Source: an uncultured Actinomycetota bacterium (GTDB lineage Bacteria; Actinomycetota; Actinomycetes; Streptomycetales; Streptomycetaceae). Taken from it: a stretch of DNA of 64,000 bases. A program made the translations under genes and the position numbers. The number at the start of each line of letters is the position of its first letter. Within the stretch, counting starts at the first letter, position 1. Location of the stretch: contig CAVWOS010000009.1 of assembly GCA_963756705.1 (NCBI GenBank), positions 18,120 to 82,119 of the forward strand. The letters run 5' to 3'. This document shows, piece by piece, positions 1 to 64,000 of this stretch. The notes below the pieces were generated by a model. That model saw nothing but the letters and a program-made list of their open reading frames with translations, did not search any database and was not told the DNA's origin.

Positions 1-350
1 ACCGGGCACCGGGCCGAGCTCCGCGGCCACCGGTCCGGCCTCGGGCCCGCGGGGGGTGTCGACACCCGGTACGGCGCTCGCCTTCTCCGTCCCATGCGTC
101 GACCGCTCCGGGGTCGCCGGGGGCTGCGTCCGGCGCCACACTGACCACCGCAGGGACCTCGGGCATGGTCGCCCGGACCTGCTTGACTCCTCGGGTGAGC
201 CAGTCCGCGGCTCGCCGCACGGCGTCCGCGTATCCGGCCAGTCCCGACCACCAGCGGTGGGTGTTCGCCCGGTTCCGGGCGACACGCTCACACTCCTCAG
301 CGTTCCTCGCGGCAGCGTGCGCAGTCTCGTAGATCGCTTCCTCTGCTTCG

Positions 351-1426
351 TCACGTCTGGTAGTGCAGGTGAGGGAGGAGCGCTTCGAACGCGGCGCGTG
401 CGCGGTTGGCGTCGGTACGGACCGCATCCAAGGTGCGCAGTCCTGCGGCCTCTTCACTGGCGTACTCCGCGGCACGCTCAGCGTGGATCTTCTCCGCCTT
501 CTCAAAGCACTCGCCGACCGCAACGACGTACTCCGGCCGGTGCGCGAGCACGTACGCGCGGACCGTGCGCGCGATGTGGCCCCAGTTGCCACGCTCGGTG
601 GTCCCGTTGGGGAGCGTGATGGTGATCCCACCATCCTCGTCCTCATCGAACACCCAGCGTGCGGGGAATTCGACCCGGGACACGTGCACGGTCGTCAGCA
701 TCGGGGAGCGGCGGAACTCTCCCTCGTAGCGCTCGAACCGGGAGTAGACCTCCACACACTGCGGGAAGCGCTCCGCGTAGTCCTCGGCGTCAGCAGTGGT
801 CACCCAGCCTTTGAGCACAACCGCACGCTCCGCGGTCCGGCCGTTCTCCCAGCCATCCTCTACGGCCGGCCCCATGACTTGGCGTGCTCGTGTCAATTCG
901 GAGAATTCCTCCCCACCTTCCGGGCCGGTCCCAGCCAGGCCGACCGACGCGGGCCCCACCACAGACAGCACCCCGGCCACGATGACGGCCGCAGCGTCGA
1001 CCACCGGCAGCACCCCGGCCCCCGGCGGTTCCTCCGGCGACTCCTCGGCATCGACCGTGCCGAACAGGCCCTGCGCTACCGCGGGCACGGCCGAGGCGAC
1101 CGCGCGGACACCGGGCGCCGCCGCGGGTCTCGGCGTCGCCCAGGTCGAACAGGCCCGGCTCCACCACGGGGCGCGCGGCCGGCCGCACCTCGTCCGCCGT
1201 GATCATGAAGTCGTCCGCCGTGACGTGCGCCGCGGCCCGACGGTCTTCCAGGACCGTACCGGCACGCCGTGCACACCGCGACCGTGCGATCCGCGATCCG
1301 CTCGGACGCGCGGTCCGGGTCGACCAGCACCAGGGCCCCGCGCAGCTTGGTGCAGTAGGAACGGGTGTACGGGGCGTCTGCCAGGTGCAGTACCCGGTCG
1401 GCGATGTTCTTGACGACGTGGCGCAT
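351..1426 (-). CDS. hypothetical protein (reconstructed across about 2 frameshifts near 1130 and 1230-1260)
   Basis: ATG at 1426 with an AAGGG SD; MRHVVKNIADRVLHL..CTAC, then FMITADEVRP..GLFDLGDAE, then PAVAQGLFG..HYQT join into one plausible frame after single-base corrections. Confidence 0.5.
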
Positions 1427-1482
1427 GGTGGCCCTTTCAGGGATGGGTGGGGTGCGGGTCGGGGCGGGGCAGGGGTGGCCGG

Positions 1483-2068
1483 TCAGGCTGCGCGCCATGC
1501 GTCGTACGCGGCGTAGCGCGCGGTTTCCGCGGCGTCCGTCCAGTGGCCGGAGATGTGCGCGGCGAATTCGACCTTGGTCATGCGCGGCTCGACGTCCGCC
1601 CAGTACCGGCGCAACTCCTCGGATGCGCGGGCGTAGGCCACGTGCGACGGGCCGGAGAACAGCGTCCGGGGGTGGATGCCGGCGGCGGCGGCCTTGCGGC
1701 TGAGCAGTACGCCTCGGCAGTAGTCCTCAGCGTCGCGGTACTGACGCTCGACGAACGCCTCGTACTCCGCCGCCAGCTCCGCGCGGGTGATGGTGCAGGC
1801 GTTCGCGGCGAGATCCGCCTCGCGGTCGGCGAGCCACCGCGCGTCGCTCTCCGCCTCGGCAAGCAGTCGCTCGCCCTGCTTCGCGCATGGCCCGCTCTTC
1901 GTCGGTCTCCGGCACGTAGACGATGACCGGCGGAACCGTCGGCATGAACGCGACCGCCGCGGCGTAGTGGTCCAGCTGCGCATGGGCACGCAGTGCGCGG
2001 ATGTCCATCACAAGATCGCTGATCTCGTCACAGAGTCGCTGCATCGCGTCCGTGGGCAGCAGGTCCAC
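1483..2068 (-). CDS. phage-like hypothetical protein with GIHPRTLFSGP..AYARASEELRRYW motif (frameshift near 1880)
   Basis: GTG at 2068 after a GAGGAGA SD; ORF-track pieces 1727..2263 and 1483..1989 join; motif recalled from actinophage proteins. Confidence 0.55.
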
Positions 2069-2137
2069 AATTCTCCTCAGTGGTTTGTAAACCGGTGAAG
2101 TGGTGTCAGCTAAATGCATGCTCCGCTGGTTTGTCAA
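2063..2137 (-). promoter_or_regulatory. leftward promoter/leader module (TTGACAAACC ... AACCACTGAGGAGAATTGTGGAC)
   Basis: TTGACA -35 at 2137-2132 on the minus strand; SD plus GTG; mirrored at 2689-2756. Confidence 0.55.
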
Positions 2138-2233
2138 CTGGTGAAGTGAAGGGAATTGGCGCCACTCCGGCGCCAGCGGCCCCCGGGTAGTGCGAAAGTC
2201 GGGCCACCGACCCCTCAGAGGGGGGGTCAAAAA

Positions 2234-2377
2234 TGATGTGTCTGGTGTGTCATCGCAGGTCAAAGCCTCGGCTGATGTGTCAGCGACCTACCTCGATCAA
2301 CACATCGCGGCGGCCCGCCGACACATCACTCGAAGGGTCATACTCGGACAAACGACCCCTGCTGACACATCAGCCGA
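2234..2377. repeat. TGATGTGTC/GACACATCA motif array with a perfect 17-bp inverted repeat
   Basis: TCGGCTGATGTGTCAGC 2268-2284 and GCTGACACATCAGCCGA 2361-2377; further copies near 2234, 2299 (variant) and 2320. Confidence 0.85.
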
Positions 2378-2688
2378 CGGTCATGAAAGGCTCTGAATTC
2401 CCTTCGAGCGCACGGCACTCAAGCAATTCCCGGGAGGGATATAAAGCTCAATTGTCAAGTACACGACAGGAAATTGAATCGCAAGCCCCTGGAAATTCCG
2501 ACGACAGTCCGTTCCCATTCCGCCCGCCGGCCGCGCACACCCTCGGCGTGGAGTTAACTTGACATGCTCACAGCAATTACCGGTTCTGGTGGCTCTCTGG
2601 GCGGACCCGCCCGGCAAGCCGCTGTCCCCACCGGACCAAAGGCAGCACCAGACCCATCTTCGCCTCGCACCGGGCGGGACTTCTCTGA

Positions 2689-2756
2689 TTGACAAACCGG
2701 AGAGGTCCCCGAAGGCTGGGCGCAGCGTCAATGAACCACTGAGGAGAGTCGTGGAC
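2689..2756 (+). promoter_or_regulatory. rightward promoter/leader module (TTGACAAACC ... AACCACTGAGGAGAGTCGTGGAC)
   Basis: TTGACA at 2689; SD GAGGAGA at 2741; GTG at 2751. Confidence 0.55.
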
Positions 2757-3464
2757 ACCCTGCTCCCCCTGCTGCCCCCGTCGGACCAGCGCGTGGCCCT
2801 GGGCGGCTTGCGGGCCTGCGGAGACAAGCGCCGCGCCGCCTACCAGGCGGCCCAGGAAGTTCGCCGCGACGTCTCCAGGGCTATCGCCGTCGCCCTCGGC
2901 GCGGGCGCGGCGCCGGCTGACATCGTGCGCATCGCCACCGAGAGCTATTCCCCCGCCCGCGGCGTGCCGTGCTCGGTGCACACGCGGCAGAGCGTGTACA
3001 AGGTCATCAACTCCGCCGAGGACGCCGGGGGCACGCACGCGGCGGCCGGCAGGCCGGGTCCGGACGAAGCGCTCGACGCGCTGGGCCTGGCCGTGCGAAC
3101 GGCCCTCCCGGCGGTCCACGAACACGAGCTGCACCGCGATGTCCTGGCGCGGGTCATGTGGGAGTGCATCGACGCCGGACGCGGGCCGGCCGAGGTAGCC
3201 GGCGCCTGCGGCTTCGCGTCCGCGGCCGCCTACCGGTACCTCGGCCTGCGGGGACGCTGGAACCGCGTGTCCGCCACTCTGGACAAGCACGGGCTGCTCG
3301 CCGCTGATGAGGTGCTGGTCCGCAACTTCGGCACGGGCATCGTGCTCTGCAATGTCGCCCAGGAGCCGCGTGTCCAGCAGCGGCTGCGGGAGTGCCTGGC
3401 CGAGGCAGGCGAGCGGCTGGGCGCCGGCCGGTACGGCGACTGGGCGGCCGTGCACCCCCTTTGA
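2751..3464 (+). CDS. putative DNA-binding protein with two HTH-like segments
   Basis: GAAPADIVRIA..TRQSVYKVI and GRGPAEVAGACGFASAAAYRYL resemble HTH motifs; strong SD. Confidence 0.55.
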   Translation: MDTLLPLLPPSDQRVALGGLRACGDKRRAAYQAAQEVRRDVSRAIAVALGAGAAPADIVRIATESYSPARGVPCSVHTRQSVYKVINSAEDAGGTHAAAGRPGPDEALDALGLAVRTALPAVHEHELHRDVLARVMWECIDAGRGPAEVAGACGFASAAAYRYLGLRGRWNRVSATLDKHGLLAADEVLVRNFGTGIVLCNVAQEPRVQQRLRECLAEAGERLGAGRYGDWAAVHPL

Positions 3465-3765
3465 TGATGGGAAAGCCGCGTGACCGGACAGCACGCGCCG
3501 GGCAGCGCGGACGCCTACCTCGATCGCCGGCGGAACCTCCCCGCGCAGCCCCGCACGATCCCGGCCCCGCGGCGGCGAACCGCGTTCGGTGGAAGGCCCA
3601 GCGCGAGGCCGCCGTTTCCGCCCGGGCGAATCGCCGGCCTGACCGAGCGCAGCCCGCTGGGCGGCGCGGACGAGTACGCCAGCCCGCGGCAACCCGCGGC
3701 CGGGGGCGAGCGAGAGGCCACGCTTCGGCGCGGGCGCCGTGGCGGCGCGCGGTTGTGGCAGTCGT

Positions 3766-3910
3766 CGGTCATGACCGACGACGCCGCCATCGGTCATGAC
3801 CGATGACCGATGCCCTCCCTATCGGTCATGACCGATAGGGCCTGGGCCGTGACCGATCCGGCTTTCCGTGACCGGTCACGATGACCGGTCGGATGTCCGT
3901 CGGGTGACCG
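3766..3910. repeat. CGGTCATGACCG palindrome cluster and TGACCG(A/G) direct repeats
   Basis: 12-bp palindrome at 3766, 3791 and 3823; the third extends to the perfect 24-bp CCCTATCGGTCATGACCGATAGGG (3817-3840). Confidence 0.85.
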
Positions 3911-3959
3911 GCGCCGCCCCGGCACCGGCGCACGCGTGCATCGGTGGTCGGTGTTTCGG

Positions 3960-5839
3960 TCACGGCCGGGAGCGGCCGACCGAGCGGAGATGGGCGCGGC
4001 CTTGTTCGCGTTGCCGCTGCGCGAGGAGGTCTTTCGCCCGCCGCATGTCGCGCTGGCCGGTCGATGGGGACACCTCGTTGCGTCGGGCGGCCTCGGCGCC
4101 GGACAGCCTCTTCCCTGTTGCTTCGGCCTCGGCCAGCCACTGGACGATGCGCTCGATGCGCTGGTCCTCGGTCAGCTCGCTGACCGGTGTCTGGTCGATC
4201 CACTGCTCAGGGGCGCGGGCGGTGGCCTCCGCGGGGTCGGTCGCCGGCGCTTCCCGTCGCGTCCCGGCCGCCGCGTCGCCGGTACGGGCGGCAGGGATGC
4301 CCGGTGTGAGATCGGGGGCGGCGGGGCGCGGCGGCTGTGCGTCTGCGCCGGGCCGCTCAGCAGTGACCCGAGCAGGCGCCCCCGCGGGGTCGGGGTCCGG
4401 GGTGTGATGCATGGCCGGTGCCGTGACCGATGAGGTGATGACCGATTCCGTGACCGGTGCGGACGGTCGGTGGCCGGTGCGCGGTGGCCGGCCGGATCGG
4501 TCATGCCGCGGTCACTGGCATCCGTGACCGATTCCGTGACCGATTCCGTTGTCCACTCCCCCGGGTCCTGCGCGCGACGGCCGGGGTCGCGCACCGTCCC
4601 TGGCGCGACGGCCGCCGTGTCGGGCGCGGGGTGTGCTCCGCGTGCGGGGTGGGCGCGCTCGGTCTCCTCTGGGGGGCCTTCTCCCGCCGGGGTGGGCTGT
4701 GGCCGGAGTGCCTGGAACTGCTGGAGCTGGTGGCTGTTCGGGAAGGCGCTGTACTGCCCCGCGTAGTCGCGGTAGTCCTGGAACCGGGCCTCGCCATCGT
4801 CCCGGCCCGTGGAATCGGTGGCCGGCCGCGCGGAGCGGGCGGCGGCGTCGGGGTGGGTGTCGGGGTCGTGTTCCCGGGCCGGGTGTTCCAACGCCATGCC
4901 GGCGTCAGGGGCTGCGGCGCCGGCGTGTTCCAACCCGATCGGCTCCGTCGGCCTCTGTTCCAACGGCCCTCGTTCCAACGGCGCCGGTTCCAACGGTTCC
5001 GGTTCCAGCGTGGCGGGCGCCGGGCGGTGCGGAAGGGCCGGCCCTTGGATGCCCGCGGCCTCCAGGCCGGCTTCCGCGGTCTCGGTGAGCGGCACCCCGT
5101 AGCGGGCGAGCCGCAGCGGCATGATCGCCTCGATGGGGGCCTTGCGGCGCCACGCGACGCCGTACCGCGCGCGCAGCCTGGCCCGGTACACCAGCCGGTC
5201 CTGCTCGCGCCGGATGACCTCCTCGTACGACCGCAGCTCCCACAGCTTCATCCGGCGCCACAGCCTGAAGGTCGGCAGCGGGGCGAGCAGCCAGCGGGTG
5301 ATGCGGACGCCCTCCATGTGCTTGTCGGCCGTGATGTCGGCGATCCGGCCGATCGCGTGCCGGGCGGCCTCGACCGAGACCACGAAGAGCACGGGGATGA
5401 TCGCGTGCATGCCGACGCCGAGCTTGTCGGGCCAGGCCGCGGCGCCGTTGAAGGCGATCGTCGCGATGGTCAGCAGCCACGCCGTCTGCCGCAGCAGCGG
5501 GAACGGGATGCGCAGCCAGGTCAGCAGCAGGTCGAGCGCCAGCAGCACGACGATCCCCGCGTCGACGCCGATCGGGAAGACGTTGGCAAAAGCGCCGAAG
5601 CCCTTGTGCAGGGCGAGCGTGCGCACCGCCGCGTAGGAACCGGCGAAGCCGATCCCGGCGATCACCACCACGCCGGACACCACAACGCCCACCAAGATCC
5701 GGTGCGTGCGGGTCAAATGCATACCGCTGTGGGGAGGGTTCACTTGCCGGCCGGCTTCCCGCGATAGGCCGCCGGTGTGGAGAGCGGGGGCCGGCGGTTC
5801 CGGGTCCGCGGTGCGCGGCTCGGTGTCCGGCTCGACCAT
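3960..5839 (-). CDS. DUF2637-family (Spd-like) membrane protein with C-terminal HTH (frameshift near 4430)
   Basis: IAGIGFAGSYAAVRTLA..FPIGVDAGIVVLLALDL..RWLLAPLPTFRLWRRMKLWELRSY signature; C-terminal LSGAEAARRNEVSPSTGQRDMRRA HTH in ORF 3960..4412. Confidence 0.8.
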
Positions 5840-5935
5840 CGCGTCTCCTCCGTAGCGACTTGGTGTGTAGCGGATGACCTTAGCGAGGCTTCGCGTTCCG
5901 GGGCGCCCCGGCGGGCTGGTGTCTCATCTGCGGTG

Positions 5936-8048
5936 TCAGGCGCGGAGGTTGACCAGCATCGGCGGCGCTGTCTCACCGGTGACGGCGGTGGCCGAGATGA
6001 CGGCGTGGCCGGCCGGTATCGCGGCGAGGTCGGAGGCCGACCAGCGGTCCCGCTCGACCCGGCGAACGGTGACGGCCTGGGTGGTGACCGCCTCCCCGGT
6101 GACCAGCCGGCGCACCCCGCGGGCGAGTCGTTTGGTGATGCCGCCGGACTGGTCGGGGGTGCGGGTGACGTCGGCCGCCTCCGTCCACGCGGTCCCCCAC
6201 GCCTGCGCGAACGCCCGGCCGTCCCAGGTGGAGATCCCGGCGAGCGCGATCCGGCAGCCCGCCGCGCCGAGCAGCGGGCCGCGCAGGTGCTCCGGCACGT
6301 CGTCCAGGGCGCGCAGCGCGAGCACGGCGCCGGCGTGCACCGGCCGCAGCTGTTGCAGGGCCCGCACCGACTCCGCCGTGACCGTGTGGGTGGCGTCGTC
6401 CAGGACCAGGCCGGCGAACAGGCCCCGGTCCCGCCGTGCGGTGGCGGCCGCGGTGAACTGCGCCAGCACCAGCCGGGCCAGGATGCGGGACGCCTCGGTG
6501 TGCCCGTGCTCGGGCAGGTCGACCCGCACCCGCAACGGCTGCTCCAGCGCGGCGGTCGTGAGCGCGAAGGGCCTGGACTGGTCGGTGGTGTCGAAGAACC
6601 CGGCGAACGCGGGCCGGTCCAGCAGCGCGACCCGGTCCGCCAGCAGCGCCCCGACGTCCCCCGGCTGGCCCGACTGCCGGGCGCGGGCGTCCAGTTCGCG
6701 CATCCAGCCCGGCTCACCCGCCTGGTCCAGACGCTCCCGCAGCATCGCCATGGCTGCCGCGTCCCCTTCCAGCAGCGCGCGCAGCTCGCTGGTGGAGGGG
6801 AATCGGCCGTGGGCCGCCCGGAACGGCCCGAGCACCCGGGACAACGCCGTCGCCGCCCGGCGGGGGTCGGCCCGCTCCCCTTCGGAGCCGTCCAGAAGCG
6901 CGGCAGACAGCAGCCCGGCCGCGGCGTCGGGATCGGCCGTGCCGGCGTACAGGTCCAGGCCGTACACCGAGCCCGGGTCGCCGCACCTGATCACCACGTC
7001 GAACGCCTGGTCCGGTCCGAGTCCGGCGCCCCGCGCGCCGACCGCCACCACCGCGGCGCCACCGGCGAGTGCTTGCAGACACAGCGACTCCACGACCGGC
7101 CGCACGATGTACCGGGTCTTGCCCGACCCGGACGGCCCGACCATCACCGCGGACGTCCCCAGCACCCCAGGGTCCAACGCCGCGCCCACGCCCCGGAACT
7201 GCTGCGGGTTGCGCGCGTCATCCGCCACCGTGCCGATGAGTACCTGAGCGGCCATCAGGTCATGCCGGGCGATGCGTGCCGGCAGGACGCGGGAGCCGGA
7301 CGGGTGCGGGTACGCTCCCGCTCCCCGGAGCTCCACCTCCCGGACGTACGCCACCACCCCCGCAGGGCCGGCCGCCGCCGCGGTCGACCAGGCCCGGGTC
7401 AGCCGGGCGAGATCCACGTCCGTCATTCGCCCGGCCGCCAGGTCGGCCGCGAGCCGGTCGGCCGCCCCGTGCAGGCCGGCGGCCCGCAACTGCGGCCACC
7501 CCGCCGGGTCCACAGCCGACCCGGCACCCTCCTGCGGCGCGGGGCGCGGCAGGAGGCGCCGCACGGCGGGGCGCAGGTAGCGGCGCCAGACCTCCGGCCA
7601 GTGGCCGGCCCGCCCGAACACGACGGCGAGCAGCGCCCACCACACCAGGTCGTAGACGTCCTGCGCGAGGATGAACCGGTGCACCTCGGCGAGCGTCCAC
7701 CGGTGGCCGGTCGGCGCGAGCCCGAGCCAGACCAGCGGCCGGACCCACAGCCAGTACAGGTAGTCATGAACGAGCGAGTGCGTCAGCCACCCCCCGAGCA
7801 GCGCGCCCACGGCCGTGCCGACCAGCCGGCGGTCGCGGGATGCGGTCGGGGTCGGCCGGCGGGCGCGGGGTGTGCCCGAAGGTGTAGATCCCGGGTGCAT
7901 CGCCGCGCCGCGGGGTACGCAGCCACGCCTCCATCGCCGCGCCAGGCCCGACCGGCACAGCCGGCGGAACCGCCGGCATGGGCGGAACCGCGCGGAGGGA
8001 CGGCGGGCCGGCGGGCGCCGGAACCCCGTCGGCCTGATCCTTGTTCAC
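5936..8048 (-). CDS. VirD4/TraD-like ATP/GTP-binding coupling-type protein (frameshift near 7840)
   Basis: Walker A GPSGSGKT, degenerate Walker B LVLDDA, N-terminal TM segments; N-terminus MNKDQAD (7764..8048) overlaps the upstream stop. Confidence 0.75.
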
Positions 8049-8920
8049 GTCTTTGCTCCCCCGCCGGGTATCAGCGGACGGTTCGACCAGGCGACCTCGA
8101 CGCGGGACTTGTCCCCCACCGCATTCGCGGTCGTGGTCCGGCGCTCGTACGTATGCCAGCCCGCGTACAACGCTTTGTAGAGCGGCGAGTGGTAGCCGGA
8201 CAGCACAATCGTCGCCCGGCAGTCCGCGAGGGCGGCTGCCAGTTCGCGATGCTCAGGTTCACCGCGCATATCTCGCTGGTACCGGCTGCCTGATGTGCGG
8301 GTATCGCCGAGATAGGGCGGATCGACGTAGAGCAGGACACGTGGGTTCTGGCCGTATTTCGCGATCAGATCGAGGGCCGGCAGGCACTCCAGCGACACGG
8401 TGTGGAGCCGCTCGGCTGCCGCGGCCATCCGCTCGACGTACCGTTCCAGGTAGCGGGGGACGGATGCCGTATCGCTGGGGTCGATGCGGCGTCTCCAGCC
8501 GGCCTTACGCAGCGAGCCGCCGCGCGATTGCGTGAGTTTCACCCAGACCCTGCGCGCGGTTTCCAACTCGTCCACAGACGCTTCCCGCGCCGCGAGAAGT
8601 TCCGCCCGGGAATGCGGCGTGAGGGCGCACACCCGGGCCAGGTCGATTGGTCGATCACGCAAAACCCGCCAGAACGTCATCAACTCACTGTCGATATCGT
8701 TGACTGTCTCCATCCGGGCCGGGCCTTTCGCCAGAAGAACGGCCAGGGAACCGCAGTACGGCTCGACGTAGTGACCGTGCTCGGGAAGCAGGGACACAAT
8801 CCACGGGGCGAGGGCTTGCTTGCCGCCGAAGTACGGGACGGGCGGCAGCACTCTGAGGATGGTGCTTTCACGGCTGGGAGGCGCCGGCCTGGCCGATTCG
8901 CCGGGGCAGGGGCGGGTCAC
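8045..8920 (-). CDS. orphan Dam/D12-class N6-adenine DNA methyltransferase
   Basis: PYFGGKQ motif X, YVEPYCGSLAV motif I, VNDID, LLYVDPPY motif IV; GTG start overlaps the upstream TGA. Confidence 0.92.
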   Translation of the reverse strand: MTRPCPGESARPAPPSRESTILRVLPPVPYFGGKQALAPWIVSLLPEHGHYVEPYCGSLAVLLAKGPARMETVNDIDSELMTFWRVLRDRPIDLARVCALTPHSRAELLAAREASVDELETARRVWVKLTQSRGGSLRKAGWRRRIDPSDTASVPRYLERYVERMAAAAERLHTVSLECLPALDLIAKYGQNPRVLLYVDPPYLGDTRTSGSRYQRDMRGEPEHRELAAALADCRATIVLSGYHSPLYKALYAGWHTYERRTTTANAVGDKSRVEVAWSNRPLIPGGGAKT

Positions 8921-9441
8921 GACAGGGCCCTCCGGATGTCGGCCAGCCGGTAGGCGGCCGGCCGGCCGGGAACGGCGTCCAGGCGGGTTGTGGGAACGTC
9001 GAGACCGGCCTTCCTCATGTGGCCCCTGAGGGTGCGGCCGACCATCGCCAGCCGGTCTGTGCGGCCGACCCACCGGCCCCACGTCGCCCCGTCGACGGCC
9101 TCCAGCCGGTCAGCGACCCGCGCGACGGTCAGCGCCTGCGGGTTGCCCTCCGCGGCGAAAGCGTCGAGGAGCAGCTTGGCAATCTCGGGCACGTCGGCCC
9201 GCGCGCCGGCGGCGGGGGCGGGCAGGCCCGCGACGGCCCCGCCGATGGGCGCAGGGCCCTTGTTCACGACGCGAACGGACAAGACGTGGCGCGGCTCATC
9301 GTCCTTGGCCGCATCGGCTTCGACAGTGACGACGGCGTCGACGGATGCGTCGGGCAGGGTGAGGGACACCCCGAGGTTGTCGCCGAGGTGCAGGGTCACC
9401 GCGGCGTTGCGGTAACGGGGGTGCGTGATCGGATCGTTCAT
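8917..9441 (-). CDS. chimeric protein: N4/N6-MTase N-terminal fragment fused to a copy of the TraB C-terminal domain
   Basis: VTLHLGDNLGVSLTLPDASVDAVVT (stops just before the expected DPPY) plus a 90-aa domain about 71% identical to the TraB C-terminus. Confidence 0.7.
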   Translation of the reverse strand: MNDPITHPRYRNAAVTLHLGDNLGVSLTLPDASVDAVVTVEADAAKDDEPRHVLSVRVVNKGPAPIGGAVAGLPAPAAGARADVPEIAKLLLDAFAAEGNPQALTVARVADRLEAVDGATWGRWVGRTDRLAMVGRTLRGHMRKAGLDVPTTRLDAVPGRPAAYRLADIRRALS

Positions 9442-9556
9442 GGGAATGCACGCTTTCTGCGTGGGGCGCGTCGCGCGCCACGTGGTGTCGTGGGGGTGGC
9501 GGGGTGGAGCCGGCCATCGACGGTCGACGGCGGGACCTTGACGCACTGGCGGCGAG

Positions 9557-11650
9557 TCACGGCAGGGCGCTGCGGATGTCGGCCAGCCGGTAGGCGGTCG
9601 GCCGCCCGGGAACGCCATCGAGGCGGATCGTCGGGACGTCGAGACCGGCTTTCCTGAGGCGGTCTTTGAGGGTGCGGCCGATCATCAGGGGTCGGTTCGC
9701 CCGCCCTTCCCACGCGCCGAAGACGGCCTCGTCGGCGGCAACCAGGTGGTCGGCGAGCTGCGCGATGGTCAGCGCCTGCGGGCTGCCCTCCGCCGCGAAG
9801 GCGTCGAGGAGCAGTTTGGCGATCTCCGGGATGCCGGACCGTACTGTGGCGGTGTCGTCGAGGGTCGGCAGGCCCGCGTCGACCCGTTCCTTGGCGCGGG
9901 CGGCCGCGGTGGTTGCGCTGATGGGTGGGACGTAGCGGAGCACCGGGTCGCGGTGTCGGGGGGTGATGCAGTAGAAGCGGCCGGCGTCTGCGGGCTCCCA
10001 CTCGCCAGGGCTGGGGACGAGCAGGTGCGGCAGCCACCCCCGGGAGATGGCGTCGGCCTGGCCGACCACCAGGGGGACGTCGGCCTGCCGGCACGGGAGC
10101 ATGATCCGCACGCCGAACACGTCGGCGACCGCGTCACCGAGGACGTCGGCGGTGGCGTCCTGGGTGCAGACCACCAGGGTCACCCTGGCTTTGCGGCCGA
10201 TGCGCAGCAGGTCCAGGGCGAGCTGCTTGCCGCGTTTGGACAGGCGGGGCCACTCGTCGACGAACGCGATGATCGCCGGGGCGTCGGGGGTGACGGTCCA
10301 GTTGTCCTCGACCGTGCCGAGCGCGGCGATCCGTGCCTCGGCCGTGGCGAGCAGGTGCTCCAGGAGTGCTTCGGCGTCTCTGGGGTTGAGGGCGCGGTGT
10401 GCGGCGCAGGGTCCCAGCGGGCCGAGTCCGCGGCCGGTGGGGTCGATGTCGATGGCGACGGCGTCGGTGCAGGCGGTGACGTAGTCGGCCATCGTGCGGA
10501 CCATCGTGGATTTGCCGCCGCCGGTGTCGGAGACGATCAGAGCGTGCTGTCCGGCCAGCACGACCGGTGTGGCGTCGCCGTCGATGCTGATGCCGATGCT
10601 GACCGGGTCGGTGATCGAGCAGGACAGCGGCGCGCGCAGCGGGGCGGGGGGCGGCGCCGCGAACGGGTCGGACAGCAGGATGCGCAGGGTGATGGCCGCG
10701 CCGTCCTCGGCGCTGGTGCGCTGCGCGAGCAGCCGGTTGTCGCCGACCCGCAGCGTGGTCGCCATCCTGGGCAGCACTCTGATCAGGTCCCCGAGGGTGC
10801 CGCCGGCCAGCACCACCGGCACCGTCCACCCCCAGGCGGTCTCGGCCGGCACGGCGACATCGGCGACCTGCGCGCGCTCCTTGCGCAGGGCCAGGATGAC
10901 GGCCTCGCGGGCCCGGCGGGGGTCCCGGCCGGCTTCGCGGATCGGGAACGGCTCCGGCTCCGGGGGCGCCTCCAGCTCGGTGTGCGCGGGCGGGGACGGG
11001 GGCACGAACAGCAGCTTGGGAACCCGCGGCCGGCGGCGCATCGGCCGACGCCCCTGCACCCACACCAACGCCACCGCGAACACGGCGAACAGCGCGGCAC
11101 AGAGCAGCGCGGCGGGTATCGAGATCCACCACACCCCCACCCACGCGGCCGGCAGTGCCAGCAGCCAGCCGACGGCAGCCAGATGCCGGCGGAAGCGGAC
11201 CTGGCCCCGGCCGATCGCCAGCATGCCGTCGGTCACTTCCAGGTGCCGGAACTCCTCCTGGCCCAGGCGCATCTGGAGCTGCGCCCACTGCATCATCTTG
11301 TAGGAGATCACCGGCGACGCGCCGCCGCCGTACATGCCGTAGCCCCCGCCATAGCCGCCGTAGCCGCCGCGGCTTCGTTGCTGGCGCTGTATCTGCATGC
11401 GCTGCATCTGCATGGCGGTGGCCTGCTTCTGCTGGTTCTTCAGCATGCTGATGTTCTGCGCGACTTCGGCCTGGGTCTTCTGGCGGTCCGCCTTCCACAG
11501 GCGGTACTGGTCGTTGAGGACACGGTGCGCGATGTGCGTGTCGGTCAGGTCCTCGGTACGCCACCAGCGGCCCCATTCGGCCCGCAAGTGGCGTGCTCCG
11601 GCGGACAAGGTGCCGGCCAGGGTGCTGGTGCTGGTGTTGTTGGTGGTCAT
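9557..11650 (-). CDS. traB: FtsK/SpoIIIE-family conjugative DNA translocase (TraB/TraSA-like)
   Basis: two TM helices, GQHALIVSDTGGGKST Walker A variant, FVDEW Walker B, RKARVTLVVCTQ sensor, C-terminal winged-helix-like domain. Confidence 0.8.
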   Translation of the reverse strand: MTTNNTSTSTLAGTLSAGARHLRAEWGRWWRTEDLTDTHIAHRVLNDQYRLWKADRQKTQAEVAQNISMLKNQQKQATAMQMQRMQIQRQQRSRGGYGGYGGGYGMYGGGASPVISYKMMQWAQLQMRLGQEEFRHLEVTDGMLAIGRGQVRFRRHLAAVGWLLALPAAWVGVWWISIPAALLCAALFAVFAVALVWVQGRRPMRRRPRVPKLLFVPPSPPAHTELEAPPEPEPFPIREAGRDPRRAREAVILALRKERAQVADVAVPAETAWGWTVPVVLAGGTLGDLIRVLPRMATTLRVGDNRLLAQRTSAEDGAAITLRILLSDPFAAPPPAPLRAPLSCSITDPVSIGISIDGDATPVVLAGQHALIVSDTGGGKSTMVRTMADYVTACTDAVAIDIDPTGRGLGPLGPCAAHRALNPRDAEALLEHLLATAEARIAALGTVEDNWTVTPDAPAIIAFVDEWPRLSKRGKQLALDLLRIGRKARVTLVVCTQDATADVLGDAVADVFGVRIMLPCRQADVPLVVGQADAISRGWLPHLLVPSPGEWEPADAGRFYCITPRHRDPVLRYVPPISATTAAARAKERVDAGLPTLDDTATVRSGIPEIAKLLLDAFAAEGSPQALTIAQLADHLVAADEAVFGAWEGRANRPLMIGRTLKDRLRKAGLDVPTIRLDGVPGRPTAYRLADIRSALP

Positions 11651-11665
11651 GTGTGCCGCCCCCGC

Positions 11666-12166
11666 TCAGATCCGGGTGAGCAGGATGCTGCCCACGGTGT
11701 TGCCGCTGGTGCGTATCAGGCCGAGGGACAGCCCGATCAGGCCGGCGGAGGCACCCAGCCACACCCCGCACAACGCCCCCAGGAGCACGGGGTTTTTCAG
11801 GTCCGGGCGCCCGGACTTGAACAGCCCGAGGTAGAGCGCGAGCAGGCACAACCCGGCGACCACGCCGGAGAACCCGACCTTCTCGCCGCCGGTCAGCGGC
11901 CGGTGCCCGCCGCCAGGGACCGCGGTGTTGGTGCCGGCCTCCAGGGCATAGCGGCCGACCCCGTCGCCGAGCGCCGCCGTCGCGCCGCCCATCGCGCCCA
12001 GGATGCCGCCGCCCAGGAACAGCAGAGTGGCCATCGCCACCCCGGCGATGAAATGCACCTTCGGAGTGGGGTCCCCGCCCCGCCACCGGCCCACCTGGTA
12101 GAAGAGGACGACCAGACCGGCGACGGACGCGCCGATTCCGCCGACGGCGGCTCCCGTGGTGTTCAT
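11666..12166 (-). CDS. small polytopic membrane protein (Spd/transfer accessory)
   Basis: Gly-rich hydrophobic helices; sits directly upstream of traB in the operon. Confidence 0.65.
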   Translation of the reverse strand: MNTTGAAVGGIGASVAGLVVLFYQVGRWRGGDPTPKVHFIAGVAMATLLFLGGGILGAMGGATAALGDGVGRYALEAGTNTAVPGGGHRPLTGGEKVGFSGVVAGLCLLALYLGLFKSGRPDLKNPVLLGALCGVWLGASAGLIGLSLGLIRTSGNTVGSILLTRI

Positions 12167-12171
12167 GAAAA

Positions 12172-13044
12172 TCAGACTCCTGTCAGGACGTTGATCGCCA
12201 CGCGCCCGATCGAGTGCGCGGCAGCGAGAAGGAAGGACCAGCCGGCGACGGCTGTGGCCAGGCGCAGCAGATAGCCGGCGTAGGGCACGGCCCAGGCCCG
12301 GCGGAAAAGGGCGACCAGCCCCCGGGCCGTGGCCGAGACGAGAGCGCCGGCCGCCGCGCCCAGCACGCCCCCCAGGGGCAGCGCGAGCAGCACGGCCAGG
12401 ACCAGTACGGGCAGCAGCACCCACCCCAGCGGCGCGAACAGCCCCCCGGTGCGGATGCCGGCGGCCATGCGGTCCTCCGGGCTCTGCCCGCCCCACGTCA
12501 CCAACAGCGAGACCAGCAGCGCGGGGACGTTGACGCCCAGGCGCAGCCACCGCAGGTCCAGGCCGCGGCGCTGCGCGGCCGCGTACGGATCGGGCAGGTG
12601 CGCGGCGACGGCCTGGCCGACCGCGGCGCCGATCTCCTGCGCGGCCTGCCAGCCCTCCCGGCCCTGCTCGGCCCAGACGTCGCGCAACTCGCCGCGTATG
12701 TCCGCTGTCCGCCACCACTCCCCCGGCGCCCCGTCGTCTCCCGGACCCTCCGGCCCGGACGGCCCCGCCTCAGGCGGGAGCGGCTGTTTGATGCGCGGCG
12801 CCTCGGATGGCATCGGGGGCGCATCCGGCGGCAACGGACGCCCCCCGGGCACCACCGCGGGCGGCAATGGCTGCTTGACGGGCGGCGCCTGGGGGGGCAA
12901 CGGCTGCTTGGGCGGCGGCTGTTCCGTGCGCGGCGCCTCAGGTGGCAGGGGCTGCTTGACGGGCGGCGCCTCGGGCGGCAGGGGCTGCTTGCGCGCAGGG
13001 TTCGGCCCGTCGTTGCCGCCGCCGTCGTATGCGTCGCCCGTCAT
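12172..13044 (-). CDS. membrane protein with N-terminal KQPLPPEAP proline-rich repeats
   Basis: about 5-6 KQPLPP(E/Q)AP-type repeats, then 3-4 TM segments. Confidence 0.7.
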   Translation of the reverse strand: MTGDAYDGGGNDGPNPARKQPLPPEAPPVKQPLPPEAPRTEQPPPKQPLPPQAPPVKQPLPPAVVPGGRPLPPDAPPMPSEAPRIKQPLPPEAGPSGPEGPGDDGAPGEWWRTADIRGELRDVWAEQGREGWQAAQEIGAAVGQAVAAHLPDPYAAAQRRGLDLRWLRLGVNVPALLVSLLVTWGGQSPEDRMAAGIRTGGLFAPLGWVLLPVLVLAVLLALPLGGVLGAAAGALVSATARGLVALFRRAWAVPYAGYLLRLATAVAGWSFLLAAAHSIGRVAINVLTGV

Positions 13045-13059
13045 GTCCCGCTCCCGGCC

Positions 13060-13476
13060 TTACGCGGGGCGGAGGTAGGCCGCGTACACCCACCCGGTGA
13101 AGCCGGACCGCAGTCCGGACGCGCTGCGCCGGGTCAGCCGCACCTGGAACCACGCTTGGTTCCAGCTCTCTCTGATCGGCGTCATGTGGTCGCCCCGGTA
13201 CAGCAGCCCGTAGGTCGTGTGGTGCGTGCTCGGTCCCGACCTGATCCGCAGGCCGTTCACCTTCGGCGTGGCCGTCCCGAATATCCACTCCGTCGTCGGG
13301 GCGAGCCGCGGGGCGGGGGCGGCCGATGCGGCGCCCACCCCGACCACTCCGATCAGCACCAGGCTTGCCGCCGCGGCCAGCGGCACCAGGCGCGTCGTGA
13401 TGCCCCTTCTGCGGGTGCTCCTTCTTCGGCTCCGGCCGGGCTGGGCGGGGGGCGGGGGAATGCGTGTGGTTTCCAC
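13060..13476 (-). CDS. secreted SH3b-domain protein
   Basis: Arg-rich signal peptide with AASA cleavage; GLRIRSGPST..GLLYRG..WFQV..GWVYAAYL is an SH3b signature. Confidence 0.8.
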   Translation of the reverse strand: METTRIPPPPAQPGRSRRRSTRRRGITTRLVPLAAAASLVLIGVVGVGAASAAPAPRLAPTTEWIFGTATPKVNGLRIRSGPSTHHTTYGLLYRGDHMTPIRESWNQAWFQVRLTRRSASGLRSGFTGWVYAAYLRPA

Positions 13477-13816
13477 GGCTTCTTCTTTCTGGTGCGGGGT
13501 ATACCGGGGTGACCACCCCTGGATGTGGGGGCGGTCCCGGTGTCTGCGGCCAGATTGGGCAGACCGGCCCCGCCCTGCCCAGAGCCCACATACTGAGCCG
13601 TATGGCTCATATGGGGCCTCTACCTTGCATTGGCGCATCGGGGACCCGTATCGGCTGCACCGCTCCATGTACGGGACCCTGCGGCGGGATCGGGCGGGCC
13701 CGGGCGGGCCGGGAGTGGCCCCCGTCACTTTGTCTGGACGACCCCCCGGCGCAAGGCATTACCTTCCTGGCATAAGGACCGAAAGCGGATCATCACGATG
13801 CACAGGGAGCCACGCC

Positions 13817-15733
13817 ATGCCCACACTCGACGAGGTGATCAACACCATCCCGGGCCTGCACTACGCGGTGCCCCCGGACGGCCCGGCGCGGGCGGCCGTG
13901 ATGGGAGTGCGGTCGACCGGCCACGGTTCCCCCCGACGCTGGGAGAACGGCCGGGAGGTGTCCGGCTGGCGGGGCCTGCTGGCGCTGCTGACCGGCAGCC
14001 CTGTGCAGTACGGCCCCCTGGTCCGCGCGCTGGCCGGCGGCGGCGCGGCGGGGATCGTCTGCGCCGCGCCGGTGCCCGCCGGGCTGGTGTCCGCCGGCCG
14101 TGCCCACCATCTGCCGGTCGTGGAGGTCACCGCTGAGGCGGCATCCGCGGAGTACCTCGCCGAAGCCGTCTTCAGCCTGCGGGACGCCGAGGAGACCGCG
14201 CACGCCAACTCCTTGCAGAAGCAGCTGGACAGCGCTCGGGGGCTACTGACCAGCGCGGGGAAGCAGGACGCCGTTCAGGCGATCCGGCAATGGCTGGAGG
14301 GAGCCGTGGGCGGCGAGGTGATGCTGGTAGCGCCCCATCAGGTGGGGCCCCCGATGCTGCCGTCCGGGCAGATCGTGCCGCGCGAAGAGATCGCCGCCCT
14401 CGCCGAGAGCGGGCAGATCGCGGCGAAGGAGGTGACGGTCGAGGACGGCCTGTCGGTGCGGCTGTCCTCTCTGAGCACCGGCATGCCCCATCATGTGCTG
14501 GCGGTGGCCCGCGAGGGCGGATGGCCGAAGACCGCAGCTGATGCGATAGCCCTGGCCAGCCCGGTGCTTGCCAGCTGGCTTCGGCAGGCCGCCGTCGGCG
14601 ACGCCGAGCGGGTGCCGGCCCGGACTGCGGTGCTCCAGATGCTCCTGGACGAGCAGGTACAACCGGCCCGGGAGGCCGCCAAGGCGATACGCGTCGCCCA
14701 CGCCGTCCTGCACACCGCCGCCCGGGTCAGGGTGTGCGTCATCAGCAGCCCATCGCAGGACATGGTGGTGTCCGCGCTCCATCACCACCTGGGCGACAAG
14801 GCCCTGGTCGTGCCGTACGGGGAGACCATCGTCGCGGTCATCGTGGACGACGAGAAAGTCCTGGCCGCCCTGCGCAGGTACCTCCACCCCCGGCGTGCCT
14901 ACATCGGCGTCAGCGGGCGGCATGCGCTGGACGAGGTCCGGGTGGGACATCTCCACGCGCGCCAGGCCATGGGCGCGGCCACCGACCGGCCGGAGCGGTG
15001 GGCACGATACGTGCCTGTCCTGTCCGATCTGGCCTCCGCGCTTCCCATCGGCCCGGCCTACCGCTGGCAGCAGGACCTCCTCCAGCCGCTGGAGGGTCTG
15101 CGCCCGGCCACGCGTGACCTGTGGCTGGAGACCACCCGCCTGGTCATGACCCACGGCACGTCGGTGGCCGCCGCGACCATGGGGGTGCACTACAACTCGG
15201 TCCGACGCCGCACCGCACAGATCTCCGGGGCACTCGGCCTGGACCCCGGCGACCCCGGCGACAGCATCGTGCTCGACCTGGCGCTGCGCATCCGCCGCCT
15301 GCGGCTGCGGGCACCGGCGCGCTCCACGCCCATCACCCTCGGCGAACTGCTGGAGACCCCGGCGGCGAGCGCCTGGGCCCGCACCATGATCGGCACGCTG
15401 CCCCCGCACCTCCTGGAAATAGTGATCGTCTGGCTCGATGCCTGGGCCGACGGCGCCGACGGCGCCAACGCCCGTGCGGCCGAACGCCTCGGCACCATGC
15501 CCAAAACGCTCCGGCGCCGCCTGCACGAGGCCGAGGCCCTCCTGGGGCGCACCCTGGTCACCAGCGCCCCCCTCGCAGGACCCGACCCGACCCCGGGCCG
15601 GGTCGGCTCGCGGCCGCCCCAACCGCCCAGCACACTCCCCGCCGAGCGCGGAATCAACGACCTCTTCCTGGCCGCGACCATCACCGGCACCCTGCAACGC
15701 CCCGTCCTGACCCCCCGCCACACCCAACGCTGA
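13817..15733 (+). CDS. PucR/CdaR-family transcriptional regulator with two C-terminal HTH domains
   Basis: AAATMGVHYNSVRRRTAQISGALGLD and AAERLGTMPKTLRRRLHEAEALLG; AGGGAG SD before the ATG. Confidence 0.8.
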   Translation: MPTLDEVINTIPGLHYAVPPDGPARAAVMGVRSTGHGSPRRWENGREVSGWRGLLALLTGSPVQYGPLVRALAGGGAAGIVCAAPVPAGLVSAGRAHHLPVVEVTAEAASAEYLAEAVFSLRDAEETAHANSLQKQLDSARGLLTSAGKQDAVQAIRQWLEGAVGGEVMLVAPHQVGPPMLPSGQIVPREEIAALAESGQIAAKEVTVEDGLSVRLSSLSTGMPHHVLAVAREGGWPKTAADAIALASPVLASWLRQAAVGDAERVPARTAVLQMLLDEQVQPAREAAKAIRVAHAVLHTAARVRVCVISSPSQDMVVSALHHHLGDKALVVPYGETIVAVIVDDEKVLAALRRYLHPRRAYIGVSGRHALDEVRVGHLHARQAMGAATDRPERWARYVPVLSDLASALPIGPAYRWQQDLLQPLEGLRPATRDLWLETTRLVMTHGTSVAAATMGVHYNSVRRRTAQISGALGLDPGDPGDSIVLDLALRIRRLRLRAPARSTPITLGELLETPAASAWARTMIGTLPPHLLEIVIVWLDAWADGADGANARAAERLGTMPKTLRRRLHEAEALLGRTLVTSAPLAGPDPTPGRVGSRPPQPPSTLPAERGINDLFLAATITGTLQRPVLTPRHTQR

Positions 15734-15946
15734 CAGCCACGGCCGCCACCTGGCCGCCAAGCCTGCAGGCCGCCGTCGCGGACGGCGGCGACAGCACACA
15801 GCGCCCCGGGCCGTACAGCAGAGCCCGCCCTCGATCACCCTGGCAGGCGGCAAGCCAACCGGAGGTGGGGAACGCTCTGTGGGTGTGGGTGGCCGCCCGG
15901 GCACGGTTCGCCGTTCGCGGCCGTCGTCATACGCACGGTCGCCCTG

Positions 15947-16198
15947 TTACGACGGGGGGCGCCCGGTTCGCCGTCCTGTCGTCGCCCACCACAACGACGT
16001 GGTCAGCCCCCGGAATCCGGTGTGCGACGGGGCGCGGCCGGAGTGCTGCAATGCCCACTGCTGGGCGTCGCCGGCGTCCTCCCCGGAAGCCGAGCGCTCC
16101 AGGCACGTCGTGCACTCCAACTCGAACAGCGGCGGCGCGCCTTCGGCGGTGTCCCGCTGGATCTTCCAGGTGACGAAGCGCGCCACGGAACGAGTCAC
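15947..16198 (-). CDS. small Cys/His Streptomyces protein (DUF7848-like)
   Basis: ECTTC..AQQWALQHSG..HTGFR pattern. Confidence 0.6.
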   Translation of the reverse strand: MTRSVARFVTWKIQRDTAEGAPPLFELECTTCLERSASGEDAGDAQQWALQHSGRAPSHTGFRGLTTSLWWATTGRRTGRPPS

Positions 16199-16259
16199 AG
16201 CGATACTCCGGCGGTAGTGCGCCCGGTGCGCAGACGGTGGGTTGAGCGGCGTTCGCGGC

Positions 16260-16440
16260 GGCAGGTGCCCCGCGGCGTGCGAGTTCACGTCGGTGTTCGA
16301 GGTTTTCCCCGCGTGCTTGCTCAAGGGCCTCTCTCAACGACCTTGTCTCCTCGCGGAGTTGTTCCTTGAGACGGGCGATCTCTGTGCTGGGCGCGAGGGC
16401 GAGGTTGTTCTCGCTGTCCTGCTCGGCCTGCCTGCGGGCG
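16260..16440 (-). pseudogene. coiled-coil C-terminal fragment resembling DUF6262/TnpC-like transposition helper
   Basis: EIARLKEQLREETRSLREALEQARGENLEHRRELARRG; no intact 5' end. Confidence 0.35.
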
Positions 16441-16886
16441 CAGGCCGGCGGAACCGGCGGAACCAGGAGGGGGGGCGATCCGGGTCCCGCCGGAGTCCCA
16501 GGCAAGGAGGAGCCTGCACCCCCCAGCCTGCACCCCACCAGCCCCCATCCCCCACCACGACCCGGCCCCGTTCACCCGAACGAACCACCCGGCACCACCA
16601 ACTCCACCCGGAGCACGGGAAGGCCCGTCACCGGTGTGGTGACGGGCCCTGTTGGTGCGGTCAGCGGCGGAGCGCTCGTGCGCGTCCGCTCCGCTGGGGT
16701 CGAACCGGACCCCGGGACGCCGGGTGTCTCCCCCATCCATCCGGCCGGCCGGGCAACGGCGGCGACCACCACCAGCCCCGGGTACACAAGCCGGTAGTGC
16801 CAGGGGCGCCGGCCGCCAGCCCGGCAGGGACGGCCGACACCCAGCGCGACGGCTTCAGCGGAGAACGACACCAAACCCTCCCTTAT

Positions 16887-17706
16887 TCACTGGCAGGGGT
16901 GCTGGAGTCCCGTCCTGCTGCCGGTCACCGCTCCCCCGGCTCGGGTGGGCCCCGTCAGCTCGGGGAGGGCGGCGCGCTGGGCGTGCAGGGCTTTGGCCAG
17001 GGTGGTGACGTAGGCGGTGGCGTGGGCGCGTCCGTCGGGGCCGGGGGTGGCCTGCACGCGCTGGATGAGGGCGGAGCCCACCAGGACGGCGTCGGCCAGG
17101 CGGCTGAGCTGCACGGCCCGGCTCACCTCGCACCGGCCGGCTCCGATCACGACGGGCAGCCGGGTGACGGCCCGGATGCGGGGGACGAAGTCGCGTAGGC
17201 CCGTCAGGTCCGGCCCGCCGGGATACCCGGTGGGCGTGTCGGTGGCGGGGGCGACGATCCAGCCGGTTGCGGCGCGGCACACGGTGGCCAGGCGGGTATC
17301 GGTGGCCCGGCGGAACGCGACGCGCGGGGCGAGCAGCCCGGCCCGGTGTGTGGTGGCGGCCCACAGATCGGCGTGGATCTGGGGCAGGTCAGGGACGGTT
17401 ATCGCGCCCGCGCCGGCTCTGGCCAGCGCGGTCGCGGCGCTGACCGGGCCGACCCGGGCGAGCGCGTCCCAGTGGGCGCGCACGACCACCGGCACCCCGT
17501 GGTGGCTGGTGATCTCGCTGACCGTGGTGATCGCGTCGGCCAGCGCGCTCTCGCCGGTGTGCCGGGCCGGCCCCGCGCCGATCTCCACGTATTCCGCGCC
17601 GGCCTCGATCAGTGGCGTGCAGGGTGCTGATCGCGTCGGTGGTGGTGGGCCAGCCGGCGGGCCAGAACACCCCCAGCACGGGGCCGGCGCGGAGCAGGGT
17701 GGTCAT
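16887..17706 (-). CDS. degenerate tryptophan synthase alpha-subunit-like TIM barrel (frameshift near 17615)
   Basis: LIEAGAEYVEIG, GAITVPDLP, TG, LPVVIGAG, ADAVLVGSALI match the TrpA scaffold; the PFSDPxADG loop is absent. Confidence 0.7.
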
Positions 17707-17871
17707 GGCTGTGGCGGCGGGTGTCGGTGTCGGGGTCGGGGTCACGGGGGTTCACCTTCTGTCTGCGGCCGGCCGGGCTGGGGGTGGTGGCCGGCTGGGG
17801 ATGGCCGGTTTCCGGGCGGGTGCCGCTGCACTGCGGCGCCCGGCGGGCGTGGGTGGGTGGGGGCGGTGGGG

Positions 17872-18538
17872 TTAGCGGCCGATGCCTATGGCCTGCTGGA
17901 TCGTGGTGGCGTCGGTGATCGCGCGGAGCATCGCGTCGGCGACGTCGGCCCGGCCGATCGACCGGTAGCGGTAGGGGTTGTGCTCGACGGTGACGCGGTA
18001 GGCGCCGGTGAGGGGCTGGTCGGTCAGCCGCGGCGGGCGCACGACCGTCCAGTCCAGGCCGCTTCCCCGCAGGTCGGCCTCCATCACGGCAAGGTCGGCG
18101 AAGTGGGCGCCGAGGAAGCGGCGGGCGAGCGGGGCGGCCAAGGTAGCGCATGACGGGCCCCTCGGCCGGATCGTGCACGGGCCGGGAGGGTCTGCCGGGC
18201 GAGGGCATGGTCAGCACGAGTACGGAGCTGACCGCCACCACCCGGCGCACGCCCGTGATCTGCATCGCCTCGATCAGCGATCGGGTGCCCGCGGCGGTGA
18301 TCCCGTGGTCGGCCCGGGTGCGCGGCCCGAAGGCCGACAACACCGCGTCGGCGCCCTCCACGGCCTCGGCCAGGGCTGCCGGGTCGGGCGCGGTCAGGTC
18401 CATGCGGACCGATGGGACGGGGTGGGGGAGCAGGGCGGGGGAGCGGACGACGGCGGTCACCTCGTGGCCGCGCTCCAGGGCCTGCTCCAGTAGCTGCCGG
18501 CCGATGCCTCCGGTGGCGGCGATGAGCGTGATCCTCAT
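17872..18538 (-). CDS. NAD(P)H-binding oxidoreductase (flavin/biliverdin reductase B-like; frameshift near 18140)
   Basis: MRITLIAATGGIG Rossmann motif, GADAVLSAFG, LDWTVVRPPRLTD, IGRADVADAML. Confidence 0.85.
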
Positions 18539-18608
18539 GACGTGGCTCCTTGGGTGTGATGCGGGGGGTGGTGACGGACGGCCCGGGGCGGGGCGGGCGG
18601 TGGCGGGG

Positions 18609-19400
18609 TCAGTGCTGTGTGCGGGGAGTGGGCGCGTCCCACATGTCCGTCATGGGCAGCAGGTGCTCCGGCAGGCGCCGCAGCGTGAGGCTCAGCAGAT
18701 CGGTGCGGTCCGGGAGGTAGGTGATGAGGGTGTGGGCGAGCGCGAGGCCGACCGGGGCAGCCGTGGGACGGTCGCTCGCGCGCACCCAGGCCAGGGTCGC
18801 CAGGCGCAGACACTGCAGGGCCGGGGCCGCGGGCGAGCTCAAGCTGTAGCGGGCGATGGCGATCCGGCAGTACAGATTGACCGCCCGGTCCCAGTGGCCG
18901 GCCAGCAGTGTCAGGTCGGCGTACAGCTCGCCGGCCAGCCACGGCCCCGGGTGGTCCTGGCCAAGGTCCAGAGTCAGCCGGCTGACCAGACGGCCGGCTG
19001 CCTTCACGGCCTCCTCGATGTCGCCGGCGCGCTCAGCGGCGAAGACCTGTTCCAGCAGGCCGTCCCGGTCCGGCGGCTGCTCGCTCCACCGCGGGTCCGG
19101 GGTGCCGCCGGGTGTGGATATGTGCGGGGCCAGCCGGTGCGGATTGCGGGCGCCGGCTCCGGTGACCGCGTAGACGTCGACCCGGCCGTGGGTCCGGCCG
19201 ACCCTGACCAGTACCGGACGCCCCTGCGCGGTGGCAGCCTCGGCTGCGTGCTGCCACAGCGGGTGCTCCGGCTCGTCCACGCCCGGTGACATCGCCCAGG
19301 ACAGGGCGTGGACGTCGCCTCCGGGCATCACCACGGCTGTGATCAGCGGAGCACCCAATACCGTGATCACCGCGTTTCCCGGGCGGGCGTAGCGGCTCAT
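18609..19400 (-). CDS. hypothetical protein with TPR-like helical C-terminus
   Basis: GGAGG SD before ATG 19400; LGQDHP..LYADL..GHWDRAVNLY resembles actinobacterial TPR repeats. Confidence 0.6.
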   Translation of the reverse strand: MSRYARPGNAVITVLGAPLITAVVMPGGDVHALSWAMSPGVDEPEHPLWQHAAEAATAQGRPVLVRVGRTHGRVDVYAVTGAGARNPHRLAPHISTPGGTPDPRWSEQPPDRDGLLEQVFAAERAGDIEEAVKAAGRLVSRLTLDLGQDHPGPWLAGELYADLTLLAGHWDRAVNLYCRIAIARYSLSSPAAPALQCLRLATLAWVRASDRPTAAPVGLALAHTLITYLPDRTDLLSLTLRRLPEHLLPMTDMWDAPTPRTQH

Positions 19401-19596
19401 CGTGTCCTCCACGGGAGACGGCGTCGCTGCCGGGCGGTGACACCGGTATGCAGGGCGTAGCGGCGCGCCGCCGCGTGGTAGAGCCAGGCCCTGTAAGGGC
19501 GGGTGCCGGGCCCGGCCGTGCGGTGCTCGAAGCGCCGCCCGCCCATGCCGGCCGTGCCGAGCGGGTGCGGACCGGGCCGCGTCGGGGTGCCGGCGG

Positions 19597-20817
19597 TCAC
19601 GACGCGCCACCTGTCCCGGGCCCGTCGCCCGTCCCGGACGCGCCGCCCGAGGTGATGTCGCACCGGATGCTCCAGTACAGGCCGTCACATGCGGTGCGGG
19701 TCACGTGCGGCATGGCCACCAGATGCGCCCTGCCGTCCTCCACGGCCAGGTCCCACCAGGCGCACACAGCCGGAGCCGGCGCGTCGAAGCTGACGATGAT
19801 CGACCCGGGTACCCGGTGCGGCCTGACTCCGAGACCCAGGAGGCGGTGATGCGCGTAGGAGGCGACGGACAGGCACTCCTGGACCTGGCGGCGCAACCCG
19901 TCACGGCCCAGATCCCGGAGCGCCACCCACATCAGTGCCGCGGCCAACCCGGAGCGCGAGCAGCCCAGCGTGCGGTCCCGGCCGCCGAGGTACTGCTCCA
20001 CACGGGCGGCCGGCACCAGGTGCTCGCGGGCCAGGACCACACCGCACGGCGTGGGCACGCCCAGGAATTTGTGGCCGCTGATCGTGATGCTGTCGGCCAT
20101 CCCGTCGGCGAACGTCCACCGCGGCGGCGAGGTGAGGAACGGGGCGACCAGCCCGCCCAAAGCGGCGTCGACGTGCACGTAGACCGGGCCGCCCGCGGCG
20201 CGTGCCGCCTCCCGCAGCGCGGGAACGTCGTCGTAGGCGCCGGTGGCGGTGATGCCGATCGTGGCCACCACGATCGCCCCGCCGTCCCGGCGAGCCGTCT
20301 CCCGCCGCAGCGCGGCCGGGTCCATCGTCCCGTCGCCGCGGCCATCGACGACCACCACGTCCATCCCCAACCGGCCGCACGCTTTGCGCACCGAGGAGTG
20401 CGTCGCGGCGGTCGTGTAGACCGGCGCCCGCGGCAGGGCCCGCCGAGCGACGTGGAGCCCGAACTCATTGCCTTCGCTACCGCCGGAGACGATGTAGCCG
20501 TACACATCGGCCCGGGGGATGTCGGTCAGACCGGCGAAGAAGTTGATCACTTCGCGTTCCAGAGCCTTGGTGCCGCCATCGTCCGCATCGGGATCACCGG
20601 CGTTGTTGAAGTGCACCCCGAGCAGGCCAGCGAGGTCGCGAAAATCGGTGGCCCGGTTGCCTGGATAGCCCAGCGATGACCGGTCGCGCTCATGGGCCTG
20701 CTCGGTCAGCCGGCCGATACGGGCCCGGGTGACCACAGGGTCGCCCGGGGCGTCGCCGATCGCGTCATCCAGACCCGCCAGATCCGGGGCCTGTCGGGGA
20801 CGAGGTATGAGAGCCAT
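19597..20817 (-). CDS. PLP-dependent group II decarboxylase (histidine decarboxylase family)
   Basis: SLGYPGN, NNAGDP, GYIVSGGSEGN, HVDAALGG, SGHK (PLP lysine), GCSRSG. Confidence 0.9.
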   Translation of the reverse strand: MALIPRPRQAPDLAGLDDAIGDAPGDPVVTRARIGRLTEQAHERDRSSLGYPGNRATDFRDLAGLLGVHFNNAGDPDADDGGTKALEREVINFFAGLTDIPRADVYGYIVSGGSEGNEFGLHVARRALPRAPVYTTAATHSSVRKACGRLGMDVVVVDGRGDGTMDPAALRRETARRDGGAIVVATIGITATGAYDDVPALREAARAAGGPVYVHVDAALGGLVAPFLTSPPRWTFADGMADSITISGHKFLGVPTPCGVVLAREHLVPAARVEQYLGGRDRTLGCSRSGLAAALMWVALRDLGRDGLRRQVQECLSVASYAHHRLLGLGVRPHRVPGSIIVSFDAPAPAVCAWWDLAVEDGRAHLVAMPHVTRTACDGLYWSIRCDITSGGASGTGDGPGTGGAS

Positions 20818-21033
20818 AGGGCCGCCTTCGGCCAGTGCGGAACGGCCCCGACCGGGGTGTGCTCCGCAGGGATTTATGAGCGGGTGGGGCCCATGCCCGT
20901 GGGCCCCACCCCGGCGAACGGCCGCGCCTGCCAGAACGCACAGCCGAGATGGCCCCCCACTGGGCCACCGCCGTGCCGTCAGACCACCACGACCGCCACA
21001 CCCACACACCGGCCCCGACGCTGAGCGGTGCAC

Positions 21034-21082
21034 CGGATTTGGGGTGCGAACCCTCAATTTGCGGGTTCGCACCCCAAATCCG
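21034..21082. repeat. perfect 20-bp inverted repeat with 9-nt loop
   Basis: CGGATTTGGGGTGCGAACCC / GGGTTCGCACCCCAAATCCG. Confidence 0.9.
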
Positions 21083-21130
21083 ACATGGCGCTCAGCATCC
21101 CGGCACTCCCGGCGCCGCCGGGCCCGCTCC

Positions 21131-21136
21131 TAACGT
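21131..21136 (+). promoter_or_regulatory. putative -10 element (TAACGT) of the tRNA gene
   Basis: 7 nt upstream of tRNA G1. Confidence 0.35.
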
Positions 21137-21143
21137 CGGCCCC

Positions 21144-21227
21144 GCCTGGGTGGCGCAACGGCAGACGCAGCCGATTTAAAACCGGCCGCCCCCCGGGGGC
21201 ATGCGGGTTCGAGTCCCGTCCCAGGCG
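21144..21227 (+). tRNA. bldA-like: tRNA-Leu (anticodon UAA), class II, bldA-like; G73 discriminator, A31-C39 mismatch, CCA not encoded
   Basis: acceptor GCCTGGG/CCCAGGC; D-arm GCG-CAACGGCAGA-CGC; anticodon arm GCCGA-TTTAAAA-CCGGC (TAA at 21177-21179); variable arm GCCCC/GGGGC; T-arm GCGGG-TTCGAGT-CCCGT. Confidence 0.85.
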
Positions 21228-21292
21228 CCCGCCCGGCCCGACTCGGGCCGACCCTCCCGGGCCACCTCACAACCGACTGACGGAGGAGACCG

Positions 21293-22336
21293 ATGACCCA
21301 CCACTCCCACGTGCGGCTCCGCCCCGCCCTGGCCGGCATCGCCGCGGCGGCCGCACTCCTGACAGCAGGCTGCACCGCCGGCCACCACGCCGGCCCACCA
21401 CCTACCAGCTCCCCGACCACCACCGGCCCGACCACAGCGCCAGCCACCGTCGCGCCACCCTCCCCCATGGACGCAGCGGCCATCCTGACCCGCTACATAA
21501 AGATCAACAACCAGGCCAACAAGGAGGTCTCCCCCAAGCTCAACGACACGATCGAGACCGGCGCCCTGCGGGCGCAGTCCCAGGCCGAGTACAAGCAGTA
21601 CCCGATCCTCACCGCCCAGGACCGCAAAGAACTCGGGGCCTTCACCTACGTGAAGCCGCACTTCTACATCCCGCGTCTCCCCGCAGGCCAGGCCCCCTGG
21701 TTCGCCGTCATCGCCCAGGAATCCGACCACAGCTCCAAGAGCACCCACACCACCTACATGATCTTCGTGGAGGAGCACCTCGGCACGTGGCGGATGGCCG
21801 CCGCGACCGAACCCTGGAAAACCCCCACACCGAAAATCGCCCTCGACTCCCACGGCTACGCCACCGCCGTCGACCCCGACAGCACCGGCCTGGCCCTGCG
21901 CCCCTCCCAGCTGTCCGCCGCGGTCACCGACAACTACACGACCGGCGGGAAAGTAGACGGTCAGGTCTTCACCCCTACCGCGCAGACGACCGAGGCGCGC
22001 ACCGAGTACAAGAAGCGCAACAACGGGCTGCTGCCCTACGCGACCGGCACCTACGTCAGCCTCAACGACCCGTATCACGCCACGTCCGTGTGGGCCCTGC
22101 GCACCAGCGACGGGGGCGTCCTGGCCATCTCCTCCAGCGTCCACGGGCTGGCAGAGGTCGCGGAGCCCGGCGGCATCATCACCATCAACCCGGGCGCCCG
22201 CGAGCGCGCGTGGATCACGAGCAAGACGGTGTACTCCCTGACCACCCAGTGGACATGCCTGGACGCCGCAGCCATCCCCACCAGAGGCAAGGCCCGCCTC
22301 CTGGGTTCCGACTGCGAGATCACCGACGCCACCTGA
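21293..22336 (+). CDS. secreted lipoprotein of unknown function
   Basis: lipobox LTAGC, Pro/Thr linker, GGAG SD. Confidence 0.75.
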   Translation: MTHHSHVRLRPALAGIAAAAALLTAGCTAGHHAGPPPTSSPTTTGPTTAPATVAPPSPMDAAAILTRYIKINNQANKEVSPKLNDTIETGALRAQSQAEYKQYPILTAQDRKELGAFTYVKPHFYIPRLPAGQAPWFAVIAQESDHSSKSTHTTYMIFVEEHLGTWRMAAATEPWKTPTPKIALDSHGYATAVDPDSTGLALRPSQLSAAVTDNYTTGGKVDGQVFTPTAQTTEARTEYKKRNNGLLPYATGTYVSLNDPYHATSVWALRTSDGGVLAISSSVHGLAEVAEPGGIITINPGARERAWITSKTVYSLTTQWTCLDAAAIPTRGKARLLGSDCEITDAT

Positions 22337-22571
22337 GAACCCGCGTCGCCACCCCGGCCGGGCCGCGCGCCTCGGCGGTCAAACCCCGAGCGGGCTACTG
22401 CTTGCGCGCGCTGCCGGCCGCCGAGGGGCCTGTGTAAATGAGGTGATCGGCGGCCGGCGACGGTAGCCGAGGAGGCGGGGATGCGGGCGATCCGGTGCTC
22501 GGTGGCCGACCACCGACCGGTGTTTTTCTCCGTCTCGCACGCCCGTCCGCGCCCCCACGTATTCTGCGGCC

Positions 22572-22802
22572 ATGGCCGACGACCCGATCCCTGCAGACCT
22601 CATCGCCCTCCAGAGCGAGTTCACCGCGGCAAGGGCCGCGGTACGACGCGCCGCCCAGACCGGCAAGGACATGGAGCCGCTGATGGCTGAAGAGCGACGG
22701 CTCGCACTGGCCCTGCACGACCTACGAGAGGGGACGCCATGGAAACCCTGGGAGCAGCAGAAGCGGGTCAGGGCAGCGGCGGCAGGCGGGGGCGGCGAGT
22801 AG
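22572..22802 (+). CDS. small hypothetical protein
   Basis: typical codon use; TATTCT 6 nt upstream of the ATG suggests a leaderless mRNA. Confidence 0.55.
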   Translation: MADDPIPADLIALQSEFTAARAAVRRAAQTGKDMEPLMAEERRLALALHDLREGTPWKPWEQQKRVRAAAAGGGGE

Positions 22803-22925
22803 GCGCGGGAACGGCGGTTGCCCTCGCCGGGGCGGAGCCTGTGCCCCGGCATACGCGGGGAGCACGGCCGAGCCGGCCTGGCTGCCCCGTCAAGGACGGG
22901 AAGAGTGGGAGCAGCGAAAAGGATC

Positions 22926-22964
22926 GGGGTCCGACCGCCTGCGGTCGGACCCCGCGGGGTTTTC
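22926..22964. terminator. 13-bp perfect hairpin followed by a T-run
   Basis: GGGGTCCGACCGC-CT-GCGGTCGGACCCC then GCGGGGTTTTCT. Confidence 0.55.
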
Positions 22965-23151
22965 TGACTGGCCGGGCTTCGCTTCGCGGAAGCAGCGCGC
23001 AGTCCGGGGCCGCTCTAACCCAACACGCCCGTCTGCCGGCCATGTTCGAGCTGCGGGGCGGGAAAACGCGGCAGCACCGACGGAAGCGCCCCGTCCAGTC
23101 GGGTGACCAGGCGGGGCGTGTCCTGTGTTTCACCCGCTACGGTGACGGGCT

Positions 23152-24090
23152 ATGCGAGAAACACAAGCACAGACCGTACAGGTATCGCCGCTTGGCGACG
23201 ACCTGGCGTTCCTCGACATCACCACCGAATGGGACCTTGAGACTCCGTACCACGACTGGCGGGTCTCGATCGTTGTCCCGGACACGTTCCGGCCCAACCC
23301 GCGCACGCCTCGTGTCATTGCCGTCGCGAATCAGAAGGGCGGGACGGGTAAGACGCTGACGGCGTTCGAGCTGGCCATGGCCCTGATCGCCCGGGGTCTG
23401 CGCGTGCGGCTGATCGACGCCGACCCGCAGTCGGCTGCCCTGACCGCATGGCTGATCGCGTGCTTCCCCGAGGGCAAGCGGCGGACGCTGACGGACGTGC
23501 TGATGGAGCGCTGCACGCTCGCCGACGCCACCTATCCGACTCCGTACGCCGGCCTTCACGTGGTCGTCTCCGCCCCCGACCTGGGCGAGGTAGAGAATTC
23601 CCACGAGAAGCCTCCGGGCGTTGAGTCCCTGCTCCAGTACCACCTGAGCGTCGACAAGGACTTCGACGTCACGGTCATCGACTCCGGCCCCAGCCTGGCG
23701 CTGCCCACGGTCGCCGCGTTGGTCGCCGCTCACGACGTGGTGGTCCCCGTCCAGGCCGCGAGCGGGCTGGACGTGAAGGGAGCAGCCTCCCTCCAACAGA
23801 CGATCAAGAGGGTGAGGGGACGCCTCAACCCCGAGCTGCGCGTCGCCGCCACATTCCTGACGGACTTCGACAGGTCGACCCTCGCCCGCACGATAGGAGC
23901 GAGGATGACCAAGGCATTCCCCGGGGCCCTGGTAGTTCCGGTCCGCCGCTCGGTGCGCGTCGGTGAAGCACAACTCGCCATGCAGCCGCTGCGGCTCTTC
24001 GCGCCCGGCACGTCGACCACCCTCGACTACGACCTGGCTGCGGCGCTGCTGACCGGCGGCACGGTCCCGGCACAGAGGACGGCGAGCTGA
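23152..24090 (+). CDS. parA: ParA-family partition ATPase
   Basis: NQKGGTGKT deviant Walker A, LIDADPQ, VIDSGP. Confidence 0.92.
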   Translation: MRETQAQTVQVSPLGDDLAFLDITTEWDLETPYHDWRVSIVVPDTFRPNPRTPRVIAVANQKGGTGKTLTAFELAMALIARGLRVRLIDADPQSAALTAWLIACFPEGKRRTLTDVLMERCTLADATYPTPYAGLHVVVSAPDLGEVENSHEKPPGVESLLQYHLSVDKDFDVTVIDSGPSLALPTVAALVAAHDVVVPVQAASGLDVKGAASLQQTIKRVRGRLNPELRVAATFLTDFDRSTLARTIGARMTKAFPGALVVPVRRSVRVGEAQLAMQPLRLFAPGTSTTLDYDLAAALLTGGTVPAQRTAS

Positions 24091-25301
24091 TGGCGGGATA
24101 CGACGCGAGTAGCGCCCTGGACGACATCTTCGAGAGCTTGGACGAACCCGAGCCGGCAGAAGGCTCGCCCGAGCCGGGAGGTCAGCAGGGGAGCGAGATG
24201 GACGCGGTCGCTGCGCGAACGGAATCCATCCTCGATGCCCGGCCGGCCGAGCCATTCGAGCTGGTCATGAACCTCGCCCGTGGTCTGCCCGATCTGGGCG
24301 ACGTCATGGCTGTGGCCGACGGCGACATGTCGGAGCTGACCGATATCGAGCGGAAGCAGAAGGGGCAGACTGAGAACATCATCCGGGCCGCTGTGGCAGC
24401 GGGGGAGGCGTCGATCTGGGTCGTCGCGGTGGGGCTTCAGGGTGTAGCCAAGGGCCGGTGGTGGCGCAGCACTCACTCCACGTACGAGCAGTATGTGAAG
24501 GATTTCACCGGACGCTCCGCCTCCTACGTCCGTCGGCTGCGGGCTGGTGCTCCCCTGGCCCTGGAGACGGCCGCCCGGACAGGCATCGTGCAGAATCCCG
24601 GCCAGAACCGGGAAGCGCGCAAGGCGGAGCAGCGGTACGGCCAGGACGCCGCCATCCTGCTCTTCCAGGTCGTCGCTGAGGTCACTCAGGAGCTGGGAGA
24701 CAGCGTCACCGCTGAGACGGTGGCCGCGGCGCGGGACGAACTCCCCACCGTGCTCTCCGAGGTTCCGGAGCAGAAGCGGGCCGAGATCGAGCAGGCGACC
24801 CGGCGGGCTCTCGGGCAAGACGTGCCAATTGGCACGCCGACGTTCGACCAAGAATCGAACAGGGGCGTGCCAATTGGCACGCCGACCGGAGAAGCGGGCC
24901 AGGCGCAGCGGCCAGCCACAGACACTGCTCGACCCGAGGACGACTCCGAGGACGACATCCTCGACGCCGAGATCGTGCCCGAGTCGATCGTCACTCTGAA
25001 GGACGCCGCCGCCGCACTCAATGCGCTGAACCGGGCCGTCAGCAAGGACACCTTCGTCCAGGCCGCGAAGGACGCAAACCCGACGGAGTACGCCGACCTC
25101 CGCGCCAAGATCCTGAGCCGGACCACCAGCCTCCAGAAGAAGGCGCTGCACGCTCCGGCCGTCTACGGGTCTGCTCCCGTATGTGAGACCTGCGAGAACG
25201 ACGCCGTGCCCAGCCCGGCGGAAGCCAAGCTCGGCAGGGTCGGCGCCTACTGGTGGTGCGCGACGTGCAAGACCACCCAGGGCGTCCGCGAGGCGCTGTA
25301 G
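24090..25301 (+). CDS. ParA partner, non-canonical centromere-binding candidate with HTH and C-terminal CxxC..CxxC
   Basis: coupled to parA (TGATG); WWRSTHSTYEQYVKDFTGRSASYVRRL HTH-like; CETC..WWCATC. Confidence 0.65.
   Translation: MAGYDASSALDDIFESLDEPEPAEGSPEPGGQQGSEMDAVAARTESILDARPAEPFELVMNLARGLPDLGDVMAVADGDMSELTDIERKQKGQTENIIRAAVAAGEASIWVVAVGLQGVAKGRWWRSTHSTYEQYVKDFTGRSASYVRRLRAGAPLALETAARTGIVQNPGQNREARKAEQRYGQDAAILLFQVVAEVTQELGDSVTAETVAAARDELPTVLSEVPEQKRAEIEQATRRALGQDVPIGTPTFDQESNRGVPIGTPTGEAGQAQRPATDTARPEDDSEDDILDAEIVPESIVTLKDAAAALNALNRAVSKDTFVQAAKDANPTEYADLRAKILSRTTSLQKKALHAPAVYGSAPVCETCENDAVPSPAEAKLGRVGAYWWCATCKTTQGVREAL
24821..24883. repeat. twin AATT-centred palindromes (parS candidate)
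   Basis: CGTGCCAATTGGCACG 24821-24836; GGCGTGCCAATTGGCACGCC 24864-24883. Confidence 0.85.
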
Positions 25302-25502
25302 CTCCACGCTCCTGGACAGGACAGGCCCCCCGCTCCACTTGAGCAGGGGGCCTGCCTGCGGTTTCCCGGAGTGGGTTTTGCGACCTCGGATGAGGGAACG
25401 GACCGGGACTGACCCGGTCGGGAAGATGTGGGCCGCCGCGGGGACCACGAACCACCACCGCGAGATGACGGAGTCGTCCCGCCCAGCGCTTCCCTCCGGC
25501 AC

Positions 25503-26351
25503 TTACCACGCGGACGCCGCGGCGGTGTCGGGCAGGGTCAGTTCCTGTATGGCCTGGGCGTCGGTGGGCGAGGCGGGCAGGAAGACCACCAGGTGCTGGT
25601 TGTGGTCCTCCGCGACCGTCAACTTCGTGGTGTTGAAGGTGACCCGGCCGGCCATCGGGTGCTGGAACCGCTTCATCGCCGGGGCGTACGCCTGCACCGG
25701 ATGCTCGGACCACATCGCCACGAAGTCCGGGCTGGCCGCGGCGAGCGCCTCCAGCAGCTCCCGCACCCGCGGGTCGTTCGGACAACGCCCCACCGAGGCG
25801 CGGAACTGCCCCAGGATGTCCTTGGCCTCCCGCTGCCAGTCGACCAGCAGCGTCCGCATCGAGGGCCGGGTGAACAGCAGCCAGATGCTGTTGCGCTGCT
25901 CGTCCGGCAGCCCGTCCAGACCGCCGACCAACTGCTCGTAGGCCCGGTTGTACGCCAGCAGGTCCCAGCAGATGTTCGTGACGTGCGCCGGATTGGGGTC
26001 GAGGGTCTCCACCAGGGCCCGCAGCGTCGGGTTGACGACCGCCGGCTGCGGGGTGTCCGGGGAGAACGCCACCCCGGCCAGCGTGTACAAGTGGCGGCGC
26101 TCGGCCGCCGACAACCGCAGGGCACGCGCCAGCCCCTCCAGCACCTGGCCGCTGACAGTGATCTTCCGGCCCTGCTCCAGCCAGGTGTACCAGGTCACGC
26201 TCACCCCGGACATCTGCGCAACCTCCTCGCGCCGCAACCCCGGAGTCCTGCGCCGCGGCCCCGGCTCGATCCCGGCCTCCTCCGGCCGCAGCATCTCCCG
26301 GCGCGAGCGCAGGAACCCGGCCAGCAACTCACGCTGGGTCATATTGTCCAT
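25503..26351 (-). CDS. MmyB/MLTR-family XRE transcriptional regulator
   Basis: LAGFLRSRRE..RRRTPGLRREEVAQMSGVSVTWYTWLEQGR plus a PAS-like ligand domain (PAHVTNICWDLLAYN). Confidence 0.92.
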   Translation of the reverse strand: MDNMTQRELLAGFLRSRREMLRPEEAGIEPGPRRRTPGLRREEVAQMSGVSVTWYTWLEQGRKITVSGQVLEGLARALRLSAAERRHLYTLAGVAFSPDTPQPAVVNPTLRALVETLDPNPAHVTNICWDLLAYNRAYEQLVGGLDGLPDEQRNSIWLLFTRPSMRTLLVDWQREAKDILGQFRASVGRCPNDPRVRELLEALAAASPDFVAMWSEHPVQAYAPAMKRFQHPMAGRVTFNTTKLTVAEDHNQHLVVFLPASPTDAQAIQELTLPDTAAASAW

Positions 26352-26416
26352 GGAGGTACCTCCCGGCGAACCGGTCCCGGCTTTGTCGTGGTGGAGCAGG
26401 TGACCGGCCGGGCTGG

Positions 26417-26809
26417 TCACGGCTTCGGCCGGCACACCTCGCACGCCGTGGTGTCGTCGAACGTGAGCATCCCGCGCGCCTGGCCGGGGTCGGGCACTGG
26501 TGTGATGCGCGTCCCTGTGGCCGGCTTGGCCAGGGTCCAGCAGGTAGCGAGGTGCAGCTCCAGCGTCGGCGGCTTGAGCCGGGTGTCCGTGGAAAGTACG
26601 TACCGGGGTTCGGTCGGCTCTCGCTCGACCGTGCTGTAGTCCTCGCCGTCGATCTGCTGTACGGCCGCCGCAGGCACGGACAGGGCGACATCCGCCAGCC
26701 AGGCTCCGGTCTGGTCCTGCCGCCACCGCCGAAGCCGGCCGGTGGTCACGCGCCCGCCGGGGAGGGTCACCCGGACCTGGGGATCGGGGGAGTCGGATGA
26801 ATCGCTCAT
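26417..26809 (-). CDS. DUF6233-like Zn-binding protein
   Basis: LHLATCW..ACEVCRP motif. Confidence 0.65.
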   Translation of the reverse strand: MSDSSDSPDPQVRVTLPGGRVTTGRLRRWRQDQTGAWLADVALSVPAAAVQQIDGEDYSTVEREPTEPRYVLSTDTRLKPPTLELHLATCWTLAKPATGTRITPVPDPGQARGMLTFDDTTACEVCRPKP

Positions 26810-26907
26810 GTGTTTGATTCTAGAACTTGGCGTTGTGGGCGGGTGGTCCTCGCGCCGCCGCGCGAGGGACCACCCGCTCGCAAACGCGGGGGTGATGCGG
26901 TGGGTGG

Positions 26908-27963
26908 TTAGGGGCGGTAGAGCGGCATTCCGGGCTCGCCGACGTTCACGTCCATCACGGCGGAGTCAGCCGCTACACCGGACAGGAATGCCTGGTTGGT
27001 AACCAGGGCGTGGGTGCCCCTGAACGCGACCGAGGCGGGGTTGTCCCAGGGGATCGAGCTGCCGGAGGACGTGACGCGGGTGAGCTCGCGCCCGCCGGGG
27101 GACAGGACCAGCAAAGCGTTGCCCAGGGCGAGCGGGACGTAGATGCGGCCGGACGCGCCGAGCGCGAATCCGTCCGGTGCCTCGCCGGGCTGGCCTTGCC
27201 AGATCGTGTGCAGTGCTCCGGGCCTGCCGCCCGCGCCGATGCCCATGGTGTAGATGCGGCCGTATCCGGTCGCCATCTGGCTGGGGTCGGTCACGCCGTA
27301 CAGGCACTGCCCGACCACCAACGTGGTCGGCCCGGCGAATTTGATGCCGCACGTGCCGAAAATGGATTCCAGTTGCGGATCGGTCTTCCACACGACCGGC
27401 GTCCCTCCACCGCGCGGAATACGCCAGATCAGGGCCTGGGAGATATCCGTGACCAGCAGGGACCCGTCCGGCGCGAAAGCCAAATCGTCGGCGTACGCCG
27501 GCAGGTCGGACTGGGTCGCGGAGCAGTTGCCGTCCGGACCCGCAGGGCCGCAGGGCGGCACATCCGCGAACGTCGCGTAGGTGCGCTGGGCTCCGGTGCG
27601 CGGGTCCACGGCGATCACCCGGGCCGGGTGCCGGTCCAGTGCGTACAGCACCCCGCGGGAGTCCTGAGCCATGTTGGTCAGGCCCTGCGGGGCATCCTGA
27701 CCTGTGATGGTGATGTCTTTGACGATCTTTCCGCTGCCGTTGTAGCCGAAGATGTGGCTCGGCCCGCCGGGGCCGCCGCCGGCGTCCTGGTGGGTGGCCA
27801 CGTAGGTCGTGCCGTCATCGGCCTCGACGATGCCGACCGGGTGGCCGGGGGTGGGCACGGTGGCGAACAGGCGACTGGACATGGTGGTGGCCTGGGCTGT
27901 TGTGGTGGTCAGGAAGAGCACTGCCGCGAGCGGGATGATCGCCAGCGCCCACAGGCGCCGCAT
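26908..27963 (-). CDS. secreted SMP-30/gluconolactonase-like beta-propeller protein
   Basis: signal peptide MRRLWALAIIPLAAVLF; DDLAFAPDGSLLVTD and PDGFALGASGRIYV blades. Confidence 0.75.
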   Translation of the reverse strand: MRRLWALAIIPLAAVLFLTTTTAQATTMSSRLFATVPTPGHPVGIVEADDGTTYVATHQDAGGGPGGPSHIFGYNGSGKIVKDITITGQDAPQGLTNMAQDSRGVLYALDRHPARVIAVDPRTGAQRTYATFADVPPCGPAGPDGNCSATQSDLPAYADDLAFAPDGSLLVTDISQALIWRIPRGGGTPVVWKTDPQLESIFGTCGIKFAGPTTLVVGQCLYGVTDPSQMATGYGRIYTMGIGAGGRPGALHTIWQGQPGEAPDGFALGASGRIYVPLALGNALLVLSPGGRELTRVTSSGSSIPWDNPASVAFRGTHALVTNQAFLSGVAADSAVMDVNVGEPGMPLYRP

Positions 27964-28107
27964 TCTGTGGCCGCGTCGGGATGGTGTTGGTGTAGGCATG
28001 AACTTCTCCGTCCGGGTCCGCTGTCAGCGCCATCTGGTGATCTGCGCTGCGGCGTGAGGCTAGGGACTACGGCCCGAAAATCGGCAGAGCCTGTGTATTA
28101 ACCACGT

Positions 28108-28162
28108 ACAGCAAATAGGGGCGCGGATACGGCGATTGCGTATCCGTGCCCCTATTTGCTGT
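28108..28162. repeat. 24-bp inverted repeat (1 mismatch) in a divergent intergenic region
   Basis: ACAGCAAATAGGGGCGCGGATACG-GCGATTG-CGTATCCGTGCCCCTATTTGCTGT. Confidence 0.9.
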
Positions 28163-28296
28163 GTCGGGTCAGTGTGCGGGCCGCTGGAATTTCCGGCCGG
28201 ACGTGCTCTGGTCGTATCCGTGCCGGCACACAAGGCTCGCCGGCGCCGTCGTGCACCCCCACGGCGACGACCCAACCTGGACACGAGGCCACCCAC

Positions 28297-29126
28297 ATGC
28301 CAGAGACCACCCTGCCTGCCGCCGAGGCTGCCGCGCTTGCTGAGCACGAGGCTGTCATCGACCGCGGCATCAAGACGTACTTCGAGGTCGGCGCCGCGCT
28401 GGCGGACATCCGTGACCGGCGCCTGTACCGGGCCAGCTACGCGACGTTCGAGCAGTACGCCGAACGGCGCTGGCAGATGAGCCGGGGCCGCGCCTACCAG
28501 ATGATCGAAGCGGCTGACGCGGTGTCTACAATTGTAGACACCGGAGCGCCTACACCGGCGAACGAGGGCCAGGCCCGGGAACTCTCGCGCGTCCCGGAGC
28601 CGGAACGCGCCGAGGTGTGGGCCGAGACGGTCGAGCGCACCGAGGGTCGGCCCACCGCGGCCGCCGTCCGTGACACCTACCAGCTGCGGCAGCAGCCGGA
28701 CGCCGACCCGCTCATGGATGCCGACCCGCCCTTGCGGATGTCGGCCCACTGGCGGATGTCGACCTGCCCGCGGACTCTGGCTGGGCGCCCCGGCCGGAGC
28801 CCGTGTCTGTGCCTGTGTCAGTGCCTGAGTCGAAGGTCAGGCGGCGCCCGCTGCCCGAGGTGTTCACCGACGCCGTCCGCGACCTCACGCGTGCCGCCGA
28901 GCGCCTGGAGCGCCTCACCGGCGATGACCGGTTCGCCAAGAACCGGGACGTCACGCAGGTTCCCGAGCTCATCGGCGCCCTGGAGCGCACCACGCACTTC
29001 GTCGAGGCCCTCGATCTCCCCGACGCCGAGGCGAGCGAGGAGGCCCGCCGCTGGTGGGCGACGGGCCTGCTCTCGATCAGCGACGCCCTCGCCGATGTCG
29101 CCCGCACCATCGAAGAGGAGCGGTAA
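28297..29126 (+). CDS. phage/plasmid HTH DNA-binding protein (frameshift near 28740-28800)
   Basis: EVGAALADIRDRRLYRASYATFEQYAERRWQMSRGRAYQMIEAA; related to the HTH segment of 24090..25301. Confidence 0.7.
28521..28542. repeat. perfect 22-bp intragenic palindrome
   Basis: GGTGTCTACAATTGTAGACACC, encodes VSTIVDT. Confidence 0.9.
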
Positions 29127-29932
29127 TGCCGACTCGTAAGGCGCTCGACATCGAGATCGTCACGGTCACCCCTGACCTCGCCACGGAGTGGCTCGCCCGC
29201 AACGGGCACAACCGGCCGCTGCGCCAGCGCGCTGTCACCGACTACGCCCGCGACATGGATTCCGGGCACTGGCTCCAGAACGGCGAGGCGATCAAATTTG
29301 CCTCCGACGGCACCCTCCTGGACGGACAGCACCGCCTCCACGCCGTCGTCATGTCCGGTGCCGATGTCGTGATGCTCGTGGTCCGCGGGCTGCCCATGTC
29401 CACGCAGGAAACGATGGACGCAGGTCGCAGGCGCACCACGGCCGACGCCTTCGGGCTGCGCGGTGAGGTCAACGCCACGGTCCTTGCGGCCGTCGCCAGA
29501 CGGGTCTGGATGTGGGAGCAGGGCGACTACAAGTTCGTCGCCAACTACACGCCCACCATGGCGGAATGCTCCGACCTCCTCAGGAGGCGACCGGAGATCT
29601 ACCGGTCGGTGGAGGTCGCTGTCCGCACTCACCAGGCGTTCCGGTACGTCCCGCGGTCCATCACCGGCACCTGCCATCACCTGTTCTCCCGCATCTCCGC
29701 TACGGACGCGCAGTGGTTTTTCGCCCGGCTTGCCGACGGCGCCGATCTCCCTGCCGGCCACCCCGTCCTGACCCTGCGGAACCGGGCCACGACCGAGCGG
29801 ACCGAACACCGCCACGTACCGGACCACCGGTTCACCGCCTACCTCATCCGGGCCTGGAACGCCGTCCGCGAGGACCGCACCCTCCACAAGATCATCCAGG
29901 CCCCCGACGCACCCATGCCCATGCCCAGGTGA
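29126..29932 (+). CDS. DGQHR/ParB-N-like domain protein
   Basis: NRPLRQRAV..YARDM..W..NGEAIKF..LLDGQHRLHAVV; TAATG coupling to the upstream gene. Confidence 0.8.
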   Translation: MPTRKALDIEIVTVTPDLATEWLARNGHNRPLRQRAVTDYARDMDSGHWLQNGEAIKFASDGTLLDGQHRLHAVVMSGADVVMLVVRGLPMSTQETMDAGRRRTTADAFGLRGEVNATVLAAVARRVWMWEQGDYKFVANYTPTMAECSDLLRRRPEIYRSVEVAVRTHQAFRYVPRSITGTCHHLFSRISATDAQWFFARLADGADLPAGHPVLTLRNRATTERTEHRHVPDHRFTAYLIRAWNAVREDRTLHKIIQAPDAPMPMPR

Positions 29933-30285
29933 GCCGGCACGGCGAACCGGGGGTGCGGACACGACGGTTGCGCCCGCGCTTCCGCGCCTCATCGGCGCCG
30001 CCGTCGGCGCCGGGGTCTGCATGGGATTCCGGTCCGCTAGGCGCGGACGGAGCCGGCCACCACCGGTCTGCGCGGCGACCGCCGCCCACCCGGCCGGTCC
30101 GCTGATCCTCCCCGGGGACGACCCCACCCGCGAACGCCCCTGATCCTGTCCCGCCTCGGCGGGCCGACCACCGGCAGCGCCAACCGCCCGCCCGTCCGAT
30201 CAACCCGGCCGGCGCCGCGTGCCCAACCCCCAATCCCCCGAGGGGAGCCACCCCTCGGGAAACCGGAAGACAAGCGGAGAAGAAA

Positions 30286-30684
30286 TTGAGAACCAAACGA
30301 AGAATAGCCCGTGCTATTCCCGTCGCTGCGGCGGGTTGTGTGGCGCTTCTGGCCGCCACCGCTGTACCCGCGCACGCTGAGGACACCCCGTGGGTGTACG
30401 CGTCCAATCACGGCGCGAAAGGCCGGTTCATCGACAACGGAGATCTGATCACGGTCTGCGACATCAAGTCGGACGGCTACAAGGCAATCCTCTGGATCTG
30501 GGACACCCAGACTCCCAAGATCCAGTGGTATCGCGATGACGGCTACAACAACGGAAAGTGCACCACCAAAGTCTCGCCGCTCGTCATGGTACGGAACGAC
30601 GACTACGAGATTCAGGTCTGCATCGCCCACTACACCTACAGCATCCACTGCGGGAAACCGCACGGGTTCCACAACTACAGCTGA
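30286..30684 (+). CDS. small secreted protein with 4 Cys in the mature part
   Basis: signal peptide ending AHA; GGAG SD; TTG start. Confidence 0.65.
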   Translation: MRTKRRIARAIPVAAAGCVALLAATAVPAHAEDTPWVYASNHGAKGRFIDNGDLITVCDIKSDGYKAILWIWDTQTPKIQWYRDDGYNNGKCTTKVSPLVMVRNDDYEIQVCIAHYTYSIHCGKPHGFHNYS

Positions 30685-30765
30685 GGGTGCCGGCCACCCC
30701 GAATCCAGATAACCGATGCCTCGGTTGACGCGTGAGGCAGGAAATCCTCAATCAAGGAGTACAGG

Positions 30766-31131
30766 ATGAACGTCGCGCTGTGGATCGCCGCCGGACTGCT
30801 GGCCACAGTGGCCCTGGCCGGTGGTATCAGCAAGACTTTCGTGCCCAAGGAGAGCCTGGCCAGGGCCCGTGGCGGGGAGTGGACCGCAGGTGTCGGTGCC
30901 GGTTTCGTGAAATCCCTCGGCATTCTTGAACTCCTCGCTGCGGCGGGCCTGATCCTGCCCGCCACACTCGATATCGCGCCGGTGCTCGTGCCGGTGACTG
31001 CCGTCTGCTGGGTCGCCCTGATGATCGGCGCGATGATCACCCATGGCCGCCGCGGTCAGCTCACATTCATGGCGGTCAACCTGATCTATCTCGCGCTCGC
31101 CGTATTCATCGCGGCAGGCAGATTCGGATGA
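30766..31131 (+). CDS. DoxX-family membrane protein
   Basis: MNVALWIAAGLLA..IGILELLAAAGLILP..GAMITHGRR; AAGGAG SD. Confidence 0.85.
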   Translation: MNVALWIAAGLLATVALAGGISKTFVPKESLARARGGEWTAGVGAGFVKSLGILELLAAAGLILPATLDIAPVLVPVTAVCWVALMIGAMITHGRRGQLTFMAVNLIYLALAVFIAAGRFG

Positions 31132-31421
31132 CCCCAACACCCTCCGCCCACGACGAGTCCCGCGCCTGGGTGGGCGCTGCCTAGACGCCGCGGTGATCCC
31201 CGCAGCAGGCAAAGCCGTCCCGATCGGCCCCGACCGTCAGATCGAGCACGCCGCCCCCGCCTGAGTGCCGGCCCGCGCGCCACCCCGACCGCCAGAGGGC
31301 GAGGTGGCGCGCCGGCCGCAAGGCCCCGGGCGCCGATCTGTTGGCGAGTGCCTATCCCGCTGGCCGACGGATATCGATCCGGCCTCCCGGAATTTCACAT
31401 CAGCGCGAACGGAAAGAAATC

Positions 31422-32354
31422 ATGAGGGTTCTTATTGCTGGAGCCACCGGTGCTATCGGCTCCCGGATCTCCGCCCAGCTTCTCAGCGCGGGCCATGACG
31501 TCATCGGTCTTACCCGCACCAATCGTGGCGCGTTCGCACTCGCCCGCGCGGGCGTTAAGCCGATCGTCGTGGATGCGCTGCACCGGCCGAGTCTGCTGCG
31601 CGCGCTGGAGTCGGTGTCGGCGGATGTGGTCGTCCACCAGATGACCTCGCTCACCAGGGCGCCGGCCCGCCACAGCGACATGGCTCAGACAAACCGGCTT
31701 CGGACTCGTGGCACCGAGAATCTCCTTGCGGCAGCCCGGCTGATCGGCGCGGGCCGATTCGTCACCCAATCAATCGTCATGGGATACGGATACACCGATC
31801 ACGGGGCCACGGAGCTCACAGAGACCGACCCGTACGGCGCAGAGCCACACGGCAGGTGCGCCCCGCACGTGGCCGCGATGCTCACCAACGAGCAACTGGT
31901 CAAGTCGGCCACGGACATGGACGGAATCGCTCTGCGCTACGGCATGTTCTACGGCGCGGACATGCCGAAGATAATCGACTTGCTCAAGAAACGGCGCCTG
32001 CCGATCCCGGCACAAGAAAGGGGCAATCTGCTGCCCTGGATTCATATCGATGATGCTGCAGCAGCCACTGTACTGACAATTTCCCGGGGGAGAGCCGGTG
32101 AAGCCTACAACATCACTGACGAACTCCCGTGTTCCTGGGGGCAGTTCTTCAGCGAAATGGCCGAGAAATTCGGAACTCCGGCCCCCAGGACTCTTCCTGC
32201 TTGGGTGATCCGTATGGCTGCGCCCTATATCGGGGCCCTCGTCCTCGACACCAGCATGCGAGTCTCGACCGCCAAAGCCAGACACGACTTGGGTTGGCGG
32301 CCCGTCTATCCCGAGTACCGGGATGGATTCGCGGCATACGCCGCGGCCGCGTAG
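31422..32354 (+). CDS. NAD-dependent epimerase/dehydratase family protein
   Basis: MRVLIAGATGAIG, LRYGMFYG, PWIHIDDAAAA. Confidence 0.9.
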   Translation: MRVLIAGATGAIGSRISAQLLSAGHDVIGLTRTNRGAFALARAGVKPIVVDALHRPSLLRALESVSADVVVHQMTSLTRAPARHSDMAQTNRLRTRGTENLLAAARLIGAGRFVTQSIVMGYGYTDHGATELTETDPYGAEPHGRCAPHVAAMLTNEQLVKSATDMDGIALRYGMFYGADMPKIIDLLKKRRLPIPAQERGNLLPWIHIDDAAAATVLTISRGRAGEAYNITDELPCSWGQFFSEMAEKFGTPAPRTLPAWVIRMAAPYIGALVLDTSMRVSTAKARHDLGWRPVYPEYRDGFAAYAAAA

Positions 32355-32377
32355 TGCATCGCGAGCGAACAAGGAGC

Positions 32378-32441
32378 GTGATAGCCGGCGCATCCCCCGA
32401 CGCCGCGTACCGCGGACTGACCCGCTGGCAGGCGGTCCCGC
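32378..32441 (+). pseudogene. orphaned original 5' end of the APC permease gene
   Basis: AAGGAG SD plus GTG at 32378 gives MIAGASPDAAYRGLTRWQAVP, matching the permease TM1 lead-in at 34738. Confidence 0.7.
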
Positions 32442-32522
32442 CGGCCGGCGGGCGGGCCTCGCCGCACGCTCGGCCTGGCCGTCTAAGCCCAGAACAACAA
32501 CGTCAGCCCGGAGAAGAACCTG

Positions 32523-33524
32523 ATGACCGCCTATCGACTCGCCATCACCGTCCCTGGCATCCCACCGGCGACCCGCACCATCACCGCGGGTCCCGGCGAC
32601 CTCGCGCAAGCCGTGCACGGCCACGTCCGCGGGCTTCTCGGCAGTGCCCGCGTCGACATCCGTCTCGACCCCGACGCGCTCGCCGGGGAGATCACCAACC
32701 ACGGCGTGGCCGCGGGGACGTTCGCGCTGGCCCCCGAGGTGTCTGCCCCGGCGCGGCGCGGCCGAGTGCCGATGCACGGTTACAGTGCCGCGGCCATCGA
32801 CGATGTCGCCCGGCATGCGATCGCTCTCGACCGCTGGCGCAGTGGCGATGTCGAGGAGCGTACGGCGGTGGCGAGGTTCGCCATCGTCGAGCATCTGTGC
32901 ACGGCGGAGGAGCCGGTGACGCGCCGCGAGTTGATCGGGGTCGGGCTGCGCGCCGCGGACCGGTATGTCGTGCGCGAGATGCACCACCACGGCTGGGACA
33001 TCGACAACGTCGCCGCGGGGGGCGGTGCCATGGCCGGCTATCAGCGCTACTGGCAGGCCGGCCCCGGTGCTTCTCCGGAGCGCGGCGTCGTCGAACGCGC
33101 GGCGCTCGCGCAGATCTGGCCGCAGCTCACCCCGCGGCAGCGGCAGGCGCTGGAAGCGCTGCGGGACGCCGGTGACTACGCGCAGGCCGCTGCGTCCTTG
33201 GGGGTCACCGACGGCACGTTCCGGGTGCTGATCAGCAGCGCCCGGCGCCGGTTCCTGCTGTGGTGGCATGAGGGGGAGACGCCGTCGAAGACGTGGCGGA
33301 CGGACCGGCACCTGTACTCCCGTGACGGGATGTGCCGCGGGAAGCGGCAGTTGACCGTGTCCGAGGTGGAGCGGCTGCGGGACCGCTACCAGGACGAGGA
33401 AGGGCCGACGCTCACCGTGCTCGCCGCCGAGGTGGGGGTTCACAAGTCGACACTGTCGGCGCTGCTTCGGGGTCGTACGCGGCCGGCCCCTGATCCGGTC
33501 GATGAGGCGGCTGATGCGGCATGA
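32523..33524 (+). CDS. sigma-70 region-4-like protein with a second C-terminal HTH
   Basis: SPERGVVERAALAQIWPQLTPRQRQAL..YAQAAASLGVTDGTFRVLISSARRRF; TLTVLAAEVGVHKSTLSALLRG. Confidence 0.7.
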   Translation: MTAYRLAITVPGIPPATRTITAGPGDLAQAVHGHVRGLLGSARVDIRLDPDALAGEITNHGVAAGTFALAPEVSAPARRGRVPMHGYSAAAIDDVARHAIALDRWRSGDVEERTAVARFAIVEHLCTAEEPVTRRELIGVGLRAADRYVVREMHHHGWDIDNVAAGGGAMAGYQRYWQAGPGASPERGVVERAALAQIWPQLTPRQRQALEALRDAGDYAQAAASLGVTDGTFRVLISSARRRFLLWWHEGETPSKTWRTDRHLYSRDGMCRGKRQLTVSEVERLRDRYQDEEGPTLTVLAAEVGVHKSTLSALLRGRTRPAPDPVDEAADAA

Positions 33525-34718
33525 CAACCGCGGAGCCCGCCAACCCCGTAGACGACACCACGTTCACCCGGCCCCTGATCAAGGCCCTTCAGGGGCAGAT
33601 CGACGTGCTGGCCGCGACGATTCCCGGGCCGGACGCGCACCGCGTGGCGAGCGCCTGGGTGTACACCAGCATGCTGGCCGCGTGGTGCGAGGACCACGGC
33701 CTGACCCCGACGCGGCTGCGCGCCGACGCCGAGCCGGCGCGCAACGAGCACCAAGCCGCAGGCGGCAGCATGCTGAGCTGGCTGGGTCTCGCGTTCGCCG
33801 ACCTGACCGCGCACCCGGCAACCGCGTGCCTGCTCGACCCCCGCTACAACCCGGCCACCGCGGGCGCTCCGTCGGAGGACGCCGCCCGCGGCCTGATCGA
33901 GCTGGTGGTCCACCGACGCGCCCGACCTGGTCTACCCGACGGGGAGGGGCCCGGCGTCGATCACCGGGTGGCTGGCCGGCGACATGCTCCAGCTTGTCAC
34001 CAGCGAGCGGCGCCTGGCCAACGCCCTGTGCCAGACGCCGTGGTGGGTCGCGGACTTCCTGTGCGAGCGGACCCTGCTCCCCGCGATGTCCGAATGGCCC
34101 GGCGAGCGGCTGCGCGTCATCGACCCCGCCTGCGGGACCGGCCACATCCTCATCTGGATGCTCATCGGCCTGTACCGGTGGTACCGGTCCGACGGCCCCG
34201 GACACCCTGCCTGCACCCCGCAGCACGCGATCCGCCGCGCCCTGTCCGGCCTGCACGGCGTGGAACTCGACCCGCTCACCGCCGCAGTCGCCCGCCTCCG
34301 CGTCCTGGTGACCGCAGGCGCGCTGCTCGCCGGCGACGAAGGGCTGCCCGGCCCGCTGCGCCTCGCCTCGATCCCGCACGAGTGGCGGCCCCGGATCGCG
34401 GTCGGCAACAGCCTCCTGGCCGGCCTCGACGATCCGTGCCCGCCCGGCACGATCCTGGACGACACCGCCGACTACCCGCACATCCTCAAACGCGGCACCT
34501 ACCACGCCGTCATCGCCAACCCCCCGTACATCACCGTCAAAGACCCGGTGGTCAACGCGGCAATCCGGACCGCCTACAGCAACGTGTGCTCCGGCAAGTA
34601 CAGCCTCAGCGTGCCGTTCACCGTGCTGCTCTTCGACCTCGCGATCCGCGGCCGCCACACCGCCGCCGTACCGGAAGCCCCCGAGCAGCTCGGCCTCTTC
34701 CCGGAAACGGCCGCCTGA
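33521..34718 (+). CDS. short (~400 aa) PglX/BREX-2-like N6-adenine DNA methyltransferase (frameshift near 33900)
   Basis: ALCQTPWWVADFLCERTLLPA, IDPACGTGH motif I, GVELDP, ANPPYITVKD..CSGKYSLSVPF. Confidence 0.75.
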
Positions 34719-35992
34719 TGCCCCCGGCCCCGCGCACCGCGGACTGACCCGCTGGCAGGCGGTCCCGCTGGCCATCGGGTCGATCGCCGGCTCCGGCATC
34801 CTCTTCCTGCCGTCGGCGGTGTACTCGCGGGCGGGCCACAACAGCCTGCTGGTGTGGGCGGCCTCGACGCTGCTGTGCCTGCCGATGCTGCTGATGTTCG
34901 ACGACATGGTCCGCAGCAACCCCGGCGGCCGCGGCATCGAGGCGTTCATCCGGCTGGGGCTGGGCGAGATGTTCGGCCGCTGCGTGCCGGTGATGTTCAT
35001 CGCGCTGGTCATCGTCGGCCTGCCGTCCGGCGCGTTCGTCGCCGGACGCTACGTCGCCCAGGCGTTCGACGTGGGCCGCACCGTGACGATCGTCATCGCG
35101 GCGGCCGTGCTGGCCGCCGCGGTGCTGGTCAACCTGATCGGCGCGCGGGCCAGCACCCGGGTGCAGACCGCGGCCACCTGGGGCCTGGTGCTGGTGGCCA
35201 CCGCGCTGCTGGTCTCCGCCATCCCCTCGGTGCACCACGGCCTGCACACCGTCTCACCCACCAGCAGCCACCTGGACGTGGTGCTGCCCGGGGTACTGCT
35301 GGCCTTCTGGGCGTTCGCCGGATTCGAGAACCTGACCTTCCTCGCCCGGGAGTTCCGCGACCCCGAACGCGACTTCCTGCCGGTCAGCGCCCTCGCGCTG
35401 GCCGTCTACGGCGTGTTCACCATCCTGCTCACCGTGGCCATCGCCGTCACCGTGCCCCGCGCCGACGTCGACCAGGTGGTCGGGCTGCTCCAGCTCGCCA
35501 AGGCCGTCGGCTACGGAAAGATCGTCATCTGGGCCGTCACGTTCATCGCCTGCTGCGCCATGCTGCTCAACGCGGTCGCGTGGGTCTGGGGCGTCTCCCA
35601 ACTGGTGCGCGACGCGGCGGACAACGGCATGCTGCCGGCCGCGTTCGCCTCCTCACAGGGGGAGTCCGGCGCACGCCGGAGCCTGGCCCTGCTGGTCGGC
35701 CTGTTCTGCGTGACCTCGGTGGTCCTGGGCTTCCGGCCCTCCACCGTCGTCGACACCACCGCCACCGCCAGCGCGATCTTCATGCTGCTCTACATCCTGA
35801 GCATCATCTCCTACCTGCGGGTGCGCGGCCTGACCGTGCGCTCCGGACTCAACCTGATCCTGCTGGTCGTCATCGTGATCAGCCTCGTCCAGTCCCGCTG
35901 GCAGGCGCTCTACGGGGTGATCGTGCTCCTGGCCGCGCTGGCCGTCCAACTCCTCCAGCGGCGCCGGGCCCGCGGCGCGCCCGCACCGGTGA
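34718..35992 (+). CDS. APC-family amino acid permease (start region reconstructed)
   Basis: GSIAGSGILFLP TM1 motif, FWAFAGFENLTFLAREFRDPER TM6 motif, about 12 TM segments. Confidence 0.85.
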
Positions 35993-36497
35993 CCGGGGCC
36001 TTGGACGAGTTGGACGCGCTGTTCGGCGGCGACGGCTGGACGCACGCGCGGCGGATCGAGGTCCGCGGCGGCTACGCCTCGGACCGTCAGGACCCGCGCT
36101 GGGCCTACTGGCAGGCGACCCGACAGGTCGAGGCGGACCCGGACCGTCCCTGGTACACGCTGGTGCGGCGGTTGCGGGGCGAGGGCAGGGTCATCGAGCG
36201 CGTACGGGTCGTGGACACCCCGCCGACCCTCGGCCAGCTCTACCTGCGGGCAGTGGCCAGGGCCGGGAACACCCCGGCGGGCGAGACGATCCGCGAACTC
36301 GGCCGGGCCCGAGCCCGTTGCTCGGGCTGGACCAGGACGTTTGGCTGTTCGACGGGCCCCGGCCGACCGTCGCGACGCTGCGCTTCAGCGCCCGCGACGA
36401 CCTGCTCGGCATCACGGTCTCCCGCACCCCGGCCGACATCGCGGCCGCCCGCCACCGCTGGCGGACCGCCTGGGACGCCACCGCGGAGCAGACATGA
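35989..36497 (+). CDS. DUF6879-like protein (frameshift near 36310)
   Basis: ARRIEVRGGY..W..G..IERVRVVDTPPT..YL..GETIR..DVWLFD pattern. Confidence 0.55.
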
Positions 36498-37830
36498 CCT
36501 CAACGGACAGTCCGAACGCCGGCAGACCCGCTGACGGATCGTCCCCTGAGCGCCGACCCCGCTGGGCCGCCGACCCCGACCCGACCCCTCAACCGGCCGG
36601 CCGGGCCCGCGGGCGGCACAAGCGCCCCCAAGAGGCCCGGCCTGTGCCGCTGCCCCAGCGGGTCGGCCAGTCGCTGGCGCTGCCCGTCGCCGCCCTGCCC
36701 GCAGCCGGGTTCCTGCTGCGCATGGGGCAGCCCGACCTGCTGGGACGCTGGCACCCGGTGCACACCCTGGCCGCCGTGTGCACGGCCGCGGGCAGCAGCG
36801 TGCTCGACAACCTCCCGCTGCTTTTTGCCCTCGGGCTGGGGCTCGGCCTGCCCCGGGGCAAGGACCGTACCGGCCCGGTCCTGGCCAGCGTCGTCTCCTA
36901 CCTCGTACTGACCCGAACCCTGCTGACCTTGTGTCCGCTCCCCGCGGGCCAGCCCGACAACATCCCTGCCCGATGGCCCTACGGCGCCCTGGGCGGTCTC
37001 CTCGCCGGACTCCTCGCGGTGTCCGTCTGGGGGCTGGTCGAGCGCCGGCGCATCCCGGCGTTCGCCGGCTACGGATTGGTCGCGGCCACAGCGGCGGGCA
37101 GCGGCTGGGCCCTCGCCCTGCCCTACCCGGCCGTCAACCGGGCCCTGACCGCGTTCGCTTCCACCAGCGCCCACCACCCGGTCATCGGTGGCGCGATGTT
37201 CGGCTTCCTGAATCGTGCCTTGCTACCGATTGGCCTTCATCAATTGCCGAATTCCGTCGTGTGGTGGCTTACCGGCCGTTGCCGGGCGGGCACGACAGGC
37301 GACATCCCGTGCTTTCTCGCTCACGACCCCCACGCGGGCACCTATCTTTCGGGATTTTTCCCGATCGCGATTTTCGCGCTGCCCGCCGCCGCACTGGCGA
37401 TGTGGCACTGCGCGCCGCCTGACCAGCGCCGCGCCGCGGCCCAGATTCTACTGCCCGCCGCTGCGATGTCGTTCGCGTTCGGGGTCACCGAGCCCTTGGA
37501 ATTGGCCTTCGCCTTCGTCGCGATTCGCCTCTACCTCGTCCACGCCGTGCTGACCGGCTCCTGCCTGGCATTTGTCAATTGGTTGGGCATCCACGACGGG
37601 TTCGTTTTCTCTGCCGGCGCCGCGGACTTCCTCTTCAACTGGCACTTGGCCACCCGTCCCTTGTGGCTGCTGCCCATCGGCGCGGCGTACGGCGTCATCT
37701 ATTACGTCCTGTTCCGGCTTCGCGATCGTCCACTTCGACCTGCCCACCCCGGGCCGGCTCGGACGAGGCGCCCCGACCATCCCGGACCCAGACCCCAGTC
37801 CATCGACGAGGGGACCCCGCCAGATGATCC
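36494..37830 (+). CDS. PTS EIIC component, GlcNAc/glucose family (NagE-like; frameshift near 37727; 3' end uncertain)
   Basis: QRVGQSLALPVAALPAAGFLLRMGQPD, NRALLPIGLHQ, GVTEPLE, FSAGAADF, F-D-LPTPGR tail. Confidence 0.85.
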
Positions 37831-38177
37831 GCCGCCCCGCGATCGAGACCGGCCACTACGGGCTCGGCGCGCTCTTCCCCCTGGTCGTCCTCGACCCGGC
37901 CGGCTGGTGGCAGCGCACGGTCACCGCCGTGCCCGAGCCCCATCCCGCCGGCGGCGGCCACGCACTGGTCCTGCGGTGGTGCGGGCCCGATCCCGAAGAG
38001 AACGCCGCCGAGGACCTGTTGATCCGGGCCGCCTGCGCAGCACCCGCTACTCCGGTATCCGCATCCGACGCCGTCACGTATCAGGCCGCCCTCCCCGCCC
38101 ATCTCCGGCTGATCGCGCTCCCCCTGGCCTGCGTCATCAGCCGCCGCCCCGGGGCACACCAGCCCGCCCGCCCCTAG
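37824..38177 (+). CDS. hypothetical protein
   Basis: GAGGGGA SD plus ATG at 37824. Confidence 0.45.
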   Translation: MIRRPAIETGHYGLGALFPLVVLDPAGWWQRTVTAVPEPHPAGGGHALVLRWCGPDPEENAAEDLLIRAACAAPATPVSASDAVTYQAALPAHLRLIALPLACVISRRPGAHQPARP

Positions 38178-38214
38178 CCCGTCGCACCCCGAATACGACC
38201 AACAGGAGCCACCC

Positions 38215-38967
38215 GTGTCATCCCGCCCCGCCGTTACCGTGATTACGCCGACCCGGCTCGTAGCCGGCCGCCTCGGCTACCTGGCGGAGCTGTATCGCAG
38301 CCTCGCCACCCAGCGCCTTCAGGATTGGGAATGGATTCTCACGCCCGATGGGGCCGACCCCGCGCTGATCCCGGCATCCATCACCGCGGACCGCCGCGTC
38401 CGTATCAACCCCATGCCCCGCCAGGTCGGCGCTGCCTGCGCGCGGAATTTATCTCTCGTCCTGGCTGCCGGCGATTACGTCACCTATGTGGATGACGACG
38501 ATTTGCTCATCGGCCCCGACTCCCTCGGCGTCCGATACCGACGCGCGGAGGAAACCGGACTCGGGTGGGTGGCCGGCCAGCGCGCCGACCTCACACCCGA
38601 TGGCATTCTCACCGTCACCCACCCTCTGGCTCCCGGGCATTACCGGCCCGGAGCCATTTGGCAGGCATGGGCCTCACCCGCCGACAGCGCGCCGCCCCTG
38701 GGACACACCCAGCTCCTCATCCGGACCAACCTGGCCCTGCGCTCCGGTCAGGGCGGTCTTATCCAGGGGGAGGATTACGTGACCGTAATTCTCGCGCAAG
38801 GGCAAGCCCCTGGTGAGGTGCTCCCTGACATTGTCTACGGTTACAGGGTCCACGATCTTCAGATGACGCGGCATCCGACGTACGGGGCGCTGGAGCTGGC
38901 CGTACGCCGCTATAGCTGGCTGCTGGGCAAGGCGCAGCTCGACAACGCCGAGGAGAGCGAACGGTGA
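38215..38967 (+). CDS. GT2-family glycosyltransferase containing one in-frame TTA codon
   Basis: VTVITPT, ARN, YVDDDD, EDY motifs; CGG AAT TTA TCT at 38443-38454. Confidence 0.85.
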   Translation: MSSRPAVTVITPTRLVAGRLGYLAELYRSLATQRLQDWEWILTPDGADPALIPASITADRRVRINPMPRQVGAACARNLSLVLAAGDYVTYVDDDDLLIGPDSLGVRYRRAEETGLGWVAGQRADLTPDGILTVTHPLAPGHYRPGAIWQAWASPADSAPPLGHTQLLIRTNLALRSGQGGLIQGEDYVTVILAQGQAPGEVLPDIVYGYRVHDLQMTRHPTYGALELAVRRYSWLLGKAQLDNAEESER

Positions 38968-39494
38968 GGAACAACTCAGCAGCGACGCTGCCTTCCGACG
39001 GACCCAAGCCTCCGTACCTGATGGCCGCTGACCGTCTCCGGCTGGAGATCCGCGCCGGCCGCTACAAGCCCGGCGACCGGCTCCCGTCATCGCGCGAGCT
39101 GCGGGGGAGCCTGGGCATCGCGAACGCCACGGTGCGCGCGGCGCTCCGGGTCCTGCGGCAGGAGGGACTGGTCTACTCGGTCCAGGGGCGCGGCACCTAC
39201 GTGGCAGATCCTGCCATGCCCCCTGACGGTGCCCACAGCCCAGCAGCCACCTTGGCCCTGGTTATGGAAGTGCGGGACGAAGTGCGGCGCATCGGGGACG
39301 TGGTGACCGATCTCCGGGCGCGCGCTGAGGTTCCCGGAGTGCTGGGGCCGCGGCAAGGGAAATATTGGGACCTTGTGAGCGCTCTCCGGGTGGGCGGCGT
39401 TTCCGGCACGCATGTCCCTGCCCCTCCGGGACGATGCCCGGTTGATGTCGGTTTCCCGGCGATTGGGGGCCGCAAATGCCGTATATTGGTGTAG
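38964..39494 (+). CDS. GntR-family winged-HTH regulator
   Basis: YKPGDRLPSSREL..GIANATVRAALRVLRQEGLVYSVQGRGTYV. Confidence 0.85.
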   Translation: MRNNSAATLPSDGPKPPYLMAADRLRLEIRAGRYKPGDRLPSSRELRGSLGIANATVRAALRVLRQEGLVYSVQGRGTYVADPAMPPDGAHSPAATLALVMEVRDEVRRIGDVVTDLRARAEVPGVLGPRQGKYWDLVSALRVGGVSGTHVPAPPGRCPVDVGFPAIGGRKCRILV

Positions 39495-39534
39495 GAGTCA
39501 TCTGATCTCGGCGTGGTCGAGCAGCAGGCGAGAA

Positions 39535-42492
39535 ATGAGTCAGCGCAAGCGCGGCACACGGCAGCCCCTGTTGGGTTCATCGGAGGCTGCACGGCTGCGC
39601 CTTCTTGAGGCCGAGAGCGACGGATTGGCCGATTTCGAGCTGGCGCGTCTCACGCTCCTCCAGGCGGTGGCGGGCATCGGGGGGCTCGGCGGCATGATCC
39701 ATCGGTACAGTCCGGCGGATCGCACCCTGCATCTGGTGGCGGCCAACGGGCTCACCCGGGCCCTCGCTGCGGCGTGGGAGGATCTCGCCGGGGACGATGA
39801 GGGGGCGCCGGCGCAGGCGATCCGCGACGGCCGCCTCGCCTGGCTGCCGGCCGAGGCGGCGAGCCCCGCCCCATCCGGTCAGGCCCCCGCCCCGCACGAT
39901 CCGACGGCCGGCCGGTGGGGCTTCCCCGAGGGCACGGGGCTCGCTGTTGTCCCGGTCCCCGGTGCGGACGGCCCGCTGGCGGTCGTGTCGGTGCTGACGG
40001 CTCAGCCGGGCGGGCCCGACGAGGAGGGGCGGGCGTTCCTGCGGGCCTTGGCCGCGCAGACCGGCGGGCATCTGCAGGAGCTGCGCCGGGCAGCGCCGTC
40101 CTTGGACCCGTCCTGGTGGCAGGAGCCGTCGGGCTCGCGCCTGCAGCAGGCCATGCACGGCGTCCGTACCGGGGTCGGCGAGTGGGATGTCGTCACGGGC
40201 GAGCTGGTCTGCGACGAGGTGATGCTCGAAGTCGGCGGCCTGGACCCGCGCACTTTCGACGGCAGGATCGACACCTGGATGGGCGTCGTGCATCCCGACG
40301 ACCTGCCCGGCGTACAGGCCGCCCTCCAGGGCGCGCTCACCTCGGGGAATGTGGTCAGTGTCGAATACCGGGTGTGTCATTCGGACGGCAGCGTCCACTG
40401 GGTCGAGTCGCGTGCCCACGTCACGCTCGGCGAAAACGGCGAGCCGGTTCTGATGTCCGGGACGGTGTGGGACATCACGGAGACCCGCCTGGCCCGGGAT
40501 TCCATCGGGCGCGTCCTGGAGCACATGAGCGACGGATTCGTCGTGCTCGACGGGGAATCACGCATCATGTACGCCAACGCGGAAGCGGAGCGCCTCTTCG
40601 GGTCACCCGGGGGTCTGTCGGGGCGCGTGCTGGGGGAGGCCGTTCCCGAGACTGATGCCCTGGGCCTGGCGGGGCGCCTCCGGGAGACCGCCGCCGCGGG
40701 GGTGCCCGCGGGGTTCGATGTCCGGTGGCCCGGCACTCGCCGCTCCTATCACTTGCGGCTGGTGCCGGTACCCGCCGGTGTCACGGTCTACATTGCGGAT
40801 GTCACCGAGCAGCGCATGCGGGAGGAGGCTCGTGCCGCGGCGGTACGTGCCGCGGCGGTACGTGCCGCGCGTATCGCGGAGTTGACCGCTACGCTGGCGC
40901 AGGCACTCACCGTGCGCGATGTCGTGGACGCCGTCGCTGCACGGGTCCTGGCGTCGTTCGGCGCCACCGCATTGATCGTGCAGGCCCGGGACGGCGACCG
41001 GCTGCGGACGGTGGGGACCGTGGGGTATTCCCGCGAGGCCCTCGGCTCCCTCGGCACGCCGCGCCTCCCGGAGGGCCCGACGCCGGGCGAGCCGTTTGCC
41101 GCGCACACGTTCGTCGCCTCGGGCGACGAACTTGCTGCGCTGGGTCGCTCGGCCGGCTTCCGGGACTGCGGGCGGTTGAACGCGTGGGCGTTCCTGCCGC
41201 TCATCGCCTCCGGGCACGCTGTCGGCAGCTGCGTGATCGCGTGGGATCGGCCGCGGCGGTTCTCCGGCGAGGAGCGTGCGCTGCTGACCGCGCTGAGCGG
41301 CCTGGTGGCCCAGGCTCTGGAGCGGGCCCGGCTCTACGACCTCGCTCACACGCGCGCGCACGAGTTGCAGCGCGGCCTGCTGCCCCGCGTCCTGCCCTCG
41401 CTGTCCGCGGTCGCGGCCGCGGCCCGTTACCTGCCGGCCGGCGACGACGCGGAGGTCGGCGGCGACTGGTACGACGTCATCCGTCTGTCGTCGGATCGCG
41501 TGGCGATCGTCATCGGCGACGTCATGGGTCACGGCCTGTCCGAGGCCGCCACCATGGGCCGCCTGCGCACCGCCATCCGCACTCTGGCCGATCTTGACAT
41601 TCCTCCCTCCGAGTTGCTGGCCCATCTCAACGATCTGGTCAGTGGGCTCGGCGACGATTTCTACGCGACCTGCCTGTACGCCGTGTACGACCCCACCACC
41701 CGTATCTGCACTTTTGCCCGTGCCGGTCACCCGCCGCCCGCCATCGTCGCTCCTGATGGCACCGTCACCTTCCCTGACCTCGCCTCGGCGCCGCCGCTGG
41801 GCGCCGCGACCCCGCCCTTCGACACCGTGGACATGGGGCTGCCGGACGGCAGCATCCTCGTCCTGTACACCGACGGCCTGGTCGCGGCGACGGGCCTGGA
41901 CATCGACGACGGGAGAGCACGGCTTGCCGGGGTCCTGACCGCTGCTGTGGCCCCGCCGATGCCGGCCGCAGCCGGCGACGACGGGGGCGCGGCATGCGCG
42001 GGTCTGGAAGACCTGTGTGACGCGCTCACCGCCGCACTCGTGCCCGCCCGGCGGCGCGGCAGCGACGACGCGGCGCTGCTCGTCGCCCGCACCCACGGCC
42101 TTGCCTCCCAGGACATTGCCTCCTGGCCACTGCCCGATTCCGCTATCGCTGCGGGGCAGGCGCGCGACTACGTCCGGGGCCAGCTCGGGAAGTGGGGTCT
42201 GGACGAGCTCGTCATGACGACCGAACTGCTGGTCTCCGAACTGGTCGGCAATGTCGTCCGTCATGCCCGGGGCCCGGTCCGGCTGCGTCTGCTGCGCGGA
42301 ACGGCCCTGACCTGCGAGGTCTCCGACGGTAGTCAGAGCACTCCCCGTATCCGCCGGGCAGCCGAGACCGACGAGGGCGGACGCGGACTCCAGCTGGTCG
42401 CCGCCATGTCTCATCGGTGGGGCGCCCGCCCCACGGCCACCGGGAAATGCATCTGGACCGAACAGCTCCTCCCTGGAGACGAACGCGGGTGA
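39535..42492 (+). CDS. GAF-PAS-GAF-SpoIIE(PP2C)-HATPase multi-sensor protein
   Basis: PAS VHPDDL, EVGGDWYDV, IGDVMGHG, LYTDGLV, SELVGN..DEGGRGLQLV. Confidence 0.92.
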   Translation: MSQRKRGTRQPLLGSSEAARLRLLEAESDGLADFELARLTLLQAVAGIGGLGGMIHRYSPADRTLHLVAANGLTRALAAAWEDLAGDDEGAPAQAIRDGRLAWLPAEAASPAPSGQAPAPHDPTAGRWGFPEGTGLAVVPVPGADGPLAVVSVLTAQPGGPDEEGRAFLRALAAQTGGHLQELRRAAPSLDPSWWQEPSGSRLQQAMHGVRTGVGEWDVVTGELVCDEVMLEVGGLDPRTFDGRIDTWMGVVHPDDLPGVQAALQGALTSGNVVSVEYRVCHSDGSVHWVESRAHVTLGENGEPVLMSGTVWDITETRLARDSIGRVLEHMSDGFVVLDGESRIMYANAEAERLFGSPGGLSGRVLGEAVPETDALGLAGRLRETAAAGVPAGFDVRWPGTRRSYHLRLVPVPAGVTVYIADVTEQRMREEARAAAVRAAAVRAARIAELTATLAQALTVRDVVDAVAARVLASFGATALIVQARDGDRLRTVGTVGYSREALGSLGTPRLPEGPTPGEPFAAHTFVASGDELAALGRSAGFRDCGRLNAWAFLPLIASGHAVGSCVIAWDRPRRFSGEERALLTALSGLVAQALERARLYDLAHTRAHELQRGLLPRVLPSLSAVAAAARYLPAGDDAEVGGDWYDVIRLSSDRVAIVIGDVMGHGLSEAATMGRLRTAIRTLADLDIPPSELLAHLNDLVSGLGDDFYATCLYAVYDPTTRICTFARAGHPPPAIVAPDGTVTFPDLASAPPLGAATPPFDTVDMGLPDGSILVLYTDGLVAATGLDIDDGRARLAGVLTAAVAPPMPAAAGDDGGAACAGLEDLCDALTAALVPARRRGSDDAALLVARTHGLASQDIASWPLPDSAIAAGQARDYVRGQLGKWGLDELVMTTELLVSELVGNVVRHARGPVRLRLLRGTALTCEVSDGSQSTPRIRRAAETDEGGRGLQLVAAMSHRWGARPTATGKCIWTEQLLPGDERG

Positions 42493-42571
42493 CAGGGTCG
42501 TGCGGGGTGGAGTCCCAGCGGCAGCCGTCGCCGTCCTTGGGGAACTCGGGTCACAGTGGTGGCGCCTGCCT

Positions 42572-45500
42572 TCACAAGGAGGAGGGGACGGCCCACACGC
42601 ATTTGCCGTGCTCGGTGTATCGGGTGCCCCAGCGTTTGGCGGCCGCTGCGGCGACGAGTTGCAGGCCGCGCCCGAACTCGTCGCTGAGGTGGGGGTGGCG
42701 TACGCGCGGGGTGGCTTCGCTGCCGTCGTAGCACTCCACGATCGCGGTGCCGTCCAGGTTCAGCAGCCGCAGCCGGATGATCTCACCATGCTCGCCGGGG
42801 ACATCGCCGACGTCGATACCGCGGGCGTAGCGGACTGTGTTGCCGACCAGTTCGGAGACGATCAGTTCCGCGGATTCGGCTACGTCGGTCAGGCCCCAGC
42901 CGGTCAGGGTTCGTGCCACAGCGCTGCGGGCGGTGGCGGCGGATTCGGCGGTGCGGGGCAGGTCCCAGGATGCGATGTGCCCGTCGGGTACGCGGCGGGT
43001 GCTGGCCGCCAGCACGGCCGCGTCCGCGGGGCGTCCGTGCAGCAGGTCGCCGGTGATCGCCTCGCACAATCCGGTCAGCCACGCTTCGGTGCTGGCGGCA
43101 GGGACGGGCGTGGCCGTGGTGTGGCGGTGGATCGCCTCGATCACGGGGTCGGCGTCTTCGTCGGGGTGGTCGTGCAGGCCGGTGTGGAGCACGAGCACCG
43201 CCCCGTCGGGCAGGGTGGTTTCGGCGACTTCAGCGGGGAGGGTGGCGATGCCGATGGGGTCGCCGACGGGCACGGCCAGGACGGTGGGGTCCGCGCCCGG
43301 CGCCAGCAGGATCGGCGGGGGGTGGCCGGCCGATGCCATCGCGCAGTGGCCGGTGGTGGCGTCGTACTCCACCAGCAGGCAGGTGGCGGTCACTGCCGGG
43401 CCGCGCCGGCTCAGGCGCAGGGCGGAGTCGGTCAGGTGGGCGAGGATCTCGTCGGGGGGCAGGTCTTGTTCGGCGTAGGTCAGTACGGCGTGGCGCAGGA
43501 TGCCCATGGTGATGGCGGCTTCCAGGCTGTCGGCGATGCTGCGGACGTCGCCGGCGACGAGCAGGGTTCGCCCGCCGGGCCTGCGGATGGTGTCGGACCA
43601 GTGGCCGGCCAGCTGCCCGGCGGTCCGGTAGAGGGCGGCTGCGGTCATGCCGATCAGCGGGCCCGGTCGGCCGGGCAGGAGTTCGGCTTCCAGCCGGTCC
43701 GCGCGGTGCCGGGTCTCCTCGTAGGCTGCGGCGCGTTCCAGGGCCTGGGCCAGGACCAGGGCGATGGTGCTCAGCACTGCGGTGTCGTCCCCGGCGACCT
43801 TGCGCGGCTTCGTCCAGCTGATCACGCACGACCCCACGCGGCGGCGGCCTGCCGTCACCAGTGGCACCATGGCCCATGCCCGCTTGCCGCCGCGTTCCGC
43901 CAGCGGCAGCAGCCACGGCCAGCGGTTCCCGAACTCCTGGAGTCCTTCGACAACCTGCGGTGGTCCGTTGACGGCGATGCCGGCCTCGGCCCGCTCGGGC
44001 CAGGCAAGCGTCTTCAGGCCGGTCACGAAGTCGTCGCTGTAGCCGTGGATACCGGCCAGCCGCGGCGCGGGGCCGGTCAGGTCGTGCAGGATCAGTCCGT
44101 CCGCGCCCATCAGGGGCAGCAGGTGGTCGGCGACTGCCTGCACCACGTCGGGGACCTCCCACGCCCCCGCCAGGGCCCGGTGGAAGTCGGCCAGCCGGCG
44201 GTTTCGCTCGGCTTTGGCCTGCTCGGCGTGGGTCTGCTCGGTGATATCGGCGCCGGTCACGGCGACATAGCCGCCGATGTCGACCGCCCGGAGCCGGTAG
44301 TAGGCGGTCCGGCCGCCGCGGGACTTCTCAGGCGCGGACGCGATGCTGGTGACCGGGACGCCGGGGGTGGCACGGGCCCGCTCTATCAGCTCGGGCATGC
44401 CCTGCTTCTTCAGGGCCGGCACTGCTTTCCACGGCACCCGGCCCGCGAGGGCGACGCCCTCACGCTCTGCCAGGGCGGCCGCCGCGCGGTTGAGCCAGAG
44501 AACCTCGTTGTCCCGGCCCAGTATGTATTGCGGATCGGGGTGGGACTCCATCAGCCCGACCAGCCACGTCCCTTGACCGTGCCGCGCGGTGACGTCGCAG
44601 GCCGTGCCCTCCATACGCACCGGCTCGCCGCCCCCGTCGACCACGAACCGGGCCTGCAGCTCCAGCCACGAGACCCGCCCCTCCCGGTCGGTCACCCGGT
44701 ACTCCACGAGATACGGGCGGAGATCGTTCATGCTGCGCTCGATGGCCCGATCGACCCCGGGACGATCATCAGCGTGGATACGCGCCATCCAGCCCTCGAT
44801 ACGCCGGTCCCAGGTGGCCGGGTCCAGGCCCGCCAGACGGACCAGTCCCTCGATCGTCCGGTCTTTGAGGTCGAGCAGGCCGGTACCCAGATCCCACGAC
44901 CACTCACCCACCCCGGCCCTGTCCACGGTGGTGGATACGGCCGGGGTCTGCCGCCACGGCGGCCGGCCGGTCAGCCGGCGGTGCGCGGTCGGCAGCCGGG
45001 CGGACACCACCGCGGCGATCCGGGCCACGTCCTGTTTCCGTCGGCTGTCCGGCTCGCCGTCCGACAGCATCACCAGCACCGACAACGCCCCCACCGGGGC
45101 CCCGCCGCTGGTCAGCGGCACCGACCACACGCCCACCGGCGGCGCGGCGAGTGGGTCCGGCCAGGCGGTCGACCAGGAGGCTTGGCCCAGAACAGCGGCG
45201 CGGACCGGTGCGAGAGCGGTCCCTGTCGACGCCAGCACGTCCCACTGGCCGGCCTCGTCGGTCGATAGGCCACAGACCGCCGTCAGCTGCCAGGTGTCCC
45301 CGTCCCGTCCCGCCAGGTGCGCCATGGCACCCACACCGTCGGCCGCCAGGGCCGCGCTCTGCACGGCGCGCCGCAGCAGCTCGGCCTCGTCCGCGTCGGC
45401 GTCGGCGGTCAGCCACCGCAGCCGCCGCCGCATCTTGTCCGTGATGCCCGGGGGCGCAGGTATCTCCGGCTCGCGGAGCGCCACTGTGATCACCTCCACC

Positions 45501-45628
45501 GCCCCTGATGGGCGGATCATTGCTGGAGGGCCAGGAACGGGGCAGCCACGATGTTGTCGGTGGCGCCCGAGCGAGCGACCGGGAGGCGTGGAAGAGGAGG
45601 GCTCTACCGGTTCGCTCGCGACGTGCAC
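42572..45628 (-). CDS. second GAF-PAS-SpoIIE-HATPase protein with degenerate phosphatase motifs (start uncertain)
   Basis: IHADDR PAS, SELVGN..DEFGRGL; GHWSDT, AGDVRS and LHTGL replace GGDWYD, GDVMGH and YTDGL. Confidence 0.85.
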   Translation of the reverse strand: MHVASEPVEPSSSTPPGRSLGRHRQHRGCPVPGPPAMIRPSGAVEVITVALREPEIPAPPGITDKMRRRLRWLTADADADEAELLRRAVQSAALAADGVGAMAHLAGRDGDTWQLTAVCGLSTDEAGQWDVLASTGTALAPVRAAVLGQASWSTAWPDPLAAPPVGVWSVPLTSGGAPVGALSVLVMLSDGEPDSRRKQDVARIAAVVSARLPTAHRRLTGRPPWRQTPAVSTTVDRAGVGEWSWDLGTGLLDLKDRTIEGLVRLAGLDPATWDRRIEGWMARIHADDRPGVDRAIERSMNDLRPYLVEYRVTDREGRVSWLELQARFVVDGGGEPVRMEGTACDVTARHGQGTWLVGLMESHPDPQYILGRDNEVLWLNRAAAALAEREGVALAGRVPWKAVPALKKQGMPELIERARATPGVPVTSIASAPEKSRGGRTAYYRLRAVDIGGYVAVTGADITEQTHAEQAKAERNRRLADFHRALAGAWEVPDVVQAVADHLLPLMGADGLILHDLTGPAPRLAGIHGYSDDFVTGLKTLAWPERAEAGIAVNGPPQVVEGLQEFGNRWPWLLPLAERGGKRAWAMVPLVTAGRRRVGSCVISWTKPRKVAGDDTAVLSTIALVLAQALERAAAYEETRHRADRLEAELLPGRPGPLIGMTAAALYRTAGQLAGHWSDTIRRPGGRTLLVAGDVRSIADSLEAAITMGILRHAVLTYAEQDLPPDEILAHLTDSALRLSRRGPAVTATCLLVEYDATTGHCAMASAGHPPPILLAPGADPTVLAVPVGDPIGIATLPAEVAETTLPDGAVLVLHTGLHDHPDEDADPVIEAIHRHTTATPVPAASTEAWLTGLCEAITGDLLHGRPADAAVLAASTRRVPDGHIASWDLPRTAESAATARSAVARTLTGWGLTDVAESAELIVSELVGNTVRYARGIDVGDVPGEHGEIIRLRLLNLDGTAIVECYDGSEATPRVRHPHLSDEFGRGLQLVAAAAAKRWGTRYTEHGKCVWAVPSSL

Positions 45629-45952
45629 GGGTCAGCAGGTCACCGGGGTAACGACGGGGGTGATCCCGGCCGCAAGGGCTGGTGCGCGCGGGCCGGACCC
45701 GCGGCCGCGGGCGGCAGCTCAGCGCCCCGCGCCGTCCGGCGGGTGGCCCTTGGTACGGGGGCCGACGGCGGCAGGTCGATCGGATGCGCGGCTACCGGGT
45801 TCATGATGCGTCCGACACGGGATCTTGCTCCCTCGGCGCGACGCCCCTGGCATCGACAAGGGTGCGCCTTCCACCATCTTCCCATGCCCTCCCGACGTGG
45901 ATTTTGCTCTCGCCGGGCGACGGGTGGCTCCTCACGGGGGGTGGTCATCGGT

Positions 45953-46306
45953 TCACAGCTCCGCGGGCCTGCATGCGTCTGTAGAGGGGCAGGGGCCGGA
46001 AAGGACGAGGTTGAGCAGGCCGGGGAAGCGCTGCCCGAACTCGTCCTGGCGCAGCCGGTTGACGCGGTAGGGGCCCTTGTCGCGCTGCTCAAGCAGGCCG
46101 GCGCTGCGCAGTACGGCGAAGTGGTGGCTTCCGCTGCTCTTGTCGACGGGGAGGTTGAGGGAGCCGTTGGTGTGGTGCCAGTCGGGGGCCGCGGCCAGGG
46201 TACGGATGATGGCCAGCCGTACCGGGCTGGAGAGGGCGGCCAGGGCCTGGTGCAGTGGGACGTGCCGGGGGTGGGTGTGGTGGGCCGGCCGGCGCGGCCC
46301 GGTCAT
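45953..46306 (-). CDS. ArsR/SmtB-family regulator
   Basis: LAALSSPVRLAII..KSSGSHHFAVLRSAGLL..RFPGLL. Confidence 0.85.
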   Translation of the reverse strand: MTGPRRPAHHTHPRHVPLHQALAALSSPVRLAIIRTLAAAPDWHHTNGSLNLPVDKSSGSHHFAVLRSAGLLEQRDKGPYRVNRLRQDEFGQRFPGLLNLVLSGPCPSTDACRPAEL

Positions 46307-46626
46307 GAGGTGGTGCCGGGCGGCAGGCCGTCGGCGATGATCAGTTGGCGGTCGAGGGGGGTGTGGAGGGCTTGGAGGGCCTTGGCGTAGGCCGGTGAGG
46401 TGTACCAGCGGTGTGCGGTGGCGGTGTCGGGGAATTCGATGATGACGATGCGCAGGTGGGGCGCGGGGGCGGCGCCTTCCAGGGTCTCGGGGCGGGCGTC
46501 GCGGCCCAGGTATCGGCCGCCGTGCTCGGCGACGGCGGCTGCGGCGAGCGGCTTGTAGGCGGCGAGGGCTTCGCGGGCGGTCGGGTCGGTGGGTATGTGG
46601 ACGTGTGAGATCACGTATGCGGGCAT
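46303..46626 (-). CDS. DUF1330-family protein
   Basis: MPAYVI..HGGRYL..LEG..IVIIEFPD..AHRWYTSPAY. Confidence 0.85.
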   Translation of the reverse strand: MPAYVISHVHIPTDPTAREALAAYKPLAAAAVAEHGGRYLGRDARPETLEGAAPAPHLRIVIIEFPDTATAHRWYTSPAYAKALQALHTPLDRQLIIADGLPPGTTS

Positions 46627-46627
46627 G

Positions 46628-47535
46628 TCAGGCTTCCTCATGCGGGGGTTGATGGGTCGTGACCGGTCCGGGGATGACGTCGCCTCGGATGCGGCCGATG
46701 AGGGCCCCGGTGCCGGAGTCGAGCACGCCGGGAGCGTCAGTGCGCGGGCAGGACGAAGCGGTAGCCGGAGCCGGTCAGTCGCTGCAGGGCGGCGACCTCT
46801 TGGGCGAGGCACGGGGTGAAGTTGGCGGTGGTGGCGGGTGCGGCGGGGTCGAGGTAGCCCGGCTGCATGCGGGCGGTGGGGGTCTGGTCCGGGTGGTGCA
46901 GCAGGGCCGCGTCCAGGTCGTAGACGAGGTCGCCGCACAGGCAGGCGGTGCCCTCGGCGGTGGTGACGGTGATGCTCATCGACCCGGCGGTGTGGCCGCC
47001 GGTGGCGTAGCAGGTGATGCCGGGCAGGATCTGGAGCGGCCCGCTCTCGTCGAGGTCGAGCAGCCGAAGCCCCCCTGCGTGAGAGGCGGTCCACCAGGTG
47101 GTGCAGGTCGTCCTTGGCGTAGGCCAGGCTCTGCAGGCCGCCGAAAGCCGCGCCCATCTCGGCGCGGTGGACGATGACCGGGACGTCCATGGGGATCTCG
47201 TCGAGGTGTCCGGCGTGGTCGCGGTGCAGGTGCGTCATGAGGACGCAGTGCAGGTCGGCGGGCGTGATGCCGTGGGCGGCGAGTTGGGCGTGGAATTCCT
47301 GCTCGGGCAGGATCTCGCCCCCGCTGCCCAGGACGGACGGGTCGCGGTAGCCGGCATCAACCAGAATCGGGCCGCTGGGTCCGCCGGTGATGAGGTAGCC
47401 CTGGGCCGGCACTGTCGTGACGGTGCCGGGCTTACGGCCCCGGACCAGCCCAGCTTTGTCGATGACGACCGACCCGAAATTCAGGCGGTGGATGGTGTAC
47501 GCGGGCGCGCCGGTGGTGCCGGTATCGGCCTTCAT
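46628..47535 (-). CDS. metallo-beta-lactamase-fold N-acyl-homoserine lactonase-like hydrolase (2 frameshifts)
   Basis: ILVDAG, THLHRDHAGH (HxHxDH), GGHTAGS, GDLVY, PAH. Confidence 0.8.
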
Positions 47536-47564
47536 AGTGCGATTCCTATCGGTCTGAGTCGATA

Positions 47565-48269
47565 TCAGAAGTATGTCGGATTCCGCACCGGCGATGTCCG
47601 TGACGGGCTCGGCCACGCCGTCACGGATGACGTAGCCGCGGTCGCAGACCCCGGCGAGCAGTTGCGTGTTCTGGTCGACCAGCAGCAGTGCTACGGCGCT
47701 TGCTCCGGTGACGGCGGCGAGCGCGGTGGTGATGTCCAGGGCCGCCCTGGGGGACAGCCCGAGGCTGAGCTCATCGACCATGAGCAGCGTCGGCTGGGCC
47801 ATCAGTCCGCGGGCGATGGCGAGCATCTGCTGCTCGCCGCCGCTGAGCTGTCCGGCCCGGCGGCCGGACAACTCCCGCAGCCGGGGGAAGATGCTCCAGC
47901 ACGCTGTCCAGCACGCCGGTCTCCGGCCGGGCGACGGCTGCCGCCCCGTAGCGGAGGTTGTCCAGGACGCTCAACTCCCGGAACACCTGCCGGCCCTCCG
48001 GGACGTGGACGATGCCGGCGCGGGCGACGTCCTCGGGGCGGGCGGGCAGGGAACGCCCGGCGGACAGCGCCCGCTCGCAGGTGCGGGGGATCACCCCGGA
48101 CAGGGCGCGCAGCAGGGTGGTCTTGCCGGCCCCGTTGAGCCCGCCCACCCCGACGATTTCGCCCGGCGCGATGCGGATGTCGACGCCGCGCAGGACTTGG
48201 ACCGGGCCGTATCCGGCGTGCAGACCGGCCACGTCCAGGACCGGGTCGGGCAGCGGGTTGGCGGATCAT
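47565..48269 (-). CDS. livF: LivF-like ABC ATPase (frameshifted)
   Basis: GLNGAGKTT, HVPEGRQVF, LSGGEQQM, DELSLGL. Confidence 0.85.
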
Positions 48270-50153
48270 TGGACGGCCTCCGGTCGGGCGTCGGGCAGGG
48301 ATGCGGGGCCGCGTTCGGGGCGGTCCCCGGTGAACACCTCGCGGACCGCGGGGAGATCAAACACCTCGCGGGGCGGGCCGGAGGCGAGGACGGTGCCAGC
48401 GGCCAGGAGCGGTGACGGTGCCGGCGACGTCCCGGACCCAGCCGACGTGGTGGGAGACCACGACGATGGTGCGGTGGGCACGCAGGGCCGCTATCAGCGC
48501 GGACACCGCGGCCATCTCGGGCGCACTCAGGCCCGCGGTCGGCTCGTCCATCACCAGCAGGGGCGCGCCGGTGGCCACGGCGCGGGCGATGTCGGTCATC
48601 TTGGCCTCGGCCAGGGACAGGTCGCGTGCCGGGATGTGGTGCCGGCCGGGCGGGATGCCGACCAGGCCCAGCGCGTCGGCGGCGGCACGGCGGGCGGCAC
48701 GCTCGCCGGCGCGGCGGGGGCGGACGAGGTCGGGGAGCAGCCGGGCCGTCCGGCCGGATGCCCCACCCCGTGGGACGCCCAGCGAGACGTTGTCCAGCAC
48801 GCTCAAGTCCCCGGCCAGCGCCACGTTTTGGAAGGTTCGGGCCACTCCCGCGCGGGCGGCCGGTGTGCCGGGTGTGACCGGCCGGCCCAGGACCTCCACG
48901 CACCCCGCCTGAGCGGCCGCCAGGCCGCTGATGACGTTCAGCAGGGTGGTCTTGCCGGCCCCGTTGGGTCCGACCAGGGCGTGCACGGTGCCGGAGGTGA
49001 CGGTCAGGGCGACCCTGTCCAGGGCGTGCACACCGCCGTAGCTGACGGTCAGCCCGTCGACCGCCAGGACGGTATGGCCGGCAGTAGCGCCGGGGGCGGT
49101 GCCGGCCGGTGCGGGGATCACAACCGGGTCCTGGCCCGGCCCCTGGCGCGGGTCCTGGGTTCGCCCGGCCCTGGCGGCACGGCGCGGGCGGTGGGTGTGC
49201 AGCGTCCGTAGCAGGGGGTCCAGCAGCAGCCCGAACAACCCGCGGGGAAACAGGACCAGCATCGTGAGCAGCAGCGCGGCGACAATGATGTCCTGGTAAG
49301 ACTGCGCGCCCTGCAGATAGTTGGGAGTAACGGTGATCAGCAGCGCGCCCAGAATCGGTCCGGCGATGCTGCCCAGTCCGCCGACGGCCGCCATCGCGAA
49401 AAGGACGATGGACTGCTGGACAGCGAAAGATTCTGGGGCGATGTAGCCGGCGCCGATGGCGATGAGGACACCGGAGGCGCCGGACAGCGCGGCGGAGAAG
49501 GTGAACGCGGCCAGTTTGGTGCGCTGCGGCCTGGCCCCGAGGGCCTGCGCGGCGGTCTCGCTGCGCCGGACCAGGCGCAGGGCGTGCCCGGACCGGGAGG
49601 CGCTGTAGTTGCAGGAGATGATGACCGCCACGAGCAGGACTGCCGTGCACAGGTAGTAGTAGCCGCGGCCCTGGCCCAGGTCGGTGGAGCCCAGGCGGGG
49701 CGCGATGACCTGCAGCCCGGAGGCGGCGTGGGTCCAGGAGGCGAGCGTGGTGCCGGACAGCGCCGCGGTGACCGCGACGGCCAGGAAGAACGTGCCGAGG
49801 ATGGCGCCGAATTCGCGCAGACGCAGCAGTGCCAGGCCGGTGACCGCGCCGAGGACGGCGGCCGCGGCGACGGCGCCGAGAGCGGCCACGGCGGGGGCCA
49901 GGCCGGCCCGCCCCGACAGGATGGCGTAGGTGTAGGCGCCCACGCCGACGAATCCGGCGTGGCCGAAGGACGGCTGACCGAGGACGCCACTGAAAATGTC
50001 CAGACCGACGGCGGCAACGGCCCAGGCCATCGCGGTCGCGACCAGGTACTGGGCGGTCGGGGTCAGGGGCAGCAGCCCGATGACGGCCAGGACGGCGACC
50101 AACGTCAGCGCGGCCGGCCGGGTACCGGTGCGGGCCAGGGGTGTCAGCATCAT
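48266..50153 (-). CDS. LivM-LivG fused ABC permease/ATPase
   Basis: GQPSFGHAGFVGVGAY permease motif plus GPNGAGKTT and DEPTAGL. Confidence 0.88.
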
Positions 50154-50166
50154 GATGGGCCTCCGG

Positions 50167-51036
50167 TCACAGCCGCTCGGATACGGCCTCGCCCCACAGG
50201 CCGTGGGGGCGGACCAGCAGGGTGGAAAGGAAAAGGCCGAAGACGGCCAGGAGGGCGAGGTCGGCGCTGCCGCTGGCGTAGTAGACAAGGCCCTGGACCA
50301 GGCCGACCGCGACCCCGCCGGCGAACGCCCCGCTGAGGCTGGTCAGTCCGCCGATGACGACGGCGGCGAACACGAACAGCAGCTGGTCGTCCATCATCTG
50401 GGCCGACAGCAGGTGGGACGGTGCGGTCAGGATGCCCACGCCCGCGGCCAACGCCGTGGTCACCGCCCACGACATGACCTCCAGGCGGCGCACCCGCGCG
50501 CCCAGAAGCCGGGCCGTGGCCCGGTCCGAGGCCACCGCGCGCAGCAGCAGCCCGGTGCGCGAGAACCGGAACCACGCTGCGAATACGGCGGCGAGGAGCG
50601 CGGCGACGGCCAGGATGCCCAGCCCCGCCACCGGCACGTGCAGCGGCCCGAGGGCTGCCTGCCGCGCCGGGAACACCTGGGGGGCGGTGAACGGCTGGCC
50701 CTGGCCCAAGCCTTTGTCGATCGCGGCGCCGGCCAGCAGGTACAGCCCCAGGGTCCGGACCGTCAGATTCAGCGGCCCCGCGGTGTCGTGAGGGCGCATC
50801 ACCACCAGGTAGACCACCGCGCCCACCGCGCTGAGCAGGACCAGCGCCGCCACGATGGCCACCGCAAGGCCCACGCCGTGGCGGGTCAGCTCATAGACGG
50901 CGACGGCCCCCAGCGTGGCCAGGCTCCCCGCCGCGAAATTCGCGATACCGGTCATTTTGTACAGCAGCACGATCGCGAATCCGAGCAGCCCGTACAGCAG
51001 GCCGCTGATGGCCCCGGTGATGATCGCGTCACTCAT
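50167..51036 (-). CDS. livH: LivH-like branched-chain amino acid ABC permease
   Basis: GLLYGLLGFAIVLLYKMTGIANFA, TGLLLRAVA..ARLLG, IGGLTSL. Confidence 0.88.
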   Translation of the reverse strand: MSDAIITGAISGLLYGLLGFAIVLLYKMTGIANFAAGSLATLGAVAVYELTRHGVGLAVAIVAALVLLSAVGAVVYLVVMRPHDTAGPLNLTVRTLGLYLLAGAAIDKGLGQGQPFTAPQVFPARQAALGPLHVPVAGLGILAVAALLAAVFAAWFRFSRTGLLLRAVASDRATARLLGARVRRLEVMSWAVTTALAAGVGILTAPSHLLSAQMMDDQLLFVFAAVVIGGLTSLSGAFAGGVAVGLVQGLVYYASGSADLALLAVFGLFLSTLLVRPHGLWGEAVSERL

Positions 51037-52266
51037 CGCACGCCTCCCTTCGGGTCAGGGTCCGGAGGGGACCGGCAGGGTCCCGGCCGTGGTGAAGCGG
51101 CCGTCGGCCAGGCGCAGCAGGTACATGTGGTCCAGGCCCATGTGATTGCCGGCGCTGAAGCTGAGCGGGGGAGTGACGTCCGATACCGGTCCGTGCAGGG
51201 ATTCCAGGGCGTGCTGGAGCGCGGCGGGCGTGGGGTGGTCACCGGCCCGGGTCAGCGCCGCGACGAAGACTTGCGCGGCGGCGCATCCGTACAACGCGGT
51301 CGCGTCCGGAGTCGTATGCGGCTGGTACTTGTGCAGGGCCGCCAGGCAGCGCTTGGCGCGGGGGTCGCTGACCGCGACGGTGGGTGAGGCGACCTGCAGA
51401 AGTCGGGCGGCCTGCGGGGTGAGCGCGCCCGCGAAAGCCTGGCTGCCCAGCACCGACACGCCGAGGATGCCCTTGGTGGGCAGGTGCCCGGCGCCTGCCA
51501 TCGTGTTGAGCATGCGGGCCGCGTCGGGCGCCAGCACGGTCAGCATCAGGTAGGGCGCGTGCGCCGAACTCGCCTTGACCGCGGCCTCCTGGACGGGTGC
51601 GCTGGCGGCCGGCAGCAGCTCCGTCCCGGCCAGGGACCCGTGCGCCGCGATTGGCCGCGGCCAGAGCCGCCGCCTGGTCGTCCTGATAGCCGGGTATCTC
51701 CGTGGTCACCGCGTACACCGGGCCCGGGCCGCCCCGGGCCAGCGCGCTGGGGATCAGCGCCCGCGCCTGGTCACTGTAGAGGGGCAGCAGGGAGAAGATG
51801 TTCGACTGGCGGGTCAGCCCAGGGAGTGCCGCGTACGGGAAGAGATACGGCAGGCTGGTCCCCTGCACCATGCTGGCGATGGTGGCCGCGGTCACCGTGC
51901 CGCACCCTCCGACCAGCGCGGCCACGCCCCGCGACGCAGGGTCCGTACATTGGCCGCGGCCCGCGGCGCTTGATAGCCGTCGTCCAGCACCACGTCGTGG
52001 ATCGTGCGGCCGTGTACCCCGCCGGTAGCGTTGACCTGGGAAAACCATGCTTGGGCGCCGGCCGAGGTCGGCGCGCACACCGATGCGACCGGTCCGGTCA
52101 GCGCCGTGGAGGTGCCCACGGTGATCGTCGTGGAGGTGACTCCCGCACCCCCCGACCCCGCTCTGCCCGCACCCGTGCTGTTCCCCGCCGAGCACGCGGC
52201 GGCCAGCGCCACCGCCGACACCACGGCCAGGGCGGCCGGTATCCGCCGCCGTACGATCCGGATCAC
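51033..52266 (-). CDS. LIV-type ABC substrate-binding lipoprotein (frameshifted)
   Basis: lipobox LAAAC, ALTGP, VNATGGVHGR..DDGY. Confidence 0.8.
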
Positions 52267-52770
52267 TGTTCTGCCCCCTGTCGGGCCTCGACGGCCGCCA
52301 TCGCCGCCGCCTCCTGGCCCCAGTACGGGCCCTTGTCGACCCAGTGGCTCGGCACCAGGTCGGCAGCCTGCTCGTCGTCGTCGAGCAGGCGCGGGGCCGT
52401 CACGCCGTCCAGGAGCAGGCCGGGCGCGTGGGCCTCGATCAGCTCGCACGGCATCTTGCTCGCCGTGATTCCACGCCCAGTGCACCGCCCACGGCGGGAT
52501 GCGCAGGAAATCGCCCGGCTCAAGATGGAACGCCTCCACCGCCGGCTGCCCGCCGCTGACCGGCGACCTCGACGAACACCCACAAGGGCCGGCGGTCAGG
52601 TAGTTGAGCTGCTCGCAGCGGTGCGTGTGCGGCTCACTGTGGTAGCCCGCCGAGCGGGTCGCGACGGTCAGGCTCGACTCCTGCCCCACCACCTGCGCGG
52701 TCCGCAGCTCCCCGCCTCCCCGCATCGTGACGACCTGCCCTGGATTGTCTTCTGCTCCGACGTACAACAC
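52263..52770 (-). CDS. cupin-domain protein (frameshifted)
   Basis: PHTHRCEQLNY..LEPGDFLRIPPWAVHW. Confidence 0.75.
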
Positions 52771-52884
52771 GGCGGCTCCCTCAGATGTGATGTGTAGTGA
52801 TGAGGCGGTATGTGACGATGTGTTGGGTGTGGGTGTCCCGAACTGCGGCCGGGAAAGGGGGGTGACCGCCGCGGTGCGGCGGCC

Positions 52885-53892
52885 TTACACCGCCCGCGGT
52901 GCGATGCGGACGACGTACTTGCCTGAGCCGCGGCCGTCGGCCAGGCGGTCGTGGACCTCCGGCACGTCCTCCAGATCGGCGAGCCGCGTAAGGGGGATGT
53001 CCAGCCGGCCGGCCGCTATCAGATCCAGCACCCGGCGCAGGGCCGAGGCGACTACGCCCGGGGCCTGGACGGACAGGCCCCGATGGCTGAATCCGCTGAT
53101 GGTCAGGGTCCGGCCGATCAGCTCGCCCACCCCGGGCAGAGGTGTCTGCGGGCCGGCCGGCCCGGGAGCGTTTCCGAACAGGACCAGGCGCCCCGGGGCA
53201 GACAGCATCGCGGTGTCGGCCTCGACCATGCTGGTGCCCAGCGGGTCGAGCACCGCATCCACGCCCCGCCCCCCGGTGGCCGTCAGCACCGCATCCACCA
53301 GGCCGGAGCCGCGGGGGATGATCACGTCGTAGCCGGCCTTCATGGTCGCGGCGGCCCTGGTCTCGTCGGGCCGGCCGGTGGTCCCGATCAGCAGCCCGCC
53401 CCCCAGGACACCCACCAGCCGGGCCACCGCCGTGCCCACCCCGCCCGCGGCGGAGTGGACGAGGAGCCGGTCGCCCGGCCTGAAATCGGCGAGGTCCAGC
53501 AGCAGCAGCGCCGTGGTCATCCCCAGCGGCGCCGCCGCAGCCATCCCGGCCGGTACTCCCCGGGGCACCGGCACCACGAGCCCGGCGTTGGCGACCGCGA
53601 CCTCCGCAAGCCCGCCGCCGGGCGTCACAGCCGCCACCCGCTGACCGCAGGTCAGCTCCCCGACGCCCGCCCCGATCTCACGGACCGTGCCCTCCACCTC
53701 GGCACCGGCCACCCACGGCCAGCCGGTGGCGTAGCCCTGGTCACCGCGGCGCCCCATGACATCAATAAAGTTCACCCCGGCGTACGCGACGTCGATGGTG
53801 ACCTCGCCCGGTCCCGGGGACGGGCTGTCCATCCCACGGACAGCCGACCGTTCAGACCCGCCCGGGGCCTCCATCACCAGAGCCCGCATCAC
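52885..53892 (-). CDS. zinc-type alcohol dehydrogenase family NADPH:quinone oxidoreductase
   Basis: AGVNFID, HSAAGGVG, GRGVDAVLD, GKYVV. Confidence 0.9.
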   Translation of the reverse strand: MMRALVMEAPGGSERSAVRGMDSPSPGPGEVTIDVAYAGVNFIDVMGRRGDQGYATGWPWVAGAEVEGTVREIGAGVGELTCGQRVAAVTPGGGLAEVAVANAGLVVPVPRGVPAGMAAAAPLGMTTALLLLDLADFRPGDRLLVHSAAGGVGTAVARLVGVLGGGLLIGTTGRPDETRAAATMKAGYDVIIPRGSGLVDAVLTATGGRGVDAVLDPLGTSMVEADTAMLSAPGRLVLFGNAPGPAGPQTPLPGVGELIGRTLTISGFSHRGLSVQAPGVVASALRRVLDLIAAGRLDIPLTRLADLEDVPEVHDRLADGRGSGKYVVRIAPRAV

Positions 53893-54259
53893 CGGTCACC
53901 CCGGAAGTCCCGATCGGAGAATGGGCGGCCTTGTCCCAGGCGTCGCGGATCGCCTGCTCGATCGCTTTCGCGCCCTTGCCGCCGATGTACTGCTTGTCGA
54001 TGAGGCTGATGAGCGGTGTCAGGTCCCCGCAGATATTGGCACCCGTGAGCAGCTCGGAGATCCACTTCCTGACCAGATCCGTCTGTGCATTGGAGCCCAC
54101 GCTGAGAATCTCGCCTGTGTCCGGATCGACCTTCAGGGTGATATTGAGCATCACACCGGCAGCGCCCGTCGCGGAGTACCCGCTGGCCTGCGCGTAGCCA
54201 ATGACCAGCCACCCGGGATTCCGACCGAGATTGAAATTCGCCGGATTGCGATTCGTCAT
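53852..54259 (-). CDS. DUF3870-like protein
   Basis: GYAQ..LKVDPDTGEIL..KAIEQAIRDAWDK pattern. Confidence 0.65.
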   Translation of the reverse strand: MTNRNPANFNLGRNPGWLVIGYAQASGYSATGAAGVMLNITLKVDPDTGEILSVGSNAQTDLVRKWISELLTGANICGDLTPLISLIDKQYIGGKGAKAIEQAIRDAWDKAAHSPIGTSGVTGDAGSGDGGPGRV

Positions 54260-54395
54260 GCTGGCAGGATGCCACGCGGATGACGCATACGGGAGCACAT
54301 AGACGCGCCCCGCGGCGCCACCGGTAATCAGGGAAAGAGAGAAGAGTAGCCACGATGCCACCTGGGCGCACAAGGCGCGGTCACGGCGGCGCACC

Positions 54396-54902
54396 TGCGT
54401 CACCGGACAGGAGCACGTGATCTGGTGTGAGCAAGGTGCGGGAATCTGCCCCGGCCCTGCTGCACGACCACCGTGGCCTGCCGATGCCGGTGACCGTACC
54501 GCCGCCGGGACGCCCGCGCAATACACCCCGCCCGGAAAACACACCGCGCCCCGCCGGGAACCCGGAGGACAGCCTCCGGCACCACACCACACCACACCGC
54601 ACACGGCGCGGGCTCCGCCCAACTCGGCAGCCCGGGGGGAGGAAATCCATATTGGACGCTTCCGGAAGCGGCCTTCCGCAAAAGTCTTTGACAGCAAGCA
54701 GCCTCGTCGGTAGCCCGTGTCACAGTGCGGAAGTGCGATGGCGGTGAATCCATCTTTCCGGCTGCGATGTATTGCAGGGGCGTCCCGGCGGGGGGTACGG
54801 TCACCGGCATCGGCAGGCCACGGTGGTCGTGCAGCAGGGCCGGGCGTCATTGCCCGCCACCTTGCTCACACCAGACCACGTGATCACCTGTCCGGTTGCG
54901 CA
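54396..54902. repeat. about 130-bp inverted repeat arms (54396-54524 / 54769-54902) with a 50-bp identical core; third partial copy at 55108-55173
   Basis: core 54451-54500 is the exact reverse complement of 54794-54843. Confidence 0.9.
54688..54716 (+). promoter_or_regulatory. sigma70-type promoter candidate inside the IR spacer
   Basis: TTGACA-17 nt-TAGCCC; palindrome CGCTTCCGGAAGCG just upstream. Confidence 0.4.
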
Positions 54903-55220
54903 TTACGCGCCGCCGTAACCCGCGCCCCGGTGCCGTAGGAGATGTGGCCTGCTGCCATTCTCTGAGAGGTACCGGGGCGTGGTCCGTCGGTATGCCCCCG
55001 TGCACCCTCGCGCAGCACATCAGGCGGGTTGAAACCTCGTATTTCAGGGTCATTGCGCCAGCAGTGCGGGCGGAGTAGCGTAATACCTGAATCAGGACAT
55101 AGTGACCGTGCAGCAGGGCCGGGCGGTTCCCGCACCTTGTGCACACCAGATCACGTGCTGCCTGCCGGTGACGTAGTGCGCGCCACCGGGACCCGCGCCG
55201 ATGCGCGCCCAGGTGACATC

Positions 55221-55796
55221 GTGACTGTCTTCATTCCCATTCGTACCCGCGTCGGCGGGTTCGGGCTGCGCCGCTCCAGCCGGATAGTCCTGCCCGAGAC
55301 CGACCACCGCCCCGTTGCCACCGCCCGCCGCCACACCCGCACCACCCTGGGCGCCTGGGGGCTGCCCGGCGACGTGGTCGACAGCGCGGAACTCGTGGTC
55401 AGCGAGCTGGTGACCAACGCCCAGCGTTACGCCCCCGGGCCGGTGGCGCTGCGGCTGACCCTGCGCCGCACCGGCCGTGAGGGCCGTGAGCTGACCGTTG
55501 CCTGCCGCGACACCGATCCCCACCCCCCGCCCGCCACCGGCGCCGACGCCGTGGATGGTCCTTCCTGCGCCCAGGCCGAATCCGGGCGCGGCCTGGCCAT
55601 CGTCGAGGCTCTGTGTCACCATCGCGGCTGCGCTGTCGCCCGTGCCCACAAGACGGTCTGGGCCGCCCTCACCGTCCCCGCTGCGCCGGCGAGCCCGCGG
55701 CCCGTCCCGGTGGCCCGCCGTGGACGGGGCAGGGCCCTGCACCTGCCGGCCCGCACCCGCCGACCCGCCCCGGAGCAGCCGGGCTGCGCCGCGTGA
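55221..55796 (+). CDS. HATPase_c ATP-binding protein (RsbW-like anti-sigma/kinase)
   Basis: AELVVSELVTNA, ESGRGLAIV, KTVWA. Confidence 0.88.
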   Translation: MTVFIPIRTRVGGFGLRRSSRIVLPETDHRPVATARRHTRTTLGAWGLPGDVVDSAELVVSELVTNAQRYAPGPVALRLTLRRTGREGRELTVACRDTDPHPPPATGADAVDGPSCAQAESGRGLAIVEALCHHRGCAVARAHKTVWAALTVPAAPASPRPVPVARRGRGRALHLPARTRRPAPEQPGCAA

Positions 55797-55864
55797 CGGC
55801 CGACCCGCCGGCAACAACTCGCCCTGTTCACACGCAACGACGCGTACCGTCCGGGAGCCGCCCC

Positions 55865-57901
55865 ATGACCACCCCGCCCGCGCCCACCGACACGCCCGAG
55901 CCGCTGTGGAGCCCCGGACCCGAGCGGATCGCCGGCGCGCGGCTGACCCGGTTCCACGACTGGGCGGCCGGCGCCCACGGCGCCCCCGCCGCCCGGCCGG
56001 GCGACCCGCAGGGCAGCTACGCCGACCTGCACGCCTGGTCGGTGGACGAGCCGGCGGCGTTCTGGCGGGCGATCACCGAGTGGTTCGACGTCCGCTTCTC
56101 CAGCCCGTACGACACGGTGCTCGCCGACCCGGCGATGCCCGGCGCCCGCTGGTTCCCCGGTGCGACCCTCAACTACGCCGAACACGCGCTGCGCCCCGCC
56201 GAAGACCCCGACCGGGCCGGGCAGCCCGCGCTGCTCCACCTGGACGAGCGGCACGAGACCGGCACCGTGAGCTGGGCGGAGCTCAGCGGCCAGGTCGCCG
56301 CCCTCGCCGCGGAACTGCGCCGCCTCGGCGTCACCCCCGGCGACCGGGTCAGCGGCTACCTGCCCAACGTCGCGCAGGCGGTCGTCGCCCTGCTGGCCAC
56401 CGCGGCGGTCGGCGGCGTGTGGACCTCCTGCGCCCCGGACTTCGGCGCCCGCAGCGTCCTGGACCGCTTCCAGCAGGTCGAGCCGGTCGTGCTGTTCGCC
56501 GTCGACGGCTACCGCTACGGCGGCAAGACCCACGACCGCACCGCCGCCGTCGCCGAACTGCGCGCCGGGCTGCCCACGCTCCGGGCCACCGTGCACATCC
56601 CGCTGCTCGGCACCCCGGCCCCCGAAGGCGCCCTGGAATGGGACCGGTTGACCTCGGGCGAGGCGGAACCGGCCTACGAGCAGGTGCCGTTCGACCACCC
56701 GCTGTGGGTGCTGTACTCCTCGGGCACCACCGGACTGCCCAAGGCCATCGTCCAGTCGCAGGGCGGCATCCTGCTCGAACACCTCAAGCAGACCGGCCTC
56801 CACCTCGACCTCGGCCCCGGCGACCGCTTCTTCTGGTACACCTCCACCGGCTGGATGATGTGGAACTTCCTCGTCTCCGGCCTGCTCTCCGGCGCCACAG
56901 TGGTCCTCTACGACGGCAGCCCCGGCTTTCCTGACGTCTCCGCGCAGTGGCGGGTGGCCGAACAGACCGGCACCACCGTCTTCGGCACCTCGGCCGCGTA
57001 CGTCATCGCCTGCCGCAAGGCCGGCATCCACCCCGGCCGCGACCTGGACCTGTCCGCGGTGGGCTGCGTGGCCACCACCGGCTCACCGCTGCCGCCGGAC
57101 GGCTTCCGCTGGCTGCACGACGAGGTCGCCCGCGACCTGTGGATCGCCTCGGTCAGCGGCGGCACCGACGTGTGCAGTTGCTTCGCGGGCGGCGTGCCGA
57201 CACTGCCGGTCCACGTCGGCGAACTCCAGGCCGCCTGCCTGGGCACGGATCTGCAGGCGTGGGACGCCCAGGGCCGGCCGGTGACCGACGAGGTGGGGGA
57301 GCTGGTGGTCACCAACCCGATGCCCTCCATGCCGATCCGCTTCTGGAACGACCCGGACGGGGCCCGCTACCGGGAGAGCTACTTCGAGATGTTCCCCGGC
57401 GTGTGGCGGCACGGCGACTGGATCACGCTGACCTCGCGCGGCACCGTCGTCATCCACGGCCGCTCCGACTCCACCCTCAACCGCCAGGGCGTGCGCATGG
57501 GTTCGTCCGACATCTACGAGGTCGTCGAACGCCTGCCGGAGATCCGCGAATCCCTCGTCATCGGCATCGAGCAGGCCGACGGCGGCTACTGGATGCCGCT
57601 GTTCGTGCAGCTCGCCGACGGCGCCGTGCTCGACGACCCGCTGGTCGACCGTATCCGCACCGCGATCCGCGCCCAACTCTCCCCGCGCCACGTGCCGGAC
57701 GAGGTCATCCCCGTGCCCGGCGTGCCGCACACGCTCACCGGCAAACGGATCGAGGTGCCGGTCAAGCGGCTGCTCCAGGGCACCCCGCTGGACAAGGCCG
57801 TCAACCCCGGCTCGGTGGACGACCTCGGGGTGCTGCGCTTCTACGAGCGGCTCGCCGCCGAACGCGCCGACGCCGACACGGGCAGGTCAGGCACGGCGTG
57901 A
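55865..57901 (+). CDS. aacS: acetoacetate-CoA ligase
   Basis: YSSGTTGLPKAIV AMP-binding motif, SVSGGTDV, WRHGDW, GRSDSTLNRQGVRMG. Confidence 0.92.
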   Translation: MTTPPAPTDTPEPLWSPGPERIAGARLTRFHDWAAGAHGAPAARPGDPQGSYADLHAWSVDEPAAFWRAITEWFDVRFSSPYDTVLADPAMPGARWFPGATLNYAEHALRPAEDPDRAGQPALLHLDERHETGTVSWAELSGQVAALAAELRRLGVTPGDRVSGYLPNVAQAVVALLATAAVGGVWTSCAPDFGARSVLDRFQQVEPVVLFAVDGYRYGGKTHDRTAAVAELRAGLPTLRATVHIPLLGTPAPEGALEWDRLTSGEAEPAYEQVPFDHPLWVLYSSGTTGLPKAIVQSQGGILLEHLKQTGLHLDLGPGDRFFWYTSTGWMMWNFLVSGLLSGATVVLYDGSPGFPDVSAQWRVAEQTGTTVFGTSAAYVIACRKAGIHPGRDLDLSAVGCVATTGSPLPPDGFRWLHDEVARDLWIASVSGGTDVCSCFAGGVPTLPVHVGELQAACLGTDLQAWDAQGRPVTDEVGELVVTNPMPSMPIRFWNDPDGARYRESYFEMFPGVWRHGDWITLTSRGTVVIHGRSDSTLNRQGVRMGSSDIYEVVERLPEIRESLVIGIEQADGGYWMPLFVQLADGAVLDDPLVDRIRTAIRAQLSPRHVPDEVIPVPGVPHTLTGKRIEVPVKRLLQGTPLDKAVNPGSVDDLGVLRFYERLAAERADADTGRSGTA

Positions 57902-57929
57902 CCGCAGGGCACCCAGCACCCCGGGCGCG

Positions 57930-58283
57930 CTACCCCTGGGGCGCGGTCTCCTCGCGCAGCACGAGGGCCAGCAGGCCGGGGAAGCGCTCCTCCAGTTCCT
58001 CGCGGCGCAGCCGGTTGAATCGCCACACCCCGTCGTCGCGCTGCTCCAGCACACCGGCCTCCCGCAGCACGGCGAAGTGGTAGCTGAGGTCGGCCTTGTA
58101 GACCGGCACGTCGAACGAGCCGCAGGTACGGGACCAGTCGGGGCTGCCGCCGAGCTCGCGCACGATCGCCAGACGCACCGGATCGGCCAGCGCAGCCAGG
58201 ACCCTTTGCAGCGGCACGTCCCGGGGATGGACGTGCGTGGGCAGGGTGCGCCCCCGGTTGGGTCGGGGCGCCTTCGCCATCAT
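57930..58283 (-). CDS. ArsR/SmtB-family regulator (paralog of 45953..46306)
   Basis: HPRDVPLQRVLAALADPVRL..SYHFAVLREAGVL..RFPGLL. Confidence 0.85.
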   Translation of the reverse strand: MMAKAPRPNRGRTLPTHVHPRDVPLQRVLAALADPVRLAIVRELGGSPDWSRTCGSFDVPVYKADLSYHFAVLREAGVLEQRDDGVWRFNRLRREELEERFPGLLALVLREETAPQG

Positions 58284-58353
58284 CCGTCCTCCCGGCTCCC
58301 GTCACGTCACCACGCGAGGTGAGGGACCCATCCCGGCAGGCGGGTGGGCACAT

Positions 58354-58550
58354 GAGTCACATTTCGCCTACATCGAACATAACAGGAAGAGAGTGTGCCT
58401 TCCGATAGCGCGCTGTTCGAGGAGGTGAACGCGCAGCCGCTGCCCTCGCGGAGGCAGCCCGGACATCAGCCCATCGCGTCCCGGCCCTGTCGTCGCGACG
58501 CCAACCCGGCGTAACGAGAAGCCCCCGGATTTATCCGGGGGAGGAGTCAC
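58354..58550 (+). mobile_element. internally deleted IS200/IS605 (tnpB-type) remnant with right-end hairpin
   Basis: GAGAAG-CCCCCGGAT-TT-ATCCGGGGG-AGGAGTCAC is a typical IS605 right end; GAGTCAC also at 58354. Confidence 0.55.
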
Positions 58551-58562
58551 GGGGCAAGCCTT

Positions 58563-58878
58563 TCAGTATGCCGGGTTGCAGGCGGGGGTCTCAGCCGGCG
58601 CGAGTCGTCGCCGTCGCTGTTCGGGTTGATGTATACGCGCGTTCGCCGGCCGGGCCGATACCGGGCGAGGGCCGGCAGGAGTCCTCGTTCGGGGTGCAAT
58701 GGTCGGGATGGCACCCGCCGTGCGCGGCGGCGGCTGGCCGGGGATTGCCGCGACGAGGTCGTCCCATGCGCGACTGGTGACGATCTCCGACAGCGGGGCG
58801 GTGCGGACGTTCCCAGCGGCCATCATGCCGCCGGACATCACGCACCCGGCCACGTCGCCGGACGGCAGGACGGCGGCG
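58563..58878 (-). pseudogene. C-terminal fragment of a radical SAM/SPASM protein with Cys-Pro-rich tail
   Basis: AAVLPSGDVAGCVM..GNVRTAPLSEIV..; tail ..PAETPACNPAY; the N-terminal rSAM core is missing. Confidence 0.65.
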
Positions 58879-59030
58879 CACCGCTCACCGTCGTCCGCCA
58901 GTACATCGAGAACCAGCAGCGACCCACCTGACCGCCACCACGGAGACGCAGAAAACTCCGGCGCTTCGCGCCTCCGTACCAAGGATGCGCCTCACCTCCG
59001 CCCTGAGGACGGAGCACTGCGCAAGATCAG
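58872..59030 (+). mobile_element. tnpA: IS200 tnpA 3' fragment plus right-end hairpin
   Basis: GGAPLTVVRQYIENQQRPT* (Y1 transposase C-terminus, ends 58931); CTCCGCCCTGAGGACGGAG hairpin. Confidence 0.75.
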
Positions 59031-59067
59031 AGGTAGACAACGGCGAGGTGCACGAGGGAACTGCGCG

Positions 59068-59118
59068 TTGAATGCCGTCGCCCCGCCTGTGAGTTGCGGG
59101 CGGGGCGACGGCGTTCAA
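59068..59118 (-). terminator. 20-bp stem hairpin downstream of the graspetide operon
   Basis: TTGAATGCCGTCGCCCCGCC / GGCGGGGCGACGGCGTTCAA. Confidence 0.65.
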
Positions 59119-59158
59119 CTGTGGCAGGCGTCAGCCGGCCGCGCTGGCAGGTTAGCGG

Positions 59159-60313
59159 TCAGAACGATGTGACGACGTTGTCCGGGCTCTTGTGCCAAAG
59201 CTGGTGGACGGCGTCGGTCACGGTGAGGCCGAAGGTGTCCCACCGCGGGCGGCCGAGCTCCTCGAACTTCTGCCAGCAGCGTTCGACGGTGGCCCAGACG
59301 TGGTCGGTGGATTCCAGGGCGCGGCCCGCTTCTCCGTCGGTGTAGAGGGCCTCGGCGGAGGCTCCGCCGGGCAGAACCACCTTCCGGGTGTGTGTGCCGT
59401 CGTCGTGGGTGCCGAACTGGATGGTGGCCCCGGGTAGGAAGGCGGCGAGGAGAAACGTGAACTGGTAGTCGTCGAACGCGTCCTTCGGCACGCGGGTGGG
59501 TTTCTCGCCGGCGGTGTGCTCCTTGCGGGGGGCGGAGAGAGTGTGTCCGTTGACTGCGGGGCGTGCGGGCATGAACTGGCCGCCGTCGGGCAGAAACGGG
59601 CCTTCCAGGTTCCCGGAGGGCAGCCGGGTGAGCAGGGCGAGGCCCCCGCTGAGCGGCGGCATGAGGTTGGCGATCAGCTTCCCTCCCGGTGCCAGGGCTG
59701 CGTGCAGGGTGGGGGTGATCTCGGGCAGTGCGCAGGTGGCAATGATCCGGTCGAAGCCGGCAGCCGGCCATGGGTGGGTGGTGGCGTCCGTGGTGACGAC
59801 GTCGGGCCGGTGGCCACACGCGTCCAGGCGGGCGGCGGCGGACTTGGTGAGGCCGCTGTCGATGTCGGCGGTGGTCAGTTGCCGGGCACTGTCGAGCCGG
59901 CGGCAGATGAGCGCCGCGTTGTAGCCCGTGGCCGTGCCGATCTCCAGCACGCGGTGTGACGGGTCGATGTCCAGGGCTTCGAGCATCCGCACCATGAGGG
60001 ACGGCTGAGTGCTGGATGAGGTCGGGGTGCCCGTCCAGCCGCCGGGCACCGGCCTCGGGTCGTGGAGTTGGGTGACCAGCGTGCTGTTGGTGTAGATGGG
60101 GCCGAGCCAGCCGGCGCCGTCGGCCTCTTCTGTCAGGCGCTCCCACACGGTGGGGGCGCCGCCGGTGTTGCGGTAGTAGGTCGGGACGAACCGGTGTCGG
60201 GGGGTGCCCTCGACGGCGGCGGCCCACCACTTGGAGGTGAGGTCGCCGCTGGCCTCCAGGGCGGCGACGAGGGCCGCGGCGGCGTCCTGCCAGCGGGGCG
60301 GCGACGTGGTCAC
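59159..60313 (-). CDS. PIMT-like (protein L-isoaspartyl) methyltransferase of ATP-grasp RiPP systems
   Basis: TPRHRFVP, TSSSTQPSLMVRML, VLEIGTATGYNAAL, FDRIIATC. Confidence 0.88.
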   Translation of the reverse strand: MTTSPPRWQDAAAALVAALEASGDLTSKWWAAAVEGTPRHRFVPTYYRNTGGAPTVWERLTEEADGAGWLGPIYTNSTLVTQLHDPRPVPGGWTGTPTSSSTQPSLMVRMLEALDIDPSHRVLEIGTATGYNAALICRRLDSARQLTTADIDSGLTKSAAARLDACGHRPDVVTTDATTHPWPAAGFDRIIATCALPEITPTLHAALAPGGKLIANLMPPLSGGLALLTRLPSGNLEGPFLPDGGQFMPARPAVNGHTLSAPRKEHTAGEKPTRVPKDAFDDYQFTFLLAAFLPGATIQFGTHDDGTHTRKVVLPGGASAEALYTDGEAGRALESTDHVWATVERCWQKFEELGRPRWDTFGLTVTDAVHQLWHKSPDNVVTSF

Positions 60314-61260
60314 GTGCACCAGCCTTTCACGGTCTCGGCGATGGCTTCGGCGACCGGCACGACTTCGTGGAGCCATGCGAATTGGCCGGCGGGGTTCGCC
60401 TCGAAGTAGACCCACCTGCCGCCGCGTTCAACCGCGAAGTCGAGCGCCGCGTAGGTCAGTCCCCTGGCGGACATGTAGGCGTTGACGGCGGCCGCGATGG
60501 GTGCGGGGACGTCGATCCGGTCGTACGTCAGTGCGTCGTAGTCGGTCCGCCAGTCCAGGCGGGCCGCTTCGCTGCCGGCGGTGATGCGCACCGCGAGGTG
60601 AGTGCTGCCCACGGCGTACAGCCGAACCTCGTACGCCTTGGTGATCTGCTCCTGCACGAGGTGGGCGGTCGTCTCGATACCGCCCAGGTCGTTCAGGTCG
60701 ACCGGCCGGGTGCGCATGGTCTCCGTGCCGGCGTCGTGGGTGACGTACGGGATGCCCATGGGCTTGGTGACCAGCGGTGTCCCGCAGGTTTTCGCAAAGC
60801 GGCGGACGGCCTCCGGGTCGTTGGTGATCAGGGTTCGGGGGGTGTGCAGGCCGGCGGAGCGGGCCGTGCGGAGCTGGTCGGGCTTGAACTCCGCCGCGCT
60901 GGCGCGGTTGGGGTGGTTCATCCAGGCGACCGGTAAGCCGGCCAGGACGCCGCCGAGGCCGTGCCGCGCGGCGCCGCGGGAATAGTGCTCGTCGGCGGGC
61001 GACATGGCGGGCAGCACGAAGTGGTCCGGACGATTCCAGTACACCGCCCCGATGTCCGCCAACTCAACGGCGCGGTGGTCGGTCTCCAGCACACCCGTCC
61101 AGCCGTCCGTCTCTTCGTGGCGGGCGTCCAGGTGGAGGGACAGGGGGAAGTCGGCCATGTCGAATCGGAAGACGGGCACGCCGACGGCGGCGAGGGCGTT
61201 GACGATCAGGTCGGTGGCCCCGTCATGGGGGCGGTCGACCACCAGGGCGGTGGCGGTCAC
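60310..61260 (-). CDS. tgmB: ATP-grasp RiPP (graspetide) ligase, SAV_5884/TgmB type; one in-frame TTA codon
   Basis: VFRFDMADFP, AVYWNRP, WMNHP..AEFKPDQL, TPRTLITNDP, VTKPM, QEQI, FEANPAGQF; GGC TTA CCG at 60936-60934. Confidence 0.92.
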   Translation of the reverse strand: MTATALVVDRPHDGATDLIVNALAAVGVPVFRFDMADFPLSLHLDARHEETDGWTGVLETDHRAVELADIGAVYWNRPDHFVLPAMSPADEHYSRGAARHGLGGVLAGLPVAWMNHPNRASAAEFKPDQLRTARSAGLHTPRTLITNDPEAVRRFAKTCGTPLVTKPMGIPYVTHDAGTETMRTRPVDLNDLGGIETTAHLVQEQITKAYEVRLYAVGSTHLAVRITAGSEAARLDWRTDYDALTYDRIDVPAPIAAAVNAYMSARGLTYAALDFAVERGGRWVYFEANPAGQFAWLHEVVPVAEAIAETVKGWCT

Positions 61261-61547
61261 TCGAACACCCCGGGGTCGGCGCCCTCGTCGTGCGGCGGCG
61301 GGCTTTTCGGGTCGCCGTCGGGGTTGGTCTTCTGCGAGGTCGACATCGTGGTGAGCGGGGTGCCGTCGGCGAACGCGGCGGTCTGGGTGACCGGGTCGTA
61401 CACCGGCAGCGGCGCGACGGCCCCGGGTGCCCGGGGCGGGCCTGCGGGGGTCAGGTGGGCGCCGGTCACGGCGTACGGGCGGAGGGCGGCCGGTCGGCCG
61501 GCGGTCGGCGCGGGCGCCTGGAGGGGAAACGGCTGGGCGAGCTTCAC
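61257..61547 (-). CDS. tgmA: graspetide precursor peptide
   Basis: leader LRPY..YDPVTQTA; core TTMSTSQKTNPDGDPKSPPPHDEGADPG; coupled to the ligase. Confidence 0.8.
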   Translation of the reverse strand: MKLAQPFPLQAPAPTAGRPAALRPYAVTGAHLTPAGPPRAPGAVAPLPVYDPVTQTAAFADGTPLTTMSTSQKTNPDGDPKSPPPHDEGADPGVFE

Positions 61548-62176
61548 CGGGTTACCTCTTCCTTCACATCTTCGGTGGTGGCGGGGGGATTGAGCGTCAC
61601 GGACATGCCGTTGCGGTCCTTCCGGTCGGTGGGCTGCCCGGTCGGCGGCCGGGCGGGCCCCTGGCGGTGTGGCTGTGGTTCGGCGCAGGGGGTGAGGAGC
61701 GTGCGGGCTGCGGCCATGGTGTTGGCCAGCAGGTCGGACAGGTCGTTGGTCTCGGTGGCGTAGCCGTCGATGATGGTCGCGCGCAGCAGTCCGGCGATCA
61801 GCCGGGAGGTCAACTTCACCTGGTCTTCTGGGTTCTCGGGCAGGGTGCCGCCGCAGAAGCTGAGCAGCAGCGCGCCGGCCGCACGGCTGTCGTCGTCGTG
61901 GCCGATTCGGCCGGCGCCGGGGTCGGGTTCTTCGCTGGTGGCGTACATCAGCCAGCCGTCTGCGGCGAGGAGTTCCGGCCGTTCGCTGCCTATGTGGCTG
62001 TCCTGTTCGGCGAGGTGCAGCAGCTTGCGGATGGCATCGGCTACGTCGGTGGCCGGGTCGAGCTGGTTGAGCAGTTCGAACGGGGGCCGCACGAGGTCGG
62101 CGTGCGCGCGGCTTGCGTGCTCGCGGGCTGACGCCTGGGCAAGGACGGTGAGGGGGTCAGGGGTGTTGTTCCATGA
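61544..62176 (-). CDS. hypothetical protein (frameshift near 62100)
   Basis: AAGGA SD before ATG 62176; stop overlaps the precursor GTG. Confidence 0.55.
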   Translation of the reverse strand, partial: SWNNTPDPLTVLAQASAREHASRAHADLVRPPFELLNQLDPATDVADAIRKLLHLAEQDSHIGSERPELLAADGWLMYATSEEPDPGAGRIGHDDDSRAAGALLLSFCGGTLPENPEDQVKLTSRLIAGLLRATIIDGYATETNDLSDLLANTMAAARTLLTPCAEPQPHRQGPARPPTGQPTDRKDRNGMSVTLNPPATTEDVKEEVTR

Positions 62177-62294
62177 CGGTTCCTTCCGGGCCGGGCCCGC
62201 TGGTGACGGGCCCGGCGCGGTTGATGGGGCGGGTTACGGCTCTGGGCCGAGCAGTTCGCGGAGCGAGGCGACGGTGGCTCCACCCCGCCGTTGC

Positions 62295-62826
62295 TCAGGT
62301 GGCGGTCGCCGGGCCATGGCCGGAGGGGAAGCCGTAGTTCAGTTCGGCCACGTAGTCGCCGGCGAGTGCGGCGAGGGCCTCCCGGATGCGGCGGACCTGG
62401 TACGGGGCGCAGAACTGGTCAAGGTCGGCGTCGGCGACCCACTGGTAGTCGTCAAGCTCGGGCTTCTTGCCGTCCTCGCTCTCGGGGAAGGGTGATCGGC
62501 GTGTCGTGAGGGAGCTCCCCGAAGTAGCGGACGAAGTTGTAGCCGGCAGCGGAGCCTCCCGCCGGTTTGGCCGGCATGAAGTCCTTGACCAGCAATTGCA
62601 GCGGGACCAAGTCGAGGCCGGTCTCCTCCAGCACCTCGCGGGCGGCCGCGTCCCAGTCGGACTCGCCCAGTCCCGCGCCGCCGCCGGGGAGCTGGTAGAA
62701 ATTCTGTCCTTCCTCCTTGTACGTCGGGCGAACCACGAGGACCCGTCCGGTCTCGTCCAGGAACAGGCCCAGGGCGCCGATGCGCACGGGGGGCGGGGAT
62801 GTGGGGTCGGTGTCGAAGTGCGACAT
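62295..62826 (-). CDS. NUDIX hydrolase (frameshift near 62485)
   Basis: LPGGGAGLGESDWDAAAREVLEETGL Nudix box. Confidence 0.88.
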
Positions 62827-62942
62827 GAGGCTCCTTGAGTGGGTGGTGGTGCCGAGTGGTGATTGGCAGGCGGTCGGGTCGGGTTGGGTACGGATGGGCG
62901 GGGCGGGGATGCCGTGCCGCCAGAAGGCGGGAGCGCCGGCCA

Positions 62943-63848
62943 CTACAGGCCGACCCGCTGCCGCCACATCGGTGGGTCCTCGAACTCCGCTCGGGTGGGC
63001 ACCAGGTCGCGGTTGGTCCAGACGAAATTCCACAGGTCGCCGCAGCTCGGCGGCATGGTCTCCTGCACGAACATGAATTCCGGGCCCACGGGGTGCGCCG
63101 GCTGGCTCCGCCGGAGCAGGTACGCCCGCAGCTCGTCGCGCGACGCGGGCGGAGGAGGCGTTGTACCGTGGCGCGCCTGCTCCCAGCGGACCGCGGTGCG
63201 GTTGCGGGCGTAGAGGAGTCCCTGGCGTATCGGGGTGTGCAGAGAGGTCCGCGCTGTCTCCTCCTGCGGGAACTGCTGTCCGCTCAGGTGGTAGGTGACC
63301 AGGATCTCGGCCCAGTCCGCGTGACCCTCGGCGAGGGCGTCCACCATCCGGTCCTCGGTCGGGTCCGGCCGGGGGCTGAGCCGCGGTGGGACGACACGGC
63401 CGGCGCTGTAGTGGATCTGGGCCTGGTGCACACCCTCGTGGATCACGAATCGCGGGAGGCCCGAAAAGGTCTTGGTCAGGCCCGTGTGGTGCAGCGCCCT
63501 GGGACAGATGAGCGTTTCAGGTACACCGTCCAGGGTGGTGATCGTCATGCCGTTCATCAGCGGCCATCGCCACCGCACCTTGGACCGCCACCGCTTCTGT
63601 GTGCGTCCCGCTTGCCGCGCGTCCTCAAGGGTGGGCGGGGAGATGTCCATGGCGCCTTGCAGGCTCCGCCGCACGTAGGCCCGCACCTCGCTCCGCCACA
63701 CGCGGGGGGTGACCAGGCGGAACGTGCAGCGCGGCAGTGGCAATTCCGTCACCTTCTCGATCACGGGTATCGCCGCGGTCAGCGTGTCGGTGACAGTGGT
63801 GGCGAGGGCCCCGTTCGTGCCGGTCTCGTCCCGCACTTCGACGGTCAC
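62943..63848 (-). CDS. zincin-like metallopeptidase
   Basis: HEGVHQAQ (HExxH) plus downstream LAEGHAD third-ligand motif. Confidence 0.65.
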   Translation of the reverse strand: MTVEVRDETGTNGALATTVTDTLTAAIPVIEKVTELPLPRCTFRLVTPRVWRSEVRAYVRRSLQGAMDISPPTLEDARQAGRTQKRWRSKVRWRWPLMNGMTITTLDGVPETLICPRALHHTGLTKTFSGLPRFVIHEGVHQAQIHYSAGRVVPPRLSPRPDPTEDRMVDALAEGHADWAEILVTYHLSGQQFPQEETARTSLHTPIRQGLLYARNRTAVRWEQARHGTTPPPPASRDELRAYLLRRSQPAHPVGPEFMFVQETMPPSCGDLWNFVWTNRDLVPTRAEFEDPPMWRQRVGL

Positions 63849-64000
63849 CGCGAGCTCCCCCGGCCGGCCCCCGGACGGGTTCTCATGACTACGGTGACCG
63901 GCACGACGAGGTCGGCTCCGGTCGGCTGTGGGACACGGACACTTCCCGCTCGACCGGGTCGGTAGCGCCGCCCTGGACCTATTGGCCGCTCACCGCGGCT

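What the first reader, a model, noticed from the sequence alone, without database searches (positions are those of the whole stretch)
8917..9829. Tandem duplication of the TraB DNA-recognition domain, fused to a decapitated methyltransferase
Seen: 9557-9829 (TraB last 90 aa) and 8917-9189 are colinear 273-bp copies 640 bp apart, about 64/90 aa identical by manual count. The ends are conserved and substitutions cluster in the central helices (GRTLKDRL vs GRTLRGHM). The copy is fused behind LHLGD..LPDASVDAVVT, an N4/N6-MTase N-terminus cut just before DPPY. Established: the TraB C-terminal winged helix determines clt specificity. Inference: a free-standing specificity domain that could compete for clt (entry or incompatibility control), recognise another plasmid's clt, or serve as a recombination reservoir for specificity switching.
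Basis: partly seen in the sequence, partly recalled or inferred. Interest (0 to 1): 0.72.

Follow-up and report, generated by a model that had tools for sequence, protein, structure and literature searches.

The report
Stand-alone copy of TraB's DNA-reading domain
A Streptomyces conjugative element carries, right behind its DNA-pumping transfer gene traB, a small chimeric gene born by tandem duplication that encodes a free copy of TraB's DNA-recognition domain; the copy is kept intact by selection and swaps sequence with traB, which gives a handle on how such elements change the DNA signal they transfer.

Summary
8911-9210 and 9551-9850 are a 300-nt direct repeat (78% identical, 640 nt apart; 70/105 aa). 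On the minus strand it forms a 174-aa gene, "S" (9441..8917), between traB (11650..9557) and a Dam-type methylase (8920..8045).

S is a chimera. Residues about 10-41 match the N-terminus of an N6/N4 methylase and stop just before DPPY. That methylase sits intact right after S in three related loci. Residues 50-174 copy TraB residues 564-697. One tandem duplication across the traB/methylase border explains this.

S is rare: eight loci, all from one narrow TraB clade. Its winged helix is as conserved as TraB's own, while the methylase relic evolves neutrally. The two copies exchange sequence, and a second, foreign winged helix sits on TraB in one relative and inside S in another.

The candidate clt arrays show a conserved layout with element-specific 8-mers. 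Here the 8-mer (GACACATC, 2223-2375) goes with TraB's unusual recognition helix, while S keeps the type linked to GACTGGTC in sibling elements.

Expression, DNA binding and role are untested. My best inference is a co-expressed, trans-acting clt-type DNA binder. This is a new variant of a known system and moderately interesting.

The parts
9557..11650 (-). traB, an FtsK-like conjugative dsDNA translocase of 697 aa
   Evidence: Pfam AAA_10 at E 1.2e-6 and NCBIfam plasmid_TraB at E 3e-11, the latter far below its cut-off. GC3 is 0.92. It is 82-86% identical by tblastn to the TraBs of L001-L006.
9557..9961 (-). Copy 1 of the duplicated segment: TraB residues 564-697. It comprises the linker and the winged helix ('B'); the winged-helix core is 9560-9832.
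   Evidence: The nucleotide identity between the window and L002 drops from about 100% to 70-78% at 9891/9892, at the module border.
9438..9560 (-). Leader ORF of 40 codons. Its GTG overlaps the traB stop (GTGA) and its TGA overlaps the S start (ATGA).
   Evidence: Read from the sequence. The same stop/start relay occurs in L003, L004 and L005; in L006 and L002 the leader is in frame with S. The sequence just upstream of the S start, CAGAAAGTGCGCATTCCCATGAAC, is conserved.
8917..9441 (-). S: a chimeric 174-aa gene (MNDPITHPRY...) with no Pfam or NCBIfam family
   Evidence: The MNDP-type start is shared by L003, L004, L005 and L006.
9319..9441 (-). S residues 1-41: a relic of an N6_N4 methylase N-terminus, ending in VTVE where the methylase has CDPPY
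   Evidence: hhalign gives 94% probability and E 1e-7. Pooled pN/pS is 1.02, against 0.21 for the same stretch in the real methylases.
9295..9318 (-). Junction (ADAAKDDE). This is the site of large in-frame insertions or deletions in relatives.
   Evidence: Alignments
8920..9294 (-). Copy 2: the TraB-derived part of S. The linker is 9193-9294 and the winged helix ('S' copy) is 8920-9192.
   Evidence: The AlphaFold model has pLDDT 90 and pTM 0.77 with the topology H-b-H-H-H-b-b-H. S shows 0 changes at the 30 columns that are invariant in TraB.
8045..8920 (-). Dam-type (D12) adenine methylase. Its GTG start overlaps the S stop (GTGA).
   Evidence: Pfam MethyltransfD12 at E 8e-20; sequence. In L001, L005 and L006 this slot holds an N6_N4 methylase, and in L002 it is empty.
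5936..7900 (-). 654-aa P-loop protein (GPSGSGKT), conserved in all relatives and annotated 'ATP-binding protein' in pSITFR-21a
4172..5839 (-). DUF2637 membrane protein, the next gene in the conserved order
   Evidence: Pfam at E 9e-45; synteny
2223..2375 (-). Candidate clt: 8-bp repeats GATGTGTC/GACACATC, three in each orientation, followed by the conserved core TGACCTGCGAT-GACACACC-A-GACACATC-ATTTTTGACCCC
   Evidence: All four exact copies in the 64 kb lie here. The same architecture with other 8-mers occurs in L002, L003, L004, L007, L012, L013 and L017.

Best explanation
Shown. One tandem duplication spanned the 3' end of traB (about 135 codons: linker plus winged helix) and the first 40 or so codons of the N6_N4 methylase gene that then followed traB. 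The duplication junction became a new chimeric gene, S. It consists of a methylase start and relic, then a variable junction, then the TraB linker and winged helix. The methylase relic now evolves neutrally and mainly supplies the start site. The winged helix is under purifying selection as strong as that on TraB's own. The two copies exchange sequence by gene conversion, and the TraB winged helix behaves as a swappable module among sibling elements.

Inferred. S is translated together with TraB through a relay of overlapping stop and start codons (traB, leader ORF, S, methylase). Its product is a free, motor-less winged helix that binds TraB-type 8-bp repeats in trans. I think it most likely modulates which DNA TraB can load on, by occupying such repeats. 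In this window the resident TraB and candidate clt pair appears to have moved to GACACATC, while S keeps the type that goes with GACTGGTC in siblings. S would therefore act mainly on sibling-type sites, not on the resident clt.
For: Origin:
- The junction ..DAxVT|VE.. and the methylase relic are shared by all S proteins.
- The relic matches the N6_N4 methylase N-terminus, and the intact methylase follows S in L001, L005 and L006.

Conservation:
- S has 33 invariant columns of 90 and TraB has 30. Mean pairwise identity is 0.666 for S against S and 0.679 for TraB against TraB.
- S differs from its own TraB in 16 of 210 cells at TraB-invariant columns, against 141 of 420 at variable columns. For the window's S the figures are 0 of 30 against 26 of 60.
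- A neutral simulation gives P(0) of 0.0014 or less at 10% or more change per site.
- dN/dS between S orthologues is 0.37-0.79.
- The relic plus linker stays in frame in 6 of 7 loci despite many indels. It is broken only in L004, a decaying element whose traB is frameshifted and which carries IS insertions.
- The frame keeps coding-like GC at codon positions 1, 2 and 3 of 0.75, 0.55 and 0.84.

Coupling: GTGA and ATGA overlaps and a conserved initiation region, and no promoter- or terminator-like site between the genes.

Fold: pLDDT 90, and the top Foldseek hits are almost all winged-helix or winged-helix-containing proteins.

Exchange:
- L002 has a 240-nt tract that is about 100% identical between its two copies.
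- Same-locus identity between the copies is 0.75 against 0.664 across loci; 4 of 5040 permutations reach the observed value.
- The copies do not form separate S and TraB clades.
- A second winged helix (wHTH2) sits on TraB in L020 and inside S in L005.

Specificity: the candidate clt 8-mers co-vary with the N-terminus of the recognition helix, and the window's S is of the GACTGGTC-associated type at 10 of 13 diagnostic columns.

Precedent: an isolated FtsK gamma domain acts in trans (PMC3130261). Other free or differently fused versions of this winged helix also exist, namely P0014, P0022, P0026 and P0027.
Against: - There is no transcript, protein or binding evidence; no RNA runs hold this sequence.
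- S is dispensable for the system. pSITFR-21a (TraB motor 89% identical) and L021 lack it.
- Only eight loci are known. Seven are metagenome assemblies, so some of the mosaic patterns could be assembly chimeras; L002 and L004 come from the same sample.
- Gene conversion from traB could mimic some of the conservation.
- dN/dS of 0.37-0.79 is only moderately below 1 and rests on 90 codons of very GC-rich sequence.
- A monomeric winged helix may bind a single 8-mer only weakly.
- The link between 8-mer and helix is a correlation over about nine related elements.
- The arrays are candidate clt sites by architecture only.
- Foldseek E-values are above 0.1, and FtsK gamma is not among the top hits.
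Confidence: 0.55

Rival explanations
1. S is a duplication scar with no function of its own. The ORF stays open because ribosomes must read through it to reach the coupled downstream genes. The winged helix looks conserved only because gene conversion from the selected traB copy keeps refreshing it.
For: - The methylase relic has pN/pS of about 1.0.
- The linker varies widely in length.
- There is a clear conversion tract in L002, and same-locus copies are more similar than cross-locus copies.
- S is absent from pSITFR-21a and L021.
- The family is very rare.
Against: - The window's S and TraB copies differ at 26 of 60 variable columns, with synonymous difference of about 0.3 across the whole domain. 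There has therefore been no recent domain-wide conversion, yet S has 0 changes at the 30 TraB-invariant columns.
- S orthologues keep 33 invariant columns, more than TraB's 30.
- The conserved MNDP start and its upstream region are kept.
- The C-terminal halves of L002_S and L006_S share S-specific residues not found in their own TraBs.
Confidence: 0.15
2. S is kept mainly as a recombination donor. It would be a stored alternative recognition module that can be copied into traB, letting the lineage change or recover clt specificity, much as a silent cassette does.
For: - Patchy conversion tracts, and no separate S and TraB clades.
- The C-terminal half of the window's S is closest to the TraB copy of L004, at distance 0.12.
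- The foreign wHTH2 sits on TraB in L020, with its own repeat array CTCATACG, and inside S in L005.
- The break in window-versus-L002 identity falls at the motor/winged-helix border, in elements with nearly identical motors but different candidate clt 8-mers.
Against: - A silent donor needs no start codon, no coupling relay and no in-frame leader, yet all of these are kept.
- Switching the protein without switching the array of 8-mers at the clt would abolish transfer.
- There is only one cassette.
- Selection for future usefulness is weak.
- The direction of exchange cannot be read from these data.
Confidence: 0.18
3. S is an ordinary transcription factor. It would be a winged-helix repressor or activator of the tra/spd operon or of the adjacent methylase gene, unrelated to clt.
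For: - Winged-helix fold.
- Small size and position within the operon.
- Other free versions of the domain occur away from traB, in L018 and L019.
Against: - No operator-like repeat lies near traB or S.
- The domain is 67-85% identical to the resident TraB recognition domain and keeps exchanging sequence with it.
- The downstream methylase is variable or absent while S stays.
Confidence: 0.08
4. The repeat is an assembly artefact or a chance similarity.
For: The origin of the window is unknown, and most relatives are metagenome assemblies.
Against: - The same architecture occurs in eight independent contigs from different samples, at 45-68% protein identity.
- Soil-metagenome contigs match the window's S exactly at 9029-9193 and 9213-9364.
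- The protein match has E 7e-40.
Confidence: 0.01

Closest known systems
TraB of Streptomyces plasmids such as pSVH1, with its C-terminal clt-recognition domain and 8-bp TRS repeats (Vogelmann et al. 2011, as cited in PMC4447253 and PMC4170104)
   Same: The winged helix of S is a direct paralogue of the resident TraB C-terminus (67% identity). The relatives show arrays of 8-bp repeats of the kind described for clt, in some cases directly after traB (L007, L012, L013, L017, L020).
   Different: S has no membrane anchor and no motor domain, so it cannot translocate DNA. It is a separate gene with a start taken from a methylase gene. I found no description of a free-standing TraB recognition domain in the papers searched.
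Isolated gamma (winged-helix) domain of FtsK acting in trans (PMC3130261)
   Same: It is the recognition module of an FtsK-family pump, and it folds and works when detached from the motor.
   Different: That isolated domain is a laboratory construct whose read-out is XerD activation. S is a natural gene. There is no detectable sequence match to any PDB chain, and FtsK gamma is not among the top structural hits.
Silent-cassette gene-conversion systems such as pilE/pilS (from general knowledge, not tested here)
   Same: A partial second copy of the variable part of an expressed gene lies nearby and exchanges sequence with it by gene conversion.
   Different: There is one copy only. It has its own conserved start and appears to be translated. 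The cognate DNA site would have to change as well.
N6_N4 (beta-class) DNA methylases, Pfam PF01555
   Same: S residues about 10-38 are homologous to the stretch that precedes motif IV in the methylase found next to S in L001, L005 and L006 and in pSITFR-21a.
   Different: S lacks DPPY, the AdoMet-binding motif and the remaining 500-plus residues, and the relic evolves neutrally. S is not a methylase.

Membership tests
TraB-type C-terminal winged-helix (clt-recognition) domain | Sequence homology to the C-terminal roughly 90 aa of a Streptomyces TraB | tested here: met
   BLASTP gives 70/105 identical, E 7e-40, against the resident TraB. There are 27 invariant columns across S proteins and TraB.
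TraB-type C-terminal winged-helix (clt-recognition) domain | Winged-helix fold | tested here: inconclusive
   The AlphaFold model has pLDDT 90 with helix-strand-helix-helix-helix-hairpin topology. Nearly all top Foldseek hits are winged helices (H1, FOXO, ORC, MukE, MarR), but E-values are above 0.1 and TM-scores are 0.4-0.5.
TraB-type C-terminal winged-helix (clt-recognition) domain | Covalently attached to an FtsK-like motor and membrane anchor | tested here: not met
   S is a separate 174-aa ORF with no AAA or FtsK domain.
TraB-type C-terminal winged-helix (clt-recognition) domain | Binds the 8-bp TRS repeats of a clt | not testable with these tools
   Only a correlation is available, between recognition-helix residues and the 8-mer of the candidate clt arrays.
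N6_N4 DNA methyltransferase (PF01555) | Catalytic motif IV, (D/S)PPY | tested here: not met
   S reads ..DAVVTVEADA.. where the neighbouring methylases read ..DAVICDPPYG...
N6_N4 DNA methyltransferase (PF01555) | AdoMet-binding motif I and the full catalytic domain | tested here: not met
   No Pfam or NCBIfam hit for S. Only about 32 columns align.
FtsK gamma domain | Detectable sequence or close structural similarity to solved gamma domains | tested here: not met
   A profile search of PDB sequences found 0 hits at E up to 10. FtsK gamma is absent from the top 50 Foldseek hits.
Silent-cassette gene-conversion system | Conversion tracts between the donor copy and the expressed gene | tested here: met
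   L002 has a 240-nt tract about 100% identical between its copies. Same-locus similarity exceeds cross-locus similarity; 4 of 5040 permutations reach the observed value.
Silent-cassette gene-conversion system | The donor copy is silent, with no start or promoter | tested here: not met
   There is a conserved ATG, a purine-rich upstream element and a stop/start relay. Actual expression was not tested.

The most novel reading that the evidence does not exclude
S is an interference factor in competition between sibling conjugative elements. On this reading S is a free winged helix that keeps the ancestral 8-mer specificity (GACTGGTC type). It sits on the clt of related incoming or co-resident elements and blocks loading of their TraB. 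The resident TraB and clt pair has escaped by co-evolving to GACACATC. This would be a 'jam and escape' arms race over transfer specificity.
Probability: 0.12. Interest if true: 0.85.

Novelty: new variant of a known kind. Interest (0 to 1): 0.58.

Why it matters
How Streptomyces plasmids choose the DNA they pump, and how that choice changes, is known from only a few laboratory plasmids. This locus offers natural material for that question in three ways.

- Elements whose TraB motor stretch is almost identical carry different recognition domains and different candidate clt 8-mers.
- A simple residue pattern at the start of the recognition helix tracks the 8-mer.
- A second, free copy of the domain exchanges sequence with traB.

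If S binds DNA, it would be the first natural trans-acting partner or competitor of TraB. It could explain exclusion or incompatibility between related elements, whose mechanisms are poorly understood in this conjugation system. The locus is also a clean example of a new gene born at a tandem-duplication junction, with one half kept by selection and the other half decaying.

Tried and rejected
- RNA evidence. The run search found only three soil-metagenome DNA runs and no RNA. Laying their contigs confirmed identical fragments of S but showed no deletion or swap joints.
- Wider sampling. The GTDB species-representative scan gave 8 TraB loci, none with a second copy. PLSDB gave 11 plasmids, each with one copy. 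The metagenome scan gave one irrelevant locus. The profile search of 1.84 billion representatives gave only 37 hits.
- PDB searches. The sequence search found nothing, and both Foldseek searches gave only non-significant winged-helix hits.
- The promoter and terminator scan found nothing between traB and S.
- Search for a clt next to traB. The first repeat searches around traB and S found no 8-mer array there. The candidate clt turned out to lie about 7 kb downstream, and I found it only through the conserved core shared with L002 and L007.
- P0011, at first taken for a free domain, is the end of a TraB cut by a contig edge.
- I considered that the divergent centre of the window's TraB winged helix was imported from a distant donor. 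I think that unlikely. Synonymous difference is flat across the domain and only non-synonymous difference rises, and no sampled sequence is close to that centre, at 58-68% identity.
- I considered that the methylase relic is a functional domain and rejected it, because pN/pS is about 1 and the model confidence there is about 55.
Full report
**1. What is in the sequence**

The window is 70-77% G+C and Streptomyces-like. All close matches are to Streptomyces.

The genes below run in this order on the minus strand.

| Gene | Coordinates | Evidence |
|---|---|---|
| traB, 697 aa | 11650..9557 | AAA_10; weak NCBIfam plasmid_TraB |
| Leader | 116 nt between traB and S | |
| S, 174 aa | 9441..8917 | no known family |
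| Dam-type D12 methylase | 8920..8045 | E 8e-20 |
| P-loop protein, 654 aa | 7900..5936 | |
| DUF2637 protein | 5839..4172 | |

8911-9210 and 9551-9850 are 300 nt long, 78% identical and 640 nt apart. At protein level this is 70/105 identical, E 7e-40.

**2. S is a chimera made by a tandem duplication**

S has only seven other relatives among 5.8 billion proteins. Every one of them lies directly behind a TraB of the same narrow clade; by tblastn those TraBs are 79-89% identical to this one. The gene order is always the same:

- TraB
- S
- a variable slot
- a protein of about 690 aa (the 654-aa P-loop protein here)
- DUF2637

The variable slot holds a 582-aa N6_N4 methylase in L001, remnants or starts of the same methylase in L005 and L006, a D12 methylase in L003, L004 and this window, and nothing in L002.

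The N-terminus of S (..AVTLHLGDNLGVSLTLPDASVDAVVT|VE) aligns with the N-terminus of that N6_N4 methylase (..AVRLYLGDCLDVLATLPDASVDAVI|CDPPYG). The profile-profile comparison gives 94% probability and E 1e-7, and the match stops right before the catalytic DPPY.

After a short junction, S continues with a copy of TraB from residue 564 (PRHRDPVLRYV against PRHVLSVRVV) to the end.

The arrangement traB, then [methylase head + TraB tail], then intact methylase is what a tandem duplication of [TraB tail + methylase head] produces. The junction is shared by all S proteins, so the duplication happened once. The D12 methylase in this window is a later replacement.

Two relatives lack S. pSITFR-21a is a complete 325-kb linear plasmid with a TraB motor 89% identical to this one. 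It has traB, two cargo genes, the N6_N4 methylase and the ATP-binding protein, but no S. L021 has traB followed directly by the ATPase-like gene. S is therefore an accessory gene, not a core part of the transfer system.

**3. One half is kept and the other decays**

The winged helix of S is as conserved among S orthologues as TraB's is among TraBs. S has 33 invariant columns of 90 and TraB has 30. Mean pairwise identity is 0.666 for S and 0.679 for TraB.

At the 30 columns invariant in the seven TraBs, S proteins differ from their own TraB in 16 of 210 cells. At variable columns the figure is 141 of 420. For the window's S it is 0 of 30 against 26 of 60.

The two window copies differ at about 0.3 of synonymous sites along the whole domain. 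They have therefore not been homogenised recently. A neutral simulation gives a probability of 0.0014 or less of zero hits at those 30 codons once 10% of sites have changed.

Nei-Gojobori dN/dS values are as follows.

| Comparison | dN/dS |
|---|---|
| S against S | 0.37-0.79 |
| TraB against TraB | 0.28-0.59 |
| TraB against S in the same locus | 0.31-0.60 |

These numbers are rough, because the sequences are short and very GC-rich.

The 27-codon methylase relic gives a pooled pN/pS of 1.02, against 0.21 for the same codons in the real methylases. AlphaFold agrees with this split. The winged helix is confident (pLDDT 90, pTM 0.77). The relic scores about 55 and the linker below 50.

The linker carries many insertions and deletions, all in frame in six of seven loci. 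The one broken copy is in L004, where traB itself is frameshifted and IS elements have landed. The relic plus linker still has coding-like GC at the three codon positions: 0.75, 0.55 and 0.84.

**4. Signs that S is translated (inference from sequence only)**

The traB stop overlaps a GTG (GTGA). That GTG opens a 40-codon leader ORF whose TGA overlaps the ATG of S (ATGA). The stop of S in turn overlaps the GTG of the D12 methylase (GTGA).

The same relay, with leaders of 31-41 codons, is present in L003, L004 and L005. In L006 the leader is in frame with S. In L002 it is also in frame but lacks a start codon at the traB stop. L001 differs.

The 24 nt before and including the S start, CAGAAAGTGCGCATTCCCATGAAC, are conserved while the rest of the leader varies. 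No promoter- or terminator-like site separates the genes.

No RNA data exist for this sequence.

**5. The two copies exchange sequence, and the module is mobile**

In L002 the two copies are about 100% identical over 240 nt, and identity then falls to 53-70%. Across the seven loci, copies in the same locus are more alike (0.75) than copies from different loci (0.664). Only 4 of 5040 permutations reach the observed value.

Trees and sliding nearest-neighbour tables show no S clade and no TraB clade. For example, the C-terminal half of the window's S is closest to the TraB copy of L004.

The window and L002 are 96-100% identical over 1.1 kb of the traB motor (10990-9892). Identity drops to 70-78% at 9891, where the linker and winged-helix module begins.

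Most telling is L020. There the TraB of this clade ends in a different winged helix (wHTH2), followed by its own array of CTCATACG repeats, and then by an S that still carries the original type. In L005 the same wHTH2 (67% identity, E 2e-30) sits inside S, between the relic and the original winged helix.

A caveat applies. All these relatives except pSITFR-21a are metagenome assemblies, and L002 and L004 come from one sample. Some mosaic boundaries could be assembly chimeras. The statistics across all seven loci are less exposed to that problem.

**6. Candidate clt and a read-out pattern**

Published work says that TraB hexamers assemble on 8-bp repeats in clt through their C-termini (PMC4447253, PMC4170104).

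In L007, L012, L013 and L017 an array of 8-mers lies directly after traB. In L002, L003, L004 and this window an equivalent array lies several kb downstream, between conserved genes. All share one layout: several 8-mers in one orientation, several in the other, and then a core. The core reads TGACCTGC, three bases, an 8-mer, one base, an 8-mer, and then A(A/T)TTT(T/C)GACCCC.

The 8-mer differs between elements.

| Locus | 8-mer |
|---|---|
| This window (2223-2375) | GACACATC; all four exact copies in the 64 kb lie here |
| L002, L003, L004 | GACTGGTC |
| L007, L008, L011 | GACAGGCC |
| L013 | GRCAGGYC |
| L012, L017 | GACGCATC |

The 8-mer type tracks the start of the recognition helix.

- Elements with ..(A/G)CA.. 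8-mers have xNR(P/N/L)LM(I/V)GR. These are the TraBs of the window, L012 and L017.
- Elements with ..(T/A)GG.. 8-mers have (T/A)DR(L/V)AM(V/I)GR. These are the TraBs of L002, L003, L004, L007, L008, L011 and L013.

I took the 13 columns where the three GACTGGTC-associated TraBs agree with each other and the window's TraB differs. At these columns the window's S has the GACTGGTC-associated residue at 10 and the window-TraB residue at 1.

The window's TraB is the outlier, reading DEAVFGAWEGRANRPLMIGR where the others read DPATWGRWxGRTDRLAMVGR. Its excess divergence from S is non-synonymous only. This fits change in place, not import from a distant donor.

I infer that in this element TraB and its clt have shifted together while S kept the older type. 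This is a correlation over about nine related elements, and the arrays are clt candidates by architecture only.

**7. How it most likely works**

The following are shown:

- the chimeric origin of S
- purifying selection on the winged helix
- neutral decay of the relic
- gene conversion between the copies
- shuffling of the module between traB and S

The following are inferred:

- S is made together with TraB
- S binds TraB-type 8-mers in trans
- S, having no motor or membrane anchor, can only occupy such sites, and so modulates where TraB can load

An isolated FtsK gamma domain is known to act in trans (PMC3130261). Free or differently fused versions of this very domain also exist elsewhere, for example P0026 beside a Replic_Relax gene, and P0014 and P0022.

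The data cannot tell whether the selected role is self-regulation, interference with sibling elements, or service as a conversion donor. I give 0.55 to the general model and split the remainder among the rivals listed.

**8. Comparison and novelty**

S is a paralogue of the TraB recognition domain, but it is not a TraB because it has no motor. It carries a methylase relic, but it is not a methylase because DPPY and the AdoMet-binding motif are missing.

It resembles a silent cassette in exchanging sequence with the expressed gene. It differs in having a conserved start.

I found no description of such a gene in the searchable literature. That library misses most subscription journals.

I rate it a new variant of a known system. 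It is rare and functionally untested, but it comes with unusually direct comparative evidence and clear experiments.

Noticed in passing
window 2223-2375: Candidate clt in an AT-richer intergenic region: GATGTGTC/GACACATC, three copies in each orientation, then the core TGACCTGCGAT-GACACACC-A-GACACATC-ATTTTTGACCCC. The same layout with other 8-mers occurs in L002, L003, L004, L007, L012, L013 and L017.
   Followed up: yes
window 3760-3960 and 4420-4545: Dense arrays of (A/C)TCGGTCA(C/T), including GGAATCGGTCAC direct repeats and three TCGGTCATGACCGA palindromes. There are 12 copies in 250 bp against fewer than 1 expected. Similar CGGTCA arrays lie at the same place in L002, L003 and L004. They are probably sites for a conserved protein, perhaps the small HTH-like ORF at about 4200..3960, and not the TraB 8-mers.
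   Followed up: partly
window 9892-10990 against L002: About 1.1 kb of the traB motor is 96-100% identical to L002. The 5' third of traB (11650-11000) is only 63-83% identical, and everything past 9891 is 70-78%. The elements are recombination mosaics, or the metagenome contig is chimeric.
   Followed up: partly
L020 921-1409 and L005 1019-1258: A second, unrelated-looking winged helix (wHTH2, GAVPQLLLDAH...GYLAETLEAAI) forms the TraB C-terminus in L020, followed by CTCATACG repeats. In L005 the same domain is embedded inside S.
   Followed up: yes
window 8045-8920; L001 6080-7828; L002: The slot after S is a hot spot for methylase turnover. It holds a D12 Dam-type methylase here and in L003 and L004, an N6_N4 type in L001, L005 and L006, and nothing in L002. 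The start codon always overlaps the S stop.
   Followed up: partly
window 4949-5007 (inside the DUF2637 gene): A 15-nt tandem repeat (CGGCCCCGGTTCCAA, 3.9 copies) encodes a repeated LEP/PLE peptide in the C-terminal part of the DUF2637 protein. The last 130 or so codons of that ORF look like low-complexity read-through over the CGGTCAC repeats, so the true stop may lie earlier.
   Followed up: no
L019 1017-1592 (P0026); P0022; L018 (P0014): Other stand-alone proteins carry this winged-helix family behind unrelated N-termini: a coiled coil next to a Replic_Relax gene, a domain that by eye may be GIY-YIG-like (not scanned), and an unknown N-terminus.
   Followed up: partly
window 13217-15733, 23152-24090, 33984-34718, 34819-36534, 42572-45628: Context genes: a PucR-type regulator, a ParA-like ATPase, an Eco57I/MmeI-like methylase fragment, an amino-acid permease fused to DUF6879, and a PAS-GAF-SpoIIE phosphatase. 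pSITFR-21a also carries a SpoIIE phosphatase and an HTH protein near its tra region, so the window may come from a similar large linear plasmid.
   Followed up: no

Follow-up and report, generated by a model that had tools for sequence, protein, structure and literature searches.

A plasmid-borne tRNA-Leu(UAA) gene of a Streptomyces mobile-element lineage as a probable accessory decoder of UUA codons

The codon UUA acts as a switch in Streptomyces: TTA occurs in ~2–3% of genes, including adpA and many antibiotic pathway regulators, and these genes depend on a single tRNA with developmentally timed activity, encoded by bldA, extra copies of which are already used as an engineering trick. Transcription of bldA, which receives inputs from BldD and AdpA (PMC4255298), takes place early, with MiaA/MiaB modification of A37 contributing to late activity of the tRNA (PMC10732093). 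A second described system is the accessory tRNA-Asp-AUC of desert Streptomyces, proven by experiment to raise translation of disfavoured codons and to boost antibiotic production (PMC9262613). The third comprises the rare-codon tRNAs of phages and plasmids; tRNA genes are carried by 6.66% of 61,961 plasmids in a survey that leaves Streptomyces unmentioned (2026 preprint, bioRxiv 10.64898/2026.09.01.748738), and the searchable literature returned nothing specific on bldA or tRNA-Leu(UAA) genes carried by Streptomyces plasmids or phages. A transmissible second UUA tRNA could shift the timing of antibiotics and spores in recipient strains, and would be a potential natural tool for waking silent gene clusters.

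The window, the whole 64,000-nt stretch of DNA analysed here (72% G+C), contains a single tRNA gene, and this gene adds one member to the known class of mobile-element tRNAs. Like the rare-codon tRNAs of phages and plasmids, it is accessory, lies on a mobile replicon, duplicates a host isoacceptor and corresponds to an A/U-ending rare codon, with the difference that UUA in Streptomyces is a regulatory checkpoint, more than a slow codon. It resembles tRNA-Asp-AUC in being accessory, non-core and imperfect in its anticodon stem; the two differ in amino acid and codon, and the window tRNA is known from its sequence, whereas tRNA-Asp-AUC has been characterised experimentally (PMC9262613). With the chromosomal bldA tRNA (SCOt24) it has in common the anticodon, class II architecture and a long variable arm, and it would also share the rare codon UUA, the synthetase LeuRS and the need for A37 modification.

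The gene spans 84 nt at 21144..21227 on the forward strand. A reading of the sequence alone had described a complete class II tRNA-Leu(UAA) here and had proposed an ARAGORN check; ARAGORN indeed calls one tRNA-Leu, anticodon taa, at 21143-21230(+), and Rfam RF00005 matches the same place, 21144-21227(+), with 43.9 bits against a gathering score of 29 (E=4.9e-06, model positions 1-71). The cloverleaf, read from the sequence, has a 7-bp acceptor stem (GCCUGGG/CCCAGGC), U8, a 3-bp D stem with C13·A22, and a D loop, AACGGCAGA, that contains A14, A15, G18 and G19. The anticodon U34 A35 A36 lies at 21177-21179 within the loop UUUAAAA, which includes U33, and is followed by a 16-nt variable region in which a 3-nt loop caps a 5-bp GC stem, then by U48 and a T arm of GCGGG/UUCGAGU/CCCGU. 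The conserved positions of a bacterial tRNA are thus accompanied by the UAA anticodon and the long variable arm with its own stem that mark a class II tRNA-Leu(UAA), and the leucine-type D loop and A15-U48 noticed in the earlier reading are both visible in the sequence. The leucine-type core comprises the 3-bp D stem, A14, A15 with U48, and the D-loop motif GGYAGAC, which is also present in the 119 listed housekeeping tRNA-Leu(UAA) genes recovered with a pattern. Recurrence of the same gene in an independent assembly (L005, below), together with family covariation, places it above chance. The cloverleaf has an energy of −38.6 kcal/mol compared with −41.5 kcal/mol for the minimum free energy (MFE) structure, which is not a cloverleaf (z-score −1.6), as is common for GC-rich tRNAs; MFE folding is uninformative for this GC-rich tRNA and was given no weight.

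Two positions are unusual. At the loop-closing pair of the anticodon stem, A31 faces C39 in place of a fifth standard pair, a mismatch found in none of 184 reference tRNAs (the 119 listed housekeeping tRNA-Leu(UAA) genes plus 65 canonical bldA copies) and in none of 12 other members of its own family, lineage A, making it unique to the allele shared by the window and L005 among the 196 tRNAs compared. The discriminator is G73 instead of the usual leucine-type A73, and the gene does not encode CCA, with CCC following G73. A31·C39, G73 and the lack of an encoded CCA were all absent from the description given by the sequence-only reading, and A31·C39 is one transition away from the A-U pair found in many relatives.

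These positions, along with an Rfam score ~9 bits below that of the closest relatives (43.9 versus 52–54), would fit a decaying or crippled copy in which U39-to-C and G73 have left a poorly functional or inert tRNA, hitch-hiking beside a partition locus. We consider this explanation unlikely, although it is the one among the alternatives that carries real weight. The remaining stems and all tertiary positions are intact, and an A·C opposition can adopt wobble-like pairing, which may apply here. Precedents exist on both sides: the single anticodon-stem mutation of bldA1 (G28A) inactivates bldA and is a null allele (PMC11836424), whereas tRNA-Asp-AUC works with two unpaired anticodon-stem positions (PMC9262613), and the other oddity, G73, is tolerated by the LeuRS of S. 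coelicolor (PMC6614811). The mismatch allele also persists in two diverged plasmids, whose lipoproteins, encoded next to the tRNA, differ at 6% of amino acids between the window and L005.

In bacteria, G73 combined with class II architecture is a seryl-type feature. Together with the unpaired loop-closing position, it raises the question of a recoding or mis-decoding tRNA, one charged by SerRS or another synthetase, or one with an effective 9-nt anticodon loop that would cause frameshifting at UUA; mistranslating tRNA families are reported from Streptomyces (PMC10404621). We regard such a role as very improbable for the window tRNA, whose D arm, A15-U48 and acceptor pairs C2-G71 and C3-G70 are leucine-type and not serine-type; most of its relatives carry A73, and the window shows no gene for a dedicated synthetase.

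Charging with leucine, as an accessory UUA decoder would require, is consistent with published work on the S. coelicolor enzyme. This LeuRS does not use A73, with an A73G variant keeping 66% of kcat/Km, and it charges E. coli tRNALeu(UAA) at a rate similar to that of the bldA tRNA (PMC6614811). Its requirements are the U8-A14 and U54-A58 contacts, the G18G19-U55C56 elbow, nucleotide 48 and a variable loop no shorter than 5 nt (PMC6614811), and all of these are found in the window tRNA. Insertion of G19 into bldA increased both charging and actinorhodin production (PMC6614811); the window tRNA natively has both G18 and G19. Judged from these determinants, leucylation by a Streptomyces LeuRS appears plausible despite G73. 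A36, A37 and A38 form a MiaA-type context for modification of A37. A copy on a plasmid would be free of the BldD and AdpA inputs to bldA transcription and would still pass through the A37 step, so the independence from host timing suggested in the earlier reading is only partly implied: the transcriptional bypass holds as an implication, but MiaA/MiaB modification would remain necessary (PMC10732093).

Descent was assessed against canonical bldA, recovered by taking the ends of S. coelicolor SCOt24 from qPCR primers (PMC5065882) and scanning metagenomes with the 5' primer. Among the 69 loci so obtained, 65 share a single, strongly conserved tRNA with the consensus GCCCGGATGGTGGAATGCAGACACGGCGAGCTTAAACCTCGCTGCCCCTTCGCGGGCGTGCCGGTTCAAGTCCGGCTCCGGGCA, in agreement with the reverse primer (PMC5065882) and with the variable-loop pairing described in PMC6614811. 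The window tRNA is 68% identical to this 65-copy consensus. It has neither the GCCCGGA/UCCGGGC acceptor stem nor the GCCGG/CCGGC T stem of bldA; its D loop carries G18 and G19 where bldA has a single G, its anticodon loop reads UUUAAAA versus CUUAAAC, and it further differs in G73 versus A73, the A31·C39 mismatch and its plasmid location. Higher identities are shown by an IMG/VR contig (L007; 85%), a 93-kb circular phage-plasmid-like record of S. platensis with RusA, HNH, WhiB and SSB genes (80%), a 90-kb phage-plasmid of S. janthinus (76%) and copy c of the Streptomyces plasmid pSITFR-21a (76%), and even the commonest Chloroflexota housekeeping tRNA-Leu(UAA) among the matches listed reaches 75%. 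The label bldA-like, used in the earlier reading, therefore applies to the anticodon only: four elements (acceptor stem, D loop, anticodon loop and T stem) differ, and the nearest relatives, at 76–85%, are phage and plasmid tRNAs on mobile elements. A plasmid-captured copy of chromosomal bldA would share the anticodon and class II architecture, and other Streptomyces plasmids do carry true derivatives of bldA (pSITFR-21a copy b, 81%; ~13 PLSDB records), but for the window gene we hold this origin to be extremely unlikely, given the 68% identity, the four divergent elements and the match to the Rfam tRNA model, which canonical bldA fails to produce even at E<=1. ARAGORN does call bldA. Canonical bldA is the odd tRNA of the two, the window tRNA being generic by comparison.

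By descent, as judged from the alignment, the window tRNA belongs to lineage A, a mobile-element lineage distributed over Streptomyces plasmids, phage-plasmids and prophage-like or IMG/VR contigs. Its members share the D, anticodon and T arms, are 70–85% identical, reside on plasmids or phages and show compensatory changes. An alignment of 14 sequences has standard pairs in 95.7% of stem cells and compensatory double changes in 9 of 20 pairs; none of 500 shuffles reaches the observed values and no slid register comes close. This covariation indicates that lineage A is functional as tRNA. Capsid and tail genes occur on the S. janthinus record alongside DUF2637 and a conjugative DNA-transfer protein of the type IV secretion family. 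The IMG/VR contigs of the lineage encode DNA methyltransferases, initiators of phage replication and a RecE-like exonuclease, and they have a gene resembling an excisionase gene. On some of these contigs, the tRNA lies beside tRNA-Arg(UCU), tRNA-Ile(UAU) and tRNA-Val(UAC), which together make up the classic set for codons rare in high-GC hosts. A scan of genome contigs with the lineage-A D-arm and anticodon pattern gave at least 119 loci, with no Streptomyces among the matches listed; the motif is generic, since the matches are mostly Chloroflexota housekeeping tRNA-Leu(UAA) genes. Searches of cultured phages with the window tRNA and its nearest relative found no Streptomyces phage and returned generic matches of 72–81% to tRNA-Leu of unrelated phages.

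Genes around the tRNA were called by third-position GC and annotated with Pfam and NCBIfam. The 400-nt spacer that holds the tRNA is flanked by a divergent PLP-decarboxylase gene (19597-20736, reverse strand) and a SCO2278-family-like lipoprotein gene (21293..22336, forward strand; 84.9 bits with NCBIfam NF053531, short of the curated cutoff, and DUF8094 in the L005 copy). The parA partition ATPase gene (23152..24090, forward strand; Pfam AAA_31 1e-34, CbiA, MipZ) lies 1.9 kb downstream of the tRNA, its stop codon overlapped by an ORF (24090..25301, forward strand) that has no Pfam or NCBIfam match, is 98.5% identical in L005 and is a candidate partner protein of ParA; a gene for an MmyB-type regulator comes after it. 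On the left side of the window are an AAA_10/TraB-like ATPase gene (9557..11650, reverse strand; Pfam AAA_10, with a weak NCBIfam plasmid_TraB match of 42.6 bits), the product of which belongs to a plasmid transfer backbone and is 79% identical to its pSITFR-21a homologue by tblastn, and a DUF2637 gene (4172..5839, reverse strand; Pfam 9e-45); genes for a PucR-type regulator, an SH3 protein and a D12 DNA methyltransferase also lie to the left of the tRNA. Megablast of window positions 1-25000 matched 119 Streptomyces plasmid records, nearly all listed rows falling on the DUF2637 gene, which is common to more than 100 Streptomyces plasmids at 81–87% nucleotide identity. The linear plasmid pSITFR-21a (NZ_CP134606.1; 325 kb) has homologues of thirteen window genes in its left-hand 37 kb, reaching 84% amino-acid identity.

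The neighbourhood recurs in L005, a Logan contig assembled independently from another run, where the block of palindrome, tRNA, lipoprotein, parA, ORF and MmyB gene is preserved and ParA is identical. The L005 tRNA differs by a single C-to-T change in the loop of the variable arm. On the strength of the parA, DUF2637 and TraB-like genes, the pSITFR-21a homologues and the L005 block, we accept, from these sequence comparisons, that the tRNA is plasmid-borne, adjoining the partition locus in the backbone of a Streptomyces plasmid. The window is part of a replicon that is probably a large, conjugative plasmid, and may be plasmid DNA integrated in a chromosome arm. The earlier placement of the gene in cargo DNA, away from the chromosomal bldA locus, stands as to plasmid-type DNA; its description as cargo is doubtful because the tRNA is linked to the partition locus, in a block conserved beside parA in L005. 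Two features of this region speak for the crippled copy considered above. The left neighbours of the tRNA are gene fragments (TrpA and NAD-binding domain pieces), pointing to a decaying neighbourhood, and, relative to L005, conservation of the tRNA (1 change in 84 nt) does not exceed that of the spacer preceding it (~5 in 253).

tRNA genes are classic integration targets, and a 42-nt indel relative to L005 starts after 21231, 4 nt past the tRNA 3' end, as could be expected if the tRNA were the present or former attachment site of an integrating element and not a working gene. Such a remnant is barely credible here, since the gene is full-length with its 5' half intact, its 3' half is unrepeated within the window, and no integrase or recombinase domain occurs in the Pfam-scanned genes, including those within 5 kb.

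A −10-like box had been noted just upstream of the gene, and it is present: the hexamer TAACGT (21131..21136, forward strand), conserved in L005, stands 7 nt upstream of the mature 5' terminus and is the only TANNNT within 20700-21400, against a background of 0.48 per kb across the window. It could serve as the promoter of a tRNA transcript with little or no leader. A strict sigma-70 scan around the tRNA detected no full promoter and no intrinsic terminator, and a simple motif scan of 20700-21400, a weak test, found no BldD box or AdpA consensus. Among the sequencing runs searched for the tRNA region, no RNA run contains it and the DNA runs hold the sibling plasmid only. The lipoprotein gene, preceded by a GGAGGAG ribosome-binding site, starts 66 nt downstream of the tRNA and is possibly co-transcribed with it; between them, just 3' of the tRNA and beyond the start of the L005 indel, lies a short GC hairpin with a 6-bp stem and no T tract (21234..21250, forward strand; read from the sequence), which was not called as an intrinsic terminator. 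Located 40 nt upstream of the tRNA and conserved in L005 is a 93-nt inverted repeat (21012..21104) whose arms measure 46 nt and whose 19-nt core, GGATTTGGGGTGCGAACCC, is perfect (21035-21053 and 21063-21081). The repeat is unique in the window (0.01 expected by chance), with no further copy in 200 loci or in PLSDB; it may act as an operator or terminator, or as a site for partition or replication.

We favour, with somewhat better than even confidence, the explanation that the window gene is a working accessory UUA decoder expressed independently of chromosomal bldA. Transcription would proceed from its own weak promoter, with TAACGT as −10, or by read-through; the 3' end of the transcript would then be trimmed and CCA added, the host LeuRS would charge the tRNA with leucine, and MiaA/MiaB would modify A37. 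Inserting leucine at UUA codons, the mature tRNA would add UUA-decoding capacity outside the transcriptional inputs of chromosomal bldA. Such a decoder might have some effect on TTA genes and might bring some benefit to the plasmid; rewiring of host development, including sporulation and secondary metabolism, by the window tRNA is speculative.

The demand for such a decoder within the element is low. Across 48 predicted window genes, the census counts 1 TTA in 14,736 codons (0.07 per 1000; 1/48 genes), with the caveat that a gene caller based on third-position GC favours GC-rich third positions and may slightly under-call TTA-rich genes. The sole TTA, codon 109 at 60934-60936, belongs to an MvdD-like ATP-grasp gene (60310..61260, reverse strand; Pfam ATPgraspMvdD) of a RiPP-like cluster, 39 kb from the tRNA. 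Published figures are 155 TTA codons in 7,826 genes of S. coelicolor (PMC9262613) and 1.7–3.4% of chromosomal genes with TTA across species (PMC6662830); the TTA content of the window equals the chromosomal background rate. The proposal that the element brings a key to its own TTA cargo is not supported by this single, distant codon, and the lack of TTA demand in the window favours the crippled copy. Of 70 annotated CDS in the initial 50 kb of the S. janthinus phage-plasmid, TTA is found in 2, a NERD-domain gene and a LuxR regulator, both <=5 kb from its tRNA, and the pSITFR-21a arm has 0 TTA genes among third-position-GC calls. The tRNA-bearing elements do not need the tRNA for bulk translation, and the codon-compensation argument is not obviously applicable, as their genes use TTA no more than background. 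If the tRNA is of use, it would be for a few regulators or through action on the host.

The survey of plasmids for UAA tRNAs proposed in the sequence-only reading shows that the window gene is one of a recurrent kind: at least 16 Streptomyces plasmid records in PLSDB match lineage A (four plasmids) or a second lineage, B, with the UAA anticodon confirmed on 8. Plasmid UAA tRNAs are easily missed, perhaps because PLSDB gene tables omit RNA genes. pSITFR-21a carries both lineages, with three UAA-anticodon tRNAs within 11 kb, and its copy b, which shares the bldA stems, represents lineage B. BLAST with copy b matched 13 Streptomyces plasmid records in PLSDB, and ARAGORN called tRNA-Leu(taa) in 4 of 5 sampled lineage-B records. 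One reading of this distribution, which we regard as doubtful, is that Streptomyces mobile elements gained UUA-decoding tRNAs at least twice independently, overriding the bldA/TTA checkpoint, with the window gene as a working example. On that reading, one lineage would be generic, including variants of type I length chargeable solely by a LeuRS of the Streptomyces type, and the other bldA-derived, and plasmid acquisition would change the timing of sporulation and antibiotic production. The chromosomal type I tRNA-Leu(CAA) is a candidate source of these short variants; the loci retrieved contain no tRNA-Leu(CAA) sequence. The role of UUA in Streptomyces and the recurrence of two lineages on plasmids and phage-like elements, undiscussed in the searchable literature, give the locus above-average interest, which is reduced by its being neither a bldA copy nor unique, by the absence of TTA demand in the element and by the unusual stem defect.

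Lineage B, whose tRNAs are likewise predicted plasmid-borne UUA decoders in Streptomyces, also occurs on plasmids of S. anulatus, S. microflavus and Streptomyces sp. MMBL 11-1. In the sampled plasmids other than pSITFR-21a, its tRNA is part of a conserved module composed of an HTH gene, an ATP-binding protein, a ScbR-family receptor, the tRNA and 'PhlD'; the window tRNA, in contrast, lies outside both lineage B and this module.

Several lineage-A tRNA-Leu(UAA) genes, the family found on Streptomyces plasmids, phage-plasmids and IMG/VR contigs, carry a variable loop of just 5-8 nt and are therefore of type I length (positions 58-132 in L002, 8001-8077 in L004, 5295-5372 in L010 and 14161-14238 in L011, four of the compared loci). 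The S. coelicolor LeuRS charges a type I tRNA-Leu(CAA), an unusual ability (PMC6614811). In the Streptomyces sp. NBC_00829 plasmid (L004), the Rfam model RF00029 matches the catalytic domain of a group II intron with 43.8 bits at 14799-14892 (minus strand), ~7 kb from the tRNA; this domain adjoins maturase and reverse-transcriptase genes.

The linear plasmid pSITFR-21a (NZ_CP134606.1) holds three tRNAs with a UAA anticodon inside 11 kb, at 9225-9300(+), 18323-18407(-) and 20001-20075(+). Two of the three belong to lineage A and are of type I length; in one type I-length copy C33 replaces U33, and one shows better stem pairing with an 8-nt loop. The remaining tRNA is class II, bldA-derived and carries G73. 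None of the three is syntenic in position with the window tRNA.

On large linear plasmids of S. anulatus, Streptomyces sp. MMBL 11-1 and S. microflavus (L201-L204), a bldA-derived tRNA is held in a conserved module, located at ~800-4200 in each locus and ordered as HTH protein, ATP-binding protein, ScbR-family autoregulator receptor, tRNA and a gene annotated 'PhlD'. The receptor gene is annotated TetR/AcrR in L204, and the 'PhlD' gene is without annotation in L203. In this gene order, the UUA decoder directly adjoins a gamma-butyrolactone-type receptor gene.

The D loop of canonical Streptomyces bldA has a single G at the usual G18G19 site. Even with the threshold relaxed to E≤1, the Rfam tRNA model misses canonical bldA (3755-3838 in L143 and the other loci of the bldA 5'-primer metagenome scan, L132-L200), although ARAGORN calls it. 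A pattern scan of genome contigs, which matched at least 119 loci (L013-L131), revealed that the Streptomyces mobile tRNAs share an identical 30-nt motif, spanning the D arm and anticodon arm, with the housekeeping tRNA-Leu(UAA) of many Chloroflexota; among the matches listed, these Chloroflexota include Limnocylindria and Tepidiforma, and some other phyla share the motif too.

The spacer between the PLP-decarboxylase gene and the window tRNA contains an inverted repeat that spans 93 nt (21012-21104) and has a core of 19 perfectly matching nt; this repeat is kept in the Logan contig L005 and has no match in PLSDB. Three minus-strand remnants are truncated, each aligning with only part of its Pfam profile: a tryptophan synthase alpha chain (16887-17588), an NAD(P)H-binding protein (17872-18141) and a periplasmic binding protein (51055-51546). 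They suggest that the surroundings of the tRNA and the ABC transporter operon contain pseudogene debris.

A RiPP-like cluster at 59159-61547 (minus strand) is similar in make-up to graspetide-type clusters that include an O-methyltransferase. It comprises a small ORF of Actino_peptide-like type, an ATP-grasp enzyme of the MvdD type and a homologue of PCMT-type protein-isoaspartate methyltransferase. The sole TTA codon among the predicted genes of the window sits in its ATP-grasp gene. Two paralogous, convergent PAS-GAF-SpoIIE phosphatase-HATPase genes of ~1000 aa each occupy 39412-42492(+) and 42572-45628(-), and a homologue directly adjoins copy c, a lineage-A tRNA, in pSITFR-21a.

Follow-up and report, generated by a model that had tools for sequence, protein, structure and literature searches.

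The window, i.e., the whole 64,000-nt stretch of DNA analyzed here (G+C content 71.7%), contains a single tRNA gene according to ARAGORN. It is a type II tRNA with the anticodon UAA (reading UUA codons), whose positions 1 to 73 lie at 21144-21227 on the forward strand (Rfam RF00005; ARAGORN tRNA-Leu(taa)). The Rfam tRNA model RF00005 gave a score of 43.9 bits against a gathering score of 29, as expected for a tRNA, and placed G1 at 21144, C72 at 21226, and the discriminator G73 at 21227, which confirms the original prediction that the base after the acceptor stem is G. ARAGORN called the gene with a one-base shift (21143-21230), because C-1 (21143) is able to pair with G73. The ARAGORN register (C1-G72 and C73) puts a G at position 8 and conflicts with the Rfam alignment and all relatives, and was rejected; the Rfam register is correct, since U8 is retained and all relatives are consistent with it.

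Structural parsing revealed that all stems of this tRNA are fully paired except for positions 31-39: the acceptor stem has 7/7 pairs (G1-C72 to G7-C66, including a compensated U4-A69 pair), the T-stem has 5/5 pairs (T-arm GCGGG UUCGAGU CCCGU), and U8, G9, A14, G18G19, U33, U54-U55-C56, and A58 are all retained. The tRNA has a leucine-type D-arm (GCG/CAACGGCAGA/CGC) identical to that of leucine relatives. Similar to bldA-like tRNAs, the anticodon arm (GCCGA/UUUAAAA/CCGGC) has a 7-nt loop of UUUAAAA at 21175-21181 with U33, and both ARAGORN and Rfam locate the anticodon TAA at 21177-21179 on the forward strand. The long variable arm of 16 nt (21187-21202, forward strand) consists of a 5-bp stem (GCCCC/GGGGC) and a 3-nt loop; together with the leucine-type D-arm (U8-A14, G18G19), it places the gene among the bldA-like type II tRNAs. 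The last anticodon-stem pair had also been predicted to be a mismatch, which was borne out by A31 at 21174 facing C39 at 21182 (both forward strand). G73 is followed by CCCG; thus, C74 and C75 are encoded (21228-21229, forward strand), while position 76 is C and the CCA end is incompletely encoded. A -10-like hexamer, TAACGT (21131-21136, forward strand; TAGCGT in two related loci, L124 and L137, described below), lies 7 nt before the tRNA 5' end and may be its promoter, and scans for sigma-70 consensus promoters and intrinsic terminators at the tRNA gave no match. The tRNA is flanked by an imperfect 7-nt direct repeat (CGCCTGG at 21143-21149 and CGCCCGG at 21230-21236, both on the forward strand).

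On one side of the tRNA lies a PLP-dependent histidine-decarboxylase-like gene (ORF 19597-21072, reverse strand; called product of 406 aa) that heads a small operon containing an NmrA-like gene, a TrpA-like gene, and a PucR-type regulator gene. The region 13217-20817, which encodes the PucR-type regulator, the TrpA-like protein, the NmrA-like reductase, an unknown protein of ~264 aa, and the histidine-decarboxylase-like PLP enzyme, is syntenic with L124 and may specify a small amine or indole-related pathway. Between the decarboxylase start and the tRNA is a long near-perfect palindrome (21017-21098; RNA fold of -60 kcal/mol, z = -9.4), for which Rfam returned sub-threshold microRNA look-alike matches only; it might form an RNA hairpin or serve the divergent genes as an operator. 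A palindrome also occupies this site in L124 and L137, with different arms and a similar centre (CAATTTGCG / CAATCCGCG). On the other side, a DUF8094/SCO2278-family lipoprotein gene (21293-22336, forward strand) is located 65 nt downstream of the tRNA. The 35 window ORFs scanned, which include both genes flanking the tRNA, yielded no synthetase domain, and no nuclease or defence gene was identified beside the tRNA. Direct look-ups of the proteins encoded in the window gave no match.

Considering that the window encodes a ParA protein (sharing 61% identity with its counterparts on Streptomyces plasmids), a DUF2637 protein, an MmyB-like regulator, and a weak TraB match, it appears to be part of a plasmid-like replicon. 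Its acetoacetate-CoA ligase shares 87-89% identity with proteins from Actinacidiphila and Streptomyces, thus placing the host in Streptomycetaceae. The ligase gene (window 55817-57869) shows 99.6% DNA identity to positions 9953-12005 of a 2.03-Mb ENA contig (L141) with unrelated flanks, for which a recent single-gene transfer or duplication, or a chimeric contig, is a possible cause; because of these unrelated flanks, this contig was rejected as a third view of the tRNA locus. Two large convergent PAS-GAF-SpoIIE (PP2C) phosphatase genes, one of which also has a HATPase_c_2 anti-sigma-kinase-like domain, are located at 39379-42492 (forward strand) and 42572-45631 (reverse strand). TTA is a rare codon in Streptomycetaceae, where UUA codons are located in regulatory and secondary-metabolism genes, and it is rare in the window ORFs as well (~4 in 16,600 codons). 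One TTA codon (60934-60936, reverse strand) was observed in the MvdD-like pre-ATP-grasp domain of an ATP-grasp gene (ORF 60310-61551), and this gene for a RiPP-type maturation enzyme is a possible client of a UUA-reading tRNA.

A family survey of tRNA(UAA) genes sharing the D-arm and anticodon pattern was carried out by structural parsing of sequences from one genome per species, plasmids, and viral contigs, in which all counts represent samples rather than censuses. Among the 110 other distinct family members listed, position 73 is A in 109, U in one, and G in none; the 31-39 pair is Watson-Crick in all of them (G-C in 59, A-U in 32, C-G in 14, and U-A in 5); and 109 of the 110 have C32. Judged against these sequences, the window tRNA is a true outlier at positions 73, 31-39, and 32 and ordinary elsewhere. 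It lacks the A73 of bldA-like tRNA-Leu(UAA), its A31·C39 mismatch is unique among the 110 listed members, and its Rfam score is among the lowest in the family (which range from 43.4 to 57.8 bits); the latter two features were counted against the explanation favored below. The mismatch costs ~2.8 kcal/mol (cloverleaf of -39.1 vs -41.9 kcal/mol with G31) and leaves four G-C pairs, in which the values were used for the anticodon-stem energy difference only, as MFE folding misses the cloverleaf for both the observed and the G31 versions. Since 31-39 switches freely between G-C, A-U, C-G, and U-A in the listed members, A·C at this site may be one of the mismatched or wobble intermediates that pair switches must pass through. 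U32 (21175, forward strand) is derived in the window lineage, nearly all of its relatives having C32. The tRNALeu(UAA) of E. coli has an identical anticodon loop (UUUAAAA), and therefore U32 in itself is not abnormal for this isoacceptor. A further derived base, U65 (21219, forward strand; mostly C65 in relatives), preserves the structure by forming a G49·U65 wobble pair.

The same tRNA was found in an independent public run (X1, Logan contigs), whose 5350-nt contig covers 21090-21231 with two differences only, one upstream of the tRNA (21125) and one in the variable-arm loop (21193, C>T). At a word depth of ~13.6, its bases are identical to those of the window at 21143, 21174, 21175, 21182, and 21227. 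The tRNA thus differs at 1/84 nt between the window and X1, compared with ~6% in the downstream CDS (47/757 positions, plus 11 gaps). Immediately after the tRNA, 12 nt (window 21232-21243) are swapped for 54 other nt in X1, and sequence comparison indicates that this stretch is an indel hot spot, as the deletion in L124 also ends there. A search of public runs detected the sequence in a single run and in no RNA run.

The order of decarboxylase, palindrome, tRNA, and DUF8094 gene recurs in several Logan contigs (L124 and L137-L140), which allowed the history of the locus to be examined. In L124, both flanks align with the window and the DUF8094 protein is 71% identical to that of the window; the tRNA has been deleted and its first six bases (GCCTGG) remain. 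The CGCCTGG/CGCCCGG repeat would be a plausible substrate for this deletion. The DUF8094 protein of L137-L140 is 59% identical to that of the window and 63% to that of L124, and these contigs were therefore regarded as the outgroup. They hold a relic of the same tRNA, which in L137 was recognized by neither ARAGORN nor Rfam (not detected at E below 10). Among its lesions are U8C and G10C, changes in the T-loop, and two deletions, one of 13 nt and one of 1 nt in the 3' acceptor strand; the anticodon is destroyed as well. The 3' ends of the relic (CCCA-GC G CCCGC) and of the window tRNA (CCCAGGC G CCCGC) can be reconciled only by the loss of one G. Because the relic shares the G at position 73, G73 is ancestral to this clade and predates the split, and because the relic keeps GCCGG CU, G31A, C32U, and C65U arose later in the window/X1 lineage. 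From the split onwards, ~3 changes (G31A, C32U, and C65U) have accumulated in the window copy, compared with at least 10 substitutions and 2 deletions in the relic, so that 3/15 events fall in the window copy (one-sided binomial P ~0.02). That the window copy has changed far less than the relic suggests past selection on the window tRNA, i.e., that selection maintained the G73 tRNA during a large part of this period. Given the deletion in L124 and the decay in L137, such selection would have been at best weak, and the locus itself is dispensable. Two further contigs (L125 and L126) have upstream regions too short to be informative, and in a third (L136) the DUF8094 gene occurs in a different setting that lacks a tRNA. 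We also considered an origin as an integration (att) site and rejected it: the window contains no second copy of the tRNA 3' half, the ORFs scanned (both flanking genes included) yielded no integrase, and both flanks are syntenic in relatives without the tRNA.

The closest BLAST relatives of the window tRNA are tRNA(UAA) genes on Streptomyces plasmids (74-84% identity), and the same family was found in predicted prophages. Many members, on Streptomyces plasmids and in predicted prophages, are type I tRNAs of 74-75 nt with a short variable loop, such as those on plasmids (L002, L003, and L004), in genomes (L041, L054, L109, and L120), and in IMG/VR (L127, L130, L131, L132, L134, and L135). A plasmid copy of S. 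platensis, a genome copy of S. desertarenae, and the IMG/VR locus L129 are of type II like the window copy. Type I tRNALeu in S. coelicolor is known for the anticodon CAA only (PMC6614811), and no description of mobile-element tRNA(UAA) genes was found in the literature searched. The 5' halves of tRNA(UAA) without a matching 3' half were observed in L079, L016, and L036. L079 shares its Dehalococcoidia contig with a complete copy (L034), an arrangement to be expected where an integrated element ends in a duplication.

Several accessory copies deviate at the same sites as the window tRNA. The linear plasmid pSITFR-21a of Actinacidiphila sp. ITFR-21 (L003) carries two tRNA(UAA) genes 1.6 kb apart (1323-1407, reverse strand, and 3001-3075, forward strand): the bldA-type copy has a perfect cloverleaf with U32, G73, and the loop UUUAAAU, and the short-armed copy combines U32 with an irregular anticodon arm (GCCGG TTTAAAT CGGTC). 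Plasmids of S. anulatus, S. microflavus, S. globisporus, and Streptomyces sp. MMBL 11-1 (L262-L267) share a conserved cassette of genes for an ATP-binding protein, a ScbR-family autoregulator receptor, a bldA-type tRNA(UAA), and a type III polyketide synthase (phlD), the tRNA lying between the receptor gene and phlD. The tRNAs of these cassettes range from intact forms with A73 or G73 (G73 in S. anulatus NBC_01626), through forms with 31-39 mismatches (C31·C39 in L263 and C31·U39 in L265), to unrecognizable ones; L267 has a T-loop insertion and L266 can no longer be recognized as a tRNA. In addition, U73 occurs in S. yunnanensis and in the IMG/VR locus L135. A first metagenome pattern scan gave no match. 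In the 108 well-folded metagenomic examples of canonical bldA-type genes that are listed (sequence family GCCCGGA TGGTGGAATGCAGACACG GCGAG CTTAAAC CTCGC), A73 is present in 108/108 and 31-39 mismatches are absent too. In these sequences, position 73 and the 31-39 pair are the sites that vary in otherwise intact accessory copies. Such a recurrence pattern fits a redundant gene under weak selection in which two tolerated sites drift first, and it provides no pointer to a new function of G73.

A73 had been regarded in the original prediction as a major LeuRS determinant, whose replacement by G would create an identity conflict. This does not hold for the relevant bacterial family. The LeuRS of S. 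coelicolor makes no interaction with A73, retains 66% of kcat/Km on A73G tRNALeu(UAA), and supports full complementation of a bldA null by all three A73 mutants (PMC6614811). Its determinants are C74 (the key 3'-end element), the U8-A14 pair, and the D/T elbow. The enzyme does not require the stem of the variable arm, and type I tRNALeu is a natural substrate (PMC6614811). Every element needed by this enzyme is present in the window tRNA. Because Streptomyces LeuRS ignores position 73 (PMC6614811), G73 is likely to be harmless in this bacterial family and, by analogy, is most likely harmless in the window tRNA. It is probably not fully neutral, given that A73 is strictly kept in the canonical bldA genes listed.

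Taken together, we favor, with a probability of roughly 55%, the explanation that the window tRNA is an accessory bldA-like type II tRNA-Leu(UAA), possibly weakened but still accepting leucine, on a plasmid-like element of a Streptomycetaceae bacterium close to Actinacidiphila. It would be charged with leucine and read the rare UUA codons, possibly less efficiently than the canonical copy; we infer that it is expressed and leucylated by the host LeuRS and that a canonical bldA is present elsewhere in the genome. G73 would be an old substitution that is tolerated by a Streptomyces-type LeuRS relying on C74, U8-A14, and the D/T elbow, all of which are intact. A31·C39 and U32 would be younger G:C-to-A:T transitions that leave a 4-bp G+C-rich anticodon stem, and the mismatch resembles the pair-switching intermediates of other plasmid copies. 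Redundancy and weak selection on this tRNA would also explain why relatives have lost it or let it decay.

The main rival is that the gene is an early-stage pseudogene, already non-functional (either unexpressed or made useless on the ribosome by the broken 31-39 pair) and intact-looking because it was inactivated recently. We consider this possibility doubtful but live. The deletion and decay of the same locus in L124 and L137-L140, the decay of other plasmid copies (L266 and L267), the unique 31-39 mismatch with a low-end Rfam score, and the small number of nearby TTA codons to serve would all agree with it, as would the fact that all three lineage-specific changes are G:C-to-A:T, as from mutation pressure alone. 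However, a pseudogene would be expected to have lost pairs or invariant nucleotides and to escape the models, and what was found is one mismatch in a tRNA detected by both tools. Moreover, with G73 being ancestral, a complete cloverleaf was kept while the sister relic gathered at least 12 lesions, all elements known to be important for S. coelicolor LeuRS are intact, and the difference between the window and X1 tRNAs is confined to a loop. The original suggestion that the tRNA may simply be decaying therefore survives in part: the locus has indeed been lost or has decayed in relatives, but the cloverleaf in the window is intact except at 31-39.

A non-decoding role, in which the tRNA would act as an uncharged competitor, as bait for an anticodon nuclease, or as a tRNA-shaped processing element in the mRNA leader of the DUF8094 gene, seems improbable. 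The position of the tRNA 65 nt upstream of that gene on the same strand and the conserved -10-like motif that they share upstream would be compatible with such a role, and the deviations affect the discriminator and the anticodon arm, neither of which is needed by a mere RNase P/Z substrate. Against this, the gene arrangement downstream is the same in relatives that lack the tRNA (L124) or carry a ruined copy (L137). Such roles, of which those of competitor and decoy had been proposed originally, are also at odds with the canonical anticodon and loop and with the failure to identify an adjacent nuclease or defence gene.

It had also been suggested that the tRNA might insert serine at UUA. In bacteria, the serine identity set comprises G73, C72, G2-C71, R4-Y69, C11-G24, G30-C40, and a large variable region, and G73 and C2-G71 are antideterminants against the LeuRS and SerRS of E. 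coli, respectively, the latter pair being that of E. coli tRNALeu (PMC9976931). In such a case, the tRNA would have a switched or ambiguous identity, G73 and the long variable arm would allow charging by SerRS or another synthetase, and UUA would be partly translated as serine. G73, C72, C11-G24, G30-C40, and the large variable region are indeed all present in the window tRNA, G73 would counteract a LeuRS of the E. coli type (PMC9976931), and Streptomyces has dedicated mistranslating tRNAs (PMC10404621). On the other hand, the window tRNA has C2-G71 and U4-A69 instead of G2-C71 and R4-Y69, and it shares with the leucine family both its D-arm and the two unpaired bases that follow the variable stem. 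The serine-like elements do not discriminate between the two identities, because all but G73 are common to leucine relatives with A73. In addition, A73G tRNA is charged well by Streptomyces LeuRS (PMC6614811) and no synthetase paralogue was found among the 35 window ORFs scanned. Serine identity is thus unlikely from the sequence, and we regard this whole scenario as highly improbable. If it were true, expression of the plasmid tRNA would make the reading of the rare UUA codons ambiguous between Leu and Ser, and the independent origin of G73 in at least one further accessory lineage, represented by the bldA-type copies of pSITFR-21a and S. anulatus NBC_01626, would reflect convergence and not neutrality. 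Finally, although the window looks like a metagenome-type contig, the sequencing or assembly error that had been left open is practically ruled out, as the independent X1 contig carries the same deviant bases, including G73, and the relic in four further runs also has this G.

A73 is regarded as a nearly universal hallmark of leucine tRNAs. The tRNA(UAA) of the window is a natural example with G73 whose cloverleaf has stayed complete over a long divergence, and G73 or U73 is also found in four other accessory tRNA(UAA) loci of Streptomycetaceae among the matches listed. Such natural copies would corroborate the laboratory finding that the LeuRS of this family ignores the discriminator. The UUA codon in Streptomyces is developmentally gated. 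Considering that Streptomyces plasmids and predicted prophages often carry their own UUA tRNA, in both short-arm and long-arm forms, these mobile-element tRNAs could free TTA-containing genes of the element from the control of the host bldA. Anyhow, a natural G73 tRNALeu is unusual but agrees with published biochemistry and leaves current concepts unchanged; it is not evidence for mistranslation.

With regard to known systems, the original prediction drew a parallel to mistranslating tRNAs. Both tRNAProA/tRNAProX, which are known in Streptomyces and Kitasatospora, and the window tRNA have unusual identity features; however, tRNAProX has a foreign anticodon in a proline tRNA body and is usually located beside a special ProRS isoform (PMC10404621). 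In the window tRNA, body and anticodon agree, both being of the leucine UAA type, its neighbours are the PLP decarboxylase and the DUF8094 lipoprotein genes, and a synthetase isoform was not found in the ORFs scanned. Another such system is bldA, the tRNA-Leu(UAA) of Streptomyces, which shares with the window tRNA the anticodon UAA, the long variable arm, the leucine-type D-arm with U8-A14, and the occurrence in Streptomycetaceae. The two belong to different sequence families, as the D-arm is GGCGCAACGGCAGACGC and the anticodon stem starts with GCCG in the window, compared with GGTGGAATGCAGACAC and GCGAG in canonical bldA; and unlike bldA, the window tRNA has G73, A31·C39, and a plasmid-like context and has been lost in relatives. 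The A73G mutant of S. coelicolor is likewise a type II UAA tRNA with G73 in a Streptomycetaceae setting (PMC6614811), but it was engineered from canonical bldA with the anticodon stem intact, whereas the window tRNA is natural and of another sequence family. The accessory tRNA(UAA) genes of Streptomyces plasmids and prophages resemble it in both their mobile or accessory context and the kinds of deviation; most of them have A73 and a paired 31-39, whereas the window copy combines G73, the mismatch, and U32.

What the first reader, a model, noticed from the sequence alone, without database searches (positions are those of the whole stretch)
28297..29126. Second HTH paralog with its own perfect AATT-centred intragenic palindrome
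Seen: a related HTH (YATFEQYAERRWQMSRGRAY vs HSTYEQYVKDFTGRSASY) followed immediately by a perfect 22-bp palindrome GGTGTCTACAATTGTAGACACC (VSTIVDT). The two paralogs thus each contain a different CAATTG-core palindrome. Inference: a protein family that encodes its cognate binding site in-frame, so site and reader travel together as a self-addressing module.
Basis: partly seen in the sequence, partly recalled or inferred. Interest (0 to 1): 0.62.

Follow-up and report, generated by a model that had tools for sequence, protein, structure and literature searches.

The report
ParT-like protein carrying its own parS
The palindrome is real and is almost certainly the docking site of the DNA-binding protein whose gene contains it, an arrangement shown experimentally in 2025 for the related plasmid-segregation protein ParT; here it turns out to be a family-wide trait with a readable protein-to-DNA code.

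Summary
Observation confirmed. A perfect 24-bp palindrome (28520-28543) is unique in the 9-Mb genome. It is spelled with four rare codons and overlaps the end of the HTH recognition helix and the loop after it.

The gene belongs to the ParT family (SCP2 ParT: BLASTP E=3e-14, hhalign 98.9%). ParT is a ParB-like protein without a CTPase domain. Sukhoverkov et al. (PNAS 2025) showed it loads at one 18-bp parS, TGTCTCCAATTGGAGACA, inside its own coding sequence. The window's site differs by one base per half-site.

New here, and absent from that paper's held text:
- About 64 homologs from Actinomycetota, Cyanobacteriota and Bacteroidota plasmids keep a palindrome at this spot: arm >=9 in 32/64, against 2/1691 control windows.
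- It is single-copy in all four replicons checked.
- Half-site sequence tracks helix-3 residues, not helix 2. The residue after the conserved Tyr predicts base 4: R-C 21/22, Q-A 17/22, E-G 12/12.

The upstream "paralog" is the ParA-coupled ParT of this element. The gene in the finding has no ParA and is coupled to a ParB/Srx-fold protein.

The parts
28297..28745 (+). N-terminal part of a ParT-family gene: long helix alpha2 (aa 8-40), HTH (helix 2 aa 51-59, recognition helix aa 63-77), the NEGQAREL motif and three further helices. The reading frame is that of 28297. The end of the homologous stretch is approximate.
   Evidence: Translation. There are 145 homologs. AF2 model has pLDDT 84. BLASTP to SCP2 ParT gives E=3e-14; hhalign gives 98.9%.
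28483..28527 (+). Codons of the predicted recognition helix (R63-S77, RGRAYQMIEAADAVS). Q68, after the conserved Y67, is the residue that tracks base 4 of the half-site.
   Evidence: AF2 secondary structure. Position-specific covariation.
28520..28543 (.). parS-like site: perfect 24-bp palindrome CGGTGTCTACAATTGTAGACACCG. The 18-bp core TGTCTACAATTGTAGACA differs from SCP2 parS TGTCTCCAATTGGAGACA at one position per half-site.
   Evidence: The SCP2 parS oligo is in SI Table S5 of PMC12260392.
28720..28790 (+). Low-complexity linker that holds the frame change. Relative to the closest intact relative (L087) the window has +38 nt and +18 nt insertions and a 3-nt deletion. The DADP / LADV repeats look like short tandem duplications.
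   Evidence: Three-frame translations. DNA alignment with L087 and L088.
28803..29126 (+). Conserved C-terminal domain (RRPLPEVFTD...EEARRWWATGL) of the same protein family, in a different frame from the N-terminal part. By analogy with ParT it is presumed to be the dimerisation domain.
   Evidence: tblastn finds it directly after the N-domain in L004, L005, L007, L008, L024, L025, L035 and L061.
29126..29932 (+). Translationally coupled partner gene (TAATG overlap) with a DGQHR motif and a ParB/Srx-like fold plus a helical domain.
   Evidence: PHROG 5931, E=4.8e-69. AF2 pLDDT 85. Best PDB fold hits are Noc, ParB-N/CDP and sulfiredoxin, with weak E of 0.03-0.3 but probability up to 0.96. It is syntenic in 7 loci plus L087 and L088.
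23152..24090 (+). ParA (Walker-type partition ATPase) of the element.
   Evidence: Pfam AAA_31 at 5.9e-34, plus CbiA and MipZ.
24090..25301 (+). ParA-coupled ParT homolog (the first 'paralog'). Its recognition helix is SASYVRRLRAG.
   Evidence: BLASTP to SCP2 ParT gives E=2e-8. Orthologs follow ParA on Streptomyces and Kitasatospora plasmids.
24821..24883 (.). Two copies of CGTGCCAATTGGCACG (24821-24836 and 24866-24881; the second extends to 20 bp, 24864-24883). They lie in the linker between the DNA-binding and C-terminal parts of that gene, and each encodes VPIGTP.
   Evidence: The same 16-mer follows the helix in distant family members L058 and L059, whose helices share Y-x-R-R-L.

Best explanation
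The gene at 28297-29126 encodes a ParT-family protein. ParT proteins are ParB-like: a long N-terminal helix, an HTH DNA-binding domain, a flexible linker and a C-terminal domain, with no ParB/Srx CTPase domain. The 24-bp palindrome inside the gene is this protein's own parS-type site. A dimer reads the two half-sites with the recognition helix that is encoded just upstream of the site, the first half-site beginning within its last three codons. Q68 most likely contacts the A at position 4 from the dyad, where SCP2 ParT has Arg and a C (a G on the other strand). The site lies in codons for a poorly ordered loop, so the DNA sequence is free to evolve under its own constraint. Protein and site are inherited as one unit and give each replicon a single private address. 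The element therefore holds two orthogonal ParT/parS pairs. One is the ParA-coupled pair at 23152-25301, which is the partition system. The other is this ParA-less pair, which is coupled to a ParB/Srx-fold protein and probably marks or regulates DNA rather than segregating it. Shown here: the palindrome, the homology to ParT, the family-wide conservation, the covariation and the synteny. Shown by others: ParT binds and spreads from its intragenic parS. Inferred: that this protein binds this site, that it slides, and the role of the partner. In this assembly the gene is frameshifted, so the module may be inactive in this strain.
For: (1) Homology to SCP2 ParT covers alpha2, the HTH, the site-coded peptide and NEGQAREL. 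ParT's experimentally mapped parS, TGTCTCCAATTGGAGACA, sits at the same codons, VSPIGDI. (2) Of 64 non-redundant homolog site windows, 32 have a perfect palindrome with arms >=9, against 2 of 1691 control windows from the same loci. Palindromes are also present in Nostoc, Oscillatoria, Tolypothrix, Stanieria, Chroococcidiopsis, Emticicia and Spirosoma plasmids. (3) Selection acts on the DNA. Rare codons are used. The closest relative has compensatory synonymous changes, TCT>TCC with GTA>GTG, that keep a perfect 22-mer. L042 and L044 carry the palindrome in another reading frame. (4) Half-site distance correlates with helix-3 distance (Mantel r=0.49, P<=2e-4; partial r=0.47). It does not correlate with helix 2 (r=0.04) or the N-terminal helix (r=0.16). 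Mutual information peaks at helix positions i, i+1, i+2, i+4, i+5 and more weakly i+8, largely one helical face. (5) The code is R-C 21/22, Q-A 17/22 and E-G 12/12. This matches the usual Arg-G, Gln-A and Glu-C contacts (established knowledge). On a tree built from flanking helices, residue and base change together: 27 joint changes against a mean of 43.8 and a minimum of 36 in 2000 shuffles. (6) The site is single-copy on every replicon checked, as in SCP2. (7) The site-coded residues fall in the lowest-confidence loop of the model.
Against: No binding data exist for this protein or site. The protein has no ParA neighbour and no disordered basic N-terminal peptide, so ParT's partition role does not transfer directly. 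My Foldseek search of the 140-aa model found no ParB-like structure in the PDB, so the ParB-likeness of the fold rests on the published superposition. Helix and site are only about 10-40 bp apart, so joint inheritance or recombination as a block contributes to the covariation. The 42-aa tree used as a control is noisy.
Confidence: 0.78

Rival explanations
1. Dead module: the frameshift is real, the protein is truncated or garbled after about residue 146, and the palindrome is a recent relic with no present function in this strain.
For: Frame change in the linker. The island is described there as reshuffled.
Against: The palindrome is still perfect over 24 bp. The downstream frame is still open and conserved up to its normal stop. 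The change lies near a C-run and short tandem repeats, where assembly errors are common. The N-terminal 146 residues, which include the DNA-binding domain, are intact in any case.
Confidence: 0.3
2. The site is only a classical operator. The protein binds inside its own gene as a transcriptional roadblock (negative autoregulation) and neither slides nor recruits anything.
For: There is one site, 224 bp downstream of the start codon. The protein has no ParA. KorB-type ParB relatives act as repressors (cited in PMC12260392).
Against: The long alpha2 helix, which in ParT forms the N-gate needed for spreading, is conserved here. The conserved coupling to a ParB/Srx-fold gene suggests more than autorepression.
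Confidence: 0.2
3. The palindrome is read by another protein rather than by the HTH encoded around it, for example the ParB/Srx-fold partner, a methyltransferase or a host factor.
For: Some family members are fused to DNA methylases or DUF5131. The centres CAATTG and CCATGG are also restriction-enzyme words.
Against: Arm sequence tracks residues of the adjacent recognition helix position by position. ParT alone binds its site in vitro. Palindromes occur in members with quite different partners.
Confidence: 0.07
4. The palindrome acts as an RNA or single-stranded DNA hairpin, for example in attenuation, mRNA stability or a single-strand origin.
For: Compensatory changes keep the arms complementary, as they would for a stem.
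Against: Complementarity usually runs through the centre (AATT, CATG, ACGT), including wobble positions, which a hairpin loop does not need. The arms co-vary with protein residues. The homologous site is bound as duplex DNA by ParT.
Confidence: 0.03

Closest known systems
ParA-ParT-parS of Streptomyces coelicolor plasmid SCP2 (Sukhoverkov et al., PNAS 2025, PMC12260392)
   Same: It is a homologous protein (E=3e-14). It has the same layout of alpha2, HTH, site-coded loop and NEGQAREL. It has a single inverted repeat inside the protein's own coding sequence at the same codons. The 18-bp core is identical at 16 of 18 positions.
   Different: The window protein has no adjacent ParA and no long disordered N-terminal ParA-activating peptide. 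Its C-terminal domain is different. It is coupled to a ParB/Srx-fold gene. It has Q instead of R after the conserved Tyr, and A instead of C at half-site position 4. It is frameshifted here. The ParA-coupled gene at 24090-25301 is the closer functional analogue of ParT.
SpdA2-sps of Streptomyces plasmid pIJ101 (Thoma et al., Front Microbiol 2014, PMC4170104)
   Same: A small plasmid DNA-binding protein binds a palindrome (CGTCACGTGACG, 2-3 copies) that lies in its own coding region, downstream of the DNA-binding domain. EMSA was done, a synonymous knock-out of the site was made, and the phenotype is reduced segregational stability.
   Different: The DNA-binding domain is a CxxC...CRQRAY zinc-ribbon-like motif, not this HTH. 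I ran no alignment against it. Its 12-bp site is nearly invariant among plasmids, whereas the site here diversifies together with the protein.
Canonical ParB-parS (for example the parS inside B. subtilis spo0J; Caulobacter ParB, PDB 6T1F)
   Same: An HTH protein dimer binds a 16-bp palindrome and then spreads. Some parS sites lie inside parB (own knowledge: Lin and Grossman 1998).
   Different: ParB has an N-terminal ParB/Srx CTPase domain that closes the clamp. This protein has none. A ParB/Srx-fold protein is encoded separately downstream.
KorB-OB of IncP plasmid RK2
   Same: It is a ParB-family DNA clamp used for regulation rather than, or besides, partition. It is a possible model for the ParA-less members.
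   Different: KorB is CTP-dependent, has many OB sites per plasmid, and its sites are not embedded next to the recognition-helix codons.

Membership tests
ParT family (SCP2.04c-like, CTPase-less ParB-like proteins) | Sequence homology to SCP2 ParT over the DNA-binding (M) domain | tested here: met
   BLASTP gives E=3e-14, 45% identity over 77 aa. hhalign of ParT against the family alignment A1 gives 98.9% probability, E=1.4e-17.
ParT family (SCP2.04c-like, CTPase-less ParB-like proteins) | No ParB/Srx CTPase domain in front of the HTH; instead a long, confidently predicted helix alpha2 | tested here: met
   There are no Pfam, NCBIfam or PHROG domain hits. AF2 shows H8-40 directly before the HTH, with block pLDDT of 83-96.
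ParT family (SCP2.04c-like, CTPase-less ParB-like proteins) | Single roughly 18-bp inverted repeat (parS) inside the protein's own coding sequence | tested here: met
   The site is at 28520-28543 and is unique in the genome. It sits at the codons equivalent to the parS of SCP2.
ParT family (SCP2.04c-like, CTPase-less ParB-like proteins) | Adjacent parA and a disordered basic N-terminal peptide that activates ParA | tested here: not met
   The upstream neighbour is a divergent SGL-family gene and the downstream one a ParB/Srx-fold gene. The protein starts 7 residues before alpha2. The paper also lists ParA-less ParT-like homologs. The adjacent-parA half is met by the other gene, 24090-25301, which directly follows ParA; its N-terminal peptide was not examined.
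ParT family (SCP2.04c-like, CTPase-less ParB-like proteins) | C-terminal constitutive dimerisation domain joined by a flexible linker | tested here: inconclusive
   A conserved C-terminal domain of about 100 aa exists after a variable linker. It is unrelated in sequence to that of ParT, it is out of frame here, and dimerisation was not modelled.
ParT family (SCP2.04c-like, CTPase-less ParB-like proteins) | Specific binding to parS and NTP-independent diffusion on DNA | not testable with these tools
   Only comparative support is available: helix-site covariation.
Canonical type-I ParB (ParB/Srx CTPase + HTH + C-terminal dimer) | N-terminal ParB/Srx CTP-binding domain (GERRxRA box) in the same polypeptide | tested here: not met
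   No such domain is present. A ParB/Srx-like fold is found only in the separate downstream protein, or fused C-terminally in relatives P0049 and P0091.
SpdA/SpdA2 of Streptomyces plasmids | Conserved N-terminal roughly 50-aa SpdA DNA-binding region and the 12-bp sps CGTCACGTGACG | tested here: not met
   The pIJ101 SpdA2 ORF recovered has a CxxC...CRQRAY motif and sps sites. The window protein has neither. It is an analogue, not a member.
   P0004 has no Pfam hit at E<=0.1. None of 46 family members matched it at E<=0.01. A remote relationship is not excluded.

The most novel reading that the evidence does not exclude
ParT-family proteins and their intragenic parS form an evolvable, orthogonal addressing system with a simple readable code. 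The residue after the conserved Tyr of the recognition helix (Arg, Gln or Glu) sets base 4 of the half-site (C, A or G), and further helix positions set bases 5-9. Because reader and site are only about 10-40 bp apart, new specificities arise and move as one unit. This lets several ParT modules coexist on one replicon, as the two do here. In addition, the ParA-less branch together with its obligate ParB/Srx-fold partner (separate or fused) would be a 'split ParB' that uses the self-encoded site for a job other than partition, such as silencing, or marking or protecting the element.
Probability: 0.35. Interest if true: 0.75.

Novelty: new variant of a known kind. Interest (0 to 1): 0.55.

Why it matters
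ParT was described in 2025 from a single plasmid, and the held text of that paper and its supplement says nothing about parS in the homologs. This work adds three things.

- The intragenic parS is a defining trait of the family, conserved across three phyla. That gives a predicted binding site for each of the roughly 50 sampled homologs that carry a palindrome.
- It yields a concrete, falsifiable specificity rule (R/Q/E to C/A/G). The rule could be tested by single-residue swaps and used to design orthogonal DNA-anchoring or plasmid-labelling pairs.
- It identifies a recurrent ParA-less subtype with a ParB/Srx-fold partner, a lead to the "functions beyond segregation" that the paper only surmised.

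For annotation, two "hypothetical proteins" of this conjugative element receive a function.

Tried and rejected
- Profile libraries. Pfam, PHROGs, NCBIfam and PADLOC gave no family for the HTH protein. The only hit was a sub-threshold match to Borrelia PF49 (E=0.03), which I did not rely on.
- PDB searches. A sequence search with the family profile gave only a spurious Syf1 hit. Foldseek of the 140-aa model against the PDB gave nothing with E<3, so I could not reproduce the ParB superposition myself.
- Nucleotide and phage searches. Megablast of the 9-kb neighbourhood against plasmids found nothing useful. tblastn against 50,697 phage records found no homolog, so a phage origin for this gene is not supported.
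- SpdA2 as a homolog. It is rejected on inspection: its DNA-binding motif is different. No alignment was run.
- RNA hairpin. It is rejected because the dyad runs through the centre and the arms track protein residues.
- Restriction or methylation target. It is rejected because the arms vary widely while staying symmetric.
- Multi-copy centromere. It is rejected because each site is single-copy on its replicon.
- Programmed frameshift. It was considered and rejected. Homologs are single ORFs, and the shift lies in an indel-rich linker with no slippery heptamer.
Accession NC_003904 for SCP2 was not in the collection. SCP2 was found instead through the published parS oligo.

Full report
**1. What is in the sequence**

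It extends to a perfect 24-bp palindrome, CGGTGTCTACAATTGTAGACACCG, at 28520-28543 (I19). It ties with one other site for the longest perfect palindrome in the 64-kb window. Its 20-bp core occurs nowhere else in the 9.04-Mb genome, even with three mismatches.

The surrounding coding sequence has 71% G+C, whereas the central 12 bases of the palindrome have 33%. The palindrome is written with TCT, ACA, ATT and GTA. Each of these makes up only 4-6% of its synonymous family in 24 genes of this window. Their joint probability given the peptide S-T-I-V is 3.9e-6. This is not chance, and it is not a by-product of the peptide.

**2. The gene**

From the ATG at 28297 the frame encodes a helical protein. 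An AlphaFold2 model built on 22 homologs has pLDDT 84. It shows a long helix (aa 8-40), then helices 51-59 and 63-77 (the HTH), a low-confidence loop (aa 78-89), and three more helices. The palindrome covers codons A75 to G83. That is the last turn of the recognition helix plus the loop after it.

Homologs are single proteins of 253-272 aa. Their C-terminal domain (RRPLPEAF...EEARRWWA) is encoded in this window in a different frame, up to 29126. Against the closest intact relative (L087, 89% identical protein) the window has linker indels of +38, +18 and -3 nt. So 28297-29126 is not one open frame here.

The shift lies in a repetitive, indel-prone linker next to a C-run.

**3. Family-wide conservation of the palindrome**

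I collected DNA for homologs from four sources:
- genomes;
- the same genus;
- metagenomes;
- annotated plasmids.

I then located the codons equivalent to the recognition helix in each. Most homologs, down to about 30% identity, carry a palindrome of 14-34 bp between the recognition helix and the NE(G/R)QAR(E/A)L motif. The centre is nearly always AATT or CATG.

Examples:
- GTGTCTGCCATGGCAGACAC
- GTGGGCGCAATTGCGCCCAC
- TTTGACGCCAATTGGCGTCAAA
- TGTCTCCCATGGGAGACA
- AAAATGTCCACAA-T-TTGTGGACATTTT (Nostoc pCC7120alpha)
- TTTGTCGGAAATTTCCGACAAA (Emticicia and Spirosoma plasmids)
- GTGCGCCATGGCGCAC (Oscillatoria)

Of 64 non-redundant site windows, 32 contain a perfect palindrome with arms >=9. Only 2 of 1691 control windows from the same loci do.

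Three observations show that selection acts on the DNA:
- L087 reads GGTGTCCACAATTGTGGACACC. Two synonymous changes (TCT>TCC and GTA>GTG) compensate each other and keep a perfect 22-mer.
- L042 and L044 carry TGTGAACAATTGTTCACA in a different reading frame, VNNCSQ.
- The encoded peptides (STIVD, SAMAD, SGMPD, GAIAP, SPIGD, VPIGT) obey codon-pair complementarity rather than any protein pattern.

One subclade, with helix EEWPLAERL, lacks a palindrome at this position.

**4.

For 52 sequences with a site, half-site distance correlates with recognition-helix distance (Mantel r=0.49, P<=2e-4). It does not correlate with helix 2, only 12 codons upstream (r=0.04, P=0.31), and correlates only weakly with the N-terminal helix (r=0.16, P=0.05). 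The partial correlation, controlling for those two flanks, is 0.47.

Mutual information is concentrated at helix positions R63, G64, R65, Y67, Q68 and, more weakly, E71. This is largely one face of the helix. It is absent at A66, M69 and I70.

With 64 sequences, including ParT, the residue after the conserved Tyr predicts base 4 from the dyad centre:

| Residue after Tyr | Base 4 | Count |
|---|---|---|
| Arg | C | 21/22 |
| Gln | A | 17/22 |
| Glu | G | 12/12 |

This agrees with the textbook contacts Arg-G, Gln-A and Glu-C on one or the other strand (established knowledge).

I built a tree from the flanking helices only. On it, the residue class changes 26 times and the base 22 times, but the joint label changes only 27 times. 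In 2000 label shuffles the joint count had a mean of 43.8 and a minimum of 36. In 22 of 28 nearest pairs that differ in residue class, both members follow the code.

There are two caveats. The 42-aa tree is noisy. Helix and site are only about 10-40 bp apart, so block inheritance contributes to the signal.

**5. What it is: a ParT-family protein with its parS**

A literature search led to Sukhoverkov et al., PNAS 2025 (PMC12260392). SCP2.04c, named ParT, is a ParB-like protein without a CTPase domain. It has a flexible N-terminal peptide, a long helix alpha2, an HTH M domain, a linker and a C-terminal dimerisation domain.

ChIP-seq and BLI showed that ParT loads at a single 18-bp inverted repeat inside the parT coding sequence. 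It spreads over about 5 kb without NTP and activates ParA. The oligonucleotide in their Table S5 gives the site as TGTCTCCAATTGGAGACA, encoding VSPIGDI followed by NEGQ.

I fetched SCP2 through that oligo. The comparisons were:
- ParT against the window protein: BLASTP E=3e-14, 45% identity over 77 aa;
- ParT against my family alignment: hhalign 98.9%, E=1.4e-17;
- ParT against the upstream "paralog" P0002: E=2e-8.

ParT's helix, KRAHAYRMIEGW, with TGTCTCC fits the rule I had derived before finding the paper. The window's core, TGTCTACAATTGTAGACA, differs from the SCP2 parS only at position 4 of each half-site, and Q68 replaces ParT's Arg.

The taxonomic spread the paper reports for ParT-like proteins (Actinomycetota and Cyanobacteriota) matches my tblastn result. 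That search hit 100 plasmid records (Nostoc 36, Streptomyces 16, and others) and no phage record.

The held main text and supplement of the paper do not mention parS in homologs or any specificity analysis.

**6. Two modules on one element**

The gene at 24090-25301 directly follows ParA. Its orthologs also follow ParA on Streptomyces and Kitasatospora plasmids. It is the ParA-ParT partition pair of this conjugative element.

Its sites (CGTGCCAATTGGCACG, twice) lie further downstream, in the linker before the C-terminal part. Orthologs have a different CAATTG-centred palindrome at the same place, or directly after the helix in Kitasatospora. Two distant family members (L058, L059) with the same 16-mer share the helix motif Y-x-R-R-L with P0002.

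ParA is also directly upstream of family members in Emticicia, Spirosoma (rep-parA-parT order), S. cellulosae and pS1D4-14.2.

The gene in this finding is different. It has no ParA and no N-terminal tail. It has a distinct C-terminal domain and a translationally coupled downstream gene (29126-29932). That arrangement is conserved in at least nine loci.

The downstream partner protein has a DGQHR motif. Its AF2 model (pLDDT 85) best matches Noc, ParB-N/CDP and sulfiredoxin. The E-values are weak (0.03-0.3), but the set of hits is coherent.

Relatives fuse the same HTH module to a ParB/Srx domain, to DUF5131 or to DNA methyltransferases. The HTH-plus-site unit therefore behaves as a portable DNA-anchoring module.

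In all four replicons checked, the site is single-copy.

**7. Mechanism proposed**

A dimer of the protein reads the two half-sites of the palindrome in its own gene with helix 3. By analogy with ParT, it may then close over the DNA and diffuse. It may carry or recruit its ParB/Srx-fold partner. The purpose would not be ParA-driven partition; regulation, silencing or marking of the element are the candidates.

The status of each step is:
- The palindrome, the homology, the conservation and the covariation are shown here.
- Binding and spreading are shown only for SCP2 ParT.
- Everything about the partner and the biological role is inference.

Placing the site in codons for a disordered loop lets the DNA evolve freely and keeps reader and site linked. 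This explains how two non-cross-reacting pairs can sit 4 kb apart on one element.

**8. Precedents and novelty**

Besides ParT, SpdA2 of pIJ101 binds a 12-bp palindrome inside its own gene. This was shown by EMSA, and a synonymous site knock-out reduced stability (PMC4170104). Its DNA-binding motif is different, so it is an independent analogue.

Earlier notes of this scan report similar intragenic sites in other ParA-partner families. I treat those as leads only.

This locus is a new, ParA-less variant of a known kind. What I found no report of is the family-wide rule and the residue-to-base code.

**9. Verdict**

Novelty is "new variant of a known kind" and interest is moderate (0.55). The decisive experiments are cross-EMSA, single-residue specificity swaps and resequencing of the linker.

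Noticed in passing
window 3761-3840: Three perfect palindromes share the core CGGTCATGACCG: GTCGTCGGTCATGACCGACGAC, CATCGGTCATGACCGATG and CCCTATCGGTCATGACCGATAGGG. They lie within 80 bp, in the gap between the genes at 2559-3464 (+) and 4172-5839 (-). This looks like an operator array of the transfer region.
   Followed up: no
window 28108-28162: An inverted repeat with 24-nt arms (96% complementary, 7-nt loop) lies in the divergent intergenic region just upstream of the ParT-like gene. It is unique in the genome. It could be an operator, or a transcription stop for a neighbouring unit.
   Followed up: partly
window 28720-28790: The linker of the ParT-like gene contains short tandem duplications (DADPLM/DADPPL and LADVGP/LADVDL) and a frame change. 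There are thus two broken frames within 6 kb, caused either by decay of the island or by assembly errors.
   Followed up: partly
window 28501-28528, minus strand: The only sigma-70-like promoter match in 27950-29200 uses TAGACA of the palindrome as its -35 element (TAGACA-16-GATCAT, 9 of 12 matches). It would fire antisense to the gene. This is a consensus match only.
   Followed up: no
L073 (Emticicia plasmid pEMTOL01) and L081 (Spirosoma oryzicola plasmid): ParA-coupled family members from two different Cytophagales genera share an identical recognition helix (KRQRAYELMGAAE) and an identical 22-bp palindrome (TTTGTCGGAAATTTCCGACAAA), although the spacing between helix and site differs.
   Followed up: partly
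L084 (Chroococcidiopsis plasmid pA), about 2660-2730: A cyanobacterial member has the 'actinobacterial' pairing RAHAYRL with TGTCTCC, and a duplicated peptide LSPNGRQMEEMSPNGRH that suggests two adjacent sites.
   Followed up: no
proteins P0076, P0083, P0084, P0087, P0096, P0097 and members of alignment A2: The same N-terminal HTH-plus-site module is fused to DUF5131 (PF07505, a radical-SAM-like phage Gp37/Gp68 family) and, in single metagenomic members, to Dam or N6_N4 DNA methyltransferases. This suggests site-directed delivery of DNA-modifying enzymes.
   Followed up: no
L004 4816-5643: In Streptomyces sp. LUP30 the ortholog of the ParB/Srx-fold partner gene has an in-frame stop after 38 codons of the aligned part. 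It may be a pseudogene.
   Followed up: no
L016-L018, L021-L023 (same genus as the window): A subclade of longer proteins (443-598 aa; helix ...AYQMIEEWPLAERL) has no palindrome after the recognition helix. Either its site is elsewhere or it has lost self-addressing.
   Followed up: no
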